Shown in pieces: positions 1-64,000 of a stretch of DNA of 64,000 nt. The first letter of the stretch is position 1, and every line of letters starts with the position of its first letter. The stretch comes from Candidatus Omnitrophota bacterium (GTDB lineage Bacteria > Omnitrophota > Gorgyraeia > Gygaellales > Profunditerraquicolaceae). A program made the translations under genes and the position numbers. The stretch covers positions 23,479 through 87,478 of the forward strand of contig WOZK01000031.1 of the NCBI GenBank assembly GCA_011620275.1, in the 5' to 3' direction. Below the pieces are notes generated by a model. It worked only from the letters and a program-made list of their open reading frames with translations, ran no database searches and had not been told where the DNA came from.

Positions 1-452
1 ACCGGCCCGAACTCGACCGCCGCGGAATCGGAATAATCGCCTTTTATCCCTCCCACTACGAACTTCTGGATGATCTCGCCGCCTTTGGCGCCTCGCGCCC
101 AAAAAGTCAGCTTGGTCATGCCGGTAAGATCGAATCCTCCCTTTTTGCTTCCCCAGTTGTTGGCGGGATTCTGCCAATAAACCCCGGCCCATCCCTGGCC
201 CTGCGATTTCTTGGCGGAATAAGAGAACTCTATACTGGTGGACCCGGAATGAGGATTCTCCAAAGCCTGATCGTTCATCTTGATATCGCCGAAATCCCCC
301 ATCCAGCCGGAAGCCGCGTAATGATTATCGGGAGATTTGCTGTCGGTGTAAACGCTGAACGACTTCAGGTTATCCGCCTGCGCGCGTTCAAGTGTAGTTG
401 TGAATGCCGAAGCGAATACGGCAATTAAGGTAACCATTAGTAATTTTCTCAT
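1..452 (-). CDS. Secreted hypothetical protein, 3' partial (runs off the left edge); possible carbohydrate-binding beta-sandwich
   Basis: The reverse complement of 450-452 is ATG. It begins MRKLLMVTLIAVFASAFTTTLERAQA, which reads as a signal peptide, and the frame stays open to position 1. It lies immediately downstream of, and on the same strand as, the glycoside hydrolase. It is absent from the ORF track because it is truncated by the window edge. Confidence 0.5.
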   Translation of the reverse strand, partial: MRKLLMVTLIAVFASAFTTTLERAQADNLKSFSVYTDSKSPDNHYAASGWMGDFGDIKMNDQALENPHSGSTSIEFSYSAKKSQGQGWAGVYWQNPANNWGSKKGGFDLTGMTKLTFWARGAKGGEIIQKFVVGGIKGDYSDSAAVEFGP

Positions 453-660
453 TTAAAAACCCCTCCCTGATGGAGCGCGGCCGATTTGTATGCCGCGTTC
501 CTTCCCTCTCCGTTGCCGCGAACATCAAGACCGAGCGGCAGCGTGAAAGTGAACGTTTCCTTAAAAATATATCTTTACCTGATTCGATTCAACTGCGCTT
601 GTTGCCTGTATTCCTCCTTTCTACCTCCCAGCAATATGAAATAGCGAACGTGCGAACCGT

Positions 661-2967
661 TCACCTGTTCCATTTCTTTTTATACATGAAATAAGCCGGC
701 CTTAATTCCCGCAGGAACGGGCTGTTTTTGCCGTCGCCCTGCCCGCAGATACCCAGCCATTCTTCGTGCATGAATCCGTCCGGGAAAGGCCCGGTAAACA
801 AACCTTTGGTGTCGTGCATGGAGGGTTCATAGGCCTTCCACCATTCGTCCAGCCATTCGAAGATCACCCCTCCTATTGCGTTACCCTCTCCTTCATGAAA
901 AGCCATATTCTCCTCTATATCCTCCCAGGTCCCGCGATGGTATTCAGCCTGCGCCTTTTCCTCTTCCTCCACGCTAAAACCCAGGGAAAAAGCCGGACAT
1001 CCGTATTCCGTAATGAACGCCGGTTTGCCCGTTTCTTCCTTGACCTGGCGCCAGAGGGATCCGAAACCGTAGTCTCCGCGGTAGGCGTTGGTGCCGAAAA
1101 TATCCACGTCCGGAGCGTTCTTACCGTATTTATCCAGAAAAAGTACGTCTCCGCTGCATATGGCCACCGGATGTTCCGGATCGATTTCTTTGATCCTCCC
1201 GGCCACTTCGTTGGCAAACTTAAAGAAAGCCTCCGGCTCCTTGTCGGCATTGCAGGCGAATCCATAAACATTCTCGTTGCCCAACAGCCAGAACAGAACG
1301 TACGGCTCGTCCTTGAATTCCTTAACCATGCCGAGCACGGATTCCATCATTTTCTTCTTATGCTCTTCGTCGTTATAATCCGTTCCCGGGTACCAAGATG
1401 CGCCGGAACCTATGGCGTATTTACCGAGAAAATCCCCAACTATCACCCTGATGCCGTAGTCCCTGTACATCGCGCGCATCAGTTCCTTATTGATTTTCTT
1501 GGGATGATGATAAAGCCTGATCGTGTTTATGCCCATATCCTTCATCAGCTTGAAGTCCCCTACCGCCGGCTCATTGGCGTCCCGGATGTTGTTCCTGTTT
1601 TTGTCCACGAAAGCATCGTAAGGACCGTCTATCTTGCCGTTGGCATTAAAATCTTCCTCCATCCAGTTCCCGAGAGTCCCTTCATCGGGAGACTGTCCGA
1701 CTTTGGTGGGGGCGTAAGTAACGGCCCTGATCACGTACGGTTTGTCTTCGACGATCAACTGCCAGCCGTCGTCGTCGTATTGAACCAGATGCACCTTCCC
1801 GCAGCCCAACCGCTTTTTCACCGCAGGAGTTCTTCCGTCGGACATACGCCCCTTGATCTTGTCCGGAGAAGATGTTTTTACGAATTTTCCCGGCGTCGTC
1901 ACCGCCATATCGTTGGATACGTCGTTATCGAAACCATTCAATATCTTTATATCCGCCCCGACCAGTTTATATCCGAGCGAAGGATTGTTGCGCAATATGT
2001 GTTTTATCTTGGCGATGGCGGCCTGCCCCACATACCATGGCGTGTGCCAGTAGGTCCAGCCGTAAGTCCCCGGGAAATGCACGACTATCGCGTAATAACA
2101 CTTCAGAGCGTGCTTATAAAGCCCGGACTTCTCCAGTATCAATCCGAGATAGAAAAGTTTGACGCCCTGCGGTTCCGGAGCCGTGGCCCATTTTAGAAAA
2201 GCCGCTTCCAGGTCCGGGGAATGCACGTAATCCCAATGCGATCCCTCCAGCCTTTTTTCCTTTTGCGCTTTTTTGTAGGCCGGGTCCCAGCGGATGGAAG
2301 TGGTATTGGGGTAGATACCCTCGCCCACCGCCGCGCTCAAGCCTTCCTGGTCCTTGACGATGTATTTATACTCGGCGGTGCCGGTCTTGGTGAATTCTCC
2401 GTATTTTTCATAATCAACCACATCCTCTTTCCCCGGATCATGCAGTTCTATTACCGTCGGCAGCTGGCTAACCTTCTTCTTTTCCTCTATCTCTATAGAA
2501 CCGGTCTCTATCTTTTTGACGCTCTGCTCGGAGGCCTGAGCTATCTTCCAAAACCACCCGCGTTGGTCCCAGGCCTGGGCAAAAGGATATTTCTCTATGA
2601 TGGTCTTGAACAGCTTTTTAGCCTCGTCGTTCTTGCCCTGCCTCATATAACTCTCCGCCTGGATGAAATAAGCGGTAGCGACGTCGTTCAAGACGGCGAC
2701 CGCTTGTATCTCGTCCTTATTGGAGGGCATCCCCTTCAGCGATTCCTGCTGCTTCAACGCCTCGGCCGAATACAACTCGATGCATCTGCCGGTGTATTTG
2801 AACGTGGCTTCCACATCGCCGCTGCCGTGCGCCTGCCAGGACTTGGTGATCAACGTCGAGGAAGATTCGGCCGAATTCTTCGCGGCCGGAGTGCCGTCCC
2901 CGGCCCGGGCAGAGCTGCCTGAAAACAACAAAAACGCCAAACATAAGGAAATAACAGGTATCTTCAT
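661..2967 (-). CDS. Secreted glycoside hydrolase, clan GH-A TIM barrel (GH2-like) with an N-terminal TPR-like region
   Basis: It has the signal peptide MKIPVISLCLAFLLFSGSSARA. The segment DFKLMKDMGINTIRLYHHP resembles the conserved GH2 TIM-barrel segment. GNENVYGF is a candidate acid/base site and ITEYGCP a candidate nucleophile (TEYG as in beta-glucuronidase). It is the last full gene of the sugar ABC operon. Confidence 0.6.
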   Translation of the reverse strand: MKIPVISLCLAFLLFSGSSARAGDGTPAAKNSAESSSTLITKSWQAHGSGDVEATFKYTGRCIELYSAEALKQQESLKGMPSNKDEIQAVAVLNDVATAYFIQAESYMRQGKNDEAKKLFKTIIEKYPFAQAWDQRGWFWKIAQASEQSVKKIETGSIEIEEKKKVSQLPTVIELHDPGKEDVVDYEKYGEFTKTGTAEYKYIVKDQEGLSAAVGEGIYPNTTSIRWDPAYKKAQKEKRLEGSHWDYVHSPDLEAAFLKWATAPEPQGVKLFYLGLILEKSGLYKHALKCYYAIVVHFPGTYGWTYWHTPWYVGQAAIAKIKHILRNNPSLGYKLVGADIKILNGFDNDVSNDMAVTTPGKFVKTSSPDKIKGRMSDGRTPAVKKRLGCGKVHLVQYDDDGWQLIVEDKPYVIRAVTYAPTKVGQSPDEGTLGNWMEEDFNANGKIDGPYDAFVDKNRNNIRDANEPAVGDFKLMKDMGINTIRLYHHPKKINKELMRAMYRDYGIRVIVGDFLGKYAIGSGASWYPGTDYNDEEHKKKMMESVLGMVKEFKDEPYVLFWLLGNENVYGFACNADKEPEAFFKFANEVAGRIKEIDPEHPVAICSGDVLFLDKYGKNAPDVDIFGTNAYRGDYGFGSLWRQVKEETGKPAFITEYGCPAFSLGFSVEEEEKAQAEYHRGTWEDIEENMAFHEGEGNAIGGVIFEWLDEWWKAYEPSMHDTKGLFTGPFPDGFMHEEWLGICGQGDGKNSPFLRELRPAYFMYKKKWNR

Positions 2968-2969
2968 AT

Positions 2970-3830
2970 TTACCCCACTAATGCTCCCTGAGTTACGCCT
3001 TTGACTATGTATTTCTGCATAAGAATATAAACCAGTATTATAGGCAATGCGGTGATGGTTAACCCGGCCATGAGTAGCGGATAACGCGTAATGAATTCCC
3101 CCTGGAACGTCATTAACGCCACCTGCAGCGGCATCAAAGGTTTGGAATCGAATATGATCAGCGCCAGCACGTACTCATTCCAAACATTAAGCGCGTTCAA
3201 AACTACCACGACGGCCAGAACGGGCTTCGCCAGCGGCAGGGCGACGTGACGCCAGATGCCGAGTTTGGAGCAGCCGTCTATCCTTGCCGCGTCTTCGAGT
3301 TCCTTGGGCATCTTGTCGAAAAAAGTCTTCAGAAGAAAGATGCTGGTAGACAATCCCACGTTGATCATGCAAAGTATATAGCCTATGGCGGTATTTCGCA
3401 GATGCAACTTGTTCAACAGAACATAAAGCGGGACGAAACTGCCGGGAATGGGGATCATCATCGCCGCCATGAATATATAGAAAATAAGGTTTCTGCCCGG
3501 GAAGGTGAACCTGGAAAAGGCGTAAGCGGCCAGGGAGGAAACTATCACTATGCCGAGCACGACAACCGAGGTATAAACGATGCTGTTGAAAAAGTTCCGT
3601 CCGAACCCGCCCTGCTTCCAGGCCAGGACGTAATTCTCGAAATGGAACTCTCTGGGAATAAGCGACATGTCCCTAAAAATGGTCTCCTGCGTCTTCAGGC
3701 TGGAAGAGAACATCCAGAGCAGCGGAAAAATGCAGGTCAACGCCACCGCTATAAGAAAAGCATAGACTATCACATTCACTGCCACTTTCTTACCAAAGTA
3801 ATATTTATCGCTTTTCATATACGGCGGCAC
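2970..3830 (-). CDS. Carbohydrate ABC transporter permease (MalG-like, CUT1 family)
   Basis: It has multiple TM helices and the EAA-loop motif LEDAARIDGCSKLGIWRHVALPLAKP. It sits 3 bp from the flanking genes, consistent with an operon. Confidence 0.8.
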   Translation of the reverse strand: MPPYMKSDKYYFGKKVAVNVIVYAFLIAVALTCIFPLLWMFSSSLKTQETIFRDMSLIPREFHFENYVLAWKQGGFGRNFFNSIVYTSVVVLGIVIVSSLAAYAFSRFTFPGRNLIFYIFMAAMMIPIPGSFVPLYVLLNKLHLRNTAIGYILCMINVGLSTSIFLLKTFFDKMPKELEDAARIDGCSKLGIWRHVALPLAKPVLAVVVVLNALNVWNEYVLALIIFDSKPLMPLQVALMTFQGEFITRYPLLMAGLTITALPIILVYILMQKYIVKGVTQGALVG

Positions 3831-3842
3831 TCCTTCGGCGCG

Positions 3843-4721
3843 TTAATATTGCCTTGATCTCTTGGAAAAACGGTATTGCACGAACGAAATTATTATCAAC
3901 ACCACCCCGAAAACAATGCCTTGCGCGCAGGCGTAGCCGAAACGCGACGATCCGCGCATGGAAGCCAATATGCGCAGCACCGGCACCTGCGTGTGGTAAG
4001 CCGGGCCGCCGCCGGTCATGGCTATAATCAAAACGAACGCCTGCATAGTGCCCAGAACGGTAAGAATAGCTACCAGTATGGCTACCGGAATCATCAACGG
4101 CAGAGTTATGTTCTTAAAACTCGCCCAGGCGTTGGCCCCGTCCACGCGCGCGGCTTCATACAACTCCCGCGGGATCGTCTGCAGTCCGGCCAGGAAAATC
4201 AGAAAGCCCCAGCCGAAGCCTTTCCAGCAGTGCACCACGGCCACGGTAGTAAGCGCGGTCTGCGGATCCGAAAGCCAATTCTTGACCAGATGAGGCAGTC
4301 CCATTTTGAGCAGCCAGGCGTTAAGAAGCCCGTAATTGCCGTCGAGTATCCACTGCCATACAAGACCGACTACCACCTCGGAAAGTACCGGCGGGAGGAA
4401 GAAGACGAGCCGGAAGAAATTTTTCATCTTTATTTCCCTGTCGCAGGCCATGGCCAGCATAAAAGCCATCGCGTTCTGAAAGATAAGGGCGATCAGGGTA
4501 ATATACCCGGCGTTCCACATGGAAAGCCACCAGATGTTGTCCTGGGTAAGGACTTCTTTAAAATTAGACAGGCCGACAAAAGTCTTGGTGGGAAGAATAC
4601 CGTCCCATTCATACATACCGAGCTGGAAGACCCAAATGAACGGGATAAGATAGAAAATAAGAAAAATCACGACCGCGGGCAAAACAAAAAGATAATTTTC
4701 CAGTGTCGATTTAATACGCAT
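3843..4721 (-). CDS. Carbohydrate ABC transporter permease (MalF-like, CUT1 family)
   Basis: The EAA motif is YEAARVDGANAWASFKNITLPLMIP, and there are six predicted TM segments. Confidence 0.8.
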   Translation of the reverse strand: MRIKSTLENYLFVLPAVVIFLIFYLIPFIWVFQLGMYEWDGILPTKTFVGLSNFKEVLTQDNIWWLSMWNAGYITLIALIFQNAMAFMLAMACDREIKMKNFFRLVFFLPPVLSEVVVGLVWQWILDGNYGLLNAWLLKMGLPHLVKNWLSDPQTALTTVAVVHCWKGFGWGFLIFLAGLQTIPRELYEAARVDGANAWASFKNITLPLMIPVAILVAILTVLGTMQAFVLIIAMTGGGPAYHTQVPVLRILASMRGSSRFGYACAQGIVFGVVLIIISFVQYRFSKRSRQY

Positions 4722-4763
4722 ATGAGACGTTTGACCACCCGGGCGCAGGCCGCGCGGCGGATG

Positions 4764-6083
4764 TTACTTGTTGTTTTTCTTCGACAATTCCCTTTGCTTT
4801 ATCTTCTGCACCTCTTCCGCCACCTGCACGGAGGTTTTTTCCCCGATAACTATGGACTGAATCCCCTTGTCAAAGGCTTCGACCACGGCGGGGAATTCGG
4901 AAACCCCCCACACGTTGGGATGTGTGGAGGTCTCTATATCGTCCGCGAATTGCGCCAGCACGTCGGATATTTTCTTCAGGCTATCTTTGTTCGCCGGCAG
5001 GTTAAGCGTCATCTCCGCCAAAAAGACCTGCTGTTCACGGTCGGTAAGCCAGCGCAGGAACTTGACCGCCTCTTCTTTCCTCGGCGATCTGGCGTTAACC
5101 ATGAAAGAAGATCCCGCTCCGCCCCAGATTACCATGGGATACTTAGAACTCACCGCCGGCGGCAGCATGGTGCCGAACTCCAAGCCGGGATTCATACCCT
5201 TGTAAACATTCACGCACCAGGAGCCGTTGAACGCGAAGACGGCTTTCTCGTTGGCAAAAAGCTGCTCGGCGTTCTTGTTCACCATGGTCACAAGTCCGTT
5301 CGCCAGCACCCCGGAGTCCTGCATTTGATTGAATATCTCGAAAACCTTGATCCAGTCCGGATCTGTATAAGGGACGTCGCCTCTTATTGTAGCCAATACC
5401 TTGTCTTTCCCCATCACGTTAAAGGCGTAGTTATTTGCCATACAGTCGACCATCCATACTTCTCCCCATCCGGAAACGAGCCCCTGGATACCGGAAGCCT
5501 TAATCTTCGGTCCTAAAGCGAGGAATTCCTCCAGAGTGGCCGGAGGTCTGTTGGGATTTCCGCCTATCTGCTTCAGCAGTTTCTTATTATAGACCATCTG
5601 AATGGTTGTTATGTCGATGGGAACTCCGTATATGCCGGGGGTAACACCGTAAGTATTATCAGGAGAGAACTCGTTGACGGCCAGGGCTTCGGAAAAGAAC
5701 ACGTTCTTCCATTTACCGCTGTCTGCCGACATATAAGGAGTTATATTAAGTATATGGCCCGCCTTGACGAAAGAGGAGAAATCGCGTTTTTCTCCCAGTA
5801 TACCGAAGATATCGGGCAGACTCACGCTCTGCGCGGCAGCCCTGATCTTCTGGGAATAGGCGTCGGAAGGGGCGTAGAGCTCGAAAGTAACTTTCACGCC
5901 GGTCAATTCTTCATACCGGCGGCTCAATTCCTCGAACGCGGGCTGACGGTCGGTCATCCAGTGCCAGACAACCACGGAATTCTTATTCTCCAGAGTCGTA
6001 GGCGCGCACCCGCACAGGCAAAACAGACTTAGAATGGAGAGAGCCGATACACCTCTCAGACAGCCGGAGAATTTTACCGCCAT
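4764..6083 (-). CDS. Extracellular solute-binding lipoprotein of a sugar ABC transporter
   Basis: The start was moved to the internal ATG at 6083, which is preceded by a GAGGAGG Shine-Dalgarno (SD) sequence. The N-terminus MAVKFSGCLRGVSALSILSLFCLCGC carries a lipobox. The protein has the SBP_bac_1-like composition typical of CUT1 binding proteins. Confidence 0.75.
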   Translation of the reverse strand: MAVKFSGCLRGVSALSILSLFCLCGCAPTTLENKNSVVVWHWMTDRQPAFEELSRRYEELTGVKVTFELYAPSDAYSQKIRAAAQSVSLPDIFGILGEKRDFSSFVKAGHILNITPYMSADSGKWKNVFFSEALAVNEFSPDNTYGVTPGIYGVPIDITTIQMVYNKKLLKQIGGNPNRPPATLEEFLALGPKIKASGIQGLVSGWGEVWMVDCMANNYAFNVMGKDKVLATIRGDVPYTDPDWIKVFEIFNQMQDSGVLANGLVTMVNKNAEQLFANEKAVFAFNGSWCVNVYKGMNPGLEFGTMLPPAVSSKYPMVIWGGAGSSFMVNARSPRKEEAVKFLRWLTDREQQVFLAEMTLNLPANKDSLKKISDVLAQFADDIETSTHPNVWGVSEFPAVVEAFDKGIQSIVIGEKTSVQVAEEVQKIKQRELSKKNNK

Positions 6084-6236
6084 TGAGCCTCCTCTCGAGC
6101 CGGAAATCTTATGCTGTAACGGGATTTGCCGACAGTTAGTTGTATTGCGGATAAAATAAGATGTGCTTAACTCTAACACATGTTTATTATACGGTCAAGA
6201 TTTTTATATCGGCACGGGTTAGCGCCGCCGGGTATA

Positions 6237-6581
6237 TCAATGCAGCCGCATGACCCTGGAAAACCTCATTAGTTCGGCATTCTCCAGACGGATACCCGTG
6301 CGATAGCTATTCACGCCTTCCGGCCTGCACCAAACTACCCTGCCCCTGGCGTAAAGCGGCTGACCCTGGTCGGGAACGTTCATCCATATTTCGAGATCCG
6401 CCGAAGACTGCAGCTCAGTTCCGGAGGTCATGCCGAGGCCGTAAGCGCTGATATCGCTTGAAACCGCTTCTCCGGAGATATGCGAATACAGGTCAGTGTA
6501 TTTTACGGGAAATTGAGCTTGAATACGCTCGAACAATCTCTGGTCTTCCGGACTCCCGTCTGGTTGTTCTATATATTCCAT
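6237..6581 (-). CDS. Single-domain PilZ (c-di-GMP binding) protein
   Basis: The RxxxR motif appears as QRLFER. The D-x-S-x-x-G motif appears as DISAYGLG. The C-terminal GRVVWCRPEGVNSYRTGIRLEN fits a PilZ beta-barrel. Confidence 0.6.
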   Translation of the reverse strand: MEYIEQPDGSPEDQRLFERIQAQFPVKYTDLYSHISGEAVSSDISAYGLGMTSGTELQSSADLEIWMNVPDQGQPLYARGRVVWCRPEGVNSYRTGIRLENAELMRFSRVMRLH

Positions 6582-6764
6582 CTATCCCGGATCTCCCCGC
6601 CGCAGATCCGCCTTTAATCAAACCGCAGACAATGTCCGGCAAGGCCCGAACTCCCCCATAGAATCGCGGCCTGAAATCTAAACTATTATACCGGGGCTTT
6701 ATTCCGGCCCGATAAATTATAGCTTATCGAAACGGGAACTGTCAACGTAAAACGGATTTATCAA

Positions 6765-6792
6765 ACCGCATTCATCCCCGGCTTGAACACAG
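6765..6792. repeat. Left terminal inverted repeat of the IS element (ACCGCATTCATCCCCGGCTTGAACACAG)
   Basis: Read directly from the sequence. The matching partner is the reverse complement of 7942-7969. Confidence 0.6.
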
Positions 6793-6897
6793 ATTGGATC
6801 AAATCAATCTGTTAAGGGATATCCGTTCTTTAAGAATATAGTATAAACAGCGGCGTCTATCCATGGTAAAGTATTTTTACAAAGGAGGGATCTTACC

Positions 6898-7860
6898 ATG
6901 TCATATATTAAAGGTAACCGTAATCAGATAATACTTTTACCGCAAGCCGTAGAAGACTACATCGCTAAGGACGATCCACTGCGCGCCTATGACGCCTTTG
7001 TTGAAGCCTTTGATTGTAATGTTTTAGGGCTGAAGATAGAGTAAAACCAGCCTGAGGTTAATACGTATTGACCCAAAGCGATGTTAAACCTTCTTATCTA
7101 CGTTTACGTCTACGGGATACGCAGTTCGCGTAAATTAAAAAGAGCGTGTTATCACAATCTATCGTTTATATGGCTGACGGAAGATATAAAACCTGATTAC
7201 CGGACTATCGCCAGATTCCGAATAGCCAATAAAGATATTATAAAGAACATATCAGGGCAATGCGCGCGCGCGTATGTGTTTAAAACTATGGTTGATAGAA
7301 GGTAACACCTTATTTATAGACGGCACTAAAATCAAAGCCAATGCTTCTTTAAAGAATACATGGTCAAAAGAACGGCTGCAAAAATCGGAGCAGCAATAGA
7401 AGATAATATAAAGCGCATCTTAACGGAATGCGAAACAACCGACGCCGCCGAGGCGAACACGGAATCTTTAATAAAATTCGAGAAAGAACTGGCTGATCAA
7501 AAAACCTGGAAAGCTGAAATGGCCGAAATTGCCAAAGAACTGAAAGAATCCGGTAAACAAAAGCTCAATACTTCAGTAAATGGCCGCAAAATCATACGTC
7601 AGAAGAATGAGACATTAATGCGGCGGCTCGATCAGCTATATGACAGCGATACCGGACAACAGATATACAAACTGCGAAAAGAAAAGATTGAGTTGCCGTT
7701 TGCCCATTTTAAGCACAATATGAACATACGCCAGTTGTTATTACGCGGGATAGATAAAGCGGGTATAGAGTTAAACTTGTGTACTATCAGGTATAACCTG
7801 GTTCGTATGATAACCTTATTGGGCGTGAGCGGATTTGAAGAAACGTTTCTTACCGTTTAA
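6898..7860 (+). pseudogene. IS1182-family transposase pseudogene, frameshifted with an internal deletion of the DDE core
   Basis: Piece 1 (6898-7043) begins MSYIKGNRNQIILLPQAVEDYIAKDDPLRAYDAFVEAFD, a typical IS1182 N-terminus, and is preceded by an AAGGAGGG SD sequence. Piece 2 (7081-7305) reads LLIYVYVYGIRSSRKLKRACYHNLSFIWL. A +3-frame stretch ending FIDGTKIKANAS carries the first catalytic Asp region. Piece 3 (7360-7860) jumps straight to the C-terminal LLRGIDKAGIELNLCTIRYNLVRM. Confidence 0.65.
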
Positions 7861-7941
7861 AACCCGGTATTTTACGTTTTAAAACAGCTTGTGATTTATG
7901 ACTATACTTTTTTCAAAGAGCAAATATTAATATAACCCGGC

Positions 7942-7969
7942 CTGTGTAAAACCCGGGGATGAATGCGGC
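7942..7969. repeat. Right terminal inverted repeat of the IS element (reverse complement GCCGCATTCATCCCCGGGTTTTACACAG)
   Basis: Read directly from the sequence. It pairs with 6765-6792. Confidence 0.6.
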
Positions 7970-7973
7970 TGGA

Positions 7974-8300
7974 TTAACTGTTTTGCCTAAGAACGTGCGC
8001 CACGCCTGTTGTGACCGAATTGGAAAGGCTGATACCGGCGCGAAGAGTTTTTCCCCCTTCCTGCATAGTCCAGATCACTTCGCCTTTCGTGTAGAACGGC
8101 CGGTTTTTGTCGGAAAGAAGAAGCCAGCAATCCAGAGAAGCGCCTCGCGACAACGAAACTTCTGTAAATATCCCCAGCCCGCGTATGCTTACGTCGCTGA
8201 CCGTTCCCATACACTGCAAGGAGGAACCGGTCAAAGAAAACTTTAATGGAAAGCTGACCGGAATCCTGACAAAAAATCTTCTCTCGTCTTGGTTTACCAT
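7974..8300 (-). CDS. Single-domain PilZ protein, paralog of the gene at 6237-6581
   Basis: The RxxxR motif appears as ERRFFVR and the DxSxxG motif as DVSIRGLG. The C-terminal GEVIWTMQEGGKTLRAGISLSN aligns with the other PilZ. Its stop codon directly abuts the right end of the IS element. Confidence 0.6.
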   Translation of the reverse strand: MVNQDERRFFVRIPVSFPLKFSLTGSSLQCMGTVSDVSIRGLGIFTEVSLSRGASLDCWLLLSDKNRPFYTKGEVIWTMQEGGKTLRAGISLSNSVTTGVAHVLRQNS

Positions 8301-8355
8301 ATATTCTGCGTGGAGAAATAGAACATGTTTCAGTCCCCCTGAGAAGGCCCCTTTC

Positions 8356-8391
8356 CCAAAATAAAAACCGGAAGAATCACTTTCCTTCCGG
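8356..8391 (-). terminator. Rho-independent terminator-like hairpin on the minus strand (CCGGAAG / CTTCCGG stem followed by a T-run)
   Basis: The reverse complement reads CCGGAAGGAAAGTGATTCTTCCGGTTTTTATTTTGGG. No annotated minus-strand gene lies upstream of it; see the corresponding finding. Confidence 0.35.
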
Positions 8392-8593
8392 CTTGAGTCC
8401 GTGGCTATCCCCGCTTTTTAAAGTCGGGATTAGCCGGCTTAGAAAAGAGTTTTATTATCTCTTTGTAAATATAGTATAACTCGTGAGGATTTTTTTGTCA
8501 AGCACAAATCTTAACTGAAATAGTTTGACTTTAGTATCTAAATATGTTATTTGTAAAGAGTATTTGTCCATAAAATAATTCTGGAGGATAACC

Positions 8594-10276
8594 ATGAACC
8601 TGAAAAAAGTCTCCGTTTATGTAAAGTTAAACTGGATAAAGCTGCTGCTGGTCCTGCTGGCAGTAACCGTGCTAACTCTAACCGTGTTCGCCCTGATAGT
8701 CGGAATGAAGGCGATGACAGGGCTGGAATCGTTCTATAAACAAATGCAGCTTTCCATGATCCCGCTGCAGTTATTCATAGCCGTAGTCACCGCTTTCGTC
8801 TTCGCCTCCATCTATACGGTATTTCACTACTGGTTCTTTTTTGCCGGGGGGATGACTAAACTCGGGCAGAAAAAGATAAAAAGCGTGGAAGTGAACGTGA
8901 AATGGGTTGAAGTCATCGGCATGGATGAAGTAAAACGGGAGGCCTGGGAAGTAGTGCAGTTATTAAAAGACCGCACTAAACTGCAGCGCGTGGGTGGGCA
9001 GATCGTAAAGGGGATACTGCTTTCCGGGCCGCCGGGATGCGGAAAAACCTATCTGGCCAAAGCAATAGCCACGGAAGTGCAGATGCCGTTCCTTTCAGTG
9101 GTAGGCAGCGAGCTTGAAGGCATCATCGTCGGTCTGGGGGCGGCAAAAATTCGTTCGCTGTTCAAAGAAGCCCGCGCCCTGGCGGAATTGCACGGCGGAT
9201 GCATAATATTCATCGACGAAATAGATTCGGTAGCCAGGCCGAGGAGAGATGATGCCGGCTTCGGCGGACAGATGAGCGCGAACGCTGCGGTCAACCAGCT
9301 GCTCACGGAGCTGGACGGGCTGCGCAAGAAAGAAAACAACCTTGTAGTGATCGGGGCCACCAATGTGGATGAAAAAGACCTCGACCAGGCGCTGATGCGC
9401 GCCGGACGTTTCGACAGAAAAATATACATAGGACTGCCCGGGCTCAAAGACAGAGAACAGCTTTTCGAATTCTATCTTAAAAAGGTGCGCTGCGGAAGCG
9501 ACATAAGTATAGGACAGCTGGCGCGCAAGGCGGTTTACAAAAGCCCCGCCGACATAAACAACATCGTGCGGGAGGCCGGGATAATCGCCATCCGCAAACA
9601 CAAGGACAGCATAGGCATGGCCGAGATAAACGAAGCTATGGAAAGAATAGACATGGGCTTGAGAAAATCGCTGGAGCTCAGCCCGGCGGAGAAAGAACAA
9701 GTCGCCTATCATGAAGCCGGGCATGCCATCACCGCGTACCTGCTCCATCCCACCGACGACGTATTCAAAGCCACCATCATCCCGCGCACCGTCGGCTTCC
9801 TCGGCTACGTCTATCACCGTTCGAAGGAAGAAATGCACATACACAACAAGGAATATTACCTGGCCAATATAAAGGTGGCGCTGGGTTCTTACGCCGCGGA
9901 GATGCTGAAATTCCGCACGACCACTTCGGGGGTCGGAGAAGACATGCTTCAGGCGGCTTTCTGGGCCTATAATATGGTCTGGTGCTGGGGTATGGGTTCT
10001 TCCGGAATGAAAGGCAATTTCAAGGAATTGAGCAAAAACTTTTCTTCTTCCGCGTGGCCGCAGATAAGCTTTATTTCGGAGAAGACCAAGGAAAGGCTGG
10101 ACGACGACGTACAAAGCATACTTTTCCAGTGCCTGCAGGAAGTGGAAGAGCTGTTAAAGAAAGAGTCCGCCCTGCTTGACCGCTTCGCCGGGGAACTGGT
10201 CGCCAAAGAAGAACTGGATTTCGACCAGATAGAAGCGATATTCAAGGAATGCGGGAAAGAACGGACAAGAAAATGA
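8594..10276 (+). CDS. ftsH: FtsH-like ATP-dependent zinc metalloprotease (AAA+ plus M41) with a very short periplasmic loop
   Basis: Walker A is GPPGCGKT and Walker B is IIFIDEIDS. The second region of homology is GATNVDEKDLDQALMRAGRFDRKIYIGLP. The zinc-binding site is HEAGHAITAY. There are two N-terminal TM helices separated by only about 15 residues. A GGAGGA SD sequence precedes the ATG. Confidence 0.75.
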   Translation: MNLKKVSVYVKLNWIKLLLVLLAVTVLTLTVFALIVGMKAMTGLESFYKQMQLSMIPLQLFIAVVTAFVFASIYTVFHYWFFFAGGMTKLGQKKIKSVEVNVKWVEVIGMDEVKREAWEVVQLLKDRTKLQRVGGQIVKGILLSGPPGCGKTYLAKAIATEVQMPFLSVVGSELEGIIVGLGAAKIRSLFKEARALAELHGGCIIFIDEIDSVARPRRDDAGFGGQMSANAAVNQLLTELDGLRKKENNLVVIGATNVDEKDLDQALMRAGRFDRKIYIGLPGLKDREQLFEFYLKKVRCGSDISIGQLARKAVYKSPADINNIVREAGIIAIRKHKDSIGMAEINEAMERIDMGLRKSLELSPAEKEQVAYHEAGHAITAYLLHPTDDVFKATIIPRTVGFLGYVYHRSKEEMHIHNKEYYLANIKVALGSYAAEMLKFRTTTSGVGEDMLQAAFWAYNMVWCWGMGSSGMKGNFKELSKNFSSSAWPQISFISEKTKERLDDDVQSILFQCLQEVEELLKKESALLDRFAGELVAKEELDFDQIEAIFKECGKERTRK

Positions 10277-11100
10277 AACGCCTTCCCGCGGCACTCCTGT
10301 CTTTCTTGGTTGCCTCTGTTCTATGCGGATGCTTTTCTCTGCAGCCTACTTATACGAAAGAAAAAGCCGCCGAAGCGGTGATCGCCCTCTGCCGCAACGA
10401 ATACGGCCTGAAAGTAAACGCCTGGCTATCCGGAGACACCCTCTACGTTTACCTGCCGGTGGCATCGCTGACGACCACGGATAAGGAATTGGCCGGCGTA
10501 ATACAAAAGAATATTAACCGCCTCGTGGTCTCCGCCACCAGAGTCTGCCTGAGCATGAACCCGCGGGTGGAATTCTTGGTAATCGCCGTTACCGACACCG
10601 GACAGCACGGGATAGAATACAGGAACGTAAATTACGTCACGGACCTGGTCAAACTGCAGTGTAACGCGATTTCCAGGAATGATTTCGCCGCGCGCAGTAT
10701 AATTTCGATAACGCAGAACCCGCTGGGCGTGGGAGACGAGGAAGGTAAATACATCCTGAAGGAGCCTGTCAGGAAAGAGGACTTTATCTGCTCCCTCATA
10801 GCGCAAAAGATAAGCTACTCTGCGGCACAACAGCATCCGAACGCGGCGGCCGGACCGCCTAAAGCGGCGGAAGTAAGCCTAAAGGACCGCTATCTGGAGA
10901 TCAATCTGTTGCAACCTGCCTCAGGAACGGCGGCCGGGCTCAAAGAAACGGCATTGGCCGCCGCGGCCTGGGTGGTCAATGAATACGATTTTCACGATTT
11001 CGACACGCTGAAACTATCTGGCCCGCCGCCGGATAACGCCGAATCGGAATTCAGCCGCAAAGCCCTACTCTCACATCCGCAAGAAGTAAACCGCAAATGA
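10273..11100 (+). CDS. Hypothetical lipoprotein
   Basis: Its start overlaps the ftsH stop in an ATGA arrangement. The N-terminus MKRLPAALLSFLVASVLCGCFS carries a lipobox. There are no recognisable domains. Confidence 0.5.
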   Translation: MKRLPAALLSFLVASVLCGCFSLQPTYTKEKAAEAVIALCRNEYGLKVNAWLSGDTLYVYLPVASLTTTDKELAGVIQKNINRLVVSATRVCLSMNPRVEFLVIAVTDTGQHGIEYRNVNYVTDLVKLQCNAISRNDFAARSIISITQNPLGVGDEEGKYILKEPVRKEDFICSLIAQKISYSAAQQHPNAAAGPPKAAEVSLKDRYLEINLLQPASGTAAGLKETALAAAAWVVNEYDFHDFDTLKLSGPPPDNAESEFSRKALLSHPQEVNRK

Positions 11101-11110
11101 AATCCGCGAA

Positions 11111-11719
11111 TCAATAAGATATCTTTCTGCCTTTTACGCGCAAGCGTCCGCGCAGTAAAAGATCTATCGCCAGCGGATAAATGCGGTGCTCTGCCTTATG
11201 TATTCTTTTCTCAAGTCCGGCCAAGGTATCATTCCTGCCGATCTTAACTTCTTCCTGCATTATTATCGGGCCGTGGTCGGTCTTCTCATCTACGAAATGC
11301 ACGGTCACTCCGGTAACCTTGGCACCGTATTCGAAGGCGTCGCGTATCGCGTGAGCCCCTTTAAAAGAAGGAAGCAGAGAAGGGTGGATATTGATTATCC
11401 GGTTACGGTAACGTCTGACGAACGAAGGACTGAGTATGCGCATGAACCCGGCCAGAACTACCAGGTCTACGCGGCCGCGGCGCAGAGCGTAAAGGACCTC
11501 TGCCTCGAACAACTCACGGGAAGAAAAATCTCCGCGGGAGACAATCAAAGTCCTTATCCCGGCCCGGGCCGCCTTTTCGATGACCGGCGCCGCCGGATTG
11601 TCGCAAAGCAAAAACGCGATCTCCGCTTTAATCAACCCGCTCTTTACCGCTTTCACTATGGCGAGGGAATTGCTCCCCGTGCCGGAAGCGAATACGGCAA
11701 TCCTGGCTTTCCTTTTCAT
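11111..11719 (-). CDS. purN: Phosphoribosylglycinamide formyltransferase
   Basis: The N-terminus is IAVFASGTGSNSLAIV. The motifs NIHPSLLPSFKG and a formyltransferase-type Asp are present. Length is about 200 aa. Confidence 0.8.
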   Translation of the reverse strand: MKRKARIAVFASGTGSNSLAIVKAVKSGLIKAEIAFLLCDNPAAPVIEKAARAGIRTLIVSRGDFSSRELFEAEVLYALRRGRVDLVVLAGFMRILSPSFVRRYRNRIINIHPSLLPSFKGAHAIRDAFEYGAKVTGVTVHFVDEKTDHGPIIMQEEVKIGRNDTLAGLEKRIHKAEHRIYPLAIDLLLRGRLRVKGRKISY

Positions 11720-11739
11720 AAACCGCTCCTCAAACCCGC

Positions 11740-12528
11740 TTACAAAACGGCTATCGCTTTAACCGGACAGACCTCGACGCACTCCATGCACGAAATACAT
11801 TTAGCGCAGTCTATGACCGCCAGATTATTTTCCACTTTTATCGCCCCGTATTTGCAGGTTTTCTCGCAGCGTCTGCAGGCAATGCAGGCAGACTGACAGT
11901 ATCCGCGCTTAACCGCGGCGGTATCGAGAGAACGACACGCCACGAAGACCTTTTGTTCTTGCGTCCGGAGCGAAAACAGGTGTTTGGGACAAACGCTGAC
12001 GCACTTACCGCAGGCGCGGCATTTATTCTTATCCACGCACGGCAGGCCGTCTTTTCCCATGCTGATCGCGCTGAAAGGACAAACCGTCACGCATGTCCCC
12101 AGGCCTATGCAACCGTAGGGACATTCTTTCGGCCCGCCGAGTAGGGCGACCGCGGCCCGGCAATCCTTTAAACCGGAGTAAATGTATCTTTCCGCTACTT
12201 TCGCTCCGCCGCGGCAATGCAGCACCACGGTCCTCTTGAGGGATTTATCCAGCTTTTTGCCGAGGATGGCCGCTATCTCCCGCTTAACGCTTTCGTCGCC
12301 GGCCCGGCAGGCATCCGGGGAAAGCTCGCCCTTAAGAACGGCCTCGGCGAAACCGAAGCAACCGGCGGCGCCGCAGGCCCCGCAATTAGCCCCCGGCAGC
12401 AGCCCCATTATTTTTTCCAGGCGCAGGTCGGTATTATGCACGGCCAGCTTGCGCGAGGCGAAAGCCAGACCCGCCCCGAACAGCGCTCCGAGCGCCCCCA
12501 GTGTTAAAACCGCCACCAGTATAGACAT
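11740..12528 (-). CDS. rnfB: Rnf electron transport complex subunit B
   Basis: It has an N-terminal TM helix. The RnfB signature is GANCGACGAAGCFGFAEAV. Four CxxCxxCxxxCP ferredoxin motifs are present. Confidence 0.8.
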   Translation of the reverse strand: MSILVAVLTLGALGALFGAGLAFASRKLAVHNTDLRLEKIMGLLPGANCGACGAAGCFGFAEAVLKGELSPDACRAGDESVKREIAAILGKKLDKSLKRTVVLHCRGGAKVAERYIYSGLKDCRAAVALLGGPKECPYGCIGLGTCVTVCPFSAISMGKDGLPCVDKNKCRACGKCVSVCPKHLFSLRTQEQKVFVACRSLDTAAVKRGYCQSACIACRRCEKTCKYGAIKVENNLAVIDCAKCISCMECVEVCPVKAIAVL

Positions 12529-12546
12529 AACTCTATTCCCTCCGGG

Positions 12547-13155
12547 TCAGAACCTGAACCCGTTAAAACCCATGAACGAAAGGCTCATCAGCGAAGCTGT
12601 GACGAAAGCAATGGGGAATTCCCGCACCGCCTCCGGCACGCGCGAATATTCCAGTCTCTCCCTTATGGCGGACATCAAAAGCATCGCCAGCGTATAGCCG
12701 ATGCCGACGCATACGCCCTGAAAGATGGAGAAAATGAAACTACCCGGTAGGGGTTTTCCCTTACTGAAGAACATGTCGGTGTTAAGCACGGCTACGCCCA
12801 GAACGGCGCAATTTACGGTGATCAACGGCAGGTAAATTCCAAACATGCGGTAAAGCGCGGGCATGAATTTGCGGACTACCATCTCCACCAGCTGAACGCA
12901 GGAGGCTATAACCAGTATGAAAGAAATTGTTCGCAGATAAGCAAGATCGAAAGGTATCAAAAGGTAATTATAGACCACCCAGGTGATCGCCGAAGACATG
13001 ACGATGACGAAAAACACCGCTGAACTCATTGCCAGAGCCGGACGGGTCTCCTTGGAAATGGCGATGAAGGAGCACAATCCCAGGAAACGCGAGAGGATGA
13101 CGTTGGAAACGAAAATGCTGGAAATAAATATCGCCAGAAAATGTCCCGCGTTCAT
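12547..13155 (-). CDS. rnfA: Rnf complex subunit A
   Basis: The N-terminus VSNVILSRFLGLCSF is present, with YLRTISFILVIA and LPLITVNCAVLGVAVLN; it matches RsxA along its full length. Confidence 0.85.
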   Translation of the reverse strand: MNAGHFLAIFISSIFVSNVILSRFLGLCSFIAISKETRPALAMSSAVFFVIVMSSAITWVVYNYLLIPFDLAYLRTISFILVIASCVQLVEMVVRKFMPALYRMFGIYLPLITVNCAVLGVAVLNTDMFFSKGKPLPGSFIFSIFQGVCVGIGYTLAMLLMSAIRERLEYSRVPEAVREFPIAFVTASLMSLSFMGFNGFRF

Positions 13156-13742
13156 TCCCTCCTCCCCTTCAACAGATTAAAGAACCCCAACATCCCGCCT
13201 ATGACCAGAAGCGCTCCCGGAGGCAACGCCATCATCAGCGCCGGTTGAAAACCGGGCAAGATTGTATACCCAAGCAGCTGTCCAGAACCGAGCAATTCCC
13301 TGACCGCGGATATAAGCGCCAGTCCCAGAGTGAACCCGACGCCCATCCCGAGAGCGTCTACGAGCGAAGCGGGCAGCGTCCGGTGTGAAGCGAAGGCCTC
13401 GGCTCTGCCGAGCACCACGCAGTTTACCACTATCAACGAGACATATATACCCAGGGCCCTGTTCAACGCGGGGCTGTAGGCCTTCATCACCAATTCGGCG
13501 ATGGTCACGAAAGTGGCGATGACGATAATGAAACACGGTATGCGTATCTTGTCCGGCACGGCCTTCTTTATTAAAGATACGATGCAATTGGAGCCAACCA
13601 GCACGAAGGTGGCTGCCGCACCCATACCCAGCGCGTTCTTTACCGAAGTGGATACGGCCAGCACCGGGCAGAGGCCTAGTGCGAGGACAAAAATAGGGTT
13701 CTGTTTTATTATCCCTTTCAGGAACTCCGGTAACAGCTTCAT
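13152..13742 (-). CDS. rnfE: Rnf complex subunit E
   Basis: The start was moved to the internal ATG at 13742, which overlaps the rnfD stop as ATGA. The N-terminus is MKLLPEFLKGIIKQNPIFVLALGLCPVLAVSTSVKNALGMG. Confidence 0.8.
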   Translation of the reverse strand: MKLLPEFLKGIIKQNPIFVLALGLCPVLAVSTSVKNALGMGAAATFVLVGSNCIVSLIKKAVPDKIRIPCFIIVIATFVTIAELVMKAYSPALNRALGIYVSLIVVNCVVLGRAEAFASHRTLPASLVDALGMGVGFTLGLALISAVRELLGSGQLLGYTILPGFQPALMMALPPGALLVIGGMLGFFNLLKGRRE

Positions 13743-14686
13743 CTCATCTTCCCCGTGCCGTAAATACGCCCGCGGGTGTACCTGTCGATAAATGGAGAAA
13801 CCGCGTTCATCATCAAGATGGCGTAACATGTCCCTTCCGGATATCCTCCCCACAGCCGGATAACCGCCGTTAACAGACCGCATCCCGTACCATAGATCAA
13901 CTGTCCTTGGGCGGTCAAAGGCGATGTCACGTAATCAGTCGCCATGTAAAAGGCACCCAGCACCAGCCCGCCGGAAAGCAGATAAAACAACCAATCCCCG
14001 CTGAACAGCCCGGAAGGTCCGAAAACATAATGAAGTATCCCTGTGGTAAAGAGATAGGAAACCGGAATATGCCAGGTTATATATCCTTTCAAAAAAAGGA
14101 AAACCGCACCTGCCAGCAGCCCTACCACGCACACCTCACCTATACACCCCCCTTTGTTCCCCAGGAAAAGATCCAGATAAGAATACACCTGCCGGAGATG
14201 CCCCTCCTTCAACGCCGACAACGGGGTGGCGGAAGCAACGGCGTCGAAACCCGGAGCCCGAAAAGAAGTCATGTAAGCCGGCCAGGACGCCATAAGGAAG
14301 GCCCTTGCCGCGAGGGCCGGATTGAATATGTTCTGTCCCAACCCTCCGAAAATCTGTTTGCCTACGGCGATTGCGAAAAAGGAACCTACTGCCGGCATCC
14401 ACAGCGGCACGCCGGACGGCAGGTTATACGCCAGAAGCAGTCCGGTAAGAAAAGCGCTGCCGTCTAACAAGGTAACCTGTCTGCGCGTCATTTTTTGCAA
14501 CAGCCATTCCGTGGCCAGCGCTGCCGCGACCGCTGTCCCTATTACTGCCAGGGCCGCATATCCGAAAAGATAGACCCCGGCCGCTCCGGCTGGAAGAAGC
14601 GCCAAACTGACGCCCCACATTATGCGCGCCGTGGATTGATGCGCATGCATATGCGGCGCCGCGGTTACTATAAGCTTATTTCCCAT
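13739..14686 (-). CDS. rnfD: Rnf complex subunit D
   Basis: The N-terminus is VTAAPHMHAHQSTARIMWGVSLALLP. It is a polytopic membrane protein of the NQR2/RnfD family. Confidence 0.85.
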   Translation of the reverse strand: MGNKLIVTAAPHMHAHQSTARIMWGVSLALLPAGAAGVYLFGYAALAVIGTAVAAALATEWLLQKMTRRQVTLLDGSAFLTGLLLAYNLPSGVPLWMPAVGSFFAIAVGKQIFGGLGQNIFNPALAARAFLMASWPAYMTSFRAPGFDAVASATPLSALKEGHLRQVYSYLDLFLGNKGGCIGEVCVVGLLAGAVFLFLKGYITWHIPVSYLFTTGILHYVFGPSGLFSGDWLFYLLSGGLVLGAFYMATDYVTSPLTAQGQLIYGTGCGLLTAVIRLWGGYPEGTCYAILMMNAVSPFIDRYTRGRIYGTGKMR

Positions 14687-15200
14687 TACGTAAAGCCTCC
14701 CTTACTTCGGCCGCTTTCAGGTCTATGGAAGAGCTGACCGCCCGCGAAGAAATAGTGGCCCCGGTTATCGCCTGCACCCCGGAAACCCGGGCCGCATCCA
14801 CGCCGCTGAACCTGCCTGTGAAAGATCCTTCCGCAACCTTGCTTCCCAATCCGGGGGTCTCGTTCTGGTTGAGGACTTTTATCGCTTTTATCTTCGCCTG
14901 GGCGTCCATACAAACCATAGTCTCTATCATGCCGGAATACCCCTTACCCACGGCTTTGAACAACACGCTTAGTAACTTGCCGTTTTTATCATAAGCCCTG
15001 TAGAAGAAGACCGTATCCCCTTTAAGCACCGGTGTGAAAACCGCGGCTTCAGGTTGCAGTCCCTTCAATGCCGCTTCCTCCTCCAGACCAGCCTGCGCCG
15101 CGATACGCGAAGCGGTGACGGCGTTGACCGCCGCAAGCAGACCTCCGGCCGATAATGCTATAAAGCCCAAAATGAACGCGGACCTTAAGATATCTTTCAT
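14676..15200 (-). CDS. rnfG: Rnf complex subunit G (FMN-binding)
   Basis: The start was moved to the ATG at 15200, which overlaps the rnfC stop as ATGA. It has an N-terminal TM anchor. The FMN-attachment motif is ITGATISSRAV. Confidence 0.8.
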   Translation of the reverse strand: MKDILRSAFILGFIALSAGGLLAAVNAVTASRIAAQAGLEEEAALKGLQPEAAVFTPVLKGDTVFFYRAYDKNGKLLSVLFKAVGKGYSGMIETMVCMDAQAKIKAIKVLNQNETPGLGSKVAEGSFTGRFSGVDAARVSGVQAITGATISSRAVSSSIDLKAAEVREALRNGK

Positions 15201-16468
15201 CTGGCGGCCTCCGCTTTGGCTTTCTTTATATATTGTACCAGCCTGCGGTTCGCCGGACATACATATGCGCACGCCCCGCATTCCAAACAATCGGCCAACC
15301 CGTGCCGTTTAGCTTCTTCCAACATCCCTTTTTCGGCCGCCGCCCCCAGCATACAAGGAAGCAACCCGGTGGAACAGACGCGCACGCATCTGCCGCAGCG
15401 TATACAGGCGCTCTCTTCCAGGATACGGCCGCTTTTCTCCCCCAGCACCAACACCCCGCTGGTGGTTTTGATCACCGGGACATCGATCCCGGCCTGGGTT
15501 ATGCCCATCATCGGCCCACCTATGATTATCCTACGCGGTTCTTCTTTAAGCGGACCGCAGAAGGAAATCAGCGCGGATATCGGCGTGCCTGTCCGGACCA
15601 GTAAGTTTGCCGGATTCGACAGGCAATCCCCGGTGACGGTAACCACTCTTTCATAAAGCGGCTTACCGAGAAAAACCGCTTCATAAGCGGCGAACACTGT
15701 GGCCACGTTCTGCACGACGGCGCCGGCTTCAAACGGCAGTTTGCCGCGCGGAACCTCTCTGCCCAGCACGCTTTTAATCAACTGTTTTTCCCCACCCTGG
15801 GGATAAAAAGACCTTAATTTCTTAACCCTCAGCGGACCGGAGGCTTTGGCCAGTAAAAGTTCAACCGCCCTGGGCTTATTGTCCTCAACGGCTATGCATA
15901 TATCCTCGGCCCCCAGTATGCGACCCAACAGCAACGCCCCTTTAATGATCTCGTCGCTTTTCTCCAGCATCAAGCGGTAATCGGAAGTCAGATACGGTTC
16001 GCACTCGGCGCCGTTAACGATCAAAGTCCTCACACGGACCGGAGGTTTAAGCTTGAGGAAAGAAGGAAAACCCGCGCCTCCCATACCTACCAGGCCGGCG
16101 TCGCGTATTATATCGAGAAGTTCCTCCGGTTGCAAAGAGTCCACGTCACGCGCTTCGCGCGCCCGGAAAGCGTAAGAATCAGGCAGCCGCGTCTCTATTA
16201 CCGCCGCGCTGCACCTGCCGAGCACGGGGTGCGCGCAGGTTTCGATTGAAGAAACCGTGCCGGTCACGGAAGAATGAACTGCCGCCGACGGCATGGCCCC
16301 GGCGGAGGCTATCCGCTGTCCGGTAATGACTTTATCGCCCGGCTTAACCTCAAGCAGGCCAAGCTTGCCTAAATGCTGGCAGAACGGGATGAACATCTTT
16401 TCCGGCGGGGGCAGGACCGTTATTTTCTTATCTTCGGTGGCTTCTTTGCGATGCTCTAATTTAACCAT
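15197..16468 (-). CDS. rnfC: Rnf complex subunit C (NADH-binding, two [4Fe-4S] clusters)
   Basis: The motif GMGGAGFPSFLK is present. Two ferredoxin motifs are present: CIRCGRCVRVCSTGLLP and CLECGACAYVCPANRRL. Confidence 0.85.
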   Translation of the reverse strand: MVKLEHRKEATEDKKITVLPPPEKMFIPFCQHLGKLGLLEVKPGDKVITGQRIASAGAMPSAAVHSSVTGTVSSIETCAHPVLGRCSAAVIETRLPDSYAFRAREARDVDSLQPEELLDIIRDAGLVGMGGAGFPSFLKLKPPVRVRTLIVNGAECEPYLTSDYRLMLEKSDEIIKGALLLGRILGAEDICIAVEDNKPRAVELLLAKASGPLRVKKLRSFYPQGGEKQLIKSVLGREVPRGKLPFEAGAVVQNVATVFAAYEAVFLGKPLYERVVTVTGDCLSNPANLLVRTGTPISALISFCGPLKEEPRRIIIGGPMMGITQAGIDVPVIKTTSGVLVLGEKSGRILEESACIRCGRCVRVCSTGLLPCMLGAAAEKGMLEEAKRHGLADCLECGACAYVCPANRRLVQYIKKAKAEAAR

Positions 16469-17718
16469 GCGGCCATTCTTTTGTAAAAGATATTCGCCAG
16501 CCCGGTCAGCGCGAAGGCGCAGCCGACAACGGAAATGATGAATACCTCCGGAAGCCTTTCGGCTATCTTACTGCTTAAAAGCATGAAAATAAGGAACCCC
16601 GCGTGCATGATTATTTCCATCGCGCTGAATACCTTGCCGCGCATCTGGCTGTCGCTGACTCTGTGTATTATAGTGTTGGAGGCGATCATGATAGGGGAGA
16701 TGCACAAACCCAGAAGCAGCGCCAGACTTGCCGCCACATTGAAAAAAGGATACCTCTGCAGCGTGAAGGCGAAAATTATCAATACGATCCCGACCGAAGC
16801 AAGGGAAATAAAGATCATTCTGTAATGCGATATTCTGGATCCGAAACGGCCATAGACCACCGAACCGAGAAAAAGACCCGCGCCCAGGAATACGATGAGG
16901 AAACCGATATCTTTGGTCGCAGAATGCAGAGTCTTCTGCACAAAGACTATCATCACCACGTAAAGAGCGCCCAGGGCCGCGGAAAGCGAAAAGATAAGCC
17001 CCACGGTGAAGCGTATATGCTTGTTTTTCAGGACGTATTTCCAGCTCTCTTTCAGTTCCTGCAGCACCGTCTTCTTAAAAATCTCCTCCATTTCCCTGAC
17101 GGGATGAGAAACCGCCTGCTCCCGCATTCTACTGCGGACCCCGGTGTAGATAAAGAAAATCAGGCCGGCGGAAAAAGCGAAACTAAGCGAATCTAGGAAA
17201 AAACCGCTCTCGGGACCGAGCCACTCCACCAAAAGCCCGCTTACGCCAAACCCGGCCACCGCGGCTATCATTCCTGTCATATTGGCGAGGGTATTGGCTA
17301 TCAGCAGCTGTTTTTTCTCCACGAGTTCAGGCAGTATCGCCATCTTGGCCGGGACAAAAAACCTGCCGATGCCGAAAATAACAAATATGACCGCATACAA
17401 GGGAAGTAAGTTGCTGTTGTGAAAGAAGAAAAGAGGGATTGTTAACACGAGGACCGCCCGCAGAAAATCGCATACGTACATCGTGCGGCGTTTGTCCCAG
17501 CGGTCAACGTAAACGCCTGCCAACGGCCCAACCACAAAAACCGGGAGGATCGTAAAGGACATTATTTTGGCGATCTGCATCGGGGAACCGGGGGCCTTGA
17601 GATATATCAACCCCAGTAAAGCCATCTGGTCCAGCCTATCTCCCAACTGTGAAACGATCTGGCCGAGCCAAAGCAGGAAGAAATTACGGTTTTTCAACAC
17701 CTGGGCGTATTCAGACAT
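16456..17718 (-). CDS. MFS transporter
   Basis: It has twelve predicted TM helices. The start was moved to the internal ATG at 17718 (MSEYAQVLKNRNFFLLWLGQIVSQLGDR) so that the gene does not overlap the tRNA. Confidence 0.65.
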   Translation of the reverse strand: MSEYAQVLKNRNFFLLWLGQIVSQLGDRLDQMALLGLIYLKAPGSPMQIAKIMSFTILPVFVVGPLAGVYVDRWDKRRTMYVCDFLRAVLVLTIPLFFFHNSNLLPLYAVIFVIFGIGRFFVPAKMAILPELVEKKQLLIANTLANMTGMIAAVAGFGVSGLLVEWLGPESGFFLDSLSFAFSAGLIFFIYTGVRSRMREQAVSHPVREMEEIFKKTVLQELKESWKYVLKNKHIRFTVGLIFSLSAALGALYVVMIVFVQKTLHSATKDIGFLIVFLGAGLFLGSVVYGRFGSRISHYRMIFISLASVGIVLIIFAFTLQRYPFFNVAASLALLLGLCISPIMIASNTIIHRVSDSQMRGKVFSAMEIIMHAGFLIFMLLSSKIAERLPEVFIISVVGCAFALTGLANIFYKRMAAWLN

Positions 17719-17811
17719 ATCCCGCTGTATAATATTATATATCCCCGGCGGCACCTCGGGTAAAGCCGGGAATCCTATTTGGGCTTTAACTTCCGCTTTC
17801 AGGGTTAAATA

Positions 17812-17887
17812 TGGAGCCGATGAGTGGATTTGAACCACCGGCCCGCGCTTTACGAAAGCGCTGCTCTACCAACTGAGCTACATCGGC
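17812..17887 (-). tRNA. tRNA-Thr (anticodon CGU) with encoded CCA
   Basis: The reverse complement is GCCGATGTAGCTCAGTTGGTAGAGCAGCGCTTTCGTAAAGCGCGGGCCGGTGGTTCAAATCCACTCATCGGCTCCA. The cloverleaf is recognisable: a 7-bp acceptor stem, a GCTC/GAGC D-stem, an anticodon loop TTCGTAA, and a GGTTCAAATCC T-loop. Confidence 0.8.
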
Positions 17888-18034
17888 GTAAAACGGCAAG
17901 TACCTATGCCCCTAAAGGGCGACAAGCTGCAAACCGGTATGATTATAACAGCTTTATCGGAATAGTCAACAGCGTGATATATGGATCGGGGAACGCGGGA
18001 AAAAATATGAGCATCCCTCTCTTATCACTCATAT

Positions 18035-18484
18035 TTATGAAGCCGTCAGCCGGGTCTTGACCATCTCGCTGACCTGGCGGGCGTCTGCCGAAGCGCCGGT
18101 CCTGGAGGTCACTTCTTTCATTACCCGGCCCATATCTTTAAGCCCGGAGGCGCCTAGAGAAGTTATGCTCTCTTCTATTATACGCGAGAGGTCGGCAGCG
18201 GACAACTGCGGCGGCAGATAATCTTTCAATATTAAACTCTCTTTTTCTTCCTTGTCGGCGAGGTCCGGGCGGTTCCCCTGCCTGAACTGCTGTATGGAAT
18301 CCTCCCGCCGCTTTATCTGTTTCTTTATCACCGCTATGCAGTCCGCATCGTCCAGCAAGTCCCTGCTCTTGCTCATCGCCACATTCTTGAGTTCAGCCCT
18401 GAGGAAACTCAAAACCGAGGATCTAAGACTATCCTTGCTTTTAAGGGCTTCTTTATAGTCGCTGAAAATCTTTTCTTCAAGCAT
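18035..18484 (-). CDS. GatB/YqeY domain protein
   Basis: It is 149 aa. The LSxxDLxxII-type C-terminal helix and an overall match to the YqeY family are present. Confidence 0.7.
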   Translation of the reverse strand: MLEEKIFSDYKEALKSKDSLRSSVLSFLRAELKNVAMSKSRDLLDDADCIAVIKKQIKRREDSIQQFRQGNRPDLADKEEKESLILKDYLPPQLSAADLSRIIEESITSLGASGLKDMGRVMKEVTSRTGASADARQVSEMVKTRLTAS

Positions 18485-18500
18485 GATTGACGCTCTCCTT

Positions 18501-19400
18501 TCAAAAAGCGCTTATTTCCTTGAAACATTTCATCCTGCCGCGGATATCCGCCAGGGTAAGCCTGCCGCTACGTTCCAGTCCGAACCCTTCCACGTTGAAA
18601 GAAGCACAGACCGTGCCGTAAACAACCGCTCTTTTAAACGCCTTCCTGTCCGTGCGCCCGCAGCCGGCGAGATACCCCATAAACCCTCCCGCGAAAGTGT
18701 CGCCCGCTCCGGTCGGGTCCACGACCTTATCCACCGGATAAGCCGGCAGGGAGAAAAAAAGATCCGGTCCGTAAAGCATGACCCCGTGCTCTCCCTTCTT
18801 TATGAGCACTATGCGCGGGCCCATGCGTTGCAGCCGCCTGGCCGCGCTGACAAGGTGCTCCTCCCCGGAAAGGTCGCGCGCTTCGCGGTCATTAGCCACG
18901 TAAATATCCACTTTCTTAAGCAGTCTTAACAGCGAGGCCCGCTTATTATGTATCCAGTAATTCATGCTGTCAAGGCCGACCAGCCGCGCCGAATGCATAC
19001 TCCCAAGTAGCTGTTTCTGGATATCCGGATCGACATTGGCGAGAAAGATGTTGCGGATGCCGCGCTGGCCGGCTCTTACCTTCGGGCTGAAGGCAGAGAG
19101 CACTCCCAGCTCGGTTTTGATGGTAAGCGCGGTGTTCATATCGCCTTTGTATTCTCCGCTCCACTTGAAGGTAACGCCGGCCGTCTTAATCAGGGAATCC
19201 AGGTTTATGCCTTTGCCGGAGAGAAAATCCAGATGCTGGGAAGGAAAGTCCTCGCCCACGGTAGCCACCAGATTGACGTGCGTGAAAAGCCTGGCGGACA
19301 TGGAAAAATGAACGGCGGAACCTCCCAGCATATAATGACGCCGGCCGTGCGGCGTTTTGACTGTATCTAAAGCCACTGTTCCCAGGACAAGTATGCTCAT
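18501..19400 (-). CDS. PfkB-family carbohydrate or nucleoside kinase
   Basis: The start was moved to the ATG at 19400, which overlaps the uppP stop as ATGA. The C-terminal DPTGAGDTFAGGFMGYLA is the PfkB signature 2. Confidence 0.7.
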   Translation of the reverse strand: MSILVLGTVALDTVKTPHGRRHYMLGGSAVHFSMSARLFTHVNLVATVGEDFPSQHLDFLSGKGINLDSLIKTAGVTFKWSGEYKGDMNTALTIKTELGVLSAFSPKVRAGQRGIRNIFLANVDPDIQKQLLGSMHSARLVGLDSMNYWIHNKRASLLRLLKKVDIYVANDREARDLSGEEHLVSAARRLQRMGPRIVLIKKGEHGVMLYGPDLFFSLPAYPVDKVVDPTGAGDTFAGGFMGYLAGCGRTDRKAFKRAVVYGTVCASFNVEGFGLERSGRLTLADIRGRMKCFKEISAF

Positions 19401-20149
19401 CTTAGAAAAATAAGAATTACCGCCGCCGCCAGCAGACAATAATACCCGAAATACGGCAATTTGGACCTTAAGATCAAACGTCTCAACAACGCAAGCGCGG
19501 CCAGACCGAAAATAAAACTGGCGAGAAATCCCGCCAGAGGCTCGCTCCATGATTCCACGCAAACCGCGGTAATCTCACGGGCGTCCAGCAGGGCTGCGCC
19601 GGCCACGGCCGGTATCCCGGAGATGAACGAGAATTTAAAACACGTCTCGCGTTCAATACCCCTGAAAAGAAGCGCGGAGATGGTGACGCCGGAACGGGAT
19701 ATCCCGGGCAGCACCGCTATCCCCTGCGCCGCTCCCATTAAAGCCGCGTCACCCAAAGAAATATCCTTCTTACCGGAAACGCGCAGCCTCCCCGTCAGGA
19801 TAAGCGCCGTTCCTGTGGCCAGCAGGGCCAAAGCCGCCGGCACGGTAGAGGAAAAGATTTTTTCAACAAAACCTTTGAGCAGGAAAGCGATGACGCCGGT
19901 GATCAGCGTGACCGCCACCACCAACAGGAATTGTCTCCTGTCCGAAAGCATCCGCAGGATATCACGGCGGAAATACAACACGGTCGCCAAAAGCGTCCCC
20001 AGATGCAAGACGATGGGGAAAACCAGTCCTCGCCCGTCTATGCCGAGAAGTTTTTGAAATATGACGAGGTGCGCGGAGCTGCTTACAGGAAAGAACTCAG
20101 TCATACCCTGCACCGCGCCGAGAAGAATATATTTTATCATGCCAGTCAT
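19397..20149 (-). CDS. uppP: Undecaprenyl-diphosphate phosphatase
   Basis: The N-terminus reads LGAVQGMTEFFPVSSSAHL. It has the multi-TM BacA/UppP architecture. Confidence 0.8.
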   Translation of the reverse strand: MTGMIKYILLGAVQGMTEFFPVSSSAHLVIFQKLLGIDGRGLVFPIVLHLGTLLATVLYFRRDILRMLSDRRQFLLVVAVTLITGVIAFLLKGFVEKIFSSTVPAALALLATGTALILTGRLRVSGKKDISLGDAALMGAAQGIAVLPGISRSGVTISALLFRGIERETCFKFSFISGIPAVAGAALLDAREITAVCVESWSEPLAGFLASFIFGLAALALLRRLILRSKLPYFGYYCLLAAAVILIFLR

Positions 20150-20178
20150 TATATTAGAACGGAGGTATAAATCAATAT

Positions 20179-20850
20179 TTAGATCGACGCGCCGCTCGGC
20201 GGCGTGAATTGCCCCGGATCCACGCCGTGCTTCAGCAAAAAATTACACATATCGACAGGCAACGGGGCGGACAAAACGATGCCTCTTCCGGAATAAGGGT
20301 GCCTGAATTCCAACTGCCAGGCATGCAGCATCACTCTCTTTGCCCTCAGGATAAAATCTCTTCTGAAGACAAACCTGGCCTCGCCAACGATCGGATGACC
20401 GATTCCGGTAAAATGTATGCGCAACTGATTGGTCCGTCCGGTTTCCGGGGTCGCGCAGACCACGGAGAAAGCCGAACGCCGCAGCAGCACTACATAAGAA
20501 GTCGAAGCCGGTTTACCTTCTATCGGACTGCGGATAGTCCTTTTCCCTTCCGCCGGGCTGCCGTGCAACACGGCCAGATACGTCTTCCCCACCGTCCTGC
20601 CGCGGAAAATATCCATCATTTTCTTTTGGGCAGACTTGCCCTTGGCATAAACTATCAAACCTGAGGTTTCGCGGTCGAGGCGGTGGCAAGGATGAAAACG
20701 CGGCAAACCGTCCTGATCCCGATTACGGGAGTTTAGAAGGAAAGTAAAATCTTTCTCCCTGTCTCCGGGAGCCGGTATGGTGAGTAGTCCGGGCGGTTTA
20801 TTGAAAACGGCCAGATGATCGTCCTCGTAGATCGCCGGGATATTATTCAT
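20179..20850 (-). CDS. RluA-family pseudouridine synthase
   Basis: The catalytic motif HRLDRETSGLIVYAKG is present. It has no N-terminal S4 domain. Confidence 0.75.
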   Translation of the reverse strand: MNNIPAIYEDDHLAVFNKPPGLLTIPAPGDREKDFTFLLNSRNRDQDGLPRFHPCHRLDRETSGLIVYAKGKSAQKKMMDIFRGRTVGKTYLAVLHGSPAEGKRTIRSPIEGKPASTSYVVLLRRSAFSVVCATPETGRTNQLRIHFTGIGHPIVGEARFVFRRDFILRAKRVMLHAWQLEFRHPYSGRGIVLSAPLPVDMCNFLLKHGVDPGQFTPPSGASI

Positions 20851-20857
20851 TTCCGGT

Positions 20858-21802
20858 TCAAAAGGTCTCCAGCATCCGTTCTATGGCCCTGCGGGCGCGG
20901 CTGCGTATCTCCTGCGGGACTTTCACCTCTCCGCGCAGGGTCTCCAGCGCCCAAAGCACTTTTTCCTGCGTAGTGCGTTTCATGTTGGGACACACCGCCG
21001 CCTCGGCCGCCGGATAGAATTCCTTGCCCGGATTGTCTTTCTTCAACCTGTAGATTATGCCGACTTCCGTCCCGACGATGAACTCGCGCGTGGAAGAAGA
21101 ACGAGCGTATTTGGACATCCCGCTGGTGGAAAGGGCGGCATCGGCGAGAGAAATAACGGAAGGCAGACATTCCGGATGCGCCAGGACGCGCGCTTCGGGA
21201 TGAAATTTTTTCTCTTTTTTTATGTCCTCCGGTCTTATCTTTATATGGGTCGGACAGAACCCGTCCCAGGCGATCAGCTTTATCCCGGTTTGGACGCTCA
21301 CGTAGGAAGCCAGATATTTATCGGGGACGAAGATTATTTGCGGCCGGCGGCCCTCTTTTTCCATCTTTTCCGCCACGGCCTTCACCACTCCGACGGCATT
21401 GGTAGAGGTACAGCAGATATCCAGCTCGGCCTTCACCGCGGCCGATGTATTGACGTATCCGACGCTGACAGCGCCGGGATGTTTCTCCTTCAATCCGCGC
21501 AATTCCTCCTTGGTGATCATCCCGGCCATCGGACAAGAGGCGGTTATGTCCGGCATTATCACCTTCTTCTCCGGAGACAGTACGGCGGCAGTTTCAGCCA
21601 TAAAATGCACGCCGCAGAAAATGATCACGTCGGCTTTCGTCCCGGAGGCGATACGGCTTAATTCCAGGGAATCTCCGGTGAAATCCGCTATATCCTGCAC
21701 CTCGGGGAGCTGGTAATTATGAGCCAGAATTACCGCGTTCCTTTTTTTCTTCAACTCCTGTATTTTTTTGCCGATGTTGTCCGCATTCCTTGCCGGTGAC
21801 AT
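20858..21802 (-). CDS. nadA: Quinolinate synthase A
   Basis: It is 314 aa with a full-length match to NadA, including the segment FCGVHFMAETAAVLSP. Conserved Cys ligands are present. Confidence 0.85.
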   Translation of the reverse strand: MSPARNADNIGKKIQELKKKRNAVILAHNYQLPEVQDIADFTGDSLELSRIASGTKADVIIFCGVHFMAETAAVLSPEKKVIMPDITASCPMAGMITKEELRGLKEKHPGAVSVGYVNTSAAVKAELDICCTSTNAVGVVKAVAEKMEKEGRRPQIIFVPDKYLASYVSVQTGIKLIAWDGFCPTHIKIRPEDIKKEKKFHPEARVLAHPECLPSVISLADAALSTSGMSKYARSSSTREFIVGTEVGIIYRLKKDNPGKEFYPAAEAAVCPNMKRTTQEKVLWALETLRGEVKVPQEIRSRARRAIERMLETF

Positions 21803-21803
21803 A

Positions 21804-22823
21804 TCAATCCAATACCTTTCTTATTATGCCTCCCCCGACAACTACATCTCCTCTGTAAATCACCGCCGATTGTCCTGGAGTAACCGCGAATTGGGGGAGA
21901 CGGAAAACAATTTTTAGCGTGTTGCCGGATGGCGTTATTTCGGCTGGCTGTTCCGTATGATTATACCGTATCTTCACGTTAAGGACAACCTTCTTTTTCA
22001 ACGGCTCGCGTGGAAAGCTCAGGTTGTTTACGATGAAAGCCGACGCCGAAACCTCCTGCCTCCCGCCCAGCACCACCCTGTTGCGCCGCGCGTCCACCTC
22101 TTTAACGTATAAAGGACGGCCGGAAGAAATACCCAGGCCCTGCCTTTGCCCGACGGTATAAAACGGCACTCCTTTATGACGCCCGAGAACTTTTCCCCCC
22201 GTATCGACGAATTCTCCGGGCAGGCAACCGAATCCCGGAACGGAGGCGAGGAAAGAACGGTAATCGCCGCCCGGGACAAAACATACGTCCTGGCTCTCCT
22301 TGCCGGAAGAAACGCTCAACCCCGCGGAGGAGACAAGCCGGCGCACTCCCTCCTTGGTATAACCGCCGAGCGGGAAAAGCGTGTTCTTGAGCGAATCCGG
22401 AGCAAGACTGTAGAGAAAATAACTCTGGTCTTTTTCTGAGTCGGCCGCTTTTTTTAGGCGGCCGTTTTCTATTTTCGCGTAATGCCCGGTGACGAAATAA
22501 TCCGGCCCAAGGGAAAGGGCCTTGACGCGCAGCAGTCCGAATTTGATGTAGCGGTTGCATCGCACGCAGGGATTGGGGGTCCGGCCCCTGGCGTATTCCG
22601 CGCAGAAGTTATCGATAACCTTGCGCTCGAACTCTTTTCCCAGACGGAATATCCGATGCTCTATGCCGATCTCTTCCGCCGCGCGCCTCGCCGCGCAGAT
22701 ATCCTCGTTCCCCGACAAAAGAGCGGTAATCCCAATTACCCGGAAACCGCGCGATTTAAGTAATAAAGCCGCTGCCGCGGAATCCACTCCCCCGCTTAAA
22801 GCGACCGCAGCCGTTTTTGACAT
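21804..22823 (-). CDS. mnmA: tRNA-specific 2-thiouridylase
   Basis: The PP-loop is ALSGGVDSAAAA. The catalytic Cys motif NPCVRCNRYIKFG is present. It is 339 aa. Confidence 0.85.
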   Translation of the reverse strand: MSKTAAVALSGGVDSAAAALLLKSRGFRVIGITALLSGNEDICAARRAAEEIGIEHRIFRLGKEFERKVIDNFCAEYARGRTPNPCVRCNRYIKFGLLRVKALSLGPDYFVTGHYAKIENGRLKKAADSEKDQSYFLYSLAPDSLKNTLFPLGGYTKEGVRRLVSSAGLSVSSGKESQDVCFVPGGDYRSFLASVPGFGCLPGEFVDTGGKVLGRHKGVPFYTVGQRQGLGISSGRPLYVKEVDARRNRVVLGGRQEVSASAFIVNNLSFPREPLKKKVVLNVKIRYNHTEQPAEITPSGNTLKIVFRLPQFAVTPGQSAVIYRGDVVVGGGIIRKVLD

Positions 22824-22837
22824 ATCGATAATAATGA

Positions 22838-22942
22838 AATCCCCCGGGCTTAAAACCCGTGGTAACCCTTAGATAAACCCGGGGCAAGCCCGCTCCGCAG
22901 CTATCCTCGGATTGAACAACCGGGGATTTCTACGGTTTAAGT
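22838..22942. repeat. Intergenic repeat family, copy A (CCCGGG-core motifs upstream of mnmA)
   Basis: The proximal part reads AAACCCGTGGTAACCCTTAGATAAACCCGGGG. The distal part reads AACAACCGGGGATTTCTACGGTTTAAG. See the findings. Confidence 0.5.
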
Positions 22943-22960
22943 AAACAGCGCGTTTGCCCA

Positions 22961-23722
22961 TTATATGCTGTAGCCGGTAAGTAAAAGGGTGTACCCGGCA
23001 GAAGACGTCCCTTTCAACTTTAAAGGTATCCTTTTTTCGTCCGCGGAGATCCATATCTCGAATTTCCGCGGTTCGCTCGTAAAATGGTAAGCCTTGAAAG
23101 TGCCGGCCGGGACCTTTACTTCTTCTATGGAATCCAGAGAAACGATGAAACTCTGCGTCGGGAGCTGAACGCGCATCCTCCATCCTTCTTTAAGACCGGG
23201 GATTGTCCTGACATAATAAGGCAGCAATACGGCGTTATGTATAGCCCTATCTTTCTTGATGACCTGTACGCTTCTGCTTTTCCCCTCTTCCCTTGTTATC
23301 TTAATAGAAAAGGCCGTCTGGTCATACTCTTCGGTTATCCTCTCTTTCTTCGGCCAGAAATCTATTATCCTTTCCACGCGCACCGGCAACAGGCTGCCGG
23401 GGAGACAATAAATAAGCTCATTATCCCTGAAACGGGCCAGTACAGTGCGGAAATTCACGACATGAACGGCGGTGCCGTTCAGTTCGGTAATATCCCTGTG
23501 CTCAAATTCAGCAGTCCCCACCGATAGTATGCCGAGTTTTACCTGATACAGGACCTTCTCCCCCACGTATTTTTTTATCGGGTCTTCCTGCGCAGGAGAA
23601 AATGCGGCGGTCTTTCCACCGCGGCCCGAGGGCCGGAAAACAACGGTTTTAAAAAACCAGCCCGCCGCCGCGGCGGCGAGAATTAAGCATAATATAATCC
23701 TGTATCGTGGCACCCGTATCAT
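22961..23722 (-). CDS. Hypothetical membrane-anchored or secreted protein (DUF3108-like)
   Basis: It has an N-terminal signal/anchor, IILCLILAAAAAGWFF. It is beta-rich and has no catalytic motifs. Confidence 0.4.
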   Translation of the reverse strand: MIRVPRYRIILCLILAAAAAGWFFKTVVFRPSGRGGKTAAFSPAQEDPIKKYVGEKVLYQVKLGILSVGTAEFEHRDITELNGTAVHVVNFRTVLARFRDNELIYCLPGSLLPVRVERIIDFWPKKERITEEYDQTAFSIKITREEGKSRSVQVIKKDRAIHNAVLLPYYVRTIPGLKEGWRMRVQLPTQSFIVSLDSIEEVKVPAGTFKAYHFTSEPRKFEIWISADEKRIPLKLKGTSSAGYTLLLTGYSI

Positions 23723-23768
23723 TTATCGTCTCGTTATCCCGGGAGGCCGAATAGGGCCCACCCAAGCT

Positions 23769-23866
23769 TTAAACCCGGGGTAATCCTTAGATAAAATAAG
23801 GACAAAACCACTCCGCGTATCCAAGGTTAATCCGGATTGAAAACCGGGGATTCCTGCGGTTTGATT
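23769..23866. repeat. Intergenic repeat family, copy B
   Basis: The proximal part reads TTTAAACCCGGGGTAATCCTTAGATAAAA. The distal part, GAAAACCGGGGATTCCTGCGGTTTGATT, is identical to copy D. Confidence 0.5.
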
Positions 23867-24839
23867 AACCGCGCTGCGGGAGTCCGCAATGTATCACATC
23901 CCCTGCCATTACTTTTTCCGTCAAGCCGGAATCATTCCTGACCAGCAGACCGCCGTCATCTTCTATATCTACCGCCTCGCCCTCGATACCCCCCCTGGGC
24001 AGGATTACTTTGACTCTTTTTCCCAGTGTGGAATTAAGCCCGCGCCATTTACCGATTATCAAAGCGTACTCACCGCGGCAGAATTCTTTATAATAGTTTT
24101 CCAGCCTGAAAAAGATCTCCTGAAGCAGGGCAACGCGGTCCACCTTCATCCTCGCCGCTTCAGCTATCGAGGCCGTGCCCGGAAGTAACTCGGCAGTTTC
24201 GTTGTTCACGTTCAAACCCACGCCGACCACCACGTAAGGCGCGCCGCCGGCACCGCTGCCGGCCTCGGTAAGAATACCCCCCGCCTTCCGGGCGTCCAGC
24301 AGGATATCGTTGGGCCATTTTATCCCGGTAACGACACCGGAAATGCTATGCACGGCTTCCGCAACGGCTACCGCCGCCAGCAAAGTAAGAAGGGAAAAAC
24401 GCCCCGTTGAAGAGGGGGGACGAAGCAGCAGGGAAAAATATATACCTTTCCCTGCAGGAGAGAACCAGTTCCTGCCGGCCCTGCCGCGGCCTGCGGACTG
24501 ACTCTCGGCGACGACCGCCGTCCCTTCCTGCGCGCCTTCGGCAGCCAGGCGTGCCGCGTCGTCCATGGTCGAAACGGTCTTGTCTAAATAAACTATGCGC
24601 CTGCCGATCTTGACCGTCGCGAGGTTCTTCTCTATCTCAGCCGGCATCAGACAATCCGGAATAAAAGTCATCTTATAGCCCAGATGCGGCACGGTTTCTA
24701 TCACGTAACCGTTGTCGCGCAGTCTACGCATCTCTTCCCACAACTTCTCCGCGCTGATTCCGAGCGCGAAGGTTAACTCCTCCTCCTGCATGAATCGCTC
24801 GCTCTCTTTAAGCAATGTGATTATCTTATCTCGGGGCAT
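23865..24839 (-). CDS. birA: Bifunctional biotin-protein ligase and biotin operon repressor (class II BirA)
   Basis: The start was moved to the internal ATG at 24839, giving the N-terminal wHTH MPRDKIITLLKESERFMQEEELTFALGIS. The ligase signature GRGRAGRNWFSP is present. The ORF-track extension begins with TTG. Confidence 0.75.
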   Translation of the reverse strand: MPRDKIITLLKESERFMQEEELTFALGISAEKLWEEMRRLRDNGYVIETVPHLGYKMTFIPDCLMPAEIEKNLATVKIGRRIVYLDKTVSTMDDAARLAAEGAQEGTAVVAESQSAGRGRAGRNWFSPAGKGIYFSLLLRPPSSTGRFSLLTLLAAVAVAEAVHSISGVVTGIKWPNDILLDARKAGGILTEAGSGAGGAPYVVVGVGLNVNNETAELLPGTASIAEAARMKVDRVALLQEIFFRLENYYKEFCRGEYALIIGKWRGLNSTLGKRVKVILPRGGIEGEAVDIEDDGGLLVRNDSGLTEKVMAGDVIHCGLPQRG

Positions 24840-24865
24840 TGTTTTGTTTCCGCAGGTTATAAAAC

Positions 24866-24952
24866 TCCCCGGGCAATCCTGAGATAAACCCTGGTAGTGA
24901 GCTGTCCAACTACTCAAAACAGGCGGCCCGGGGTAATCCTTGGCTATTCGGC
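24866..24952. repeat. Intergenic repeat family, copy C (two proximal-type units)
   Basis: It contains two proximal-type units: AATCCTGAGATAAACCCTGG and GGCCCGGGGTAATCCTTGG. Confidence 0.45.
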
Positions 24953-25046
24953 TGTCCGATCCTGTTGAAGGGACATTCAGTAATGCAAATCAGAGTCTGA
25001 AACCGGTCAATAATATCCGCCCGGCATTCAGGATCATGCGCCGCCG

Positions 25047-25454
25047 TTAAAAACGCACTTCCATCGCCTTGAACGGACAAATGCGCACACAGACCCCGCA
25101 GGCGATACATTTATCTTCGGAGAAAACGATCTCCCTGCTCTCCTTGTCCGGCAGTAAAGCCCCCGCCGGACAAAGAGGCACGCAGACACCGCAATCGGTG
25201 CATTTTTTCTCGTTTCTTACCACGTCCTGGCTCAAAGGCTGTATCTTCACCCCGCAGGACTTCAGATAATGCAACCCCTTCTCGAAAGCCGGCTCTTCAC
25301 CGCTCAACTCCAGCACCATCAGCCCTTCCTCATCCGGGGTCACGTAAGCCTTCAAGATGTTGAAATTAAGTTCGTAATCCTTGACCAGCTTGAAAACTAT
25401 CGGCTGTTCGACCAGTTTACGGGGGAAATGTAAAACCACTTTTCTGGAGATCAT
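25047..25454 (-). CDS. NIL-domain ferredoxin with 2x[4Fe-4S] (MA1822-type)
   Basis: The N-terminal NIL domain is LVKDYELNFNILKAYVTPDEEGLMVLEL. Two ferredoxin motifs follow: CTDCGVCVPLCP and CIACGVCVRICP. Confidence 0.75.
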   Translation of the reverse strand: MISRKVVLHFPRKLVEQPIVFKLVKDYELNFNILKAYVTPDEEGLMVLELSGEEPAFEKGLHYLKSCGVKIQPLSQDVVRNEKKCTDCGVCVPLCPAGALLPDKESREIVFSEDKCIACGVCVRICPFKAMEVRF

Positions 25455-25470
25455 CTTTCCGCTCCTTGCC

Positions 25471-26679
25471 TTACTCCTTTTTGTAAAGCCTCTCGTTGAG
25501 AGGTTTCACCTTGTAGCCGCTCTCGGCCCCCGGCAGCGCCGCAGAAGGCTCGGTGAGAAAGAATTCTCCTTCCTCGATCCTGGTCTTCAACAGCACGGCT
25601 ATCTTGCGCGCGCGCGCATAGCTGGAAAGGCTGCCTGTGGGAACGGTCTTACCGCGTAGTTTGATGTTCCCGGAACGCAACTCCGCGTAACTTACTTCAG
25701 CGATGATGCGGGATGACCTTTGCGGATAATCGCGGCCGTAATCTACCACCGGAGCGTATATCTCGGCATCGGTAACCGCCGCCCGCCTAACCACTTCCTC
25801 ATCAAAAACGGGGATGGGCACGCCGATGCCTATGGAAAGCGTCACCCCGTAACCCGCCATACTCGTGCCGACCAGCCATTCCGGGCTCATCTGTTTCAGG
25901 TCGCCGATAACCGCAAGCGTACCCGCGCCTCCCAGAGGGATCCCGTTCCTGCCGCGTTCGACGCAGGGGTTGTGCTGCGTCCCGTGCCAGGCTATGTAAC
26001 CGATCCCGCCTCCGAGAAAAATACGGGTGCCTATGCCTATGGTTCGGTAATAGGGGTCTTTCAGCAGAGGCGAAAGCTGCCCGGCGGAAGAATAATTGGC
26101 GTTGCCGAGCCGCGGTTTAAGCATCCCCATATAGGTAAAAACGGTCTTGCCGGAGAGGTTGACTGCAACATTATAATTCTGATAACAATTGCGCATATTG
26201 AAGAGAACCGCCTCGTTTAAATCCCTGATGTTAAGCAGTGTCTCCAATTTTCTCCGGGGATAGCAGTCGGTACCGTAAGCGCTGCATTCCAGACGGACGT
26301 CTTTGCCCGCTGCCAATTCCTGTATCACGTGCCCGCCGCCGTATTTGAATTCCCCGGGAAAAATCTTATTGCGGGGATCATCGTCCGGCACGGCGGTAGC
26401 CCCGAGGAAAACGTCCACGGCGCCAAAAGCGGCATAAACCGGCACGTCATTGACCGTGCAGCTGCCGCCCCCCAGCTTGATCCTCGGCTTGGAGTGACCG
26501 ATATTGAAATAAACCCCGCTGGAACACATGGGTCCGAAAGTGGCGGTGGTGACCACGTCCACCTCCCTGGCGACCTTCCTGACGCCTTTCTTAGCCACCA
26601 GGTCTATTATCTCCTCGGCAGTGACCACCACGGCGTCTCCCCTGCCGATCTTAGCGTTGATCTCTTTGATAGTCTTCAT
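25471..26679 (-). CDS. COG1900/DUF39 sulfur-incorporating homocysteine biosynthesis protein (MA1821-type)
   Basis: It is 402 aa and begins MKTIKEINAKIGRGDAVVVTAEEI, as in archaeal COG1900 proteins. It is followed 16 bp later by the NIL-ferredoxin, a known gene pairing. Confidence 0.65.
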   Translation of the reverse strand: MKTIKEINAKIGRGDAVVVTAEEIIDLVAKKGVRKVAREVDVVTTATFGPMCSSGVYFNIGHSKPRIKLGGGSCTVNDVPVYAAFGAVDVFLGATAVPDDDPRNKIFPGEFKYGGGHVIQELAAGKDVRLECSAYGTDCYPRRKLETLLNIRDLNEAVLFNMRNCYQNYNVAVNLSGKTVFTYMGMLKPRLGNANYSSAGQLSPLLKDPYYRTIGIGTRIFLGGGIGYIAWHGTQHNPCVERGRNGIPLGGAGTLAVIGDLKQMSPEWLVGTSMAGYGVTLSIGIGVPIPVFDEEVVRRAAVTDAEIYAPVVDYGRDYPQRSSRIIAEVSYAELRSGNIKLRGKTVPTGSLSSYARARKIAVLLKTRIEEGEFFLTEPSAALPGAESGYKVKPLNERLYKKE

Positions 26680-26699
26680 TTCCCCTCACTTTGGCCCGT

Positions 26700-26921
26700 T
26701 CAAACCGAGACCACCTCTTTTACTTCCGGTACTTCCTTTTTCAGGATGCGCTCTATGCCCATTTTAAGTGTAAACTGGCTCATAGCGCAGCATCCGCAGC
26801 TGCCGGTGAGTTTCACTTTCACCACTCCGTCTTCTCCGACATCCACCAGATCCACGCTCCCGCCGTCTGCCGCCAGCATCGGCCTGATCTTTTCCAGCAC
26901 TGCCTCAACCTTTTCTCTCAT
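26700..26921 (-). CDS. NifU-like (Nfu C-terminal domain) Fe-S cluster carrier
   Basis: It is 73 aa. The motif LTGSCGCCAMSQFTL matches the Nfu CxxC scaffold motif. Confidence 0.7.
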   Translation of the reverse strand: MREKVEAVLEKIRPMLAADGGSVDLVDVGEDGVVKVKLTGSCGCCAMSQFTLKMGIERILKKEVPEVKEVVSV

Positions 26922-26997
26922 CTAATCCTCCCGTCTGCCGTACTCCATTGACGTGCGATCTTGTTTTGAACGGCCTTGCCCGGTCCGCGAAGATGCG

Positions 26998-27897
26998 TCA
27001 GGACAAATATCTCTCCCCCGTATCCGGAAGGACCGTAACTACCGTCTTTCCCCTGCCGAGCTTCTCAGCCGCCCTCAACGCGGCCCATACCGCGGCCCCC
27101 GCGGAAATCCCGGCAAAGATGCCTTCGCGCGCAGACAATTCAAGACGGCAGGACAAAGCGGCCTCGTCGGTAACCGTAATTACTTCGTCTATCAAAGAGA
27201 CATCCAGCACAGGAGGAATAAACCCCGCTCCTATACCCTGTATCTTATGCGCCCCGGCTTTACCTCCGGAAAGAACCGGGCTGGCCGCGGGTTCGACCGC
27301 GATAACCTTCACGCGGGGGTTCTTCGCCTTCAACGCCGCGCCGACGCCTGTCAACGTCCCGCCTGTGCCGACCCCGCAGACAAAGGCGTCGATCCTTCCT
27401 GGGGTATCGCGCAATATCTCCACCGCCGTTGTCCTGCGGTGGGCTTCGGGATTGGCCGGGTTGCTGAACTGCCTGATGGAATAACCTTTCTTGACGGAAC
27501 GGCCTATTTCCCCGGCTTTATCGATCGCGGCGCGCATGCCGCCGGCGACGGGCGTGAGCACGACTTCCGCCCCGTAACTGCCCAGTATTTCGCAACGCTG
27601 ACGGCTCATATTTTCCGGCATGACTATAATACATTTGTAGCCGCGCAAGGCGGAAAGCATAGCGAGACCTATCCCGGTATTGCCGCTGGTAGGCTCGATT
27701 ATGGTATAGCCCGGTTTCAGCTGCCCGCTGCGCTCCGCTTCATTGACAATATTGAGGCAAATGCGGTCTTTTATACTGCCTCCGGGGTTTCCCCCTTCTA
27801 TCTTTACGAAGACGTTCGCGCCGCGCCGCTCGGGTAGCGAATTCAATTTTACCAGGGGAGTATTCCCAATCAGGGCAGAAACATCTTTAGTGAACAT
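26998..27897 (-). CDS. cysK: Cysteine synthase (O-acetylserine sulfhydrylase), PLP-dependent
   Basis: The motifs GNTPLVKLN, the PLP-Lys region, IEPTSGNTGIGLAM and GVGTGGTLTG are present. It is 299 aa. Confidence 0.8.
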   Translation of the reverse strand: MFTKDVSALIGNTPLVKLNSLPERRGANVFVKIEGGNPGGSIKDRICLNIVNEAERSGQLKPGYTIIEPTSGNTGIGLAMLSALRGYKCIIVMPENMSRQRCEILGSYGAEVVLTPVAGGMRAAIDKAGEIGRSVKKGYSIRQFSNPANPEAHRRTTAVEILRDTPGRIDAFVCGVGTGGTLTGVGAALKAKNPRVKVIAVEPAASPVLSGGKAGAHKIQGIGAGFIPPVLDVSLIDEVITVTDEAALSCRLELSAREGIFAGISAGAAVWAALRAAEKLGRGKTVVTVLPDTGERYLS

Positions 27898-27906
27898 CGG
27901 CGTATT

Positions 27907-28356
27907 TTATATCTGATAGACCATCTGTTCTTTATCTTTACGGTTGAGACTCTCCAGCAGGTCGGAAAAGGTGACGCCGTCGATTATGCGCATAGTGGCG
28001 GCGGAGACCCTCTGCCAGACGTCCCGGAAAACGCACTTATATATATCCCGGCACCCTTTATATCCGTCCTCAACGCAGGCGATCGGCTCAACCGGAGAAG
28101 CGATGAAACGCACAACCTGCCCCAGGGATATCTTCGACGGCGGCCTTGCGAGGAGATAACCTCCTACTTTGCCCCGGCGGCTCTCGACAAAACCGCCTTT
28201 TTTCAATTCCAGCAGCACTTGCTCAAGAAACTTGATGGGAATATCCAGCCGGCCGGCCATGTGCTGGATCCTCACCGGAACCGGCTTGTCATAATAGTGG
28301 ATCGCCAGATCAAGTATGGCTTTAAGCGCGTAATCGCCTTTATATGTTATTCTCAT
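27907..28356 (-). CDS. Rrf2-family transcriptional regulator (IscR/CymR-like, three Cys)
   Basis: The start was moved to the ATG at 28356. The N-terminal HTH begins MRITYKGDYALKAILDLA. The conserved motifs GYLLARPP and CxxxxxC...C (CVEDGYKGC...C) are present. Confidence 0.75.
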   Translation of the reverse strand: MRITYKGDYALKAILDLAIHYYDKPVPVRIQHMAGRLDIPIKFLEQVLLELKKGGFVESRRGKVGGYLLARPPSKISLGQVVRFIASPVEPIACVEDGYKGCRDIYKCVFRDVWQRVSAATMRIIDGVTFSDLLESLNRKDKEQMVYQI

Positions 28357-28359
28357 GGC

Positions 28360-28376
28360 TATAATCCTGATTATAA
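28360..28376. promoter_or_regulatory. AT-rich palindrome TATAATCCTGATTATA between the -10 element and the Rrf2 start codon (candidate Rrf2 operator)
   Basis: It has 6-bp inverted arms. Its position over the transcription start and RBS region is typical of autoregulatory Rrf2 sites. Confidence 0.35.
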
Positions 28377-28382
28377 TAGTAG

Positions 28383-28411
28383 AGTATACCAAAATAATGC
28401 CTTTTTGTCAA
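28383..28411 (-). promoter_or_regulatory. Sigma70-type promoter of the Rrf2-sulfur operon (TTGACA, 17-nt spacer, TATACT)
   Basis: The minus-strand sense reads TTGACAaaaaggcattattttggTATACT. The -35 element lies inside an 8-bp inverted repeat, AATGCCTT / AAGGCATT (28395-28426). Confidence 0.45.
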
Positions 28412-28441
28412 CCTTATTAAGGCATTAGCCTGAAACGAAAC

Positions 28442-29347
28442 TTACAAAGAAAGCAGATATCTGGCGGCGGAAAGCGCGGCTTTTGCCCCGTCTCCGGCGG
28501 CAATAATGATTTGTTTTTCCGGGACATCGGTAACGTCGCCGGCGGCGAACAGTCCTGGGACGTCGGTTCCGTTGGAACAATCGACCTTAATCTCCCCTTT
28601 TCCGTTCCTGGAGGCGATGGCGGCGAATTCGGAATTAGGGACAAGCCCTATCTCCACGAAAACCCCGCTGACCGGCAGTATCGATTCTTTACCCTGCGCC
28701 GAGAACCGTATATCTTCCACGAAACGGCCGCCTCTAACCTCTATTACCGAGGCATTCTTATAAACCTCCACATTGCCGGCGGCCGAAAGCCTGTCTATCA
28801 GGATCGTGTCGGCCGTGAAGCTCCCGGAAGATTCCAGCACATATACCCTGGAGGCTATGCGCGACATCTGTAGAGCCGCGTCCAGCGCCGAGTTGCCGCC
28901 GCCGATGACCGCGACGTTCCGGCCGGCGAACAAAGGCCCGTCGCAGACCGCGCAATAGGTAAGCCCCCTGCCGAGAAATTCCTTTTCCCCCTTAACTCCC
29001 AGCAGGCGCGAACGTTTCCCCGTCGCAACGATCACCGCCGAGGCGCTATATGTATCTCTTTCTCCGGAGACCCTGAACCGCCTGCCGTCCCGCGTAAGGG
29101 ATAAAGCGGTCTCGGGCTGCACCAGTTTGATACTGAATATCTTCAGATGCTCTTCGAATCTTGCGGTCAACTCCGGCCCGCTAACCACCTGACATCCGGT
29201 GTAATTCTCGATGCGTCCGCTCCAAGCCGCCTGTCCGCCGATGTCGCGGCTGATCATCATGAAATCCAGTCCCTTCCTAGCGGCATAGATGGCGGCCGTA
29301 ACTCCCGCCGGCCCTCCTCCTATTATCAAAAGATCCGCCTGTTGCAT
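28442..29347 (-). CDS. trxB: Thioredoxin-disulfide reductase
   Basis: The FAD motif is LLIIGGGPAGVTAAIYAARKG. The redox-active centre is CAVCDG. The NADPH motif is GGGNSALDAAL. It is 301 aa. Confidence 0.75.
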   Translation of the reverse strand: MQQADLLIIGGGPAGVTAAIYAARKGLDFMMISRDIGGQAAWSGRIENYTGCQVVSGPELTARFEEHLKIFSIKLVQPETALSLTRDGRRFRVSGERDTYSASAVIVATGKRSRLLGVKGEKEFLGRGLTYCAVCDGPLFAGRNVAVIGGGNSALDAALQMSRIASRVYVLESSGSFTADTILIDRLSAAGNVEVYKNASVIEVRGGRFVEDIRFSAQGKESILPVSGVFVEIGLVPNSEFAAIASRNGKGEIKVDCSNGTDVPGLFAAGDVTDVPEKQIIIAAGDGAKAALSAARYLLSL

Positions 29348-29367
29348 CTCGCTTCCCCCGCGTCCTT

Positions 29368-29604
29368 TTAAACCAGCCCCAGCGCCTGTTTTACGCGTTC
29401 GCGGTCGAATCCTACAATAAGCTCTCCTTCGATGTCGACGACCGGCACGCCCATCTGGCCGGTCCTGTCGACGATTTCATCCGCCGCAGCGCGGTCAACG
29501 GAAACGTCGATATCCTCGAAGACAACGTTGCTTTCCTTAAGGAACTGTTTCAGGCGGATACAGTAAGGACATGTGGGAGTGCTGTAAACCTTTACATTCT
29601 TCAT
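29368..29604 (-). CDS. Glutaredoxin-like protein (CPYC)
   Basis: It is 78 aa. The motif YSTPTCPYCIRLKQFL is present on a thioredoxin fold. Confidence 0.65.
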   Translation of the reverse strand: MKNVKVYSTPTCPYCIRLKQFLKESNVVFEDIDVSVDRAAADEIVDRTGQMGVPVVDIEGELIVGFDRERVKQALGLV

Positions 29605-29641
29605 ATACGCCTCCTTTACCGGGACCGGGCGGCCTCGCCTG

Positions 29642-30106
29642 TCAAGTCTTAAGAACGTCCGGTGTCAAATCCATAATACTTGCAACGTTCAGCTTAATCA
29701 TATATTCGGGTTCCGGGAGCAGGGCTTCGGGATGAAAAGGATGCCCTTTGCGGCCGCCGAGGTTGGTTATCAATCTTTGCGCCAGCCTGGCGGTTATTCT
29801 GTTCTCCCATAATCTCAAGACCTCTGCCGGCAGCCGTTCTTTCAGAATTATCTCCGCCTCCCCTTTTAGGCAATACCCCTTGAATCCGTGTTCTTCGACG
29901 GCAGTTACGCTGAACCTGCCACTGCGCAGTATATTGCCGTAAGTGCGTTTCTTATAAAGATCCAGCAGGTATATCTCCCCCGCGGGAGCGACTATATCCA
30001 CCACGCCTTTACAAGAGGAATGCGGATAACCGTCCGCGTCTATGGAACAGGCTACGACAAAACTCTGCGCGAGCAAAAAAGAAGAAACTTTTTCCGGGAT
30101 AATCAT
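29642..30106 (-). CDS. PNPOx-like FMN-binding split-barrel protein
   Basis: The start was set to the ATG at 30106 (MIIPEKVSSFLLAQSFVVACSIDADGYPHSS). The upstream part of the ORF-track frame overlaps the rubredoxin gene and is regarded as non-coding. Confidence 0.5.
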   Translation of the reverse strand: MIIPEKVSSFLLAQSFVVACSIDADGYPHSSCKGVVDIVAPAGEIYLLDLYKKRTYGNILRSGRFSVTAVEEHGFKGYCLKGEAEIILKERLPAEVLRLWENRITARLAQRLITNLGGRKGHPFHPEALLPEPEYMIKLNVASIMDLTPDVLKT

Positions 30107-30113
30107 AAGCGGG

Positions 30114-30272
30114 CTAAATTTTCTCGAACATATCTTTCCCGACACCGCATTCTGGGCAAACCCAGGCATCCGACAAAGCCTCAAACGCCGTCCCCGGAGC
30201 GATCCCGGCTGAAGGATCCCCCTGCTGAGGATCATATATATATCCGCAAACTGTACAACGGTATTTCTGCAT
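30114..30272 (-). CDS. rub: Rubredoxin (52 aa), absent from the ORF track
   Basis: Hand translation of the minus strand gives [52 protein letters not shown]. Both CxxCG knuckles are present, along with the conserved YIYDP and DxWxCPxCG segments. It lies directly upstream of the PNPOx-like gene and downstream of the flavodiiron protein gene. Confidence 0.8.
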
Positions 30273-30414
30273 AATAACCTCCTTTGCGCCGCAAATAATT
30301 CGGCGTTCCGCGGTCTGCTCATGATTTCAAAACTGAGCGGTATTTGTATTATCCGCGCGCCAAGGGCGGCGGTCCAGTTTCGGCTCGTGATTTTACCTTA
30401 GCCTAAAGGAGAGG

Positions 30415-30446
30415 CGTGTGTTCACCTGTGTGAAAGTATTCACTAC
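30415..30446. promoter_or_regulatory. Composite palindromic operator candidate (TTCAC-N4-GTGAA-N4-TTCAC; includes TGTGA-N6-TCAC)
   Basis: The sequence is gtgTGTTCACctgTGTGAAagtaTTCACtac. It lies between the flavodiiron protein stop and the rubredoxin start. It resembles Crp/Fnr (HcpR) or Rex half-site architecture. Confidence 0.3.
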
Positions 30447-31643
30447 TCACTTGTGCGCTTCGATAAGTCTGCGCCCGAAATCACGGCCGAATTCGCGGCA
30501 GGCCTCTAAATCAACCGGAGAAGGGCAATATTGAACGGAGATTCCGCGGCAAACCGGAGGTATACCGGCTCCGGACAACACCGCTTCCATCTCATTCACC
30601 GCCCCGCCAGCCCAGCCGAAAGAGCCGAAAACCGCACTAAGACGGTTCCGCGGTTTTAATCCTTTGAGCAAATGAAGGAATCCGGCGAGATCCGGCAGCA
30701 TGCCGTTGTCATGGGTGGATGAACCAAAAAGATATCCTCCGGCCTCAAGCATCCTGCCTATTATTTCCGTGCGGTCGGCCCGGTTTATGTCGAACACCTC
30801 GGCCTCTACCCCCGCCTCCAACAACCCGGAGTAAATCGCGCCCGCCATCTTTTCAGTGCCTCCCCACATGCTTTCATAGACGATCACGGCCCTGGGGACT
30901 GAAGAATTCAGCGCCCAACGGGAGTAGCTCTCGATTATCGCGCCGGGATCGTTACGCCATATCATACCGTGGCTGGGAGCGATCATGGAGACCGACAGGC
31001 CGCTTTCCCGCAGTTCCGCGATCTTTCCGGATACAAGCCGGCTCAAAGGCCAGAGGATATTGGCGTAGTATTTGGCCGCCTCTCGCATAAGCGTCCCCTG
31101 CTCGGCCTCGTCGGCGAACCTTCTGCAGTGGGCGAGGTGCTGCCCGAAAGCGTCGTTGGAAAATAGTATTTCCTTCCCTTCCAGATAAGTGAACATACTG
31201 TCCGGCCAATGCAGCATGGGGGCTTCAATAAAAACGAGCGATCTCTTCCCCAGGGCAAGTCTGTCGCCGGTCTTTACGGTCTGAAAAGGCCAATCCGCGT
31301 AATAATGCCTCGATAGACCCTCGCGGCATTTTGCCGTCCCTAACAGCTTTGCCCGTGGGGCCGCGCGCATCACTTCCGGCAAGGCTCCCGAATGGTCTGT
31401 TTCCACGTGGTTCGCCACGACATAATCTATCTTCTCCGGTGGTACGATCGCGGAGATATTCTCCAGCAAATCCCGTGAAAAAGGTCCGAATACGGTATCT
31501 ATAAGAGTGATCTTGTCATCTATTATAAGGTAGGCATTATACGTAGTTCCCGAGGAAGTATTGAAAGTGTGACCGTGAAAATTCCTGATGTTCCAGTCCA
31601 CGGCACCGACCCAGAATATATCTTTGCTTATTTCACAAAACAC
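30447..31643 (-). CDS. fprA: Flavodiiron protein (rubredoxin:oxygen/NO oxidoreductase; metallo-beta-lactamase plus flavodoxin domains)
   Basis: It has a GTG start preceded by an AGGAGGAG SD sequence. The di-iron ligand motif reads ANHVETDHSGALP (HxExDH). The C-terminal flavodoxin-like domain includes AVIVYESMWGGTEKMA. Confidence 0.8.
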   Translation of the reverse strand: MFCEISKDIFWVGAVDWNIRNFHGHTFNTSSGTTYNAYLIIDDKITLIDTVFGPFSRDLLENISAIVPPEKIDYVVANHVETDHSGALPEVMRAAPRAKLLGTAKCREGLSRHYYADWPFQTVKTGDRLALGKRSLVFIEAPMLHWPDSMFTYLEGKEILFSNDAFGQHLAHCRRFADEAEQGTLMREAAKYYANILWPLSRLVSGKIAELRESGLSVSMIAPSHGMIWRNDPGAIIESYSRWALNSSVPRAVIVYESMWGGTEKMAGAIYSGLLEAGVEAEVFDINRADRTEIIGRMLEAGGYLFGSSTHDNGMLPDLAGFLHLLKGLKPRNRLSAVFGSFGWAGGAVNEMEAVLSGAGIPPVCRGISVQYCPSPVDLEACREFGRDFGRRLIEAHK

Positions 31644-31660
31644 CGGCTCCTCCTTTAGGC

Positions 31661-31688
31661 TTGAAAACCGGGGATTCCTGCGGTTTGA
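31661..31688. repeat. Intergenic repeat family, copy D (distal-type unit immediately upstream of the fprA RBS)
   Basis: GAAAACCGGGGATTCCTGCGGTTTGATT is identical to the 28 nt at 23838-23866. Confidence 0.5.
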
Positions 31689-31704
31689 TTGAAGCTCCCC
31701 GCCA

Positions 31705-32748
31705 TCATTCGCTCACGATATCCTTGCCGGTCTCCTGCCCCCGCCAGAATACCAACCGCCGCCTGGCGTACGCGATATTCTGTTCCTGTTGAACGTCCTT
31801 TCCCGCCCTGGCGAGGAAATCGGAATACGCCGCCGCGGCTTCCCTGCCCTTAAAAAGTTTGTCGAACACAAGCGCCTTGTTGAAATAAGCGGCGGTGAAT
31901 CCGGGATCTATCTTCAAGGCCATGTTGAAATCGTTAAGGGCGTCCATGTATTTCTCCTGCCGGCGGAAGACGACGCCCCGGTTATTGTAGGCCTTGACGC
32001 AGGCGGGGTCCAGCTCTATGGCCCTGGAATAATCGGCGATAGCCTTGGCGTACTGTTTAAGACGCAGGAAAACGTTGCCGCGGTCGTTGTACGCCTGCAC
32101 ATAAAAAGGGTCTATGCGTAGGGCTTCGTTAAAATCGGCCAGGGCGGAATCAAAAACTCCGAGTTTGAAATAAGCGTTACCCCGGTTATCGTAAGCCTCG
32201 CTGTAATCCTCATCCAGCTCTATTGCAGTGCCGAAATCCCGCACGGCCTTCTCGTACATCCCGGTCTCGAGATTAACCCTCCCCCTGGCGTTGTATCCCG
32301 GAGCGTAAGAAGAATCCATCCCTACCATCTTTTCCCCGTCGGCCCCGGCAGACCTATAATCTGTCTTATCGAGAAAAATATTGCAGCGTATAAGATACGC
32401 TTTTATGTAACCGGGGCTGGCTTCTATGGCGGCGTCCAGCTCTTCCAACGCCGGATTATGATATTTTTTACGGAAATAATCCACGCCTTTGAATATATTC
32501 ACAGCCGTAGAGGAAGGCACCAGACCCTGCCGGATATCCTCGATTATCTGCAGGTAAAAAACCGCCTCCGGATCTAACCTGTTGAGCTGGTATGCCTGCC
32601 GGAATTCCGCGGATGCCGAAGGGAAATCGGCTTTCATGGCGTAAACCACCCCGCGGTAAATGAATTCGCCTCTTTCCCCGGCGGCAAAAGCCGCGCCGGA
32701 CGACAACAATACCGCCCCCAGGATAAACCCGGATATCTTAGTCAGCAT
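31705..32748 (-). CDS. Secreted TPR-repeat protein
   Basis: The start was moved to the ATG at 32748, which is preceded by a GGAGGGAAG SD sequence. The signal peptide is MLTKISGFILGAVLLSSGAAFAA. There are at least six TPR units, for example AYNDRGNVFLRLKQYAKAIADYSRAIELDP. Confidence 0.6.
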   Translation of the reverse strand: MLTKISGFILGAVLLSSGAAFAAGERGEFIYRGVVYAMKADFPSASAEFRQAYQLNRLDPEAVFYLQIIEDIRQGLVPSSTAVNIFKGVDYFRKKYHNPALEELDAAIEASPGYIKAYLIRCNIFLDKTDYRSAGADGEKMVGMDSSYAPGYNARGRVNLETGMYEKAVRDFGTAIELDEDYSEAYDNRGNAYFKLGVFDSALADFNEALRIDPFYVQAYNDRGNVFLRLKQYAKAIADYSRAIELDPACVKAYNNRGVVFRRQEKYMDALNDFNMALKIDPGFTAAYFNKALVFDKLFKGREAAAAYSDFLARAGKDVQQEQNIAYARRRLVFWRGQETGKDIVSE

Positions 32749-32987
32749 GATTCTTCCCTCCGGAGAGGAATACCTCGTACTAAAACCAGCAGTTCCTCTG
32801 TTTTTCCGGCGAAGCGGATGCGTCGCCGGTACACAGCGCATATTCGGCTGCAGATTTACTGCTATTCTTTTTCCGACAGTAATCGATTCGGAGCAAATCC
32901 CTCTTTTTGATTCTCGATCGCTCCTGCAGCATCCCTGAAACTTACAACCAATCATCCCGTTTTGATCAATCGGCCGGCACGAAAGTC

Positions 32988-33389
32988 TCAGCCAATAGTC
33001 AATACAGCCGAATTCTCCCAGAGCCCGTGGATATTACAATAAGCGCAGGCGACCACCGTGCCCGGCTTCTCTGTTTTTATCTTCACTGTTACCCCGGGGA
33101 GAGAATATACGCCGCTGGTATCCGACCCCTGGGTAGACGCTCCATGCGCGGGAAATTCGCACCTGGCGACCTGATAAGGGAATTTCTCGCCCTGCGGAAG
33201 AAAATACACCTCTATATAAGCGATATGATGAGCTGAGGTGTTTGGATGCGGAATCTGCCTGCCAACCGTCACGATTATCTCGAATGTCCCGTCTTTAGAC
33301 GCCTGAAGAGGCAAATCTATAGCCGGAACGTGTTTTTCCGTTTTCCAATCGGCATTCTGGAACAGGTCTTTCATCAAAGTCATTTTCAC
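32988..33389 (-). CDS. sor: Superoxide reductase (1Fe neelaredoxin/desulfoferrodoxin centre II type)
   Basis: The motif EKHVPAI is present. The His ligands are in HPNTSAHHIAYIE. The Cys-His ligands are in CNIHGLW. It is 133 aa. Confidence 0.8.
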   Translation of the reverse strand: MKMTLMKDLFQNADWKTEKHVPAIDLPLQASKDGTFEIIVTVGRQIPHPNTSAHHIAYIEVYFLPQGEKFPYQVARCEFPAHGASTQGSDTSGVYSLPGVTVKIKTEKPGTVVACAYCNIHGLWENSAVLTIG

Positions 33390-33399
33390 GACTCCTTCT

Positions 33400-33780
33400 T
33401 CAATAGCCGGTGAAACCTTCGTTTTTAATGTTGCTTCCGAGGCACCTGATCTGCGAACAAACCCCTCTCATTTCCGTTACCATGGCGGGAGACCCGAAAA
33501 TGAATACCGTTCTATCCTTGAATAACGGATCGCGCCCTTCTATGAAAGCGCGGTCTATCCGCCCGTAAAAACAGCCATCCTCCGGCGGCCGGCTCTCGGT
33601 AACCACATAGTGCACCTTAAACCGGCCGTTATCCGGAGCCGCCTCATCGAAAATAAGTTTCAGGAACTGCCCGGGAAGGAAATCAATTTTCTCCGCGCAG
33701 TCGAAACGAAAACTCCTGATACAGGAAGTCCTTTCCGTGCCGCCGGCAAAGGAAACATCGAATATCCTCATAAGCCGCAC
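33400..33780 (-). CDS. Hypothetical protein; possible degenerate fragment of an FNR-like FAD/NAD oxidoreductase
   Basis: FAD-domain-like segments are present, CIRSFRF and DFLPGQFLKL, and a C-terminal VFIFGSPAMV. The Gly-rich NAD motif is missing and the spacing between segments is too short. It overlaps the ldh stop by 13 bp. Confidence 0.3.
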   Translation of the reverse strand: MRLMRIFDVSFAGGTERTSCIRSFRFDCAEKIDFLPGQFLKLIFDEAAPDNGRFKVHYVVTESRPPEDGCFYGRIDRAFIEGRDPLFKDRTVFIFGSPAMVTEMRGVCSQIRCLGSNIKNEGFTGY

Positions 33781-34712
33781 TCGTCCAGCACGTTTCTTAT
33801 CTCCACGGCCGACTTCTTCAACAATCCAATCTCTACTTCGTTAAGCCTGGGCCTGAGGATCTGCCGCACTCCGGAACGGTTCACCACCGCCGGGAGGCTC
33901 ATATAGACGTCGTTCATGCCGTAATAATCCGCAACAAGGCAGCCGACCGGCAACACGGAATTCTGATCGTGCAGGACGGCATGAGTGATACGCACCAGGG
34001 CGAGCCCGATACCATAGGAAGTCTCCCCTTTGCGCTCGATGACCTTGTAAGCGAAAGTGCGCACTTCCTCCGATATTTTTTCCAGCAGGTCCCCACGGTC
34101 GCATTTACCGCAGACCGGACAGTATTCATCCAGCAGTATCCCGCCGATCATAGCGCGGCTCCAGACAGGGAACTCGCTGTCCCCGTGCTCCCCCAGCATG
34201 TAAGCGTGAATGTTGCGCGCGTCGACACCGCAATGGCATGAGAGTAACCAGCGCAACCTGCCGGAATCCAGCACCGTGCCGGAACCTATCACCTTCCCGG
34301 AAGGCCTGCCGGAGAATTTATACGCGGCGTAAGACAGCACGTCTACCGGATTGGAAACTATAAGGAGTACCGCGTCCGGAGCGTGTTTTACTATCTCGGG
34401 GACGATCCGGCGAAAGAGGTCCACGTTGTCCTTTGCCAGCGCCATGCGCGTCTGGCCCGGGTTTTGCTTGCGCCCGGCGGTAATCACCACCAGGTCCGAT
34501 CCTGCGATATCCGAGTATGTCCCGGAAGAGACTTCTACCGGAGAAACGATATACGGCATGCCGCTGGAAAGATCGAGGACCTCTCCTTCCGCGCGCTCTG
34601 TGTCGACGTCAACTATCACGATCGATCTGGCCGCTCCTCCGATCATAAGACTGTAGGTGTAGCGCATGCCGACGTTGCCGCAGCCGATGACCGCAACTTT
34701 TGGTTTAAGCAT
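33768..34712 (-). CDS. ldh: L-lactate dehydrogenase (LDH/MDH family; Gln at the substrate-specificity position)
   Basis: The Rossmann motif is KVAVIGCGNVGM. The motif ITAGRKQNPGQTRMAL aligns its Q with LDH Gln102 and its TR with Arg109. The catalytic His region is MLGEHGDSE. Confidence 0.75.
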   Translation of the reverse strand: MLKPKVAVIGCGNVGMRYTYSLMIGGAARSIVIVDVDTERAEGEVLDLSSGMPYIVSPVEVSSGTYSDIAGSDLVVITAGRKQNPGQTRMALAKDNVDLFRRIVPEIVKHAPDAVLLIVSNPVDVLSYAAYKFSGRPSGKVIGSGTVLDSGRLRWLLSCHCGVDARNIHAYMLGEHGDSEFPVWSRAMIGGILLDEYCPVCGKCDRGDLLEKISEEVRTFAYKVIERKGETSYGIGLALVRITHAVLHDQNSVLPVGCLVADYYGMNDVYMSLPAVVNRSGVRQILRPRLNEVEIGLLKKSAVEIRNVLDECGL

Positions 34713-34725
34713 CCATTCCCCCGCT

Positions 34726-35829
34726 CTACAGTCCCGCTTTCAGTGTGCTGTTCTCCAGCTCTTCTATCTCCGCCTTCAGCTTATCCGGCAAACCCAGCAC
34801 CCCGCCATCCATGAATCCACGCACGATCAGCGACTGCGCCTCCCGAGGGGAGAACCCGCGGCAGCGCAGGTATTCGATTTCATCCTTGTTGATCCTGCCG
34901 ATGGCGGCTTCATGCGAAAGGTCCACGTCGCGGTAATCGGTCTCCATCTCCGGTATCGCGTAAATGCTGCCCTGTTCCGGCAGTATCAGGCCCCGGCATT
35001 CCAGGTGACCTTTGACGTTGCGGGCGGAGGCCTTGATATGCCCGCGGGCCACCACCTTTCCGCCCAGACTGACCGCTCTCGAGATGATCTCCGCCTGCGT
35101 CTCCTCGGCCTGCAGCGCGACGCGGGATCCGACGTCCTGCAGGGAACCGGGATGCGAAAGTATTATGGAATTAAAACTCGCCCGCGCTTTTCTGCCGTGC
35201 AAAAGAGCCGTGGGATACATAGTGATGTCGCGCACCGGTTTCAGACAGACGTAATTCGAGATAAACACCGCCTCTTCCCCGACGGAAGTGATGCTCACCG
35301 GTTTCACGCTGACGCTTTCCTGCCAGGAATGGATCATGGTAAAATTAAGATATGCCCCGTTGTGCACGAAAAATTCCGATATACCCAGATGCATGCCTTC
35401 GGACGCGGAGTGGGAGGCGGAACACCCCGTTATTATGTAGGCCTTGGCACCCTCTTCCACTACGATCAGGTTGTGCACCTTCTGCCTGAACCCCTGCTGT
35501 TTCAGAAAAAGGCAGGCCTGCACCGGGAATTCTATTTTATGACCGCGCTTGACCCGGATGAAATATCCGCCTTCAGTCTCTCTGTCGAAATCCCTGCCCG
35601 TGGAACGGAAATTAGCGCCGAAATAACCGGCGGCCTCCGGATATGTTTCCAAGGCTTCCTTGATCTCCATTATCTCCAGGCCGTCTGAAAGGGACCGGGC
35701 AAACATCAGCCCGGAGTCCTGCTGCAGGAAGCTTCCCGAGCGGTCCTTCTCGGAGAAATCCATCCCCGTGGAGACGATGGTATCACGGTCGCGACCCTCC
35801 AGATTATCTTGCCGATTGTGCTCTGTCAT
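34726..35829 (-). CDS. sufB: SufB/SufD-family Fe-S cluster assembly protein
   Basis: A C-terminal beta-helix match to SufB/D is present, GKVVARGHIKASARNVKGHLECRGLIL. The start is uncertain; the ATG at 35829 overlaps sufC by 26 bp. Confidence 0.65.
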   Translation of the reverse strand: MTEHNRQDNLEGRDRDTIVSTGMDFSEKDRSGSFLQQDSGLMFARSLSDGLEIMEIKEALETYPEAAGYFGANFRSTGRDFDRETEGGYFIRVKRGHKIEFPVQACLFLKQQGFRQKVHNLIVVEEGAKAYIITGCSASHSASEGMHLGISEFFVHNGAYLNFTMIHSWQESVSVKPVSITSVGEEAVFISNYVCLKPVRDITMYPTALLHGRKARASFNSIILSHPGSLQDVGSRVALQAEETQAEIISRAVSLGGKVVARGHIKASARNVKGHLECRGLILPEQGSIYAIPEMETDYRDVDLSHEAAIGRINKDEIEYLRCRGFSPREAQSLIVRGFMDGGVLGLPDKLKAEIEELENSTLKAGL

Positions 35830-36535
35830 CGCATTCCATACATTTGTCGTATCCGCGTTCCCTGATGTTTTCGAATATCTCTTTCGGCCTGCCCACGCAC
35901 CACATCTTCCCATCTATCATCACGCAGCCTTTCCCGGCGTTTATATAATCCAGGATATAACCGGTATGGGTTATGATCAGGGCCGACTTGCCTTCTTCTT
36001 TGAGATATCCATCCAGTACTTTTCCCATGACCGAAATGTTCTCCAGATCCACGCCCGACTCCGGCTCGTCGAGGAGGAGCAGATCGGGATCCTGCAGGAT
36101 CAGTTGAAAAAGTTCCGAACGTTTCATCTCTCCTCCGGAAAACCCCATATTTATGTCCCTGGATAGATGCGAAGAAAGAGAAAGCCTTTCCGACATCTCC
36201 TTTATCAACCCGGCATTGCCGTTCAGACGGCCGGCGACCTGGGCAAGCTTGACGCCCCTGACCTGCGGAGGGTGCTGATACATTAACCCGAGACCGAGCT
36301 TCACTCTTTCTTCCACGGGAAGCCCGTCTATCCTGGTCTCTCCCAGAAAGATTTCGCCGGAGATCACTTTGTACCCCTCGAATCCCATTATCGCCTTAAG
36401 CAGCGTGCTCTTGCCGCTGCCGTTCGGCCCAAACAGCACAACCACTTCCCCCTTGCGTATATGCATATTCACGCCCTGAAGGATGAGATGCCCGGACACT
36501 TCCACGCTTATATCTTTGACTTCAAGCATCATCAT
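35804..36535 (-). CDS. sufC: Fe-S cluster assembly ATPase SufC
   Basis: The start is at the ATGATGATG at 36535. Walker A is GPNGSGKST. The ABC signature is FSGGEMKRSEL. Walker B is LLLLDEPESGVD. Confidence 0.8.
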   Translation of the reverse strand: MMMLEVKDISVEVSGHLILQGVNMHIRKGEVVVLFGPNGSGKSTLLKAIMGFEGYKVISGEIFLGETRIDGLPVEERVKLGLGLMYQHPPQVRGVKLAQVAGRLNGNAGLIKEMSERLSLSSHLSRDINMGFSGGEMKRSELFQLILQDPDLLLLDEPESGVDLENISVMGKVLDGYLKEEGKSALIITHTGYILDYINAGKGCVMIDGKMWCVGRPKEIFENIRERGYDKCMECDDRAQSAR

Positions 36536-36671
36536 GATTTCCCTTTGTATGACCGGCTCGCCGGCCCGTTCTATTCTACCAGTAAAGGAACTCCTTAGTA
36601 AACTATTTTCTTGAGAGAAACCTCCCGGTAGAAGCTGCATTCCTGGGCGGCAGCCGAAGGTGCGCTCCCGG

Positions 36672-39377
36672 CTACTGCCGGCCGCGCACCTTTTTCACCA
36701 ATTCCACGCACCATAACGGTAAGGAAGAAAGGGCCACCATAACGACCCAGTCCAAAAGATCCGGCGAAGAAACGCTGAAGATGTCGGAGAAGAACGGCAT
36801 GTATACCGCCGCCAGCAAAAGCAGGAAAGAAACCAGCACCGCCGCCGCCAGCTTGGCGTTGGAGAATATACCGAGCGAAAAGATCGAGCGCTCCATGCTG
36901 CGGCAGTTGAAAGCATGAAAGAGCTGACTGCAGGAAAGCACGATGAAGGCAGCGGTCCGGGCCTCCATTAAATCCTGTTTGCGGACGAACAACTCGAAGA
37001 CAAAAGCGGCGAGACTGCAAAAAGCTATAAGCGCTCCCTGAAAAAGCATCAGCTTAAGACGCCCGCCGTCGATTATCTTTTCCTGCGGATCGCGCGGAGG
37101 TCTGGACATAACGTCCCGCTCTACGGGCTCCACTCCCAGTGCCAGGGCAGGCAGGCTGTCCGTTACCAGGTTAACCCAGAGTATGTGTATCGGCAAAAGC
37201 GGCACCGGCAGACCGAAGAGGGAAGCCGCGAACATAACCATAATCTCCCCCGTATTGCAGGAAAGCAGATAATGTATGAACTTACGAATGTTGCCGTATA
37301 TGCCGCGCCCTTCTTCCACCGCGGCGACTATAGAAGAGAAATTGTCGTCGGTAACGACCATATCGGAGACCTCTTTGGTAACATCCGTGCCGGTAATTCC
37401 CATGGCCACCCCGATGTCGGCTTCCTTCACCGCCGGGGCGTCATTGACTCCGTCTCCGGTCATGGCGACAATCTCGCCGCGGCCGCGCCAGGCCCGCACA
37501 ATCCTCAGTTTATGCTCCGGAGAAACCCTGGCATATACCGCGATATTCCCCACGCGGGCGGCGAACTCCTTTTCGGAAAGAAGGTCCAGGTCTTCTCCGC
37601 TCAAAGCGCCGGATCCGGAATCGAAAAATCCGAGGATGCGCGCCACCGCCACGGCGGTATTCTTATGATCACCGGTGATCATAACGGTGCGTATGCCGGC
37701 CCTTCTGCATCTGGACACAGCCTCCGCTGCCTCCGGACGGGGAGGATCCATCATGGCGATCAGCCCGCAAAAAACAAGATAACGTTCTATGAAATCCGGG
37801 TTATAATCCTCCGGCCGTCCGTCTAAAGGGCGGTAGGCGACGGCCAGGACGCGCATCGCGCCGTCAGCCAGGCTGTCGTTCAGCTCCAGTATCCGTTTTT
37901 TCTCTTCCGGAGAAAGCCTGCGCCTGGCCCCGTTCTCCTCAATCTCCGAGCAGTCCCCGAGAAGCACATCCGGGGCCCCCTTGACGAAGACGGTAAATCC
38001 GTCCCCCTCTCTACGCACTATACTCATTTTTTTGCGTTTCGGGTCAAAAGGGATCTCTTCCACGAACGGGAACTCTTTTTCCAGCGCCGATTTATCAATC
38101 CCCATTTTAGCCGCCGCGACCAATATCGCTCCCTCGGTAGGGTCTCCGACAACACTGGTCCTGCCGGAAGAGAACACCAGTTCGGCGCCGTTGCAAAGAA
38201 CGCCGCACAGCAGCGCCTTTTTCAACTCCGGATAATCGAGAGGATTTATCTTACTGCCGCCCAGGAGAAAATCCCCCTCGGGGGAATACCCGCTGCCCTC
38301 CACAGAGAATACGCGGCCTGGAAAAGCTACACGCTGCACGGTCATTTCATTTTTGGTCAAGGTCCCGGTTTTATCTGTGCAGATAACCGTGGCGCAGCCC
38401 AGAGTCTCCACCGAAGGAAGCTTCCTGATCAAAGCATTGCGTTTGACCATACGCTGCACACCGAGGGCCAAAGCCACCGTGACCACCGCCGGCAGTCCTT
38501 CCGGAATGGCCGCCACTGCGAGGCTGACCGCGGTAAGAAAAACATCCAGCATCCTTCCGCCGCGCAGCATTTCCAGGACAAAAACGATACCCACCAACGC
38601 GAAACAAATATATACTATCCATCTGCCGAACTCTTCCAGCTTGCGTTGCAGAGGCGTCTGTTCCGAGGCTTGCTGCTGTATCATGCCGGCTATCCTACCG
38701 AGCTCAGTGCTCATCCCGGTGTTGACTACCAGTGCTCTGGCTTTACCCGTCACCACGGATGTCCCCATGTAGATCATATTTGCCCTGTCGGCCAGGCCGG
38801 CATCGGCTATATTTAAAGGAAGTTCGGTCTTGTTTACCGGTATCGACTCCCCGGTAAGACTGGCTTCCTGGACCGCGAAATTACGCGTAACCCAGCAAAC
38901 ACGGCAGTCCGCCTGGAGATTATCCCCCGCCTCTATTTCAATCAGGTCTCCCGGGACCAGTTCGCGGGAAGGAAGCATTCCACGCACGCCGCTGCGTATT
39001 ATGCGGGATACCGGGCTGGACATTTTCTTCAACGCCGCCAGAGACTTCTCCGCGCGATACTCCTGCAGGAATCCGAGAAAAGCGTTCAGTACCACCACAG
39101 CCAGAATCGCCAGCGCGTCGCCCCACTCGTTCAAAAAACCGGATATGACCGCGGCCGCGATCAGCACCCAGATGATGAAACTCTTGAACTGGGCAATGAA
39201 AATCTCAAACGCCGAATCGTGCGCGGCCTCCTTCAATTCGTTGGGTCCGTATTCGCGCAAACGGTCGCCGGCTGCCTGCAGGGAAAGCCCTTTATTCAGG
39301 TCCGTCCCGAGTTCCCTGGCCGCATCGACGGCGTCTTTCTGCCACCATTTAATCATAGCGTCACGTTCAGTGGTCAC
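36672..39377 (-). CDS. P-type ATPase, type IIA (Ca2+/cation transporting)
   Basis: The phosphorylation site is ICTDKTGTLT. The motifs MITGDHKNTAVAVAR and MTGDGVNDAPAVKEADIGVAMG are present. There are ten TM helices. It is 901 aa. Confidence 0.85.
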   Translation of the reverse strand: MTTERDAMIKWWQKDAVDAARELGTDLNKGLSLQAAGDRLREYGPNELKEAAHDSAFEIFIAQFKSFIIWVLIAAAVISGFLNEWGDALAILAVVVLNAFLGFLQEYRAEKSLAALKKMSSPVSRIIRSGVRGMLPSRELVPGDLIEIEAGDNLQADCRVCWVTRNFAVQEASLTGESIPVNKTELPLNIADAGLADRANMIYMGTSVVTGKARALVVNTGMSTELGRIAGMIQQQASEQTPLQRKLEEFGRWIVYICFALVGIVFVLEMLRGGRMLDVFLTAVSLAVAAIPEGLPAVVTVALALGVQRMVKRNALIRKLPSVETLGCATVICTDKTGTLTKNEMTVQRVAFPGRVFSVEGSGYSPEGDFLLGGSKINPLDYPELKKALLCGVLCNGAELVFSSGRTSVVGDPTEGAILVAAAKMGIDKSALEKEFPFVEEIPFDPKRKKMSIVRREGDGFTVFVKGAPDVLLGDCSEIEENGARRRLSPEEKKRILELNDSLADGAMRVLAVAYRPLDGRPEDYNPDFIERYLVFCGLIAMMDPPRPEAAEAVSRCRRAGIRTVMITGDHKNTAVAVARILGFFDSGSGALSGEDLDLLSEKEFAARVGNIAVYARVSPEHKLRIVRAWRGRGEIVAMTGDGVNDAPAVKEADIGVAMGITGTDVTKEVSDMVVTDDNFSSIVAAVEEGRGIYGNIRKFIHYLLSCNTGEIMVMFAASLFGLPVPLLPIHILWVNLVTDSLPALALGVEPVERDVMSRPPRDPQEKIIDGGRLKLMLFQGALIAFCSLAAFVFELFVRKQDLMEARTAAFIVLSCSQLFHAFNCRSMERSIFSLGIFSNAKLAAAVLVSFLLLLAAVYMPFFSDIFSVSSPDLLDWVVMVALSSLPLWCVELVKKVRGRQ

Positions 39378-39542
39378 TCCGCAGCCTTTCTATCGTATAT
39401 CCAGTTCACTACTACGCTGTTAAATAAATTCTTTAAACAGCGCACGGAATCCGCCAACGCTTCAGTGGCGGACGGTCAACTTTCTACTTTCGATTCTCAA
39501 ATATTAAGAACTCGTTTTACAATGAACTTATGTAACAATACA

Positions 39543-40565
39543 CTACCATCCTCCGGGAAATACCCCCGGGATCTTCTCCCCGCAAAAACGGCATTTTCCG
39601 TTATGCATCCCGCAATTCCGGATATGGAATACTTCCCTTTTTATCAAAAGCTCCCGGCACTTATGACAATGCGTATCTGCGCCCCAGCCCGAAACGTTGC
39701 CGGCGTAAACATAAGGAAGCCCGGCCCGCTTGCCGGTCTCCACCGCCTCCCTCACAAGCAGCTCAGGGGTGGATTGAAATGCGCCGAATTTATAATCCGG
39801 GTGGAACCGCGAGATATGCCAGGGTATATTGCGGTCGAGAGAAGCGATAAACCCCGCCAGCCCTTCGAGCTCCTCCCTGGAGTCGTTCAAGCCCGGTATC
39901 AACAGCGTGGTAAGTTCCACCCAAATGCCGAGCTTTTTCATCAAGCGCACCGATTCCAGGACCGGCCTCAACGCCGCCCCGCAGTGTTTGCGGTATGAGT
40001 CATCCCTGAAAAATTTTATATCCACGTTGGCCGCGTCCAGCCAGGGAGCGACGGCCTCCAAAGCCCGGCGGCTCATATAACCGTTGGTAACGAAAACGTT
40101 TTTCAGCCCTTGCTCCCGCGCCGCTTTGCAAGTATCAAGAGCGTATTCCATAAATACCGTCGGTTCGGTATAAGTATATGAAACGCCGGCGCACCCGTTC
40201 TCCACCGCCGATTCCACTATTTTCTCCGGTGGGAATTCTTCTGCCGGCGGCGCTCCGTCATAAAAAGAAACGTCCTGTGATATCTGCCAGTTCTGGCAGA
40301 ACCCGCACTTGAAATTGCACCCGGGAAAGGCAATAGACATGCTCAAGGAACCGGGAAGAAAATGATACAGCGGCTTTTTCTCCACCGGGTCGGCGTTCCT
40401 GCAAACGGGATTGCCGTAGGCGTGCGTCATCAATATGCCGTCCTTGTTGAAACGGACCCCGCAGATACCGCTGCCGCCGGGCAATATACGGCAGGAATGA
40501 CGGCAAAGCAGACAGCGCACCGCGCCGCCGGACTGCTTCACGTACAATATGGCTTCTTTGTCCAT
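39543..40565 (-). CDS. Radical SAM enzyme, AmmeMemoRadiSam-system type (PFL-activase-like)
   Basis: The radical SAM motif is GCNFKCGFCQNWQIS. An N-terminal Cys cluster CLLCRHSC and a C-terminal cluster CHKCRE...CGMHNGKCRFCG are present. The segment DPVEKKPLYHF is conserved. Confidence 0.7.
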   Translation of the reverse strand: MDKEAILYVKQSGGAVRCLLCRHSCRILPGGSGICGVRFNKDGILMTHAYGNPVCRNADPVEKKPLYHFLPGSLSMSIAFPGCNFKCGFCQNWQISQDVSFYDGAPPAEEFPPEKIVESAVENGCAGVSYTYTEPTVFMEYALDTCKAAREQGLKNVFVTNGYMSRRALEAVAPWLDAANVDIKFFRDDSYRKHCGAALRPVLESVRLMKKLGIWVELTTLLIPGLNDSREELEGLAGFIASLDRNIPWHISRFHPDYKFGAFQSTPELLVREAVETGKRAGLPYVYAGNVSGWGADTHCHKCRELLIKREVFHIRNCGMHNGKCRFCGEKIPGVFPGGW

Positions 40566-40580
40566 GGTCAGCGACGGACC

Positions 40581-41288
40581 TCAGCGTATCAATGCCACCT
40601 CGTCTATATACAACACTACCTCTATCTGCTCCGTCTTCAGGTCTACCGGCCGCTCCGTGACGATACCGAGGACCTCGAACTGATAGGACTTCACCCCGTT
40701 ATCAACCCTGCTCAAAGAGGTTTTGTCGTCTCCGGTACCCGTCCATTTCACGCTGTTCCAGTCGCGCTGATAGTCATAGCGTGTGGTCAATTCCTTGAAA
40801 TACACCCGCTCCTCAAGCCACTCCCCGGTATGCACGATCCTGGAGGCACGCAGTATCTCTCCATCCCCATCTATGATATCGGTGGCGATCTTGACCATCA
40901 CAGGTCTCTGCTCCGTACCTTTGACGGGTTCGACAAATATTTTGTAAGAGATCCCGGATATTTCATCCCAATCCAATCTTGCCGGCCGATTCTCCCACTC
41001 GCATCTTTTTTCGATAAGGCCCTGCCCGCAGGCCAGAAAATTATAACTTCCCGGGATGAGCTTCAGGCTCAATTTAAGAGACCTGCCGAACGGAGACGCG
41101 CTCCTGGAGGAACTTCCCACCGCGAGATTAAAATCGCGGCTGCCGTATTCCACTCTTTTTACCGCGTCCCTGGAATCGAACCTGCTTATCACTACCCGGC
41201 GCGGATTAGCCGGGCGCAGAAGTGTGCCGGCGATAACGACCGCCGCCGATACGATCAACAAAACAGCTGTTTTTCTCAACCTGGTCAT
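40581..41288 (-). CDS. Hypothetical secreted protein
   Basis: It has a signal peptide or anchor, MTRLRKTAVLLIVSAAVVIAGTLL. No recognisable domain was found. Confidence 0.4.
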   Translation of the reverse strand: MTRLRKTAVLLIVSAAVVIAGTLLRPANPRRVVISRFDSRDAVKRVEYGSRDFNLAVGSSSRSASPFGRSLKLSLKLIPGSYNFLACGQGLIEKRCEWENRPARLDWDEISGISYKIFVEPVKGTEQRPVMVKIATDIIDGDGEILRASRIVHTGEWLEERVYFKELTTRYDYQRDWNSVKWTGTGDDKTSLSRVDNGVKSYQFEVLGIVTERPVDLKTEQIEVVLYIDEVALIR

Positions 41289-41330
41289 TTTTCCTCCTTG
41301 AAGTTTTTATCCCGGCGGCGAAACACAGAA

Positions 41331-42356
41331 TTATTTACCTATGCGGAATGCCTCCAGAGCCTTTTCGTCAGCCGGTAAACAATACGAAATTGTCTCCGCG
41401 CCTCCCGCCTGCACCCTGTGGGATATCTTTACTCCGCAGCCCGGAGCCGGACGGCAGTAATAAGCCAGAAGCGAACCAGACAATGCTATAAGGCCGACAT
41501 CAAACTCCCCTCTGGCCAGGGCGACCGGGCCGGACACATCTATGGTATAAAAAAGGACATCGCCCGGTCCGGCAAAGGATTCCAGTAACCCGTTTTCTTC
41601 CTCATCTCTTCCCACTATGAGCTTTGTTTTTTCGGAAAGCCTGAAATGCCTGCCGAACTTGAGCAGTTCAAATCCTCTCCTCTCCAGTCCTTCGTGGCAG
41701 CAAAGGTCGCGCAGACGCCCGGAAAAGATCGGATCAGTAAGCAAGCATCCTCCGGCGGCATTCACCGGTTCTTTTATCCCCACAGACTCCGCCAGGCGCA
41801 ATTGCGCCTGCCTGGACCGCCCGCTTAGACTGAGCAATTTTGCGCGCTCCACCCATCCTTGTTTTTCAGGTATGGTCTCCGGTAGTATCCGGCCGGAAAG
41901 AGGCCTCAAGATCAAACCGGGAATACCGCTTTCGCGGTCGGCGATCTCCAAAGATTGTCTGCGCTGGGACATGCCGCGCTGCCCCAGGACTTCCCCGGTA
42001 ACTACAAAATCGGCTCCCGCCCGCCGCATGAACTCCGCGCCTTTCTTCAGCATCAGTATCCGGCAGTCCAGACACGGATTCATATTGGAACCGAAGCCGT
42101 ATTCGGGAGACTTCAAGAGAGCGACGGCCTCCCCGGAAGCGTCAACCCCGGCAAGGGGCACTCCCGCCCATTCTTCCAGACGGGAAATCAACCTGCTTTT
42201 TGCTCCCGTTCTATCGCGCTCGCGCGGCAGATAAGGCAGCAGGACCTTCAGAGGCAAGACTGTTATCCCCTGATCGATCATCAGTCTGGCGGCGAGTATA
42301 CTGTCCAGGCCGCCTGAAATAAGCGCTACGGCTTTTATCGGTTTTTTTCGGGACAT
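41331..42356 (-). CDS. PP-loop ATP pyrophosphatase, MnmA/ThiI-like (probable thiolation or adenylation enzyme)
   Basis: The PP-loop is ALISGGLDSILAA. The MnmA-like catalytic Cys motif is NMNPCLDCR. The ThiI-like motif VVTGEVLGQRGMSQRRQSL is present. Confidence 0.55.
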   Translation of the reverse strand: MSRKKPIKAVALISGGLDSILAARLMIDQGITVLPLKVLLPYLPRERDRTGAKSRLISRLEEWAGVPLAGVDASGEAVALLKSPEYGFGSNMNPCLDCRILMLKKGAEFMRRAGADFVVTGEVLGQRGMSQRRQSLEIADRESGIPGLILRPLSGRILPETIPEKQGWVERAKLLSLSGRSRQAQLRLAESVGIKEPVNAAGGCLLTDPIFSGRLRDLCCHEGLERRGFELLKFGRHFRLSEKTKLIVGRDEEENGLLESFAGPGDVLFYTIDVSGPVALARGEFDVGLIALSGSLLAYYCRPAPGCGVKISHRVQAGGAETISYCLPADEKALEAFRIGK

Positions 42357-42438
42357 TTCCTACGGCCCTCTTTGCAAAACACGCACAAATAATACCCCAT
42401 TTTCTGAAATAAGTTCGGTAACGGGCCCGCCGAAACGG

Positions 42439-43797
42439 TTATTCCGTAAGGCGGACTGCAGGCAGGTTTTTCAAAGAACGTCTGATTTCGGCGGCAGGAT
42501 GGGAAAAATTTTTCAGCTCTCCGCCGAGAAACTTGTCATAAGACGCGAGGTCGAGGAAACCGTGCCCGCTGAAGTTAAAAAGAATGCACGCGCCTTTGGG
42601 CGCCCTTTTTGCCGCGTCGATGACAGCCTTAACGGCGTGCGCGGTCTCCGGGGCAGGAACGATGCCCTCGGTCCGGGCAAAAGCCAGAGCGGCCTTAAAA
42701 ACTTCCAGCTGCGGATAAGACCGGGCCTCGACTATCTTCTTTCTGCAAAGCAGGCTTACCAGAGGAGAACATCCGTGATATCTTAAACCTCCGGCGTGTA
42801 TGGAAGGCGGCATAAATTTGTGTCCGAGAGTGAACATCTTTAACAGCGGCGTGAGAGAAGCGGTGTCTCCAAAATCGTACTCATACAAGCCCCTGGTCAG
42901 GGTGGGGCAGGCGGAAGGTTCGACCGCTATTATGCGCATCTCCGGACGCCTGCGCAATTTGTCCGCCACGAAGGGAAAAGCCAATCCGCCGAAATTACTG
43001 CCGCCGCCTACGCATCCGATCACAAAATCCGGCGTCTCTCCGATAAGTTTAAGCTGCTCCTTGGCCTCCTGCCCGATGACAGTCTGGTGTAGAAGAACGT
43101 GGTTCAACACGCTGCCAAGGGCGTAATTGGTATCCTTTCTGCCGGCGGCATCCTCCACCGCTTCAGAAATAGCCACCCCGAGACTCCCGCGGCATCCAGG
43201 ATCTTCCTTGAGTATGGCTCGCCCGCAAACAGTGGTCTTTGAAGGGGAAGCGACGACATCCGCGCCCCAGATTTTCATCAATGAACGCCGAAAAGGTTTC
43301 TGGTTGTAACTTACCTTTACCATATAAATCATACACTTCAAGGAGAAGACGTTGCAGGCGAAACTCAACGCCGCGCCCCACTGGCCGGCCCCGGTCTCGG
43401 TAGTCAAACGGCGTATACCTTCTTTTTTGTTGAAATATGCCTGCGCTATGGAAGTATTGATCTTGTGGCTGCCGGTGGGCGAAACACTTTCGTCTTTATA
43501 GTAAATGCGCGTTTTAGTTCCAAGATACTTCTCCAGCCGCAAAGCCCTCTTCAAAGGGGTGGGCCTCCAAAGCCTGTAAATATCCCTTACCGCGGCCGGG
43601 ATAGCGAACTCTTTCTGCCGGCCCATCTCCTGCCGGATTAATGAAAGAGGGAATATTGTATGCAGGTTCTTCGCCGACAACGGCCGGCCGGTGGCAGGGT
43701 TCAGTGCCGGAGGAGCGGGAAAAGGCAGATCGGCAAGCAGATTATACCAGACTGTCGGTATATGCTTCTCCGACAGAATGACTTTACTTTCATCCAT
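42439..43797 (-). CDS. TrpB2-type tryptophan synthase beta-like PLP enzyme
   Basis: It is 452 aa. The PLP-Lys motif is PTGSHKINT. The Gly-rich loop is [15 protein letters not shown]. The TrpB2 length class is longer than canonical TrpB. Confidence 0.75.
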
Positions 43798-43951
43798 AAT
43801 ACACCTATCCCTGGCAGGGCTTTCTCCCTTTATTCGCCTTCTTGGAACGCCAGTTCAATTTACCTCTGCGTTTTCTTTTCCCCATTTTTACCTTCCTTTC
43901 AATCGTCTCCGCACGGCCGGCAGAAGCGGACCGTGAGGTACGGACGTATAT

Positions 43952-44701
43952 TTACTCCCGATATTTGTAATAATTGGCGGGTACCGCCTGTACGATATAT
44001 CTTACGGCCTCTACCATGCAGCTCCTTATGGCATTCTCCATCGGGGCTCCCGAATAACGCGAAAGCCCCCCCCCCAATATCCATCCTTCCGGAGTCCCCG
44101 CAGAAGATTTAATGGATACATCGGAATCGGAAGCCTGCCCTTGCACTTTATTGGAAGCGACCACCTCGGAATTGGCGGCATTCACTATCCTTATTTCCAG
44201 GGCGACATGCGCTTTATTTACCGAAGCCCCGAGCAACCCTCCCAAAACACCGCTGGACACGCCGCCGCCGCCGCCCAGCCCTTCTCTGCCGCCGGATGCC
44301 TGCGGTTCGAACTCATTGACACTGACGGTTATTATCAAATCCGCGGAGGGGAGCTGCTTGTCTTTCAGTCCGGCGGGGAGAGCGCCGTTGACGCCGCCCG
44401 TCGGGGTCTCCTGAACGGCAGGCAAATCAAGCACTGCGAAACGCCCGCTGTTGACAATTCCGCTCAACAGCAGATCCCGTAAAGCGGCACCGGTCTCCGC
44501 GTCGTTTTCTTCCGACTTTACCTCGAATGCAGCAACGGCAATCCTCGCTTTCGGCCCGGAATAAGCCGGCAAAGGAATCACTCCCGCTTTACTTTCGGAT
44601 CTGCCGCCCTTTACGGCGATCCCCAGTCTCTGGCATCCGCCGAACAGCAGTACCAGGCTTGAAAAAAGAAAAACCTGAACAAGTAATCTTCTCAAAATCA
44701 C
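43952..44701 (-). CDS. CsgG/HfaB-like lipoprotein
   Basis: The lipobox is LVLLFGGC. The segments IAVAAFEVKSE...LRDLLLSGIVNSGRFAVLD resemble CsgG. Confidence 0.45.
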   Translation of the reverse strand: MILRRLLVQVFLFSSLVLLFGGCQRLGIAVKGGRSESKAGVIPLPAYSGPKARIAVAAFEVKSEENDAETGAALRDLLLSGIVNSGRFAVLDLPAVQETPTGGVNGALPAGLKDKQLPSADLIITVSVNEFEPQASGGREGLGGGGGVSSGVLGGLLGASVNKAHVALEIRIVNAANSEVVASNKVQGQASDSDVSIKSSAGTPEGWILGGGLSRYSGAPMENAIRSCMVEAVRYIVQAVPANYYKYRE

Positions 44702-44767
44702 CTCTGCGGGAACAATTCTTTCACGCGGGCCCCGCCTCGAAACCGGGCCACAATGGGTTATTCTATA

Positions 44768-45421
44768 TTATAACACCAGACGGGTCAAGATTTTTCGGAG
44801 ATCACCGAGGCTGCGCACTATCTTCCAGGGCGAGAACGGTTTTATCTCTTCCTTCTTTCCGGAACCGGTCAGCACGATCGCGGTCCTCACCCCGGCGCGT
44901 AGGCCGGTCAAGGCATCGATCCCCATATCGCCTACATACAAAGCGCCGGTGCGTTTTATACCGAGTTTGCTCAAGATCAAACGCAGGATCAGCGGATTCG
45001 GTTTGCCTTTCTTCAATTTATCCGCGCAAAGCACGTAAACGAAATATTTATCGAGGGCGAAATTACCAATCAATATCCTGGAGAAACGTGTGGGGCGGTT
45101 GCTGGCCACGGCCATTAGTACGCCTTTTTTCTTCAGATATGCCATCAGCTTCGCCGCGCCGGGGAGCAGCCGCGATTTTCTGCGCAAGGCCCCGGCGTGG
45201 TGTTTTCTGTATATGCCCAGCGCCTTCTTTAGGGATTTCTTGGGAACGAACGGACGCAGCAATCCGGCATCCCCCCATCCAACGGCCCTGCGGACCACCG
45301 CCGCCGGTGCCGGCGGCAAACCCAAGCACCGCATAACATGATTAAAACTTTCCGTTATGGCCGGATAAGCATCTACCAGCGTCCCATCCAGATCGAATAT
45401 TACAAGCTTTATCTTTTCCAT
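44768..45421 (-). CDS. HAD-IA family hydrolase (phosphoglycolate phosphatase-like)
   Basis: Motif I is VIFDLDGTLVD. Motif II is VASN. Motif III/IV is K...GDMGIDA. Confidence 0.7.
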   Translation of the reverse strand: MEKIKLVIFDLDGTLVDAYPAITESFNHVMRCLGLPPAPAAVVRRAVGWGDAGLLRPFVPKKSLKKALGIYRKHHAGALRRKSRLLPGAAKLMAYLKKKGVLMAVASNRPTRFSRILIGNFALDKYFVYVLCADKLKKGKPNPLILRLILSKLGIKRTGALYVGDMGIDALTGLRAGVRTAIVLTGSGKKEEIKPFSPWKIVRSLGDLRKILTRLVL

Positions 45422-45544
45422 CTTTTGAGCGAGCCGGAAAAACCGAACAGCGGACGCAGTGTTAATCCCAGGAAAAAGGCAGGCTTAAAGCCTGCCTTTT
45501 TCAATGTAACGCCGGATCTCTTTGTTTCGGTTCCTGAACTCTGA

Positions 45545-45997
45545 TTAATCGCCGCTCTGCGCGTCGGAAGCGGGCGGCGGCTCCTGGAGGTACTCCTCCG
45601 GAGAATTCTGGGCGTCTTCCATTTTTTCCACGCTGATATTTACTGCCGCATTATTTCCGCCCGTGTCCGAAACGTAATCAACACTCACTATATCCTGCGC
45701 CTTAAGTTCGGAAATATCTTTTATATTCTCGTAAGAGGTTTTGTTGTCTACAGACAGGCTTATCTCTTTCTCGTTGTCTGTTTCATAATCAAGGTATCTC
45801 ACGATGACCTGTTTCTTGGCGGCATCTACCAGAACGACCTCTCCCCAAAGCCACTGCACCTCTTTTATCCCGCTGTCGGCGATGGCCTGATTCTCCACCG
45901 CTTTATTGTCCCGGCTTAATTCCTCGGCCAGGCACGTTCCACCGGCGAAAAAGAACGCCGCAGCAACCGCCGTGAATAGCACTTTGCATATCTTCAT
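45545..45997 (-). CDS. Hypothetical small secreted protein
   Basis: The internal start gives MKICKVLFTAVAAAFFFAGGTCLA, which reads as a signal peptide. The C-terminal tail is acidic and low-complexity. Confidence 0.4.
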   Translation of the reverse strand: MKICKVLFTAVAAAFFFAGGTCLAEELSRDNKAVENQAIADSGIKEVQWLWGEVVLVDAAKKQVIVRYLDYETDNEKEISLSVDNKTSYENIKDISELKAQDIVSVDYVSDTGGNNAAVNISVEKMEDAQNSPEEYLQEPPPASDAQSGD

Positions 45998-46101
45998 TCC
46001 GACTCCTCCTTTGCCGCCGGACGGCTCATCCGGAAACGCCTCCGCCACGCCACAATTTAGCATACGCCTTGCTCTTTGTCAAGACGGGTAAAAACCGCGC
46101 G

Positions 46102-46677
46102 TCAACGCGTAATTTCTTTTATCCGCGGAGCTGCGGCGATATAGATACCGGCCGCAAGCACGGCTTTCAGGATATCGCCCGGCACGAAGACCCAAAAGCC
46201 GCAAAGCATCGCCTGCTTCCCGCTGTAACCGCATGCCGTCTTCAGCCAGAGTGTGCCGCAGGCAAGTAAGACAAAATCCGCCAGCAGAAAAACCGCGGCC
46301 GCGCGGAGAACGCTTTTGTCGATCGCAATGGAACGGGAAAGAGAAGGGACAACTAACTGCGCCGCCATAAAACCCACTAAATATCCGCCGGTGACGCCCT
46401 GGAAGTAAGACAGACCCGCGCCGCTGCCGGTAAAAACCCCTAACCCGGCGGCCCCGGCGCATACATACAGGACCTGCGCGGCCATCCCCATCCGTGCCCC
46501 CAGAAGCGCTGCCGACAAAAGAACAAAGAAAGTCTGCAGGGTCAGCGGAACGGGAGTAAAAGGCAGCGGGATGCGCACGTGCGCTCCCAGGGTAATGGCT
46601 GCCGCAAAAGAAACAATAAGAATTATTCTCGATAATACCTTACCTAAAACAATCTCCCTTTTCAATATAGCTTCCAT
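46102..46677 (-). CDS. bioY: Biotin transporter (ECF S-component family)
   Basis: It is 191 aa with six TM segments and a full-length match to BioY, including HVRIPLPFTPVPLTLQTF. Confidence 0.75.
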   Translation of the reverse strand: MEAILKREIVLGKVLSRIILIVSFAAAITLGAHVRIPLPFTPVPLTLQTFFVLLSAALLGARMGMAAQVLYVCAGAAGLGVFTGSGAGLSYFQGVTGGYLVGFMAAQLVVPSLSRSIAIDKSVLRAAAVFLLADFVLLACGTLWLKTACGYSGKQAMLCGFWVFVPGDILKAVLAAGIYIAAAPRIKEITR

Positions 46678-46781
46678 TCCGTCATCTCCCTGTCCCTTAA
46701 CATTGTTACTGAAAACATCGCCTTGTCGGACGTCATCCGCGCCTTATATTTTTTATACCGGATATAGCGAAAATTTACCGC

Positions 46782-46821
46782 GCATAAGCCGGGAACCCGT
46801 TATGCGGCTCCCGGCTTATGC
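46782..46821. promoter_or_regulatory. Perfect 13-bp inverted repeat with a 14-nt spacer (GCATAAGCCGGGA-N14-TCCCGGCTTATGC), 40 bp overall
   Basis: Read directly from the sequence. It lies about 105 bp upstream of bioY and directly downstream of the 75-aa membrane protein gene. It could be a bioO-like BirA operator or a terminator hairpin. Confidence 0.4.
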
Positions 46822-46830
46822 CTGAATCGA

Positions 46831-47058
46831 TTACTCTCTTGCGATGGCAAGCGTGATAATACCTGCAAGAATGAGAAACAAGCCTATGCACCCCATGAAC
46901 ACTATCTTGAGGCTATCAAACCAGCCGATCACAGCCCAGGCTCCCAGGCCGAGAAAAACCAGGCCGAGAATGAATTTAAACGCCGTGCCGAGCGTCTTCT
47001 TGCAACCGCAACCCTTTACGTCTTTCTTTGTATCTTCCGCCATAACTCCCCCTTTCAC
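46831..47058 (-). CDS. Hypothetical small membrane protein
   Basis: It is 75 aa with two predicted TM helices. No homology was recognised. Confidence 0.4.
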   Translation of the reverse strand: MKGGVMAEDTKKDVKGCGCKKTLGTAFKFILGLVFLGLGAWAVIGWFDSLKIVFMGCIGLFLILAGIITLAIARE

Positions 47059-47138
47059 TGTAGATTGTTCTTCTCCGCCGTACGGACGGAGAATCGTTTT
47101 CTATCGTTCTCTAATGAAGAACTGCCGGCGCGCAAAAC

Positions 47139-48056
47139 TTATACCGCCATTTCTTCCTCCGGACGCGCCTTCCAGCGTTTATGCATCCAGCCCCATTCGG
47201 GAGGATATCTTCTGATATAAGCCTCTATAACCGCCGTGATATTCTGGACGCTTTCGGTTATACAATCCGGACCTTCCGGCAGCGCCACCTGCGGTTCGAA
47301 GATTATCCGGTGCGTATTATCCGGCTGACGGACGATAAAACAGGGGACGATGGTGGATCCGGTGCGCTGCGCCAGCACCACCGGCCCGGTGGCGGTTGCG
47401 GCTTTTCTGCCGAAGAAATCGACGAACACGCCGGCCGTGCCGAAATTCTGGTCCATTGGGATAAACACCATCTCATTGCTGCGCAGGGCGCGCAGGGTCT
47501 CCCTGACGCATGCCTGGCGGGGCTGGCTATAGATAACCCTCATCCCGAACTTGCTGCGTTTGCGGATAAGGAACCTCTCCATACGGATATCCCTCATCCT
47601 GCGCATGATGACCCCTATCCTGTAACCGTCAATGTCCAACTTTGCGATCAAAAGAGGAAAATTGCCGAAATGCGCGCTGACTAATATCACCCCTCTACCG
47701 GCGGCAAGGGCTCTTTCCAGGTGTTCTCTGCCTTCTATCTCCACCCACCCCGCCATATACGTGTAGTCCACAGTCAGCTTGAGAATTTCGACCCCGGATT
47801 TGGCTATGGAAATAAAACAATCCCGGCAAATCTTCTTGAGCTCACCGTTGTCTTTCTCTTTTCCGAAAGCTATACGCAGGCTGTCCATTACGACCCTGCG
47901 GTGTTTCACGGCTATAATATGAAAAACGCGGCCGAGAACGGTGGAAAACCCGTATAAAAAACGGCCGGGCAGCACTTTTATTATTAAAGAACACGTCATA
48001 AGCGCCGCCCAGGCGAAGAAACGCGTGGCCTCTTTGGATATTTTTTTAAATTGCAT
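47139..48056 (-). CDS. Lipid A biosynthesis (Kdo2-lipid IVA) acyltransferase family protein (LpxL/HtrB-like)
   Basis: An N-terminal TM anchor is present. The HX4D-type active site is in VSAHFGNFP. It is about 305 aa. Confidence 0.65.
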   Translation of the reverse strand: MQFKKISKEATRFFAWAALMTCSLIIKVLPGRFLYGFSTVLGRVFHIIAVKHRRVVMDSLRIAFGKEKDNGELKKICRDCFISIAKSGVEILKLTVDYTYMAGWVEIEGREHLERALAAGRGVILVSAHFGNFPLLIAKLDIDGYRIGVIMRRMRDIRMERFLIRKRSKFGMRVIYSQPRQACVRETLRALRSNEMVFIPMDQNFGTAGVFVDFFGRKAATATGPVVLAQRTGSTIVPCFIVRQPDNTHRIIFEPQVALPEGPDCITESVQNITAVIEAYIRRYPPEWGWMHKRWKARPEEEMAV

Positions 48057-48160
48057 CTTCTACCTTGGATTACGGGCGGAACCCGTCACAGCACCGTATC
48101 CGCCGTATTATAGCAAAAAAAAACACCAATTCAAGAGCAAAAGCCGGACCGGGTGGGCGG

Positions 48161-48646
48161 TTATAGTTTATAGCCTATCTTTCGCAACAGTCCGCGCCTC
48201 CAGGCAATGTCTTCCGCCGACTCCGCTCCTTTCGGCTTGGCGCCGTCTATCACTCCCATAATACCGCATCCAGCCGCGGTCTCAGCCACTATGACCTCCA
48301 CGGAATTTGCGGTTGCGCAATATATACAGCAGACCTCCTGGACGGCCTTGACGGCGTTCAACACGTTGATAGGAAAAGCGTCGCGCATGCAGATTATGAA
48401 AAAGTGGCCCGCTCCTATGGAAGCTGCGTTTTCCGCCGCCGTCATCTTTAACTCCGAATCGTTGCCTTCGACGCGTATCCTGCATGCCCCTGAAGACTCC
48501 ACAAAAGCCAGGCCGAATTTTATGCCGGGAACCGAACCGGCCATCACCTCGTAAAGATCCTCCACGGTTTTTATGAAATGGCTCTGACCGAGGATGACAT
48601 TGACATCGTCCGGTTTTGCGACTTTAACGCTCCTGAATTCCAGCAT
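48161..48646 (-). CDS. Conserved hypothetical protein (possibly the adenosine-specific kinase-like family)
   Basis: It is 161 aa and family membership is uncertain. Confidence 0.35.
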   Translation of the reverse strand: MLEFRSVKVAKPDDVNVILGQSHFIKTVEDLYEVMAGSVPGIKFGLAFVESSGACRIRVEGNDSELKMTAAENAASIGAGHFFIICMRDAFPINVLNAVKAVQEVCCIYCATANSVEVIVAETAAGCGIMGVIDGAKPKGAESAEDIAWRRGLLRKIGYKL

Positions 48647-48659
48647 CGTTCCCCCCTTT

Positions 48660-50048
48660 TTATTTATTCAACCTGATCCGGCGGAACCCCGCCGCCCCCC
48701 GCGGCTGCATTCTGTCGTAAGTCCTGATGGAGACCAACATCCGGTCAGGGTCGCCCAGAAGATGCAGGGGTATCCCCACGGTTACCCGCTCCTTGCTTAA
48801 TTGCACGGAAACACCCCCGGAAGAAACGGGCCTCCCTTTGTCGAACATCTTGAAGACGTTGTAGCGGCTGATGAACATGATCTTCGGCATAGCGGCGAAC
48901 TCCACTCCATTCTTATAGCCGAAAATGTAAGCGGTGAACACGAACCTCTTCTCCAATTCCCAGTTCTTCCCGACGGTTATATAAAAAACCCCTCCGGAGA
49001 CGGAATAACTTGCCTCCCCGGCCTCGTTCGGTCCGGAAGGATCGTATTCCTCGTCCGGGATCTCCCTGGAAAATGGGAATAACCTCCCTTTACCGACGCT
49101 GCCCAGCGTTATCTCCGGATAATCACCAAAAAGCTCGTTGCCGCGGACAAAGGATAAAAGATAAAAAGCGCTGGACCTGGTCTGACTTCTGTAACAAAGT
49201 ATGGCGTCGTGTTTTTTCCCTATATCGGCCCCGTTAAGCCGATGAACCCTCCAATCCAGGGCGAGGCCGGAGAACTGCCCGGGAGGCAGAAGCGGAAGAT
49301 CCGGGTGATAATGTCTCGGCAGAGGCCAGCCCGGGCAATGCACCAGATAAGGAAACACCTGCGGCCTGCCGATCTCCTTTTCCAGATCAGCAAGCGCGAT
49401 ACAGAGAAATAGGTAATACGCCTTGTGATCCACGTTCACGTCTCCCAGATGGGAAACGAAAATCTTCGTCGGTCTGTAATCCAGCAGTATTTTTTTAAGA
49501 TCGGAGAGGATGTTCTCTCCGTTATAGGCGGAAGCATAACTGAAGTTGTCTTTGTAAGGGACCGCCGATATCCTTGTAAGGATGCTCTTATAAGGTTTTC
49601 TGCTCTTCCAGTATTTGCAGAATATCGAGAAAGTGCCGAAATCCGGATAGCCGAGGAACACGAGGTCTTCTACCGGGACGCCCAGCGATCTCATGGCCTG
49701 GACAGCCTCGCGCCTGCGCACTTCTCCCATCTGGATGAACTCTCCGGTGCGCAGCACCGGCCTTTTCTTGTAGACAAGGAACGCCAGCTGGTTGTGGTCT
49801 CCGTTTGTCAGGTAAGCCACTTTTAGAAACGCCCCGCGGCGTAAAGCTTCCTGTATAACACCCGCGCACGCGATAGCCTCGTCGTCTGGATGAGGGGCAA
49901 GGATAAGCACCTTGTCCGAAGCGGAAAATGCCGGAAGCCTCATAAAGATCCCGCTGGCGGCTTCCTCCGCAGCTGCCGTCCGGGCGGTAAAGAAACAGAA
50001 CAGGAATAATGCTGCGGGAAATAAATACCGGCCTGTTCTATAACTCAT
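48660..50048 (-). CDS. PIG-L/LmbE-family N-acetylglucosaminyl deacetylase domain protein with a signal peptide
   Basis: The LmbE zinc-site motif is ILAPHPDDEAIACAG. The N-terminal signal peptide is MSYRTGRYLFPAALFLFCFFTARTAAA. Confidence 0.6.
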   Translation of the reverse strand: MSYRTGRYLFPAALFLFCFFTARTAAAEEAASGIFMRLPAFSASDKVLILAPHPDDEAIACAGVIQEALRRGAFLKVAYLTNGDHNQLAFLVYKKRPVLRTGEFIQMGEVRRREAVQAMRSLGVPVEDLVFLGYPDFGTFSIFCKYWKSRKPYKSILTRISAVPYKDNFSYASAYNGENILSDLKKILLDYRPTKIFVSHLGDVNVDHKAYYLFLCIALADLEKEIGRPQVFPYLVHCPGWPLPRHYHPDLPLLPPGQFSGLALDWRVHRLNGADIGKKHDAILCYRSQTRSSAFYLLSFVRGNELFGDYPEITLGSVGKGRLFPFSREIPDEEYDPSGPNEAGEASYSVSGGVFYITVGKNWELEKRFVFTAYIFGYKNGVEFAAMPKIMFISRYNVFKMFDKGRPVSSGGVSVQLSKERVTVGIPLHLLGDPDRMLVSIRTYDRMQPRGAAGFRRIRLNK

Positions 50049-50210
50049 ATCCCCCCATACCGCGCTGTTGCTTTAATCGCCTTCTTTATACTAACAACGC
50101 ACGAAGCAATCGAGAAGTAAAAGTAGATAAAGGAACATCCCGTTTGCGCTCAACATTCTATTGTCGATTTTCTATCGTTCTTCAAATGTAAAGGTAGGCG
50201 CCGGCCGTCT

Positions 50211-51782
50211 TTATTTCAACCGGCGGCGTGTAAGCGCATGCAGAAAACCCGCCCAGAGACCTCCGGCAAAAACAAACATGAAACAAAAATACACCAGCAG
50301 ATCACCGTTAGCGGTGTAAAAAGAACCTCCCTCTCCGGCCCCGCCTACCGGAACGGAAAGGTATCCTTCGGTAAAAAGGGGATCTCCCCGTTTGTTCTTT
50401 ACAATGTCTCTTATTTTCCCCTTACTGTCGATCACGGCGGTAATCCCCGTATTGGCCGCCCTGGCGACCCAGACGCGGTTCTCCACCGCCCTGAACACTG
50501 AAGACTGCAGGTGCTGGGAAGGCGCCCCGCTCCTGCCGAACCAGGCATCATTAGTCATATTGACCAGCAGTCCGGCGCCTGCCCGCACAAAACGACGGCT
50601 GAGCCAAGGAAAGGCGTCTTCGAAACAGATCAAGACGGCAAATTTATGCTCTTTTCCCGCGTTCTCCAAGCCTTTGCCTTCCGCGGTAAAAATCTTGAAT
50701 TCTCTCCCCGGATAGAAGTCGCCTATGGGAACGACCGTCTCAAGGAAACTCAGCGTCTTTCTGAAAGGGATGAATTCACCGAACGGAACGAGATGTATCT
50801 TGCGGTACTCTCCGGTGATTTCTCCTCCGGGAGAAAGAAGAAAAGCGCCGTTGTAATAACCTTCTCCTTCCCGCAGCACCGCTCCGAACAAAAGAGGCGT
50901 ATTCCATTCCCGCACGGTATCGCGCAGCCTTGAATAGAGTTCCGTTTCCTCTCCCATCAATTCCGGGAATGAAGCCTCCGGCCAGATGACCATATCCGGC
51001 TTATCTTTTATGACCGCCTCGGAAGAGATACCCAGAAACTTATCGACTATAAAATTCCTGCTGGAAACCGCCCATTTAAGCTTCTGCGGTATGTTCCCCT
51101 GGACCAGAGCGATCCTGAAATCGCCGGCTGCCGGCGGGGTAAAAAGACGGAACAGGCCGTAGGTAAGAACGGCCATCACGCAGATAATTGCCGGGGCCAC
51201 TCTTTTCGCGGCGGTATCCAAAGGCTGCCTGCCGGAAAAGACAGGGTAGAAAGCGGCATTGAAAAACATAATAAGAAACGACACTCCCCATACCCCGGTA
51301 ATATCGGATATCTGTATGGCGGGAAGATTAAGATACTGCGTGTGCCCGAGCAGCGCCCAGGGGAAACCGGTCAACATCCTGCCGCGCAGATATTCCAGCG
51401 CCGTCCAGGCCGCGGCCAGGAATACCGGAGCTAAAGCCTGCGGCATATTACGGGATAAGGGGAAAACAAGCCCGAAACAGGCAAAATACAACGCCAGATA
51501 CCCGCAAAGCAACAGCATCCCGGGAAAGGTAACCGCCGAAATCCAAGATATGGCGCCAAGCCAGAAGAAAAACCCGCAGAGAAAGAATAGCGTAACAGTT
51601 TGTTTTACGCTCCTGCCTTCCGCGGCGTTAAAGAGGGGCAAAAACGCGATCCAGGCCGCCGGCCAGAGTCCGGCGGGAGGAAAAGACAAAAACAACAGCA
51701 GCGATGAGGATAAAACACTGACGTTCGTTCTGTTAAAAATCATCTTCCGCAGCATTTCTTGAACTTCTTGCCGGAGCCGCAC
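50211..51782 (-). CDS. lnt: Apolipoprotein N-acyltransferase
   Basis: It has N-terminal multi-TM helices and a CN-hydrolase domain with ICFEDAFP (the catalytic Cys region). The exact start is uncertain because it overlaps the secA 3' end. Confidence 0.8.
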
Positions 51783-54664
51783 GGACAGGGATCATTCCTT
51801 CCGACTTTTACCGCGGAATCGCCATGAGCCTTGCCGCCGGCAGACCCGGCCGCCGGAGCGATCGTGTCTTCACTGTCTTCGCGGCCGCCGGAGCCGGCAA
51901 AAGAACCGGCCTCCGGATGGCTTAATTCCTGCGACGTGGTGCTGAATACTCCCCTGGCCTCTCTCCGCGGTTCCGGACGGAGCTTGAAAAGGATCTCCAG
52001 GGATTCCTCTTCCACGGCGGAGATCATATTGTTGAACATCTCGAACGCCTCGCGTTTATACTCGACAAGGGGATCGCGCTGGCCGTAAGCGCGCAGCCCT
52101 ATGCCCTCGCGCAGATTATCCATCGCGTAAAGATGATCCTTCCACCTGGAATCTATAATTTGCAGGAAAACCATCCGTTCTATTAAACGCATGTTCTCTT
52201 CCCCCGCCTCTTTCTCTTTGTCTAAATATGCCTCCGAGACCATAGTATAGATGATATCGGACAACGTCCCGCCCTCTTTGGCCAGCAACTCCTCCCGGGA
52301 GAACTCCAGGCCGAATTTCAGTTTCAGGGTGCCCAGTAGTCCGTCGTAATCGGACTGCGCGGGATCCTCGCCGGAATACATACCGGCCAATCCGGAGACG
52401 CTCCTCTCCATGATGGCAAAAATATTATCCTTCAGCGAGATGCCGTCGAGTATCTGCCTGCGCTGGCTGTAAACCACCTCGCGCTGCTTGTTCATCACGT
52501 TATCGTATTCCAGTAGCTGCTTGCGTATCTCGAAATTATGCTGTTCCACCCGGCGCTGCGCCACCTCTATGGATTTGTTAATCCAGGGATGCTCGATTAC
52601 CTGACCTTCCTCGAGTCCCAACCGGTCCATTATCCCGACCAGCCGGTCGGAACCGAACAAACGCATCAGGTTGTCCCCGAGAGACACATAGAAACGCGAA
52701 GAACCCGGGTCCCCCTGCCTGCCGGAACGCCCGCGCAACTGATTGTCAATCCTGCGCGCTTCGTGCCTTTCCGTTCCTATTATATGCAACCCTCCGGCTT
52801 CCACCACCCTGCGGTGTTCTTCTTCCGTTTCTCTTCTGTATTTTTCCAGCAGGCGGGTATATTCGGCAAGACGCTGTTCCTCCCCGACAAACTCTTTTTG
52901 GTTAAGCACGCTCCTGGCGATGAAACCGGGATTGCCACCCAGAAGTATATCGGTGCCGCGGCCGGCCATGTTGGTGGCTATGGTCACCGCTTTATATCTT
53001 CCGGCTTGCGCCACGATCTGCGCTTCCATCTCGTGGTATTTGGCGTTCAGCACCTGGTGTTCTATACCTCTTTTCTTAAGCATGCCCGACAGCAATTCCG
53101 ATTTCTCTATGGAAACCGTGCCGACCAGCACCGGTCTGCCGGAAGAATGCATCCGGGTTATCTCTTCGACCACGGCGTTGAATTTCTCCGCCTCGGTCTT
53201 ATATATACGGTCCGGATAATTTATGCGGATCAGCGGCCTGTTAGTGGGGACCACCACCACGTCCAGTTTATAGATCGCTTTGAATTCGTTGGCCTCGGTA
53301 TAAGCGGTACCGGTCATGCCGGAGAGTTTTTCGTACATACGGAAAAAATTCTGGAAAGTGATCGTGGCCAGGGTCTGATTCTCCCTCTCTATCTTCATCC
53401 TTTCCTTGGCCTCCACCGCCTGGTGCAGTCCGTCCGACCAGCGCCTTCCTGGCATCAACCTGCCGGTGAACTCGTCTACTATAATTACCTGCCCGTCTTT
53501 AACCACGTAATCCACGTCCCTTTTATACAGGTTGTGGGCCCTCAACGCCTGGATAACATGATGTCTCCATTCCATAGTCTCCATGTCGTGCAGACTGGGG
53601 ATGTTCAACAATGAGCAGACCTTCGCCTCTCCCTGTTCGGTCAGATAGGCATTCCGCGCCTTTTCATCCACGACATAATCGTAGCCTTTGGAGAGGTCCA
53701 CTCCTTTGTATTTGGCCTCGATCTGCTCCTTTTCCATGATCAGTTTCCCTTTCAGCCGAGGGATGATCCTGTCTATGGTATAATACTTGTCCGTGGACTC
53801 CTCTGCGGGACCGGAAATTATCAGGGGGGTGCGGGCCTCGTCCACAAGTATGGAATCCACCTCGTCTACGATGGCGTAATAGAAAGGCCTCTGCACAAGT
53901 TCGGAGGAGTTGTATTTCATGTTGTCGCGCAGGTAGTCGAACCCGAACTCGTTGTTCGTGCCGTAAGTGATGTCGCAGGCATAGGCTGATTTGCGGGCTT
54001 CATCGGACATGTCGTGCTGTATGACGCCCACGCTCAATCCGAGAAACTCGAAAACCGGCCCCATCCATTCCCTGTCGCGCCTGGCCAGGTAATCATTGAC
54101 CGTCACGATGTGCACCCCGCGGCCCAAGAGAGCGTTAAGATAAGCGGGAAGAGTAGCCACCAGGGTTTTGCCTTCCCCGGTGGACATCTCGGCGATCTTC
54201 CCCTGGTGCAGGATCAGTCCGCCGATTATCTGCGAGTCGAAATGCCTGAGCCCGATGGTGCGCCTGGATGCTTCCCGGACCACCGCGAAGGCCTCGGCGA
54301 GAATCCCGTCGAAGACGCGGTTACGCGCCAGCTTCAGCTTCTCTTTCAGCCTCTCTTTTTCCTCGGCAATGGCGGCGTTCTCCACGGCCAAAGCGATCTC
54401 CGCGAGCCGATCCGCGCACGCCTTTTCCTTTTCCCGCAGGTATTCTCTGAACTGCTCGCTTTTACCGCGCAGTTCTGCGTCGGAGAGCCGGCCGACCTCC
54501 TCCTCCCGAGCATTCACGACGGCGACGGCGCCGGCCAGCGAAACCACCGCATCCAGCGAAGGCATCGGCATATCCGGATGCAACGTTATATTGATCCCCT
54601 TGTATTTGCGGTCAATCGTCTTCTGTTTACCGGCGAGCACCGCCTTCTTGAAAAAGCCGAACAT
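51740..54664 (-). CDS. secA: Preprotein translocase ATPase SecA
   Basis: It is 974 aa. The DEAD-like motif is [19 protein letters not shown]. The C-terminal zinc finger is [14 protein letters not shown]. Confidence 0.9.
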
Positions 54665-54669
54665 CGCGT

Positions 54670-55781
54670 TTATCCTTCCGCTTTTTTTCTCAAATAGGCC
54701 TCGATGAAACCGTCGAGGTCCCCATCCATCACTCCGCCGGCGTCTCCGGTTTCCAGCCCGGTGCGATGGTCCTTAACCATGGTATACGGATGCATGACAT
54801 AAGAACGGATTTGGCTGCCCCACTCTATTTTCTTCTTCGAGGAGTCGCATTGCCTGCTTAATTCCTCCTCTTTTCTACGCTGTTCTATCTCGTAAATCCT
54901 GGACTTCAGCATCTTCATCGCAGTCTGCTTATTCTGAAACTGGGACCTTTCATTCTGGCACTGCACGACGGTCCCTGTGGGGAGATGCGTAATGCGCACC
55001 GCCGAATCCGTAGTATTGACGCTCTGCCCGCCGGGGCCCGAAGAACGAAAAACGTCTATGCGCAGGTCTTTCTCTTCTATCTTGAAATCGACTTCGTCCT
55101 CTATTTCCGGGACGACGTCCACGGAGGCGAAAGAAGTATGTCTGCGTTTATTGGCGTCGAAGGGCGAGATGCGCACCAGGCGGTGGACGCCGCGCTCAGA
55201 CCTCAAATAGCCGTAGGCGTGTTCTCCGCCCACGTACAACGTAGCGTTCTTAACACCGGCCTCTTCCCCGTAAAGGATATCTACCATTCTGGCTTCATAC
55301 CCTTTATCTTCGGCCCAACGCGCGTACATCCTGAGCAGCATCTGCGCCCAGTCGCATGATTCGGTCCCGCCGGCCCCGGCGTTTACGCTCAAGAAAGCGC
55401 TGTTGGCGTCGAACCTTCCGCTTAAAAGAGTCTTCAGCTCCAGTTTCTCCACGCTGCGGGACAACGCTTCTACTCCGAAGCTTATCTCGGCTGCCAACTC
55501 CCCGTCATCTTCCTTAAGCAGCTCTGCCAGTTCCCGCAATTCCCTGTGTCTGTCTACCGTTTCCTGCCAGGGAGCGGTAACCGCCTTCAGAGATTTCAGG
55601 CGTTTCACCACGGAATTGGCCTTTTCCTGATTGTCCCAAAAGCCCGGCTCCGCCATCTCCGAAGAAAATCGCTCGACCTGTTCCAGCTTTTCTTCTATGT
55701 CAAAGATAACCTCTAAGCTGCTCGAGCTTCGCGTGAATACGCTCCAGGCCGGTCTTGATATTGTCTATCATCTCGTTCTCT
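54670..55781 (-). CDS. prfB: Peptide chain release factor 2 (with a programmed +1 frameshift)
   Basis: The 0-frame N-terminus is [23 protein letters not shown], then TGA. The +1 frame continues DIEEKLEQ...MAEPGFWDN. The GGQ motif is [15 protein letters not shown]. The SPF-type motif is present. Confidence 0.85.
55699..55717 (-). promoter_or_regulatory. RF2 programmed +1 frameshift site (CTT AGA GGT TAT CTT TGA C)
   Basis: The canonical slippery CTT TGA C, with the internal SD-like AGAGG three nt upstream, is read directly on the minus strand. Confidence 0.8.
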
Positions 55782-55810
55782 CCTTGTAAAACGGCGTTGC
55801 CAGCCGCTTC

Positions 55811-56887
55811 TCAGCCCCGGCAGATGCCTCTCAGGGCGAGCATGAATTCGTCTTTGTTATCGCAGTAAATCAGGGCTGTCTCTTCCGTTATCTTGCCTTC
55901 TCTAACGAGTTTTACCAGCGCCTGGCTGAAAGACTGCATACCGTATACGGCGCCGTCGTCTACGAACTGGGGAATCTCCCATGTCTTTCCTTCCCTGAGC
56001 AGACGGCTGATGGTAGGGGTCTGCAACATGGTCTCGTAAGCAGGGATCCTTCCTTTCCCCTCCTTGGACGGGAGAAGTCGCAGAGAAATTACACCTTTAA
56101 GCAGATAGGACAGTTGGGTCCTTACCTCGGCATGCTGATGCGGAGGAAAGAAATTAACTATGCGTTCCAGCGTTTGCGGGGCATTAATGGTATGCAGAGT
56201 GCTCAATACCAGCACGCCGGTCTCGGCGGCGGTGAGCGCGGCGGACATGGTCTCGTAATCCCTGATGTTGCCTATGAAAATCACGTCCGGGCTCTGCAGT
56301 GTGAACGCGCGCAGCGCCACCGCATATGAAGACACGTCTATCCCCAACTCCCTCTGATTTATGATGGAGCGCTTGTCCTTGAAGGTGAACTCGATCGGTT
56401 CTTCCACGGTCAGGATGTGCTTGTTGGCGTTATTGTTCACGTATTCAATCATACTGGCTATCGTGGTGGATTTGCCGCTACCCACGCTGCCCGTCAGAAG
56501 AATCAACCCTCTTTTCTCCATGGAAAGCCTGGAGAGGATATCGGAAGGCAGATGTAATTCCTCGAAAGTCTGTATGGCAGACCGGATACTCCTGACCACC
56601 AGCGCCGGCCAATTCCTCTGCATGAAGATGCTGATACGGAAACGGTTATCCAGTTCCGGGACATACACGCCGAAGTCCACGTCCAGCGTGCGCTGAAAGA
56701 AATCCTTTAACTCGTTTGAGGTCAATTCCTTAACCGCTTCGTTTACCTCGTCAAGGGTGATTATCCTTTCGTCAACGGAGATGACCTCTCCGTCTATGCG
56801 CAGGCGCACGTTTGACCCGGCGCGGAAGAACATGTCCGAAGCGTTCCTGTCCAGCATCATCTTGAGATAGTTCTTGATATTGGTCAT
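55811..56887 (-). CDS. pilT: Type IV pilus retraction ATPase (PilT/PilU family)
   Basis: Walker A is GSVGSGKST. The PilT-family His box and the Asp box LVLSTLHT are present. It is 358 aa. Confidence 0.8.
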   Translation of the reverse strand: MTNIKNYLKMMLDRNASDMFFRAGSNVRLRIDGEVISVDERIITLDEVNEAVKELTSNELKDFFQRTLDVDFGVYVPELDNRFRISIFMQRNWPALVVRSIRSAIQTFEELHLPSDILSRLSMEKRGLILLTGSVGSGKSTTIASMIEYVNNNANKHILTVEEPIEFTFKDKRSIINQRELGIDVSSYAVALRAFTLQSPDVIFIGNIRDYETMSAALTAAETGVLVLSTLHTINAPQTLERIVNFFPPHQHAEVRTQLSYLLKGVISLRLLPSKEGKGRIPAYETMLQTPTISRLLREGKTWEIPQFVDDGAVYGMQSFSQALVKLVREGKITEETALIYCDNKDEFMLALRGICRG

Positions 56888-56968
56888 AATGGCACCTCCG
56901 CTGCTGCCTACGGAAAAATCATCTTCCCGCCGCCACTTATCCGAAGAAAATCTTGAATCTTGATTATA

Positions 56969-57253
56969 TCATATCTTTGCCGTTTTTCGCTCAAATTCTA
57001 TCAAAAACTTCTTCATCTTCCTGCCGTAAACATATTCCCCGGCATCGCCTCCGCTTTTCACCACACGGTGGCAGGGGATGAGTATCGGCCAAGGGTTATT
57101 CTTCAGGGCGGTCCCCACGGCGCGGCAGGACAGCTCATTCCCCGTCTTAGCCGCCACCCATTTATAAGTGCGCACTTGACCGTAGGGAATGGAGGCGACG
57201 GCGAGATACACTTCAAGCGCGAATGGGCTCAAACCGGTTCTCTTGCTTTTCAT
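56969..57253 (-). CDS. Methylated-DNA-protein-cysteine methyltransferase, stand-alone C-terminal DNA-binding/active-site domain
   Basis: The motifs IPYGQVRTYKWVA and the active site IPCHRVV are present. It is only 94 aa and has no N-terminal domain. Confidence 0.65.
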   Translation of the reverse strand: MKSKRTGLSPFALEVYLAVASIPYGQVRTYKWVAAKTGNELSCRAVGTALKNNPWPILIPCHRVVKSGGDAGEYVYGRKMKKFLIEFERKTAKI

Positions 57254-58530
57254 TTTCCCAGCATTCTTTTATTGCGCAGAAGGCGATGATAAGAAACCGC
57301 AAACCTGTGCGCTTCGTCTCGGATCCTGCGCAGTAGATTAAGACCGGCGCTTTCCCCGGAAAAGACCATTTCCCTTCCGTCGGCGAAACATACCTTCTCC
57401 ATACTCCTTGCGGGATGTCCTCTGCGGGCGGCGCCCCGTTCCGGTTTCGCTATACCTATCAGCGGGATACCGAAGACCCCGGCCTCGGACAGCCCGGAAA
57501 GAGCGGAGGAAACCTGGCCTTTGCCTCCGTCTATGATTATCAGGTCGGGCAGCGGCAGTCCCTCCCTGAGCAGCCGGGAATAACGACGGAAAACTACTTC
57601 TTTCATCATGGCGAAATCGTTCATCCCCTGTTCCTGCCTTATGCGGAAACGGCGATAATTATGCTTGTCCGGACTGCCGCCGCCGAAAGAAACAAGAGAA
57701 CCGCACGATTCCCTTCCCTGAATGCAGGAGATGTCGAAAGCCTCTATGCGTTCCGGGACGTTCTTCAGGCGCAGCCTGCGCTTCAGATCATCCAATTCCC
57801 TGCGGCTGCCTCCGGCCCTCATCGCGGACAAGGCGGAGATCTGATCCCGCAGCCCGGCAGCCGCCTCAAAATCCTTTTCGCCGGCGGCCTGTTCCATTCT
57901 GGCCGACAGGTCGGCGATGAGGATCTCATAACTCCCTTCCAGGAAGAGCTTGACGCGCCTGATGACGGCGGCGTAAGCCTCCGGAGAGATGCGGCCTACG
58001 CAGGGAGCGGGGCAAAGTCCGAGCCTGGAATAAAGACAGGGCCCTTTCGGCAATTTTGCACAAGAACGGAACCCGAAAAGCCTGCGCACGATCTTCAAAG
58101 CGGACCTGGCGGAAGCCGCGTCGGTATAAGGCCCGTAATACCCCGCCCCGGCTTCCGGTTCCCCCCGCCTGCGCACCAGCATTACGACGGGAAAATCGCC
58201 GCCGCCGATACTTATGAACGGGAATGTTTTGTCGTCTTTCCTGGATACGTTATAATGCGGCTGTTTTTCTTTTATAATTGAGGCTTCCAGCAGATCGGCT
58301 TCCCGTTCGCTGCCGGTGGTAATGAAATCTATCCGCTCTGTTTTTCCCACCAAAGCGGCTGTCCTGGCCGGATGCGGACCGGAAAAGTAGGAAGAGACCC
58401 TTTTCCTTAAGGACTTCGCTTTCCCGACGTAAAGAAGCGTTCCACCCGCGTTTTTAAAAAAATACACCCCGGGACCATCCGGTAATGCCGCGGCCCTGTT
58501 TCGTAAAATCAGGTTTTTTTCTTCATCCAT
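57250..58530 (-). CDS. uvrC: Excinuclease ABC subunit C (short form without the C-terminal HhH2 domain)
   Basis: The start was set to the ATG at 58530 (MDEEKNLILRNRAAALPDGPGVYFF). The GIY-YIG motif is VYFFKN...LYVGKAKSLRKRVSSYF. The UVR motif is EAAAGLRDQISAL. The RNaseH-like motifs are FDISCIQG...IIIDGGKGQ. Confidence 0.75.
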   Translation of the reverse strand: MDEEKNLILRNRAAALPDGPGVYFFKNAGGTLLYVGKAKSLRKRVSSYFSGPHPARTAALVGKTERIDFITTGSEREADLLEASIIKEKQPHYNVSRKDDKTFPFISIGGGDFPVVMLVRRRGEPEAGAGYYGPYTDAASARSALKIVRRLFGFRSCAKLPKGPCLYSRLGLCPAPCVGRISPEAYAAVIRRVKLFLEGSYEILIADLSARMEQAAGEKDFEAAAGLRDQISALSAMRAGGSRRELDDLKRRLRLKNVPERIEAFDISCIQGRESCGSLVSFGGGSPDKHNYRRFRIRQEQGMNDFAMMKEVVFRRYSRLLREGLPLPDLIIIDGGKGQVSSALSGLSEAGVFGIPLIGIAKPERGAARRGHPARSMEKVCFADGREMVFSGESAGLNLLRRIRDEAHRFAVSYHRLLRNKRMLGK

Positions 58531-60056
58531 CCCAGCAACTCTCCAGGCTCCGGACATTTCAACATCTTGCACACGGCGAGATATACGGCGCAGCAGCAGA
58601 CAAAGTACACGGCCAGCCATGCCGCGTGAAAAAAGAAACCGCCGTCCCGGTAGTGGCCGGGCAGTCTCGACGAAATAAAAAAACAGGCGTATCCGGCGGT
58701 AGCGCCGGCGACGAGTATCTTCGCCAGAGAGACCGCTATCGCCCTAAGATCAAGCCCCCCGGTCTTTTTGTCGAGTATCCGGATAAGCATAAGGAAAGAA
58801 ACGATTCCCGACACGGAACTTGCCAGGGCCAGTCCCTTTATTTTTAAAGGAAACATCAATAAAGCGTTAAGTATGACGTTGACCGTCAGGGCCGCCGCGG
58901 ATACCTTCACCGGAGAGGCGGTATCATGCATGGCGAAAAAGCAGGAATTCAGCACTTTACTGCCGGCATAAGCGAATAGTCCTATACTGTAACAAGAGAG
59001 CGCATCCGCCGTGACGGACGAAGCGTAGGCGTCGAACCTGCCCCCGCTAAAAATCCCTTCTATGAGCCGGCCGGAAAGGGAAATAAAAAATGCCGATGCC
59101 GGTACCATCAGAAAGAACACCTGACGCAGACTGGTCACAAGAGTGGCCTTGAGATCGCCGGTCCTGTCAGCGTCTGCGGCCTGTGCGGACATCAGCGGCA
59201 AGGCCGCCTGCGCCACGGCGTTGCCGAATATCCCCACAGGAAATTGCACCAGCCTGTAGGCGAAATAAAGCACGGCCACTCCGCCTTCTCCCACGGCGAA
59301 AGCCAGCGAGCCGAAAACCGAATCGACGAAATTATTGAGTTGATAAATACACGTGCCGAATAATCGCGGCACGAGAAGCCGGACGACCTCGGCTGCGCCA
59401 GGATGGCTGAATTTAGTCAAGAACCCCTTTACGCGGAATCCGTAGGCGTAGACCACCGGAATCTGCACCGCCAACTGCAGAACCCCGCCTATCAGGATGC
59501 CGGAGGCCAGGCCGGTTATCCCTTCCCCGAAGAAAAGGGCGCAGACGATAATTGAAATATTCAACAGGCACGGCGCGAATGCCGGGGCCTTAAAATGGCC
59601 CAAAGAATTCAGCATGGCCATGGTATATGCCGCCAGGCTTATCAGCAGCAGATAAGGAAAAACCAGCCTGTTAAGCAGCACGGTCGTCTGGAACTTGACG
59701 GGGTCTGCGGTGAATCCCGGAGCGAAAACCCTGATTATGAAGGGAGAAAAGACCACTCCGGCCAGGACTATCGCCGCAAGCACGACCAGAAGGACGTTAA
59801 GCAGAACATTGGCCAGTTCCCAGAACTCGGTCCTGTCGCGCCTGAGGGCGTAGCGGCTGAACACCGGCACAAAAGCCGAATTCACCGCGCCTTCTCCGAC
59901 TATATCACGGAAGAGATTCGGGATGCGAAAGGCCACGACGAAAGCCTGGGCGTAAACGTATACGCCGAACATACGGGCTATGACTATGTCCCGGCAGAAG
60001 CCGAGAATGCGGGAACACAGGGTCGCCGCACCGATCAACCCGGCGGAACGCATCAT
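58509..60056 (-). CDS. murJ: Lipid II flippase MurJ
   Basis: The start is at the ATGATG at 60056, preceded by a GCAGGGGG SD sequence. The N-terminus is MMRSAGLIGAATLCSRILGFCRD. It has a 14-TM MviN architecture. Confidence 0.8.
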   Translation of the reverse strand: MMRSAGLIGAATLCSRILGFCRDIVIARMFGVYVYAQAFVVAFRIPNLFRDIVGEGAVNSAFVPVFSRYALRRDRTEFWELANVLLNVLLVVLAAIVLAGVVFSPFIIRVFAPGFTADPVKFQTTVLLNRLVFPYLLLISLAAYTMAMLNSLGHFKAPAFAPCLLNISIIVCALFFGEGITGLASGILIGGVLQLAVQIPVVYAYGFRVKGFLTKFSHPGAAEVVRLLVPRLFGTCIYQLNNFVDSVFGSLAFAVGEGGVAVLYFAYRLVQFPVGIFGNAVAQAALPLMSAQAADADRTGDLKATLVTSLRQVFFLMVPASAFFISLSGRLIEGIFSGGRFDAYASSVTADALSCYSIGLFAYAGSKVLNSCFFAMHDTASPVKVSAAALTVNVILNALLMFPLKIKGLALASSVSGIVSFLMLIRILDKKTGGLDLRAIAVSLAKILVAGATAGYACFFISSRLPGHYRDGGFFFHAAWLAVYFVCCCAVYLAVCKMLKCPEPGELLGWMKKKT

Positions 60057-60416
60057 CCCCCTGCATTGGTTATTATGTAACTCTCTTGTCACCAGCATTC
60101 CTTCACACGCAAATAAAATATTTGATTAATTACTGACGCCGTTGTATAATTGGACTTCTGGTCAATCCGCCGTCTAACCGTCTGATGACCAGACTTTTAC
60201 GTATATAATAAACAGTACTTTGTTAAAAAACGGCTCAATTTAATGGTTTTATCGTCGAGAAGTTACGTTGAACTAACATGAAATCAAAGATAATCAACGC
60301 ATTGAAATACGCGCAACGTTTCCAATGACAATGTATTACAATAAGATGGCTTTTGGAAAGTAAGCACAAAGAAATAAATTTTAACAAGGTACTGATAAAT
60401 TCACAAGGAGAAAGTT

Positions 60417-60680
60417 ATGCCAAGAAGACGCAGTTCCATATTAATGAACAAATTAAGCAAGAAAAGACACCTGCGTAATTTCAAGATCAAGAAAGAACTC
60501 AAGAAAAAGATCAAGGAATTACAGGTGCTTGTCGCGTCCAAAAACACCCAGGAAGCGCAAAAAGCCCTTAAAGAGGTTTTTTCCAAACTGGACAAGGCCG
60601 CCAAGAAAAGGATTATTCACCCTGCCACGGCCGACCGCCGCAAATCTCGTCTAAACAAAAAAGTAATGAAGACAACCTGA
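60417..60680 (+). CDS. rpsT: 30S ribosomal protein S20
   Basis: It is 87 aa and basic. The segment KKRIIHPATADRRKSRLNKKV matches the S20 C-terminus. A GGAGAAAG SD sequence precedes the ATG. Confidence 0.8.
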   Translation: MPRRRSSILMNKLSKKRHLRNFKIKKELKKKIKELQVLVASKNTQEAQKALKEVFSKLDKAAKKRIIHPATADRRKSRLNKKVMKTT

Positions 60681-60695
60681 AGCGCGTCTCTATAG

Positions 60696-61409
60696 TCAAT
60701 ACCTGGAAGCCGCCGGTGAGTTCTTACCGGCGGTTTCTTTATCCGGATCCGGCGGCAAGGGCTCTTGCCGGGCGAGAGCCGCAATAAGACGCTCCAGGGC
60801 AAAAAGCGGTTTCAGCCGGCCGGTCTTTATCTGCAGATCGCAGCGCAATATCTCTTTGAAAGCCGCCGCCGAACGTTCCTTTTCCCATTTAGCGCAGGAA
60901 TAACGCAGTCCTCCGAGAATGCGTTCCGGTTTCTCGCCGGCTTCTATAAGGCTGTGCAAGACCCTAAGCGCGTCTGCCGCCCTTCTGGAGCGCAACTGCC
61001 CGGCAAGAACAAAGGCGTCAGCATACGAAGTTTCCCCGAAGCGGACGAGGCGGCCGGCCCTGCATAAAGATGACTGAAAAGGGTCTTTGGGATCGAGCCG
61101 TTCGAAATCCACTACAAGCAATATAGATTTGTTGGCGGCCGCGGCGTAAGCCGAGATGAATTTCTTCGCGGCCGACGACAATGTGCCGGCGTTCTTCAGG
61201 ACTATCATCCGCCGGGAAGCGCTCACCGGAATGCTCAAAATCCTTTCCTGCAAAGAACGCAGGTCCATATCGTTGCCGTAGAAAACGTCGAAGTTGAATT
61301 CCCGGGTATCGGAAGGCAGGAAGGTCTCTTTAAGCTGGTTCAAACGGAGGTTTTTTGCCGCGGAATCTTCGCCGGCAAAAACATAGACAAGGATATCGCC
61401 GGCTACCAT
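60696..61409 (-). CDS. holA: DNA polymerase III delta subunit (compact form)
   Basis: The N-terminus is LVYVFAGEDSAAKN. Domain I/II conservation and the C-terminal DLQIKTGRLKPLFALERLI are present. The lptE-holA//rpsT synteny matches that of many Gram-negative bacteria. Confidence 0.65.
   Translation of the reverse strand: MVAGDILVYVFAGEDSAAKNLRLNQLKETFLPSDTREFNFDVFYGNDMDLRSLQERILSIPVSASRRMIVLKNAGTLSSAAKKFISAYAAAANKSILLVVDFERLDPKDPFQSSLCRAGRLVRFGETSYADAFVLAGQLRSRRAADALRVLHSLIEAGEKPERILGGLRYSCAKWEKERSAAAFKEILRCDLQIKTGRLKPLFALERLIAALARQEPLPPDPDKETAGKNSPAASRY
60710..60740 (+). terminator. Rho-independent terminator of rpsT
   Basis: It has a CCGCCGGT gagttctt ACCGGCGG stem-loop followed by TTTCTTT. 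It overlaps the 3' end of the convergent holA. Confidence 0.6.
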
Positions 61410-61957
61410 TGTTCAACAGTGCGCTCCACTATTCTGCGGGCGAGATCAAGCAGCGCGTCGTTGACGGCGGCATCCTCCGACTTAGCGGCAGCCCCCTTGA
61501 CGAAATAAGTGGTGTCTCCGGTGAAATTTCTCTCTTCCCAGAGCGATTTGTCTGCGCCGGGTTCCCACAGGCTTATGTTCACCAGCAGGTTCATCCGGTA
61601 CTCGTCCACTTCGTTATCTGTGTTGTAACGCAGGGGATCCCTGCGGAATTCCACCAGTTCGCCTTTCAGTATCAGATCCGCATTCTCTATGCCGACCGGC
61701 TTAAGATTACCGTCCATAAGGAAACGGCGCGTAAGAATACGGGTAATATCGCTCTCCAGCATCGGACGGTAGACTTTATAACCCTGTCTGGAGTCGGACT
61801 CGCCGGTAATGTCGACTTTATTGACGAAAGGAGCGATATAAACCGTTTTGTAACTGCCGGTTATCATCGAGCGGGTGGTATAGCCGCAGGAGGAAAGCAG
61901 GAAACCTGCCGCAGCCGAAATAACGGCTGGTATGAACAAAAACCGAAGACGCTTCAT
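61403..61957 (-). CDS. lptE: LPS-assembly lipoprotein LptE-like
   Basis: The start is at the ATG at 61957, preceded by a GAGAGGAAGAAG SD sequence. The lipobox is MKRLRFLFIPAVISAAAGFLLSSCG. Its position upstream of holA is as in E. coli lptE-holA. Confidence 0.55.
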   Translation of the reverse strand: MKRLRFLFIPAVISAAAGFLLSSCGYTTRSMITGSYKTVYIAPFVNKVDITGESDSRQGYKVYRPMLESDITRILTRRFLMDGNLKPVGIENADLILKGELVEFRRDPLRYNTDNEVDEYRMNLLVNISLWEPGADKSLWEERNFTGDTTYFVKGAAAKSEDAAVNDALLDLARRIVERTVEQW

Positions 61958-62934
61958 TTCTTCTTCCTCTCGAGAATCTGTAGTCTTTCCAGCGATTTCG
62001 CAGCCCACATGGTGCCCGGATAATTTTTTACCACGTCTTCGTAATATATCCTGGCCGACTCATAAATCCTTTGTTTCTCGTAAAACCTGCCGGAATTGAA
62101 GATGCTGCATGCTTCCTTGTCCTTCAACGCGTCTATGTTCTTCTGCGCATCTGGCGAAAGAACGGCGTCCGGATGGGTGTTGACGAAAGCCTGAAACCTC
62201 TCCTTTGCCTCTTTTGTCGCGCCCTGGTCGTAATCCGGCCCCTGGGAAACGGCGGCGCGGCAGGCGGCTATCTGAAACTGAGCCGCAGGCACCCATTCGC
62301 TGTCCGGATAGGTCTTGATGAGCTTGAAAAAGGCTTCTTCCGCCTCATAGTAACGCGAAAGGCCCTTCAGCACTATGCCCAGCTTGTACTGAGCCTTGTC
62401 CGCCAGCGGTCCGTAATTGGAATTCTCCACCACCTTGGAGAATATCTCCACCCCCGGATTCTCCGGAGCGAATACCGCCGATACGCCTTTTCTCTTGCCG
62501 GAAACAAACTCTTCTCCTATACCGTACTGTCTTTCGATAGCCTCCTGGATTTTGTCGGAGAAAGGGTACTTATCTATCAACAGTTGGTAAGCCTTAAAAG
62601 CCTCGTAAGGCTTGCCGGCGGCTTCGTTTATTCTCCCAAGATAATACTGGCTGACAGCTGCTTCCGCCGACTTAGGGTAAGCCTTGATCAATTTCCGGAA
62701 TTCTTTCCCGGCTTCCTCGTAATGCTTGCCTTCGAACAGGAAGATCGCCGCCTCGGCCTGTTCTTTCGGGGTGGGTTTCACGGCGGTCTTGGGATTGACC
62801 CATTTCCCGCTTTTAGGAGTCCATATCCAATAGGCGAACGCGGACTGATCCGTCAGCAGAATGAGAGAGAAGATAACAAGGAATACCCTGGTAAACATAG
62901 TGTTTACGGTAGCACAACCGCTATCTTTTGTCAA
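61954..62934 (-). CDS. TPR-repeat outer-membrane assembly lipoprotein-like protein (BamD/YfiO-like)
   Basis: It has a signal peptide and several TPR units, for example YEEAGKEFRKLIKAYPKSAEAAVSQYYLG. Its stop overlaps the lptE start as ATGA. Confidence 0.5.
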   Translation of the reverse strand: MTKDSGCATVNTMFTRVFLVIFSLILLTDQSAFAYWIWTPKSGKWVNPKTAVKPTPKEQAEAAIFLFEGKHYEEAGKEFRKLIKAYPKSAEAAVSQYYLGRINEAAGKPYEAFKAYQLLIDKYPFSDKIQEAIERQYGIGEEFVSGKRKGVSAVFAPENPGVEIFSKVVENSNYGPLADKAQYKLGIVLKGLSRYYEAEEAFFKLIKTYPDSEWVPAAQFQIAACRAAVSQGPDYDQGATKEAKERFQAFVNTHPDAVLSPDAQKNIDALKDKEACSIFNSGRFYEKQRIYESARIYYEDVVKNYPGTMWAAKSLERLQILERKKK

Positions 62935-62987
62935 CTGTGTCTTGACGGTGGGACTTAACGATGGGTGTGCAATGGGAAAAATTTTCT

Positions 62988-63899
62988 CTACCAGAACACC
63001 GGCCTCGTATCCTGTCTTAATTTATCCACGGCCAGGGAAAAATCCTCAGCCGTGCCGTAGAGTATAATACGGCAGGAGAGGACCGTAAAGCGGCCCGGTC
63101 CAAGTGGAATCGTTTCTCCGGCATTGGCGATAATGCCGATGTTCCCCGGTTCCGTTCTGTATTCATCCGATCTATGCAAGTTGGTCAATAACCCGGAATC
63201 GTAGATCATTATCATCCCGGGTAGGCCGGCATCGGGCGCTATCCCGAAATACATACTCCCCCGCAAACCTGGTTCTCCGGTAAATATCCCTCTTGCCGGA
63301 AATTTTTGTTCATAGAGACCTTCTATCCCGTGTAGCAACAGAGATAATTCGTGTGTCTCGTAGTGCCGCCCCAGCAAAGACGCAATGAAAAGGATGCGGG
63401 AAGGCGTTTTCTTATTAAGAGACAAAGAGGGGCTGTTCGCTGCGGATTCGTATTCAAAGAAGCGCCGCTTGAGCCCGCCGAGAACGATATCACGGGAATA
63501 GCGGATGTTACGGGAGTTGCCCCCGCAGCTCCAAGCGGGACCGTCCGCTCTTCTCAAGAACCGGACAAGGGGTGACTGTAACTGCAGACATAACTGATCC
63601 CTGGTATCTATCTCCAATTTTAAATCGAGCATATCTCCTTCCAGGCGGATCGTCCAAACCTGTTCAACATGGCCGCCTTCGTCATTACCGTCCTCACACC
63701 TTTTTGAGACTATCAGTTCTCCCTTTTTTGTCTCTACGCAGAAGTTTAGGGCGATGAAGCCCGGCGTATTATAGTCTTCCATGTCCGTGAACGATAAAAG
63801 TTCGCGGCCTTTCCAGAAAACGGTATTCCTGCCTCCGGAAGAAACGACCTTTATTCTTTGATTCATGATTTGCCCTTTGCTGAGCGGCCGCCGGATCAA
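62988..63899 (-). CDS. Hypothetical protein (reading frame open to the right window edge; the true start is unknown)
   Basis: The ORF-track start is a TTG. The frame continues without a stop to position 64000. An internal ATG gives MNQRIKVVSSGG. No domain was recognised. Confidence 0.35.
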   Translation of the reverse strand: MIRRPLSKGQIMNQRIKVVSSGGRNTVFWKGRELLSFTDMEDYNTPGFIALNFCVETKKGELIVSKRCEDGNDEGGHVEQVWTIRLEGDMLDLKLEIDTRDQLCLQLQSPLVRFLRRADGPAWSCGGNSRNIRYSRDIVLGGLKRRFFEYESAANSPSLSLNKKTPSRILFIASLLGRHYETHELSLLLHGIEGLYEQKFPARGIFTGEPGLRGSMYFGIAPDAGLPGMIMIYDSGLLTNLHRSDEYRTEPGNIGIIANAGETIPLGPGRFTVLSCRIILYGTAEDFSLAVDKLRQDTRPVFW

Positions 63900-64000
63900 G
63901 GAATTTATCTCTTGTCTGCTGAAGGCACAGATATCCCTGCCGGTTTTAGCGATGAACGCCTTCCGAGCCTCCCGGCTGATCCAGAAGTCAATCTTATCCT

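Follow-up and report, generated by a model that had tools for sequence, protein, structure and literature searches.

Four adjacent genes in Candidatus Omnitrophota: a probable lineage-specific juxtaposition that includes a predicted tRNA sulfurtransferase gene

The four genes described here, which lie side by side in a 64 kb stretch of Candidatus Omnitrophota DNA (the window), are probably a lineage-specific juxtaposition within a long, packed and co-directional string of housekeeping genes rather than the components of a dedicated pathway. Inherited synteny and two lineage-specific insertions account for the apparent cluster. All but one of the genes fall into families already described and a four-gene 'new pathway' has no importance, but two members of the locus provide testable leads: a PP-loop gene whose neighbours elsewhere include NifS, LarE, CysK and Rrf2 genes, and the radical SAM (rSAM) gene with which it overlaps in sister lineages. 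Both represent experimentally uncharacterised families.

Layout and gene identities

The four open reading frames are located exactly where the original prediction had placed them, all on the minus strand:

39543-40565, minus strand: radical SAM enzyme (TIGR04337), 340 aa
40581-41288, minus strand: beta-sandwich protein, 235 aa
41331-42356, minus strand: PP-loop protein (ThiI + NFACT-R), 341 aa
42439-43797, minus strand: TrpB2, 452 aa

The genes are separated by 15 bp (rSAM/235-aa protein), 42 bp (235-aa protein/PP-loop) and 82 bp (PP-loop/TrpB2). This compactness and shared direction is at the background level of the window and is not distinctive: between 11 and 64 kb almost every gene lies on the minus strand, the 48 co-directional genes have a median gap of 42 bp, 30 of 47 gaps do not exceed 82 bp and 10 of 45 consecutive triplets consist entirely of such gaps. 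No strong terminator is seen in any of the three gaps, so co-transcription of all four genes may occur, and no Rfam element or repeat delimits the region as one unit. Assignment by HMM, a check proposed alongside the original prediction, gave matches above cutoff to TIGR04337, PF02568 and TrpB2 models. The original gene typing thus stands for the rSAM and TrpB2 proteins and for the PP-loop motifs, but not for the MnmA-like character ascribed to the PP-loop enzyme.

The rSAM protein scores 322.3 bits against TIGR04337 (cutoff 220) and also matches PF04055, in line with its initial description as an enzyme of the AmmeMemoRadiSam type. Its CxxxCxxC motif (CNFKCGFC, residues C83/C87/C90) is invariant in 11 orthologues, and two extra cysteine clusters, one N-terminal (C18/C21/C25/C35) and one C-terminal (C300/C303/C325/C328), are likewise invariant. 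The best solved relative is 3c8f and the protein is related to PFL-activase-type enzymes. AMMECR1 (PF01871) and Memo (PF01875), reported from the outset as missing from the window, gave no match in the ~55 larger ORFs scanned; they do not adjoin the rSAM gene in sister loci, nor do they figure among recurrent neighbours at 80 related rSAM loci.

TrpB2 passes the cutoffs of both NF009057 (692.7 bits, cutoff 366) and TIGR01415 (631 bits, cutoff 518.85), can be aligned along nearly its entire length with the solved TrpB2 6hul_B (phmmer E=5.5e-135) and retains the catalytic-lysine motif HKINT. It is a stand-alone gene product encoded outside any trp operon and is predicted to act as an indole-scavenging, O-phosphoserine-dependent tryptophan synthase beta. 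The 235-aa protein has no Pfam or NCBIfam match. It comprises an N-terminal hydrophobic helix (residues 2-23, a membrane or signal anchor) and a beta-sandwich resembling carbohydrate-binding modules, and is restricted to the window's clade. The protein, earlier labelled 'secreted protein', is membrane-anchored or extracytoplasmic.

A PP-loop protein with an NFACT-R domain

The PP-loop protein is currently annotated as 'hypothetical protein' in the window's clade.

In addition to its match to PF02568 (ThiI; 35.9 bits, cutoff 20.5), the protein possesses a C-terminal PF18297 (NFACT-R_2) domain that had been overlooked (59.5 bits, cutoff 26.9). A domain scan shows that THUMP and rhodanese domains are both absent. 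The motifs SGGLDS, NPCLDC and TGEVLGQ are present, the last two corresponding to the NPCxxC and TGExLGQ sequences on which the MnmA/ThiI-like designation was based. The family alignment reveals an invariant CxxC + C triad (C95, C98 and C204), an invariant GRxRxxQ motif (G179, R180, R182 and Q185) and a TxxE motif in which E164 is invariant and T161 nearly so. CxxC plus an internal cysteine, GRxRxxQ and the TxxE loop are hallmarks of the ThiI + NFACT-R family (PMC4075521). With these, an SGGxDS PP-loop domain and conserved arginines in its C-terminal NFACT-R domain, the protein has the sequence features of that family. Structurally it matches ThiI bound to tRNA.

Two other identities were rejected. 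As MnmA, the protein reaches 19.8 bits against NF001138, where the cutoff is 284; as canonical ThiI, it reaches 34.9 bits against TIGR00342 (cutoff 264.5), with the PP-loop part alone being aligned. A canonical MnmA is encoded 18.5 kb from the PP-loop gene:

21804-22823: MnmA, 353.9 bits, all three Pfam domains

For the widespread family of ThiI + DUF814/NFACT-R proteins, computational analysis has predicted a role in tRNA 4-thiouridine synthesis (Burroughs and Aravind 2014, PMC4075521), with the s4U8 role applying to organisms that lack a THUMP-containing ThiI (PMC4075521). In the literature we found no biochemically characterised member of either this family or TIGR04337. The former 'hypothetical protein' can now be named as a ThiI + NFACT-R candidate, a predicted tRNA 4-thiouridine-type sulfurtransferase. 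In such an enzyme the NFACT-R domain would hold the tRNA whilst the PP-loop domain would adenylate uridine O4. Sulfur, probably originating from cysteine via NifS/IscS-type desulfurases, may then be delivered through a [4Fe-4S] cluster on Cys95, Cys98 and Cys204, after the model of the rhodanese-less archaeal TtuI/ThiI enzymes.

Neighbourhood of the locus in relatives

The comparison covers ~170 related loci, among them 80 PP-loop loci from other species, 80 metagenome rSAM loci, three TrpB2 contexts and the loci of the window's clade. Those with at least 1.1 kb of sequence downstream of the PP-loop gene (64 of 80) or upstream of the rSAM gene (61 of 80) were considered informative.

The four-gene order is limited to relatives whose PP-loop proteins are 67-100% identical (L081, L082 and L084-L088), and in these synteny extends over more than 20 kb, from SecA/Lnt through to SufCD/LDH. 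TrpB2 was found at none of the 80 PP-loop loci (where two weak PALP matches proved to be CysK/M) and at none of the 80 rSAM loci, and the same is true of the 235-aa protein. TrpB2 orthologues are ~70% identical across Omnitrophota (69-74% for those placed), and the three that were placed occupy three unrelated contexts: beside rpoD/gatCAB, beside a GH77 gene and in a glycosyltransferase region. TrpB2 is therefore a stand-alone gene of variable context, whose adjacency to the PP-loop gene is peculiar to the window's clade; the association with trp genes elsewhere that had been envisaged is not seen.

These distributions bear directly on the proposal that the four genes encode a new multi-enzyme route, in which TrpB2 beta-replacement, PP-loop adenylation or thiolation and rSAM C-H functionalisation would yield a sulfur-containing or modified tryptophan-derived amino acid or nucleoside, with the secreted protein binding or exporting the product. 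The close spacing, single strand and lack of predicted strong terminators fit such a scheme, as does retention of the arrangement in relatives with PP-loop proteins as little as 67% identical. That retention, however, is confined to the syntenic clade, TrpB2 and the 235-aa protein are missing from all distant loci, TrpB2 orthologues are dispersed and the 235-aa protein is membrane-anchored or extracytoplasmic. The NFACT-R domain, an RNA-binding domain, and the structural match to tRNA-bound ThiI point in addition to a macromolecular rather than a small-molecule substrate. Conserved co-localisation was the yardstick offered with the original prediction and, since it does not extend beyond one syntenic clade, the multi-enzyme route fails on its own terms. 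The neighbourhood survey has already largely refuted a dedicated four-gene pathway, and we consider it very unlikely.

Across phyla, the recurrent neighbours of the PP-loop gene are sulfur trafficking or thiolation genes: among the 80 loci, Rrf2 is found at 15, CysK/M at 10 (within 5.5 kb), NifS/IscS at nine, LarE at eight and MnmA at eight. No TusA-like CPxP ORF is present in the window or within 3 kb at the 80 PP-loop loci. The CysK/M association raises the idea that TrpB2 replaces the CysK/M of other phyla, acting as an O-phosphoserine-using fold-type II PLP enzyme that provides the thiolation enzyme with cysteine or activated sulfur; O-phospho-L-serine is a substrate of TrpB2 enzymes according to Busch et al. 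2014, as cited in PMC11917138. Against this, the protein is a canonical, high-scoring TrpB2 that matches crystallised tryptophan-forming enzymes, a bona fide CysK (415 bits) paired with an Rrf2 regulator is encoded 14.5 kb from the locus in the same window, and no other lineage has TrpB2 beside the PP-loop gene. Such a substitution is hardly credible.

The PP-loop and rSAM genes as a pair

Only two of the four genes, those encoding the PP-loop and rSAM proteins, look like old operon partners. At ten sister-group loci (L002, L008, L018, L021, L029, L033, L049 and L092-L094) the rSAM gene lies directly 3' of the PP-loop gene, and at eight of these the stop and start codons overlap (ATGA). The adjacency spans lineages whose PP-loop proteins are 46-59% identical, and, given its persistence over this range, these two genes may be functionally linked and not just neighbours. 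The suggestion of 'adjacent unrelated genes' is the best fit for TrpB2 and the 235-aa protein; the suggestion of a 'tRNA-modification module' suits the PP-loop gene alone, possibly the PP-loop and rSAM genes together.

Could the pair constitute a two-gene RNA-modification module, with both enzymes acting on the same tRNA and TrpB2 and the 235-aa protein as passengers? The two might share a nucleoside (an rSAM step on or beside s4U, for example) or might hold a supply of Fe-S clusters or sulfur in common. Several observations are consistent with this in addition to the overlapping sister loci. The order of PP-loop gene then rSAM gene is retained in the window's clade, and in L113, from an AT-rich unrelated lineage, the two genes flank a single HPRT gene in reverse order. 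RNA base modification has been predicted for the AMMECR1/radical SAM/dioxygenase system (PMC2034487), and AMMECR1 is linked to NFACT genes in archaea (PMC4075521).

On the other hand, all of the ten pair loci extending far enough upstream share CsgG-like, HAD, BioY, LpxL-like and ZIP synteny, so that inheritance alone can account for the pair, and L014 has the same flanking synteny without the rSAM gene. An rSAM gene is found downstream in seven of the 64 informative PP-loop loci, all of them from Omnitrophota with wider shared synteny, and is missing in 57; it adjoins the PP-loop gene in none of the 73 PP-loop loci outside the Omnitrophota pair lineage. Conversely, a PP-loop gene lies upstream in three of 61 informative rSAM loci, is missing in 58 and is not nearby in 76 of all 80, whilst no neighbour family exceeds 11 of 80 rSAM loci. 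One independent case (L113) in ~150 loci approximates chance expectation, and in the window's clade the pair is itself split by an unrelated gene. Overall, a two-gene module is possible but unlikely, and the specific proposal that the coupled genes form a real shared pathway, with the rSAM enzyme working on tRNA alongside or after a non-canonical thiouridine synthase, is doubtful. Were it true, it would provide the first concrete substrate clue for TIGR04337, an rSAM family widespread in bacteria and archaea.

Juxtaposition by descent, the reading that we prefer, would have arisen as follows. In the ancestor of one Omnitrophota sub-lineage, the rSAM gene would have followed the PP-loop gene directly and been translationally coupled to it. 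In the window's clade, the gene for the membrane-anchored, carbohydrate-binding-module-like beta-sandwich protein was presumably then inserted between the two, and TrpB2 would have come to lie upstream of the PP-loop gene, the position held in sister lineages by a metal-homeostasis gene (ZIP, FeoB or DtxR).

Comparison with known systems

As a stand-alone enzyme, the TrpB2 described here is unexceptional. It resembles the trpB2_o and trpB2_a groups (Merkl 2007, PMC1854888), and the O-phosphoserine-dependent tryptophan synthases of Busch et al. 2014, in being high-scoring, in having the catalytic lysine and in lying outside any trp operon; its position beside the PP-loop gene alone is new, and clade-specific. 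The rSAM protein shares its family and its PFL-activase-type kinship with the AmmeMemoRadiSam system (Balaji and Aravind 2007, PMC2034487). It differs in its surroundings: AMMECR1 and Memo genes are absent from the 64 kb window, do not adjoin it at the sister loci and do not recur at the 80 rSAM loci. The conserved neighbour here is instead a tRNA-thiolation-type PP-loop gene.

The PP-loop protein agrees with the ThiI + NFACT-R family (PMC4075521) in its ThiI-type PP-loop domain with SGGxDS, CxxC plus internal cysteine, GRxRxxQ and TxxE, in its C-terminal NFACT-R domain with conserved arginines, in lacking THUMP and rhodanese domains and in having sulfur-mobilising genes as neighbours in other genomes. 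The identity of those neighbours differs. TusA, an association reported for the family though not a defining one (PMC4075521), is found neither in the window nor at the 80 sampled loci, where NifS/IscS, LarE, CysK/M, Rrf2 and MnmA recur instead, and the downstream TIGR04337 gene of one Omnitrophota sub-lineage is an association not described in PMC4075521.

A precedent for the cysteine triad comes from the TtuI/ThiI proteins of Methanococcus maripaludis and Pyrococcus furiosus, rhodanese-less [4Fe-4S]-dependent U8-tRNA sulfurases with a CxxC + C arrangement (PMC9825150). These bind tRNA via NFLD and THUMP domains, whereas the protein described here has NFACT-R in their place, lies far below the ThiI equivalog cutoff and has a cluster that is putative. 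The two nonetheless have in common the PP-loop catalytic domain, the CxxC + C triad and the lack of a rhodanese domain, an analogy that suggests the same cluster-mediated sulfur transfer for the Omnitrophota protein.

Identity and layout of the four genes

Four minus-strand ORFs lie in close succession, separated by gaps of 82, 42 and 15 bp, and their positions and spacing are confirmed as originally predicted.

Genes of the four-gene cluster
42439-43797, minus strand: TrpB2 (NF009057, 693 against a cutoff of 366; TIGR01415, 631 against a cutoff of 519)
41331-42356, minus strand: PP-loop protein (PF02568 plus C-terminal PF18297)
40581-41288, minus strand: 235 amino acid protein with no family match
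39543-40565, minus strand: radical SAM enzyme (TIGR04337, 322 bits against a cutoff of 220)

HMM assignment bears out two of the proposed identities: the radical SAM enzyme passes the TIGR04337 (AmmeMemoRadiSam) model and the PLP enzyme scores above cutoff on both TrpB2 models. The latter also aligns almost full-length to crystallised TrpB2 proteins and retains the catalytic-lysine motif HKINT. As had also been noted, the AMMECR1 and MEMO1 partners are missing, neither being found among the window ORFs; nor were TusA or trp genes found in the window. Each of the genes that could be typed is a further member of an already known family.

The proximity of the four genes is not in itself remarkable. 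Nearly all genes between 11 and 64 kb of the window are on the minus strand and within this 48-gene block the median intergenic distance is 42 bp, with 30 of the 47 distances being 82 bp or less, as are all three gaps in 10 of the 45 consecutive three-gap runs. The four-gene arrangement within the window is not above chance; compactness and co-direction are the norm in this genome, which the names of close homologues place as a Candidatus Omnitrophota MAG. A search for RNA elements or repeats marking a mobile unit or regulatory leader yielded nothing beyond a DicF match at chance level (E=0.99) and short repeats of the kind expected by chance, whilst the promoter scan performed no better than on shuffled sequence and, like the terminator scan, was uninformative on operon limits. 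Elsewhere in the window, an ORF at 7360-7860 (plus strand) encodes a DDE transposase fragment (PF13751) within the only marked GC dip (6000-8000; 0.441 against about 0.53), where the short plus-strand stretch gives way to the long block on the minus strand.

Conservation of the gene order

The order TrpB2, PP-loop, 235 amino acid protein and radical SAM is retained in seven related loci (L081, L082 and L084-L088) whose PP-loop proteins are 67-100% identical to that of the window. These loci also share the genes that precede the four (SecA, Lnt, PIG-L, PF04008, LpxL-like, BioY, HAD and CsgG-like) and those that follow (P-type ATPase, SufC, SufD and LDH). Since the entire block from SecA to LDH is conserved along with them, the conservation of the four genes in close relatives is vertical synteny and not specific linkage. 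In the window, the upstream part of this Omnitrophota block includes a CsgG-like lipoprotein (PF03783; 43952-44701, minus strand) and a 172 amino acid protein with no family match (45545-46063, minus strand).

The PP-loop family is large (at least 7930 homologues at E<=1e-5) and is found in Omnitrophota, Thermodesulfobacteriota, Geobacterales, Planctomycetota, Nitrospirota, Nitrospinota, Atribacterota, Nitrososphaeria and others. We surveyed 80 PP-loop loci from other species by tblastn with the window proteins, 64 of which have informative downstream sequence. Neither TrpB2 nor the 235 amino acid protein was found at any of the 80, two weak PALP matches being CysK/M. A radical SAM gene is present in seven, every one of them from Omnitrophota, and these have CsgG-like, HAD, BioY and LpxL-like genes upstream in common, indicating that they form part of one inherited neighbourhood. 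One further locus (L014) keeps the upstream synteny, yet has Fur and FeoB downstream instead of the radical SAM gene.

With the order confined to syntenic relatives, the co-localisation survey argues against the four genes forming a coherent pathway. The more modest options in the original prediction fare better in part: 'adjacent unrelated genes' describes TrpB2 and the 235 amino acid protein, whilst 'tRNA-modification module' suits the PP-loop gene, whose role is itself predicted, and perhaps its radical SAM neighbour.

TrpB2 and the 235 amino acid protein

TrpB2 is around 70% identical in many Omnitrophota, indicating that it is a conserved and vertically inherited gene. The contexts of three orthologues (69-74% identity) differ: one lies between rpoD and gatCAB, another by GH77 and GroES-like genes and the third in a glycosyltransferase region. 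No PP-loop or TIGR04337 gene is found near any of the three and the idea that TrpB2 might co-localise with trp genes elsewhere was not borne out in these contexts. The protein fits the stand-alone TrpB2 class of Merkl (PMC1854888), and TrpB2 enzymes are reported to be O-phosphoserine-dependent with high indole affinity (PMC11917138). The block at 11.1-17.8 kb was considered as a trp operon lacking trpB but was rejected, as it encodes PurN, RnfBAEDGC and an MFS transporter. Here, PurN and the complete Rnf operon (rnfB, A, E, D, G and C in window order) occupy 11111-16468 on the minus strand, where several ORFs overlap by 4-145 bp and start codons are probably over-called.

The 235 amino acid protein, previously described as secreted, matches no family by HMM. 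Only 20 homologues (62-96% identity) were found in 5.8 billion clusters; most of them are unnamed, and the five with names comprise four from Omnitrophota and one labelled Planctomycetota. Among 1.84 billion it has three strong representatives. An AlphaFold model of moderate confidence (pLDDT 67.7) has an N-terminal helix (residues 2-23) followed by a beta-sandwich, and the protein would most simply be a membrane-anchored or exported envelope protein. Such a protein fits poorly into cytoplasmic nucleoside or amino-acid chemistry.

The PP-loop protein

The motifs SGGLDS, NPCLDC and TGEVLGQ are all present in the PP-loop protein as first described, but it is not MnmA and not a canonical ThiI, scoring below both equivalog cutoffs (19.8 bits against 284 for MnmA; 34.9 against 264.5 for canonical ThiI). 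Instead, a ThiI-type PP-loop domain (PF02568) is followed by a C-terminal NFACT-R_2 domain (PF18297, 59.5 bits), exactly the ThiI + DUF814/NFACT-R architecture described by Burroughs and Aravind (PMC4075521). Proteins of this type lack the THUMP and rhodanese domains, retain the PP-loop, CxxC and internal cysteine, carry the loop motifs GRxRxxQ and TxxE, are almost mutually exclusive with THUMP-ThiI and have been predicted to act in a variant tRNA 4-thiouridylation pathway (PMC4075521). All of the listed sequence features are found in our alignment of 16 family members, in which C95, C98, C204, G179, R180, R182, Q185, R236, R239, R250 and E164 are invariant and T161 is nearly so. Further matches are to other PP-loop sulfur/nitrogen transferases, including [4Fe-4S]-LarE, NcsA and TtuA, and the C-terminal domain resembles the NFACT-R of FbpA, CCDC25, NEMF and Rqc2. 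In the rhodanese-less archaeal ThiI/TtuI, which has a CxxC + C triad, U8 sulfuration requires a [4Fe-4S] cluster (PMC9825150) and we infer by analogy that the window's protein may use such a cofactor too.

The possibility of a second MnmA paralog can be set aside, as the true MnmA lies elsewhere in the window and the genome thus has its own s2U34 enzyme apart from the PP-loop protein.

Canonical MnmA and neighbours
21804-22823, minus strand: MnmA (354 bits against a cutoff of 284)
20858-21802, minus strand: NadA
20179-20850, minus strand: pseudouridine synthase

Naming of the ThiI + NFACT-R family is inconsistent: the exact cluster of the window's protein is publicly annotated as 'hypothetical protein', whilst more distant members are named tRNA 4-thiouridine(8) synthase ThiI or MnmA/TrmU. 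Our literature search for experimental characterisation of this family or of TIGR04337 returned annotation mentions and the two Aravind-group predictions only.

Pairing with the radical SAM gene

In a sister group of ten Omnitrophota loci the gene for the 235 amino acid protein is absent and the PP-loop and radical SAM genes directly abut, indicating that in the window it has been inserted into a once-coupled pair. At eight of the ten junctions the TGA stop and ATG start codons overlap as ATGA, whilst at the other two the genes are about 10 and 22 bp apart. Conservation of such an overlap is typical of operon partners, and it persists here between lineages even though identity among their PP-loop proteins has fallen to 46-59%. 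A functional link between the radical SAM enzyme and a tRNA thiolase is also thematically plausible, given that RNA base modification has been predicted for the AMMECR1/radical SAM/dioxygenase system (PMC2034487). That the two genes form a functional pair linked to RNA modification nevertheless seems unlikely to us: the pair is limited to one Omnitrophota sub-lineage whose members have flanking genes in common too, the partner is missing at most PP-loop loci and most radical SAM loci, and the window's clade tolerates gene insertion between the two.

A converse survey of 80 metagenome loci (L092-L171; radical SAM identity 45-58%) points the same way. The PP-loop gene lies upstream in only three of the 61 with enough upstream sequence, and these are the closest (L092-L094). 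The sole proximity beyond the Omnitrophota synteny block is in an AT-rich, apparently unrelated lineage (L113:4057-5995), where a TIGR04337-like gene, an HPRT-like phosphoribosyltransferase and a ThiI + NFACT-R gene truncated by the contig end occur in that order; a single independent case is about chance expectation. Immediately beside the radical SAM gene, the family seen most often is that of the class I SAM methyltransferases (Methyltransf_11/25), at 11 of the 80 loci, a figure that no family exceeds; Endonuclease III (six) and MoaA (five) follow, and AMMECR1 and Memo are not among the recurrent neighbours of these loci. Genes of 224 and 207 amino acids downstream of the radical SAM gene in sister loci were considered as AMMECR1 but rejected, being a HAD-like phosphatase and an isochorismatase.

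Sulfur-related neighbours of the PP-loop gene

ORF clustering of the 80 PP-loop loci, confirmed with NCBIfam, identified Rrf2-family regulators near the gene in 15 loci, CysK/M in 10 and MnmA in eight. A NifS/IscS cysteine desulfurase is nearby in nine, often directly downstream (L016, L035, L037 and L073). Eight loci spread over several phyla have a LarE-type ATP-dependent sulfur transferase (TIGR00268, 322 bits), which lies 0-10 bp (often 3 bp) from the PP-loop gene in L003, L004, L007, L012 and L017 and within 2 kb of it in L001, L028 and L038. Across phyla, the recurrent neighbours share a theme of sulfur mobilisation and tRNA thiolation.

The window has a sulfur amino-acid group of its own, in which Rrf2 and CysK/M are gene types that flank ThiI + NFACT-R in other phyla.

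Sulfur amino-acid group
25471-28392, minus strand: Rrf2 regulator, CysK (415 bits) and HcyBio PF01837 (COG1900-type homocysteine sulfur incorporation)

Metal-homeostasis genes (ZIP, FeoB, DtxR-like with FeoA, Fur) flank the PP-loop gene in six related Omnitrophota loci (L002, L008, L014, L021, L029 and L033), and in the window the neighbours of the PP-loop/radical SAM slot are a P-type cation ATPase and SufC/SufD. These flanks may indicate that Fe-S enzymes are co-regulated with metal supply.

Matches to TusA near the 80 PP-loop loci were confined to spurious CPxP hits. Whereas the 2014 description of ThiI + NFACT-R listed TusA as the sole conserved neighbour, it is LarE and NifS/IscS that recur here.
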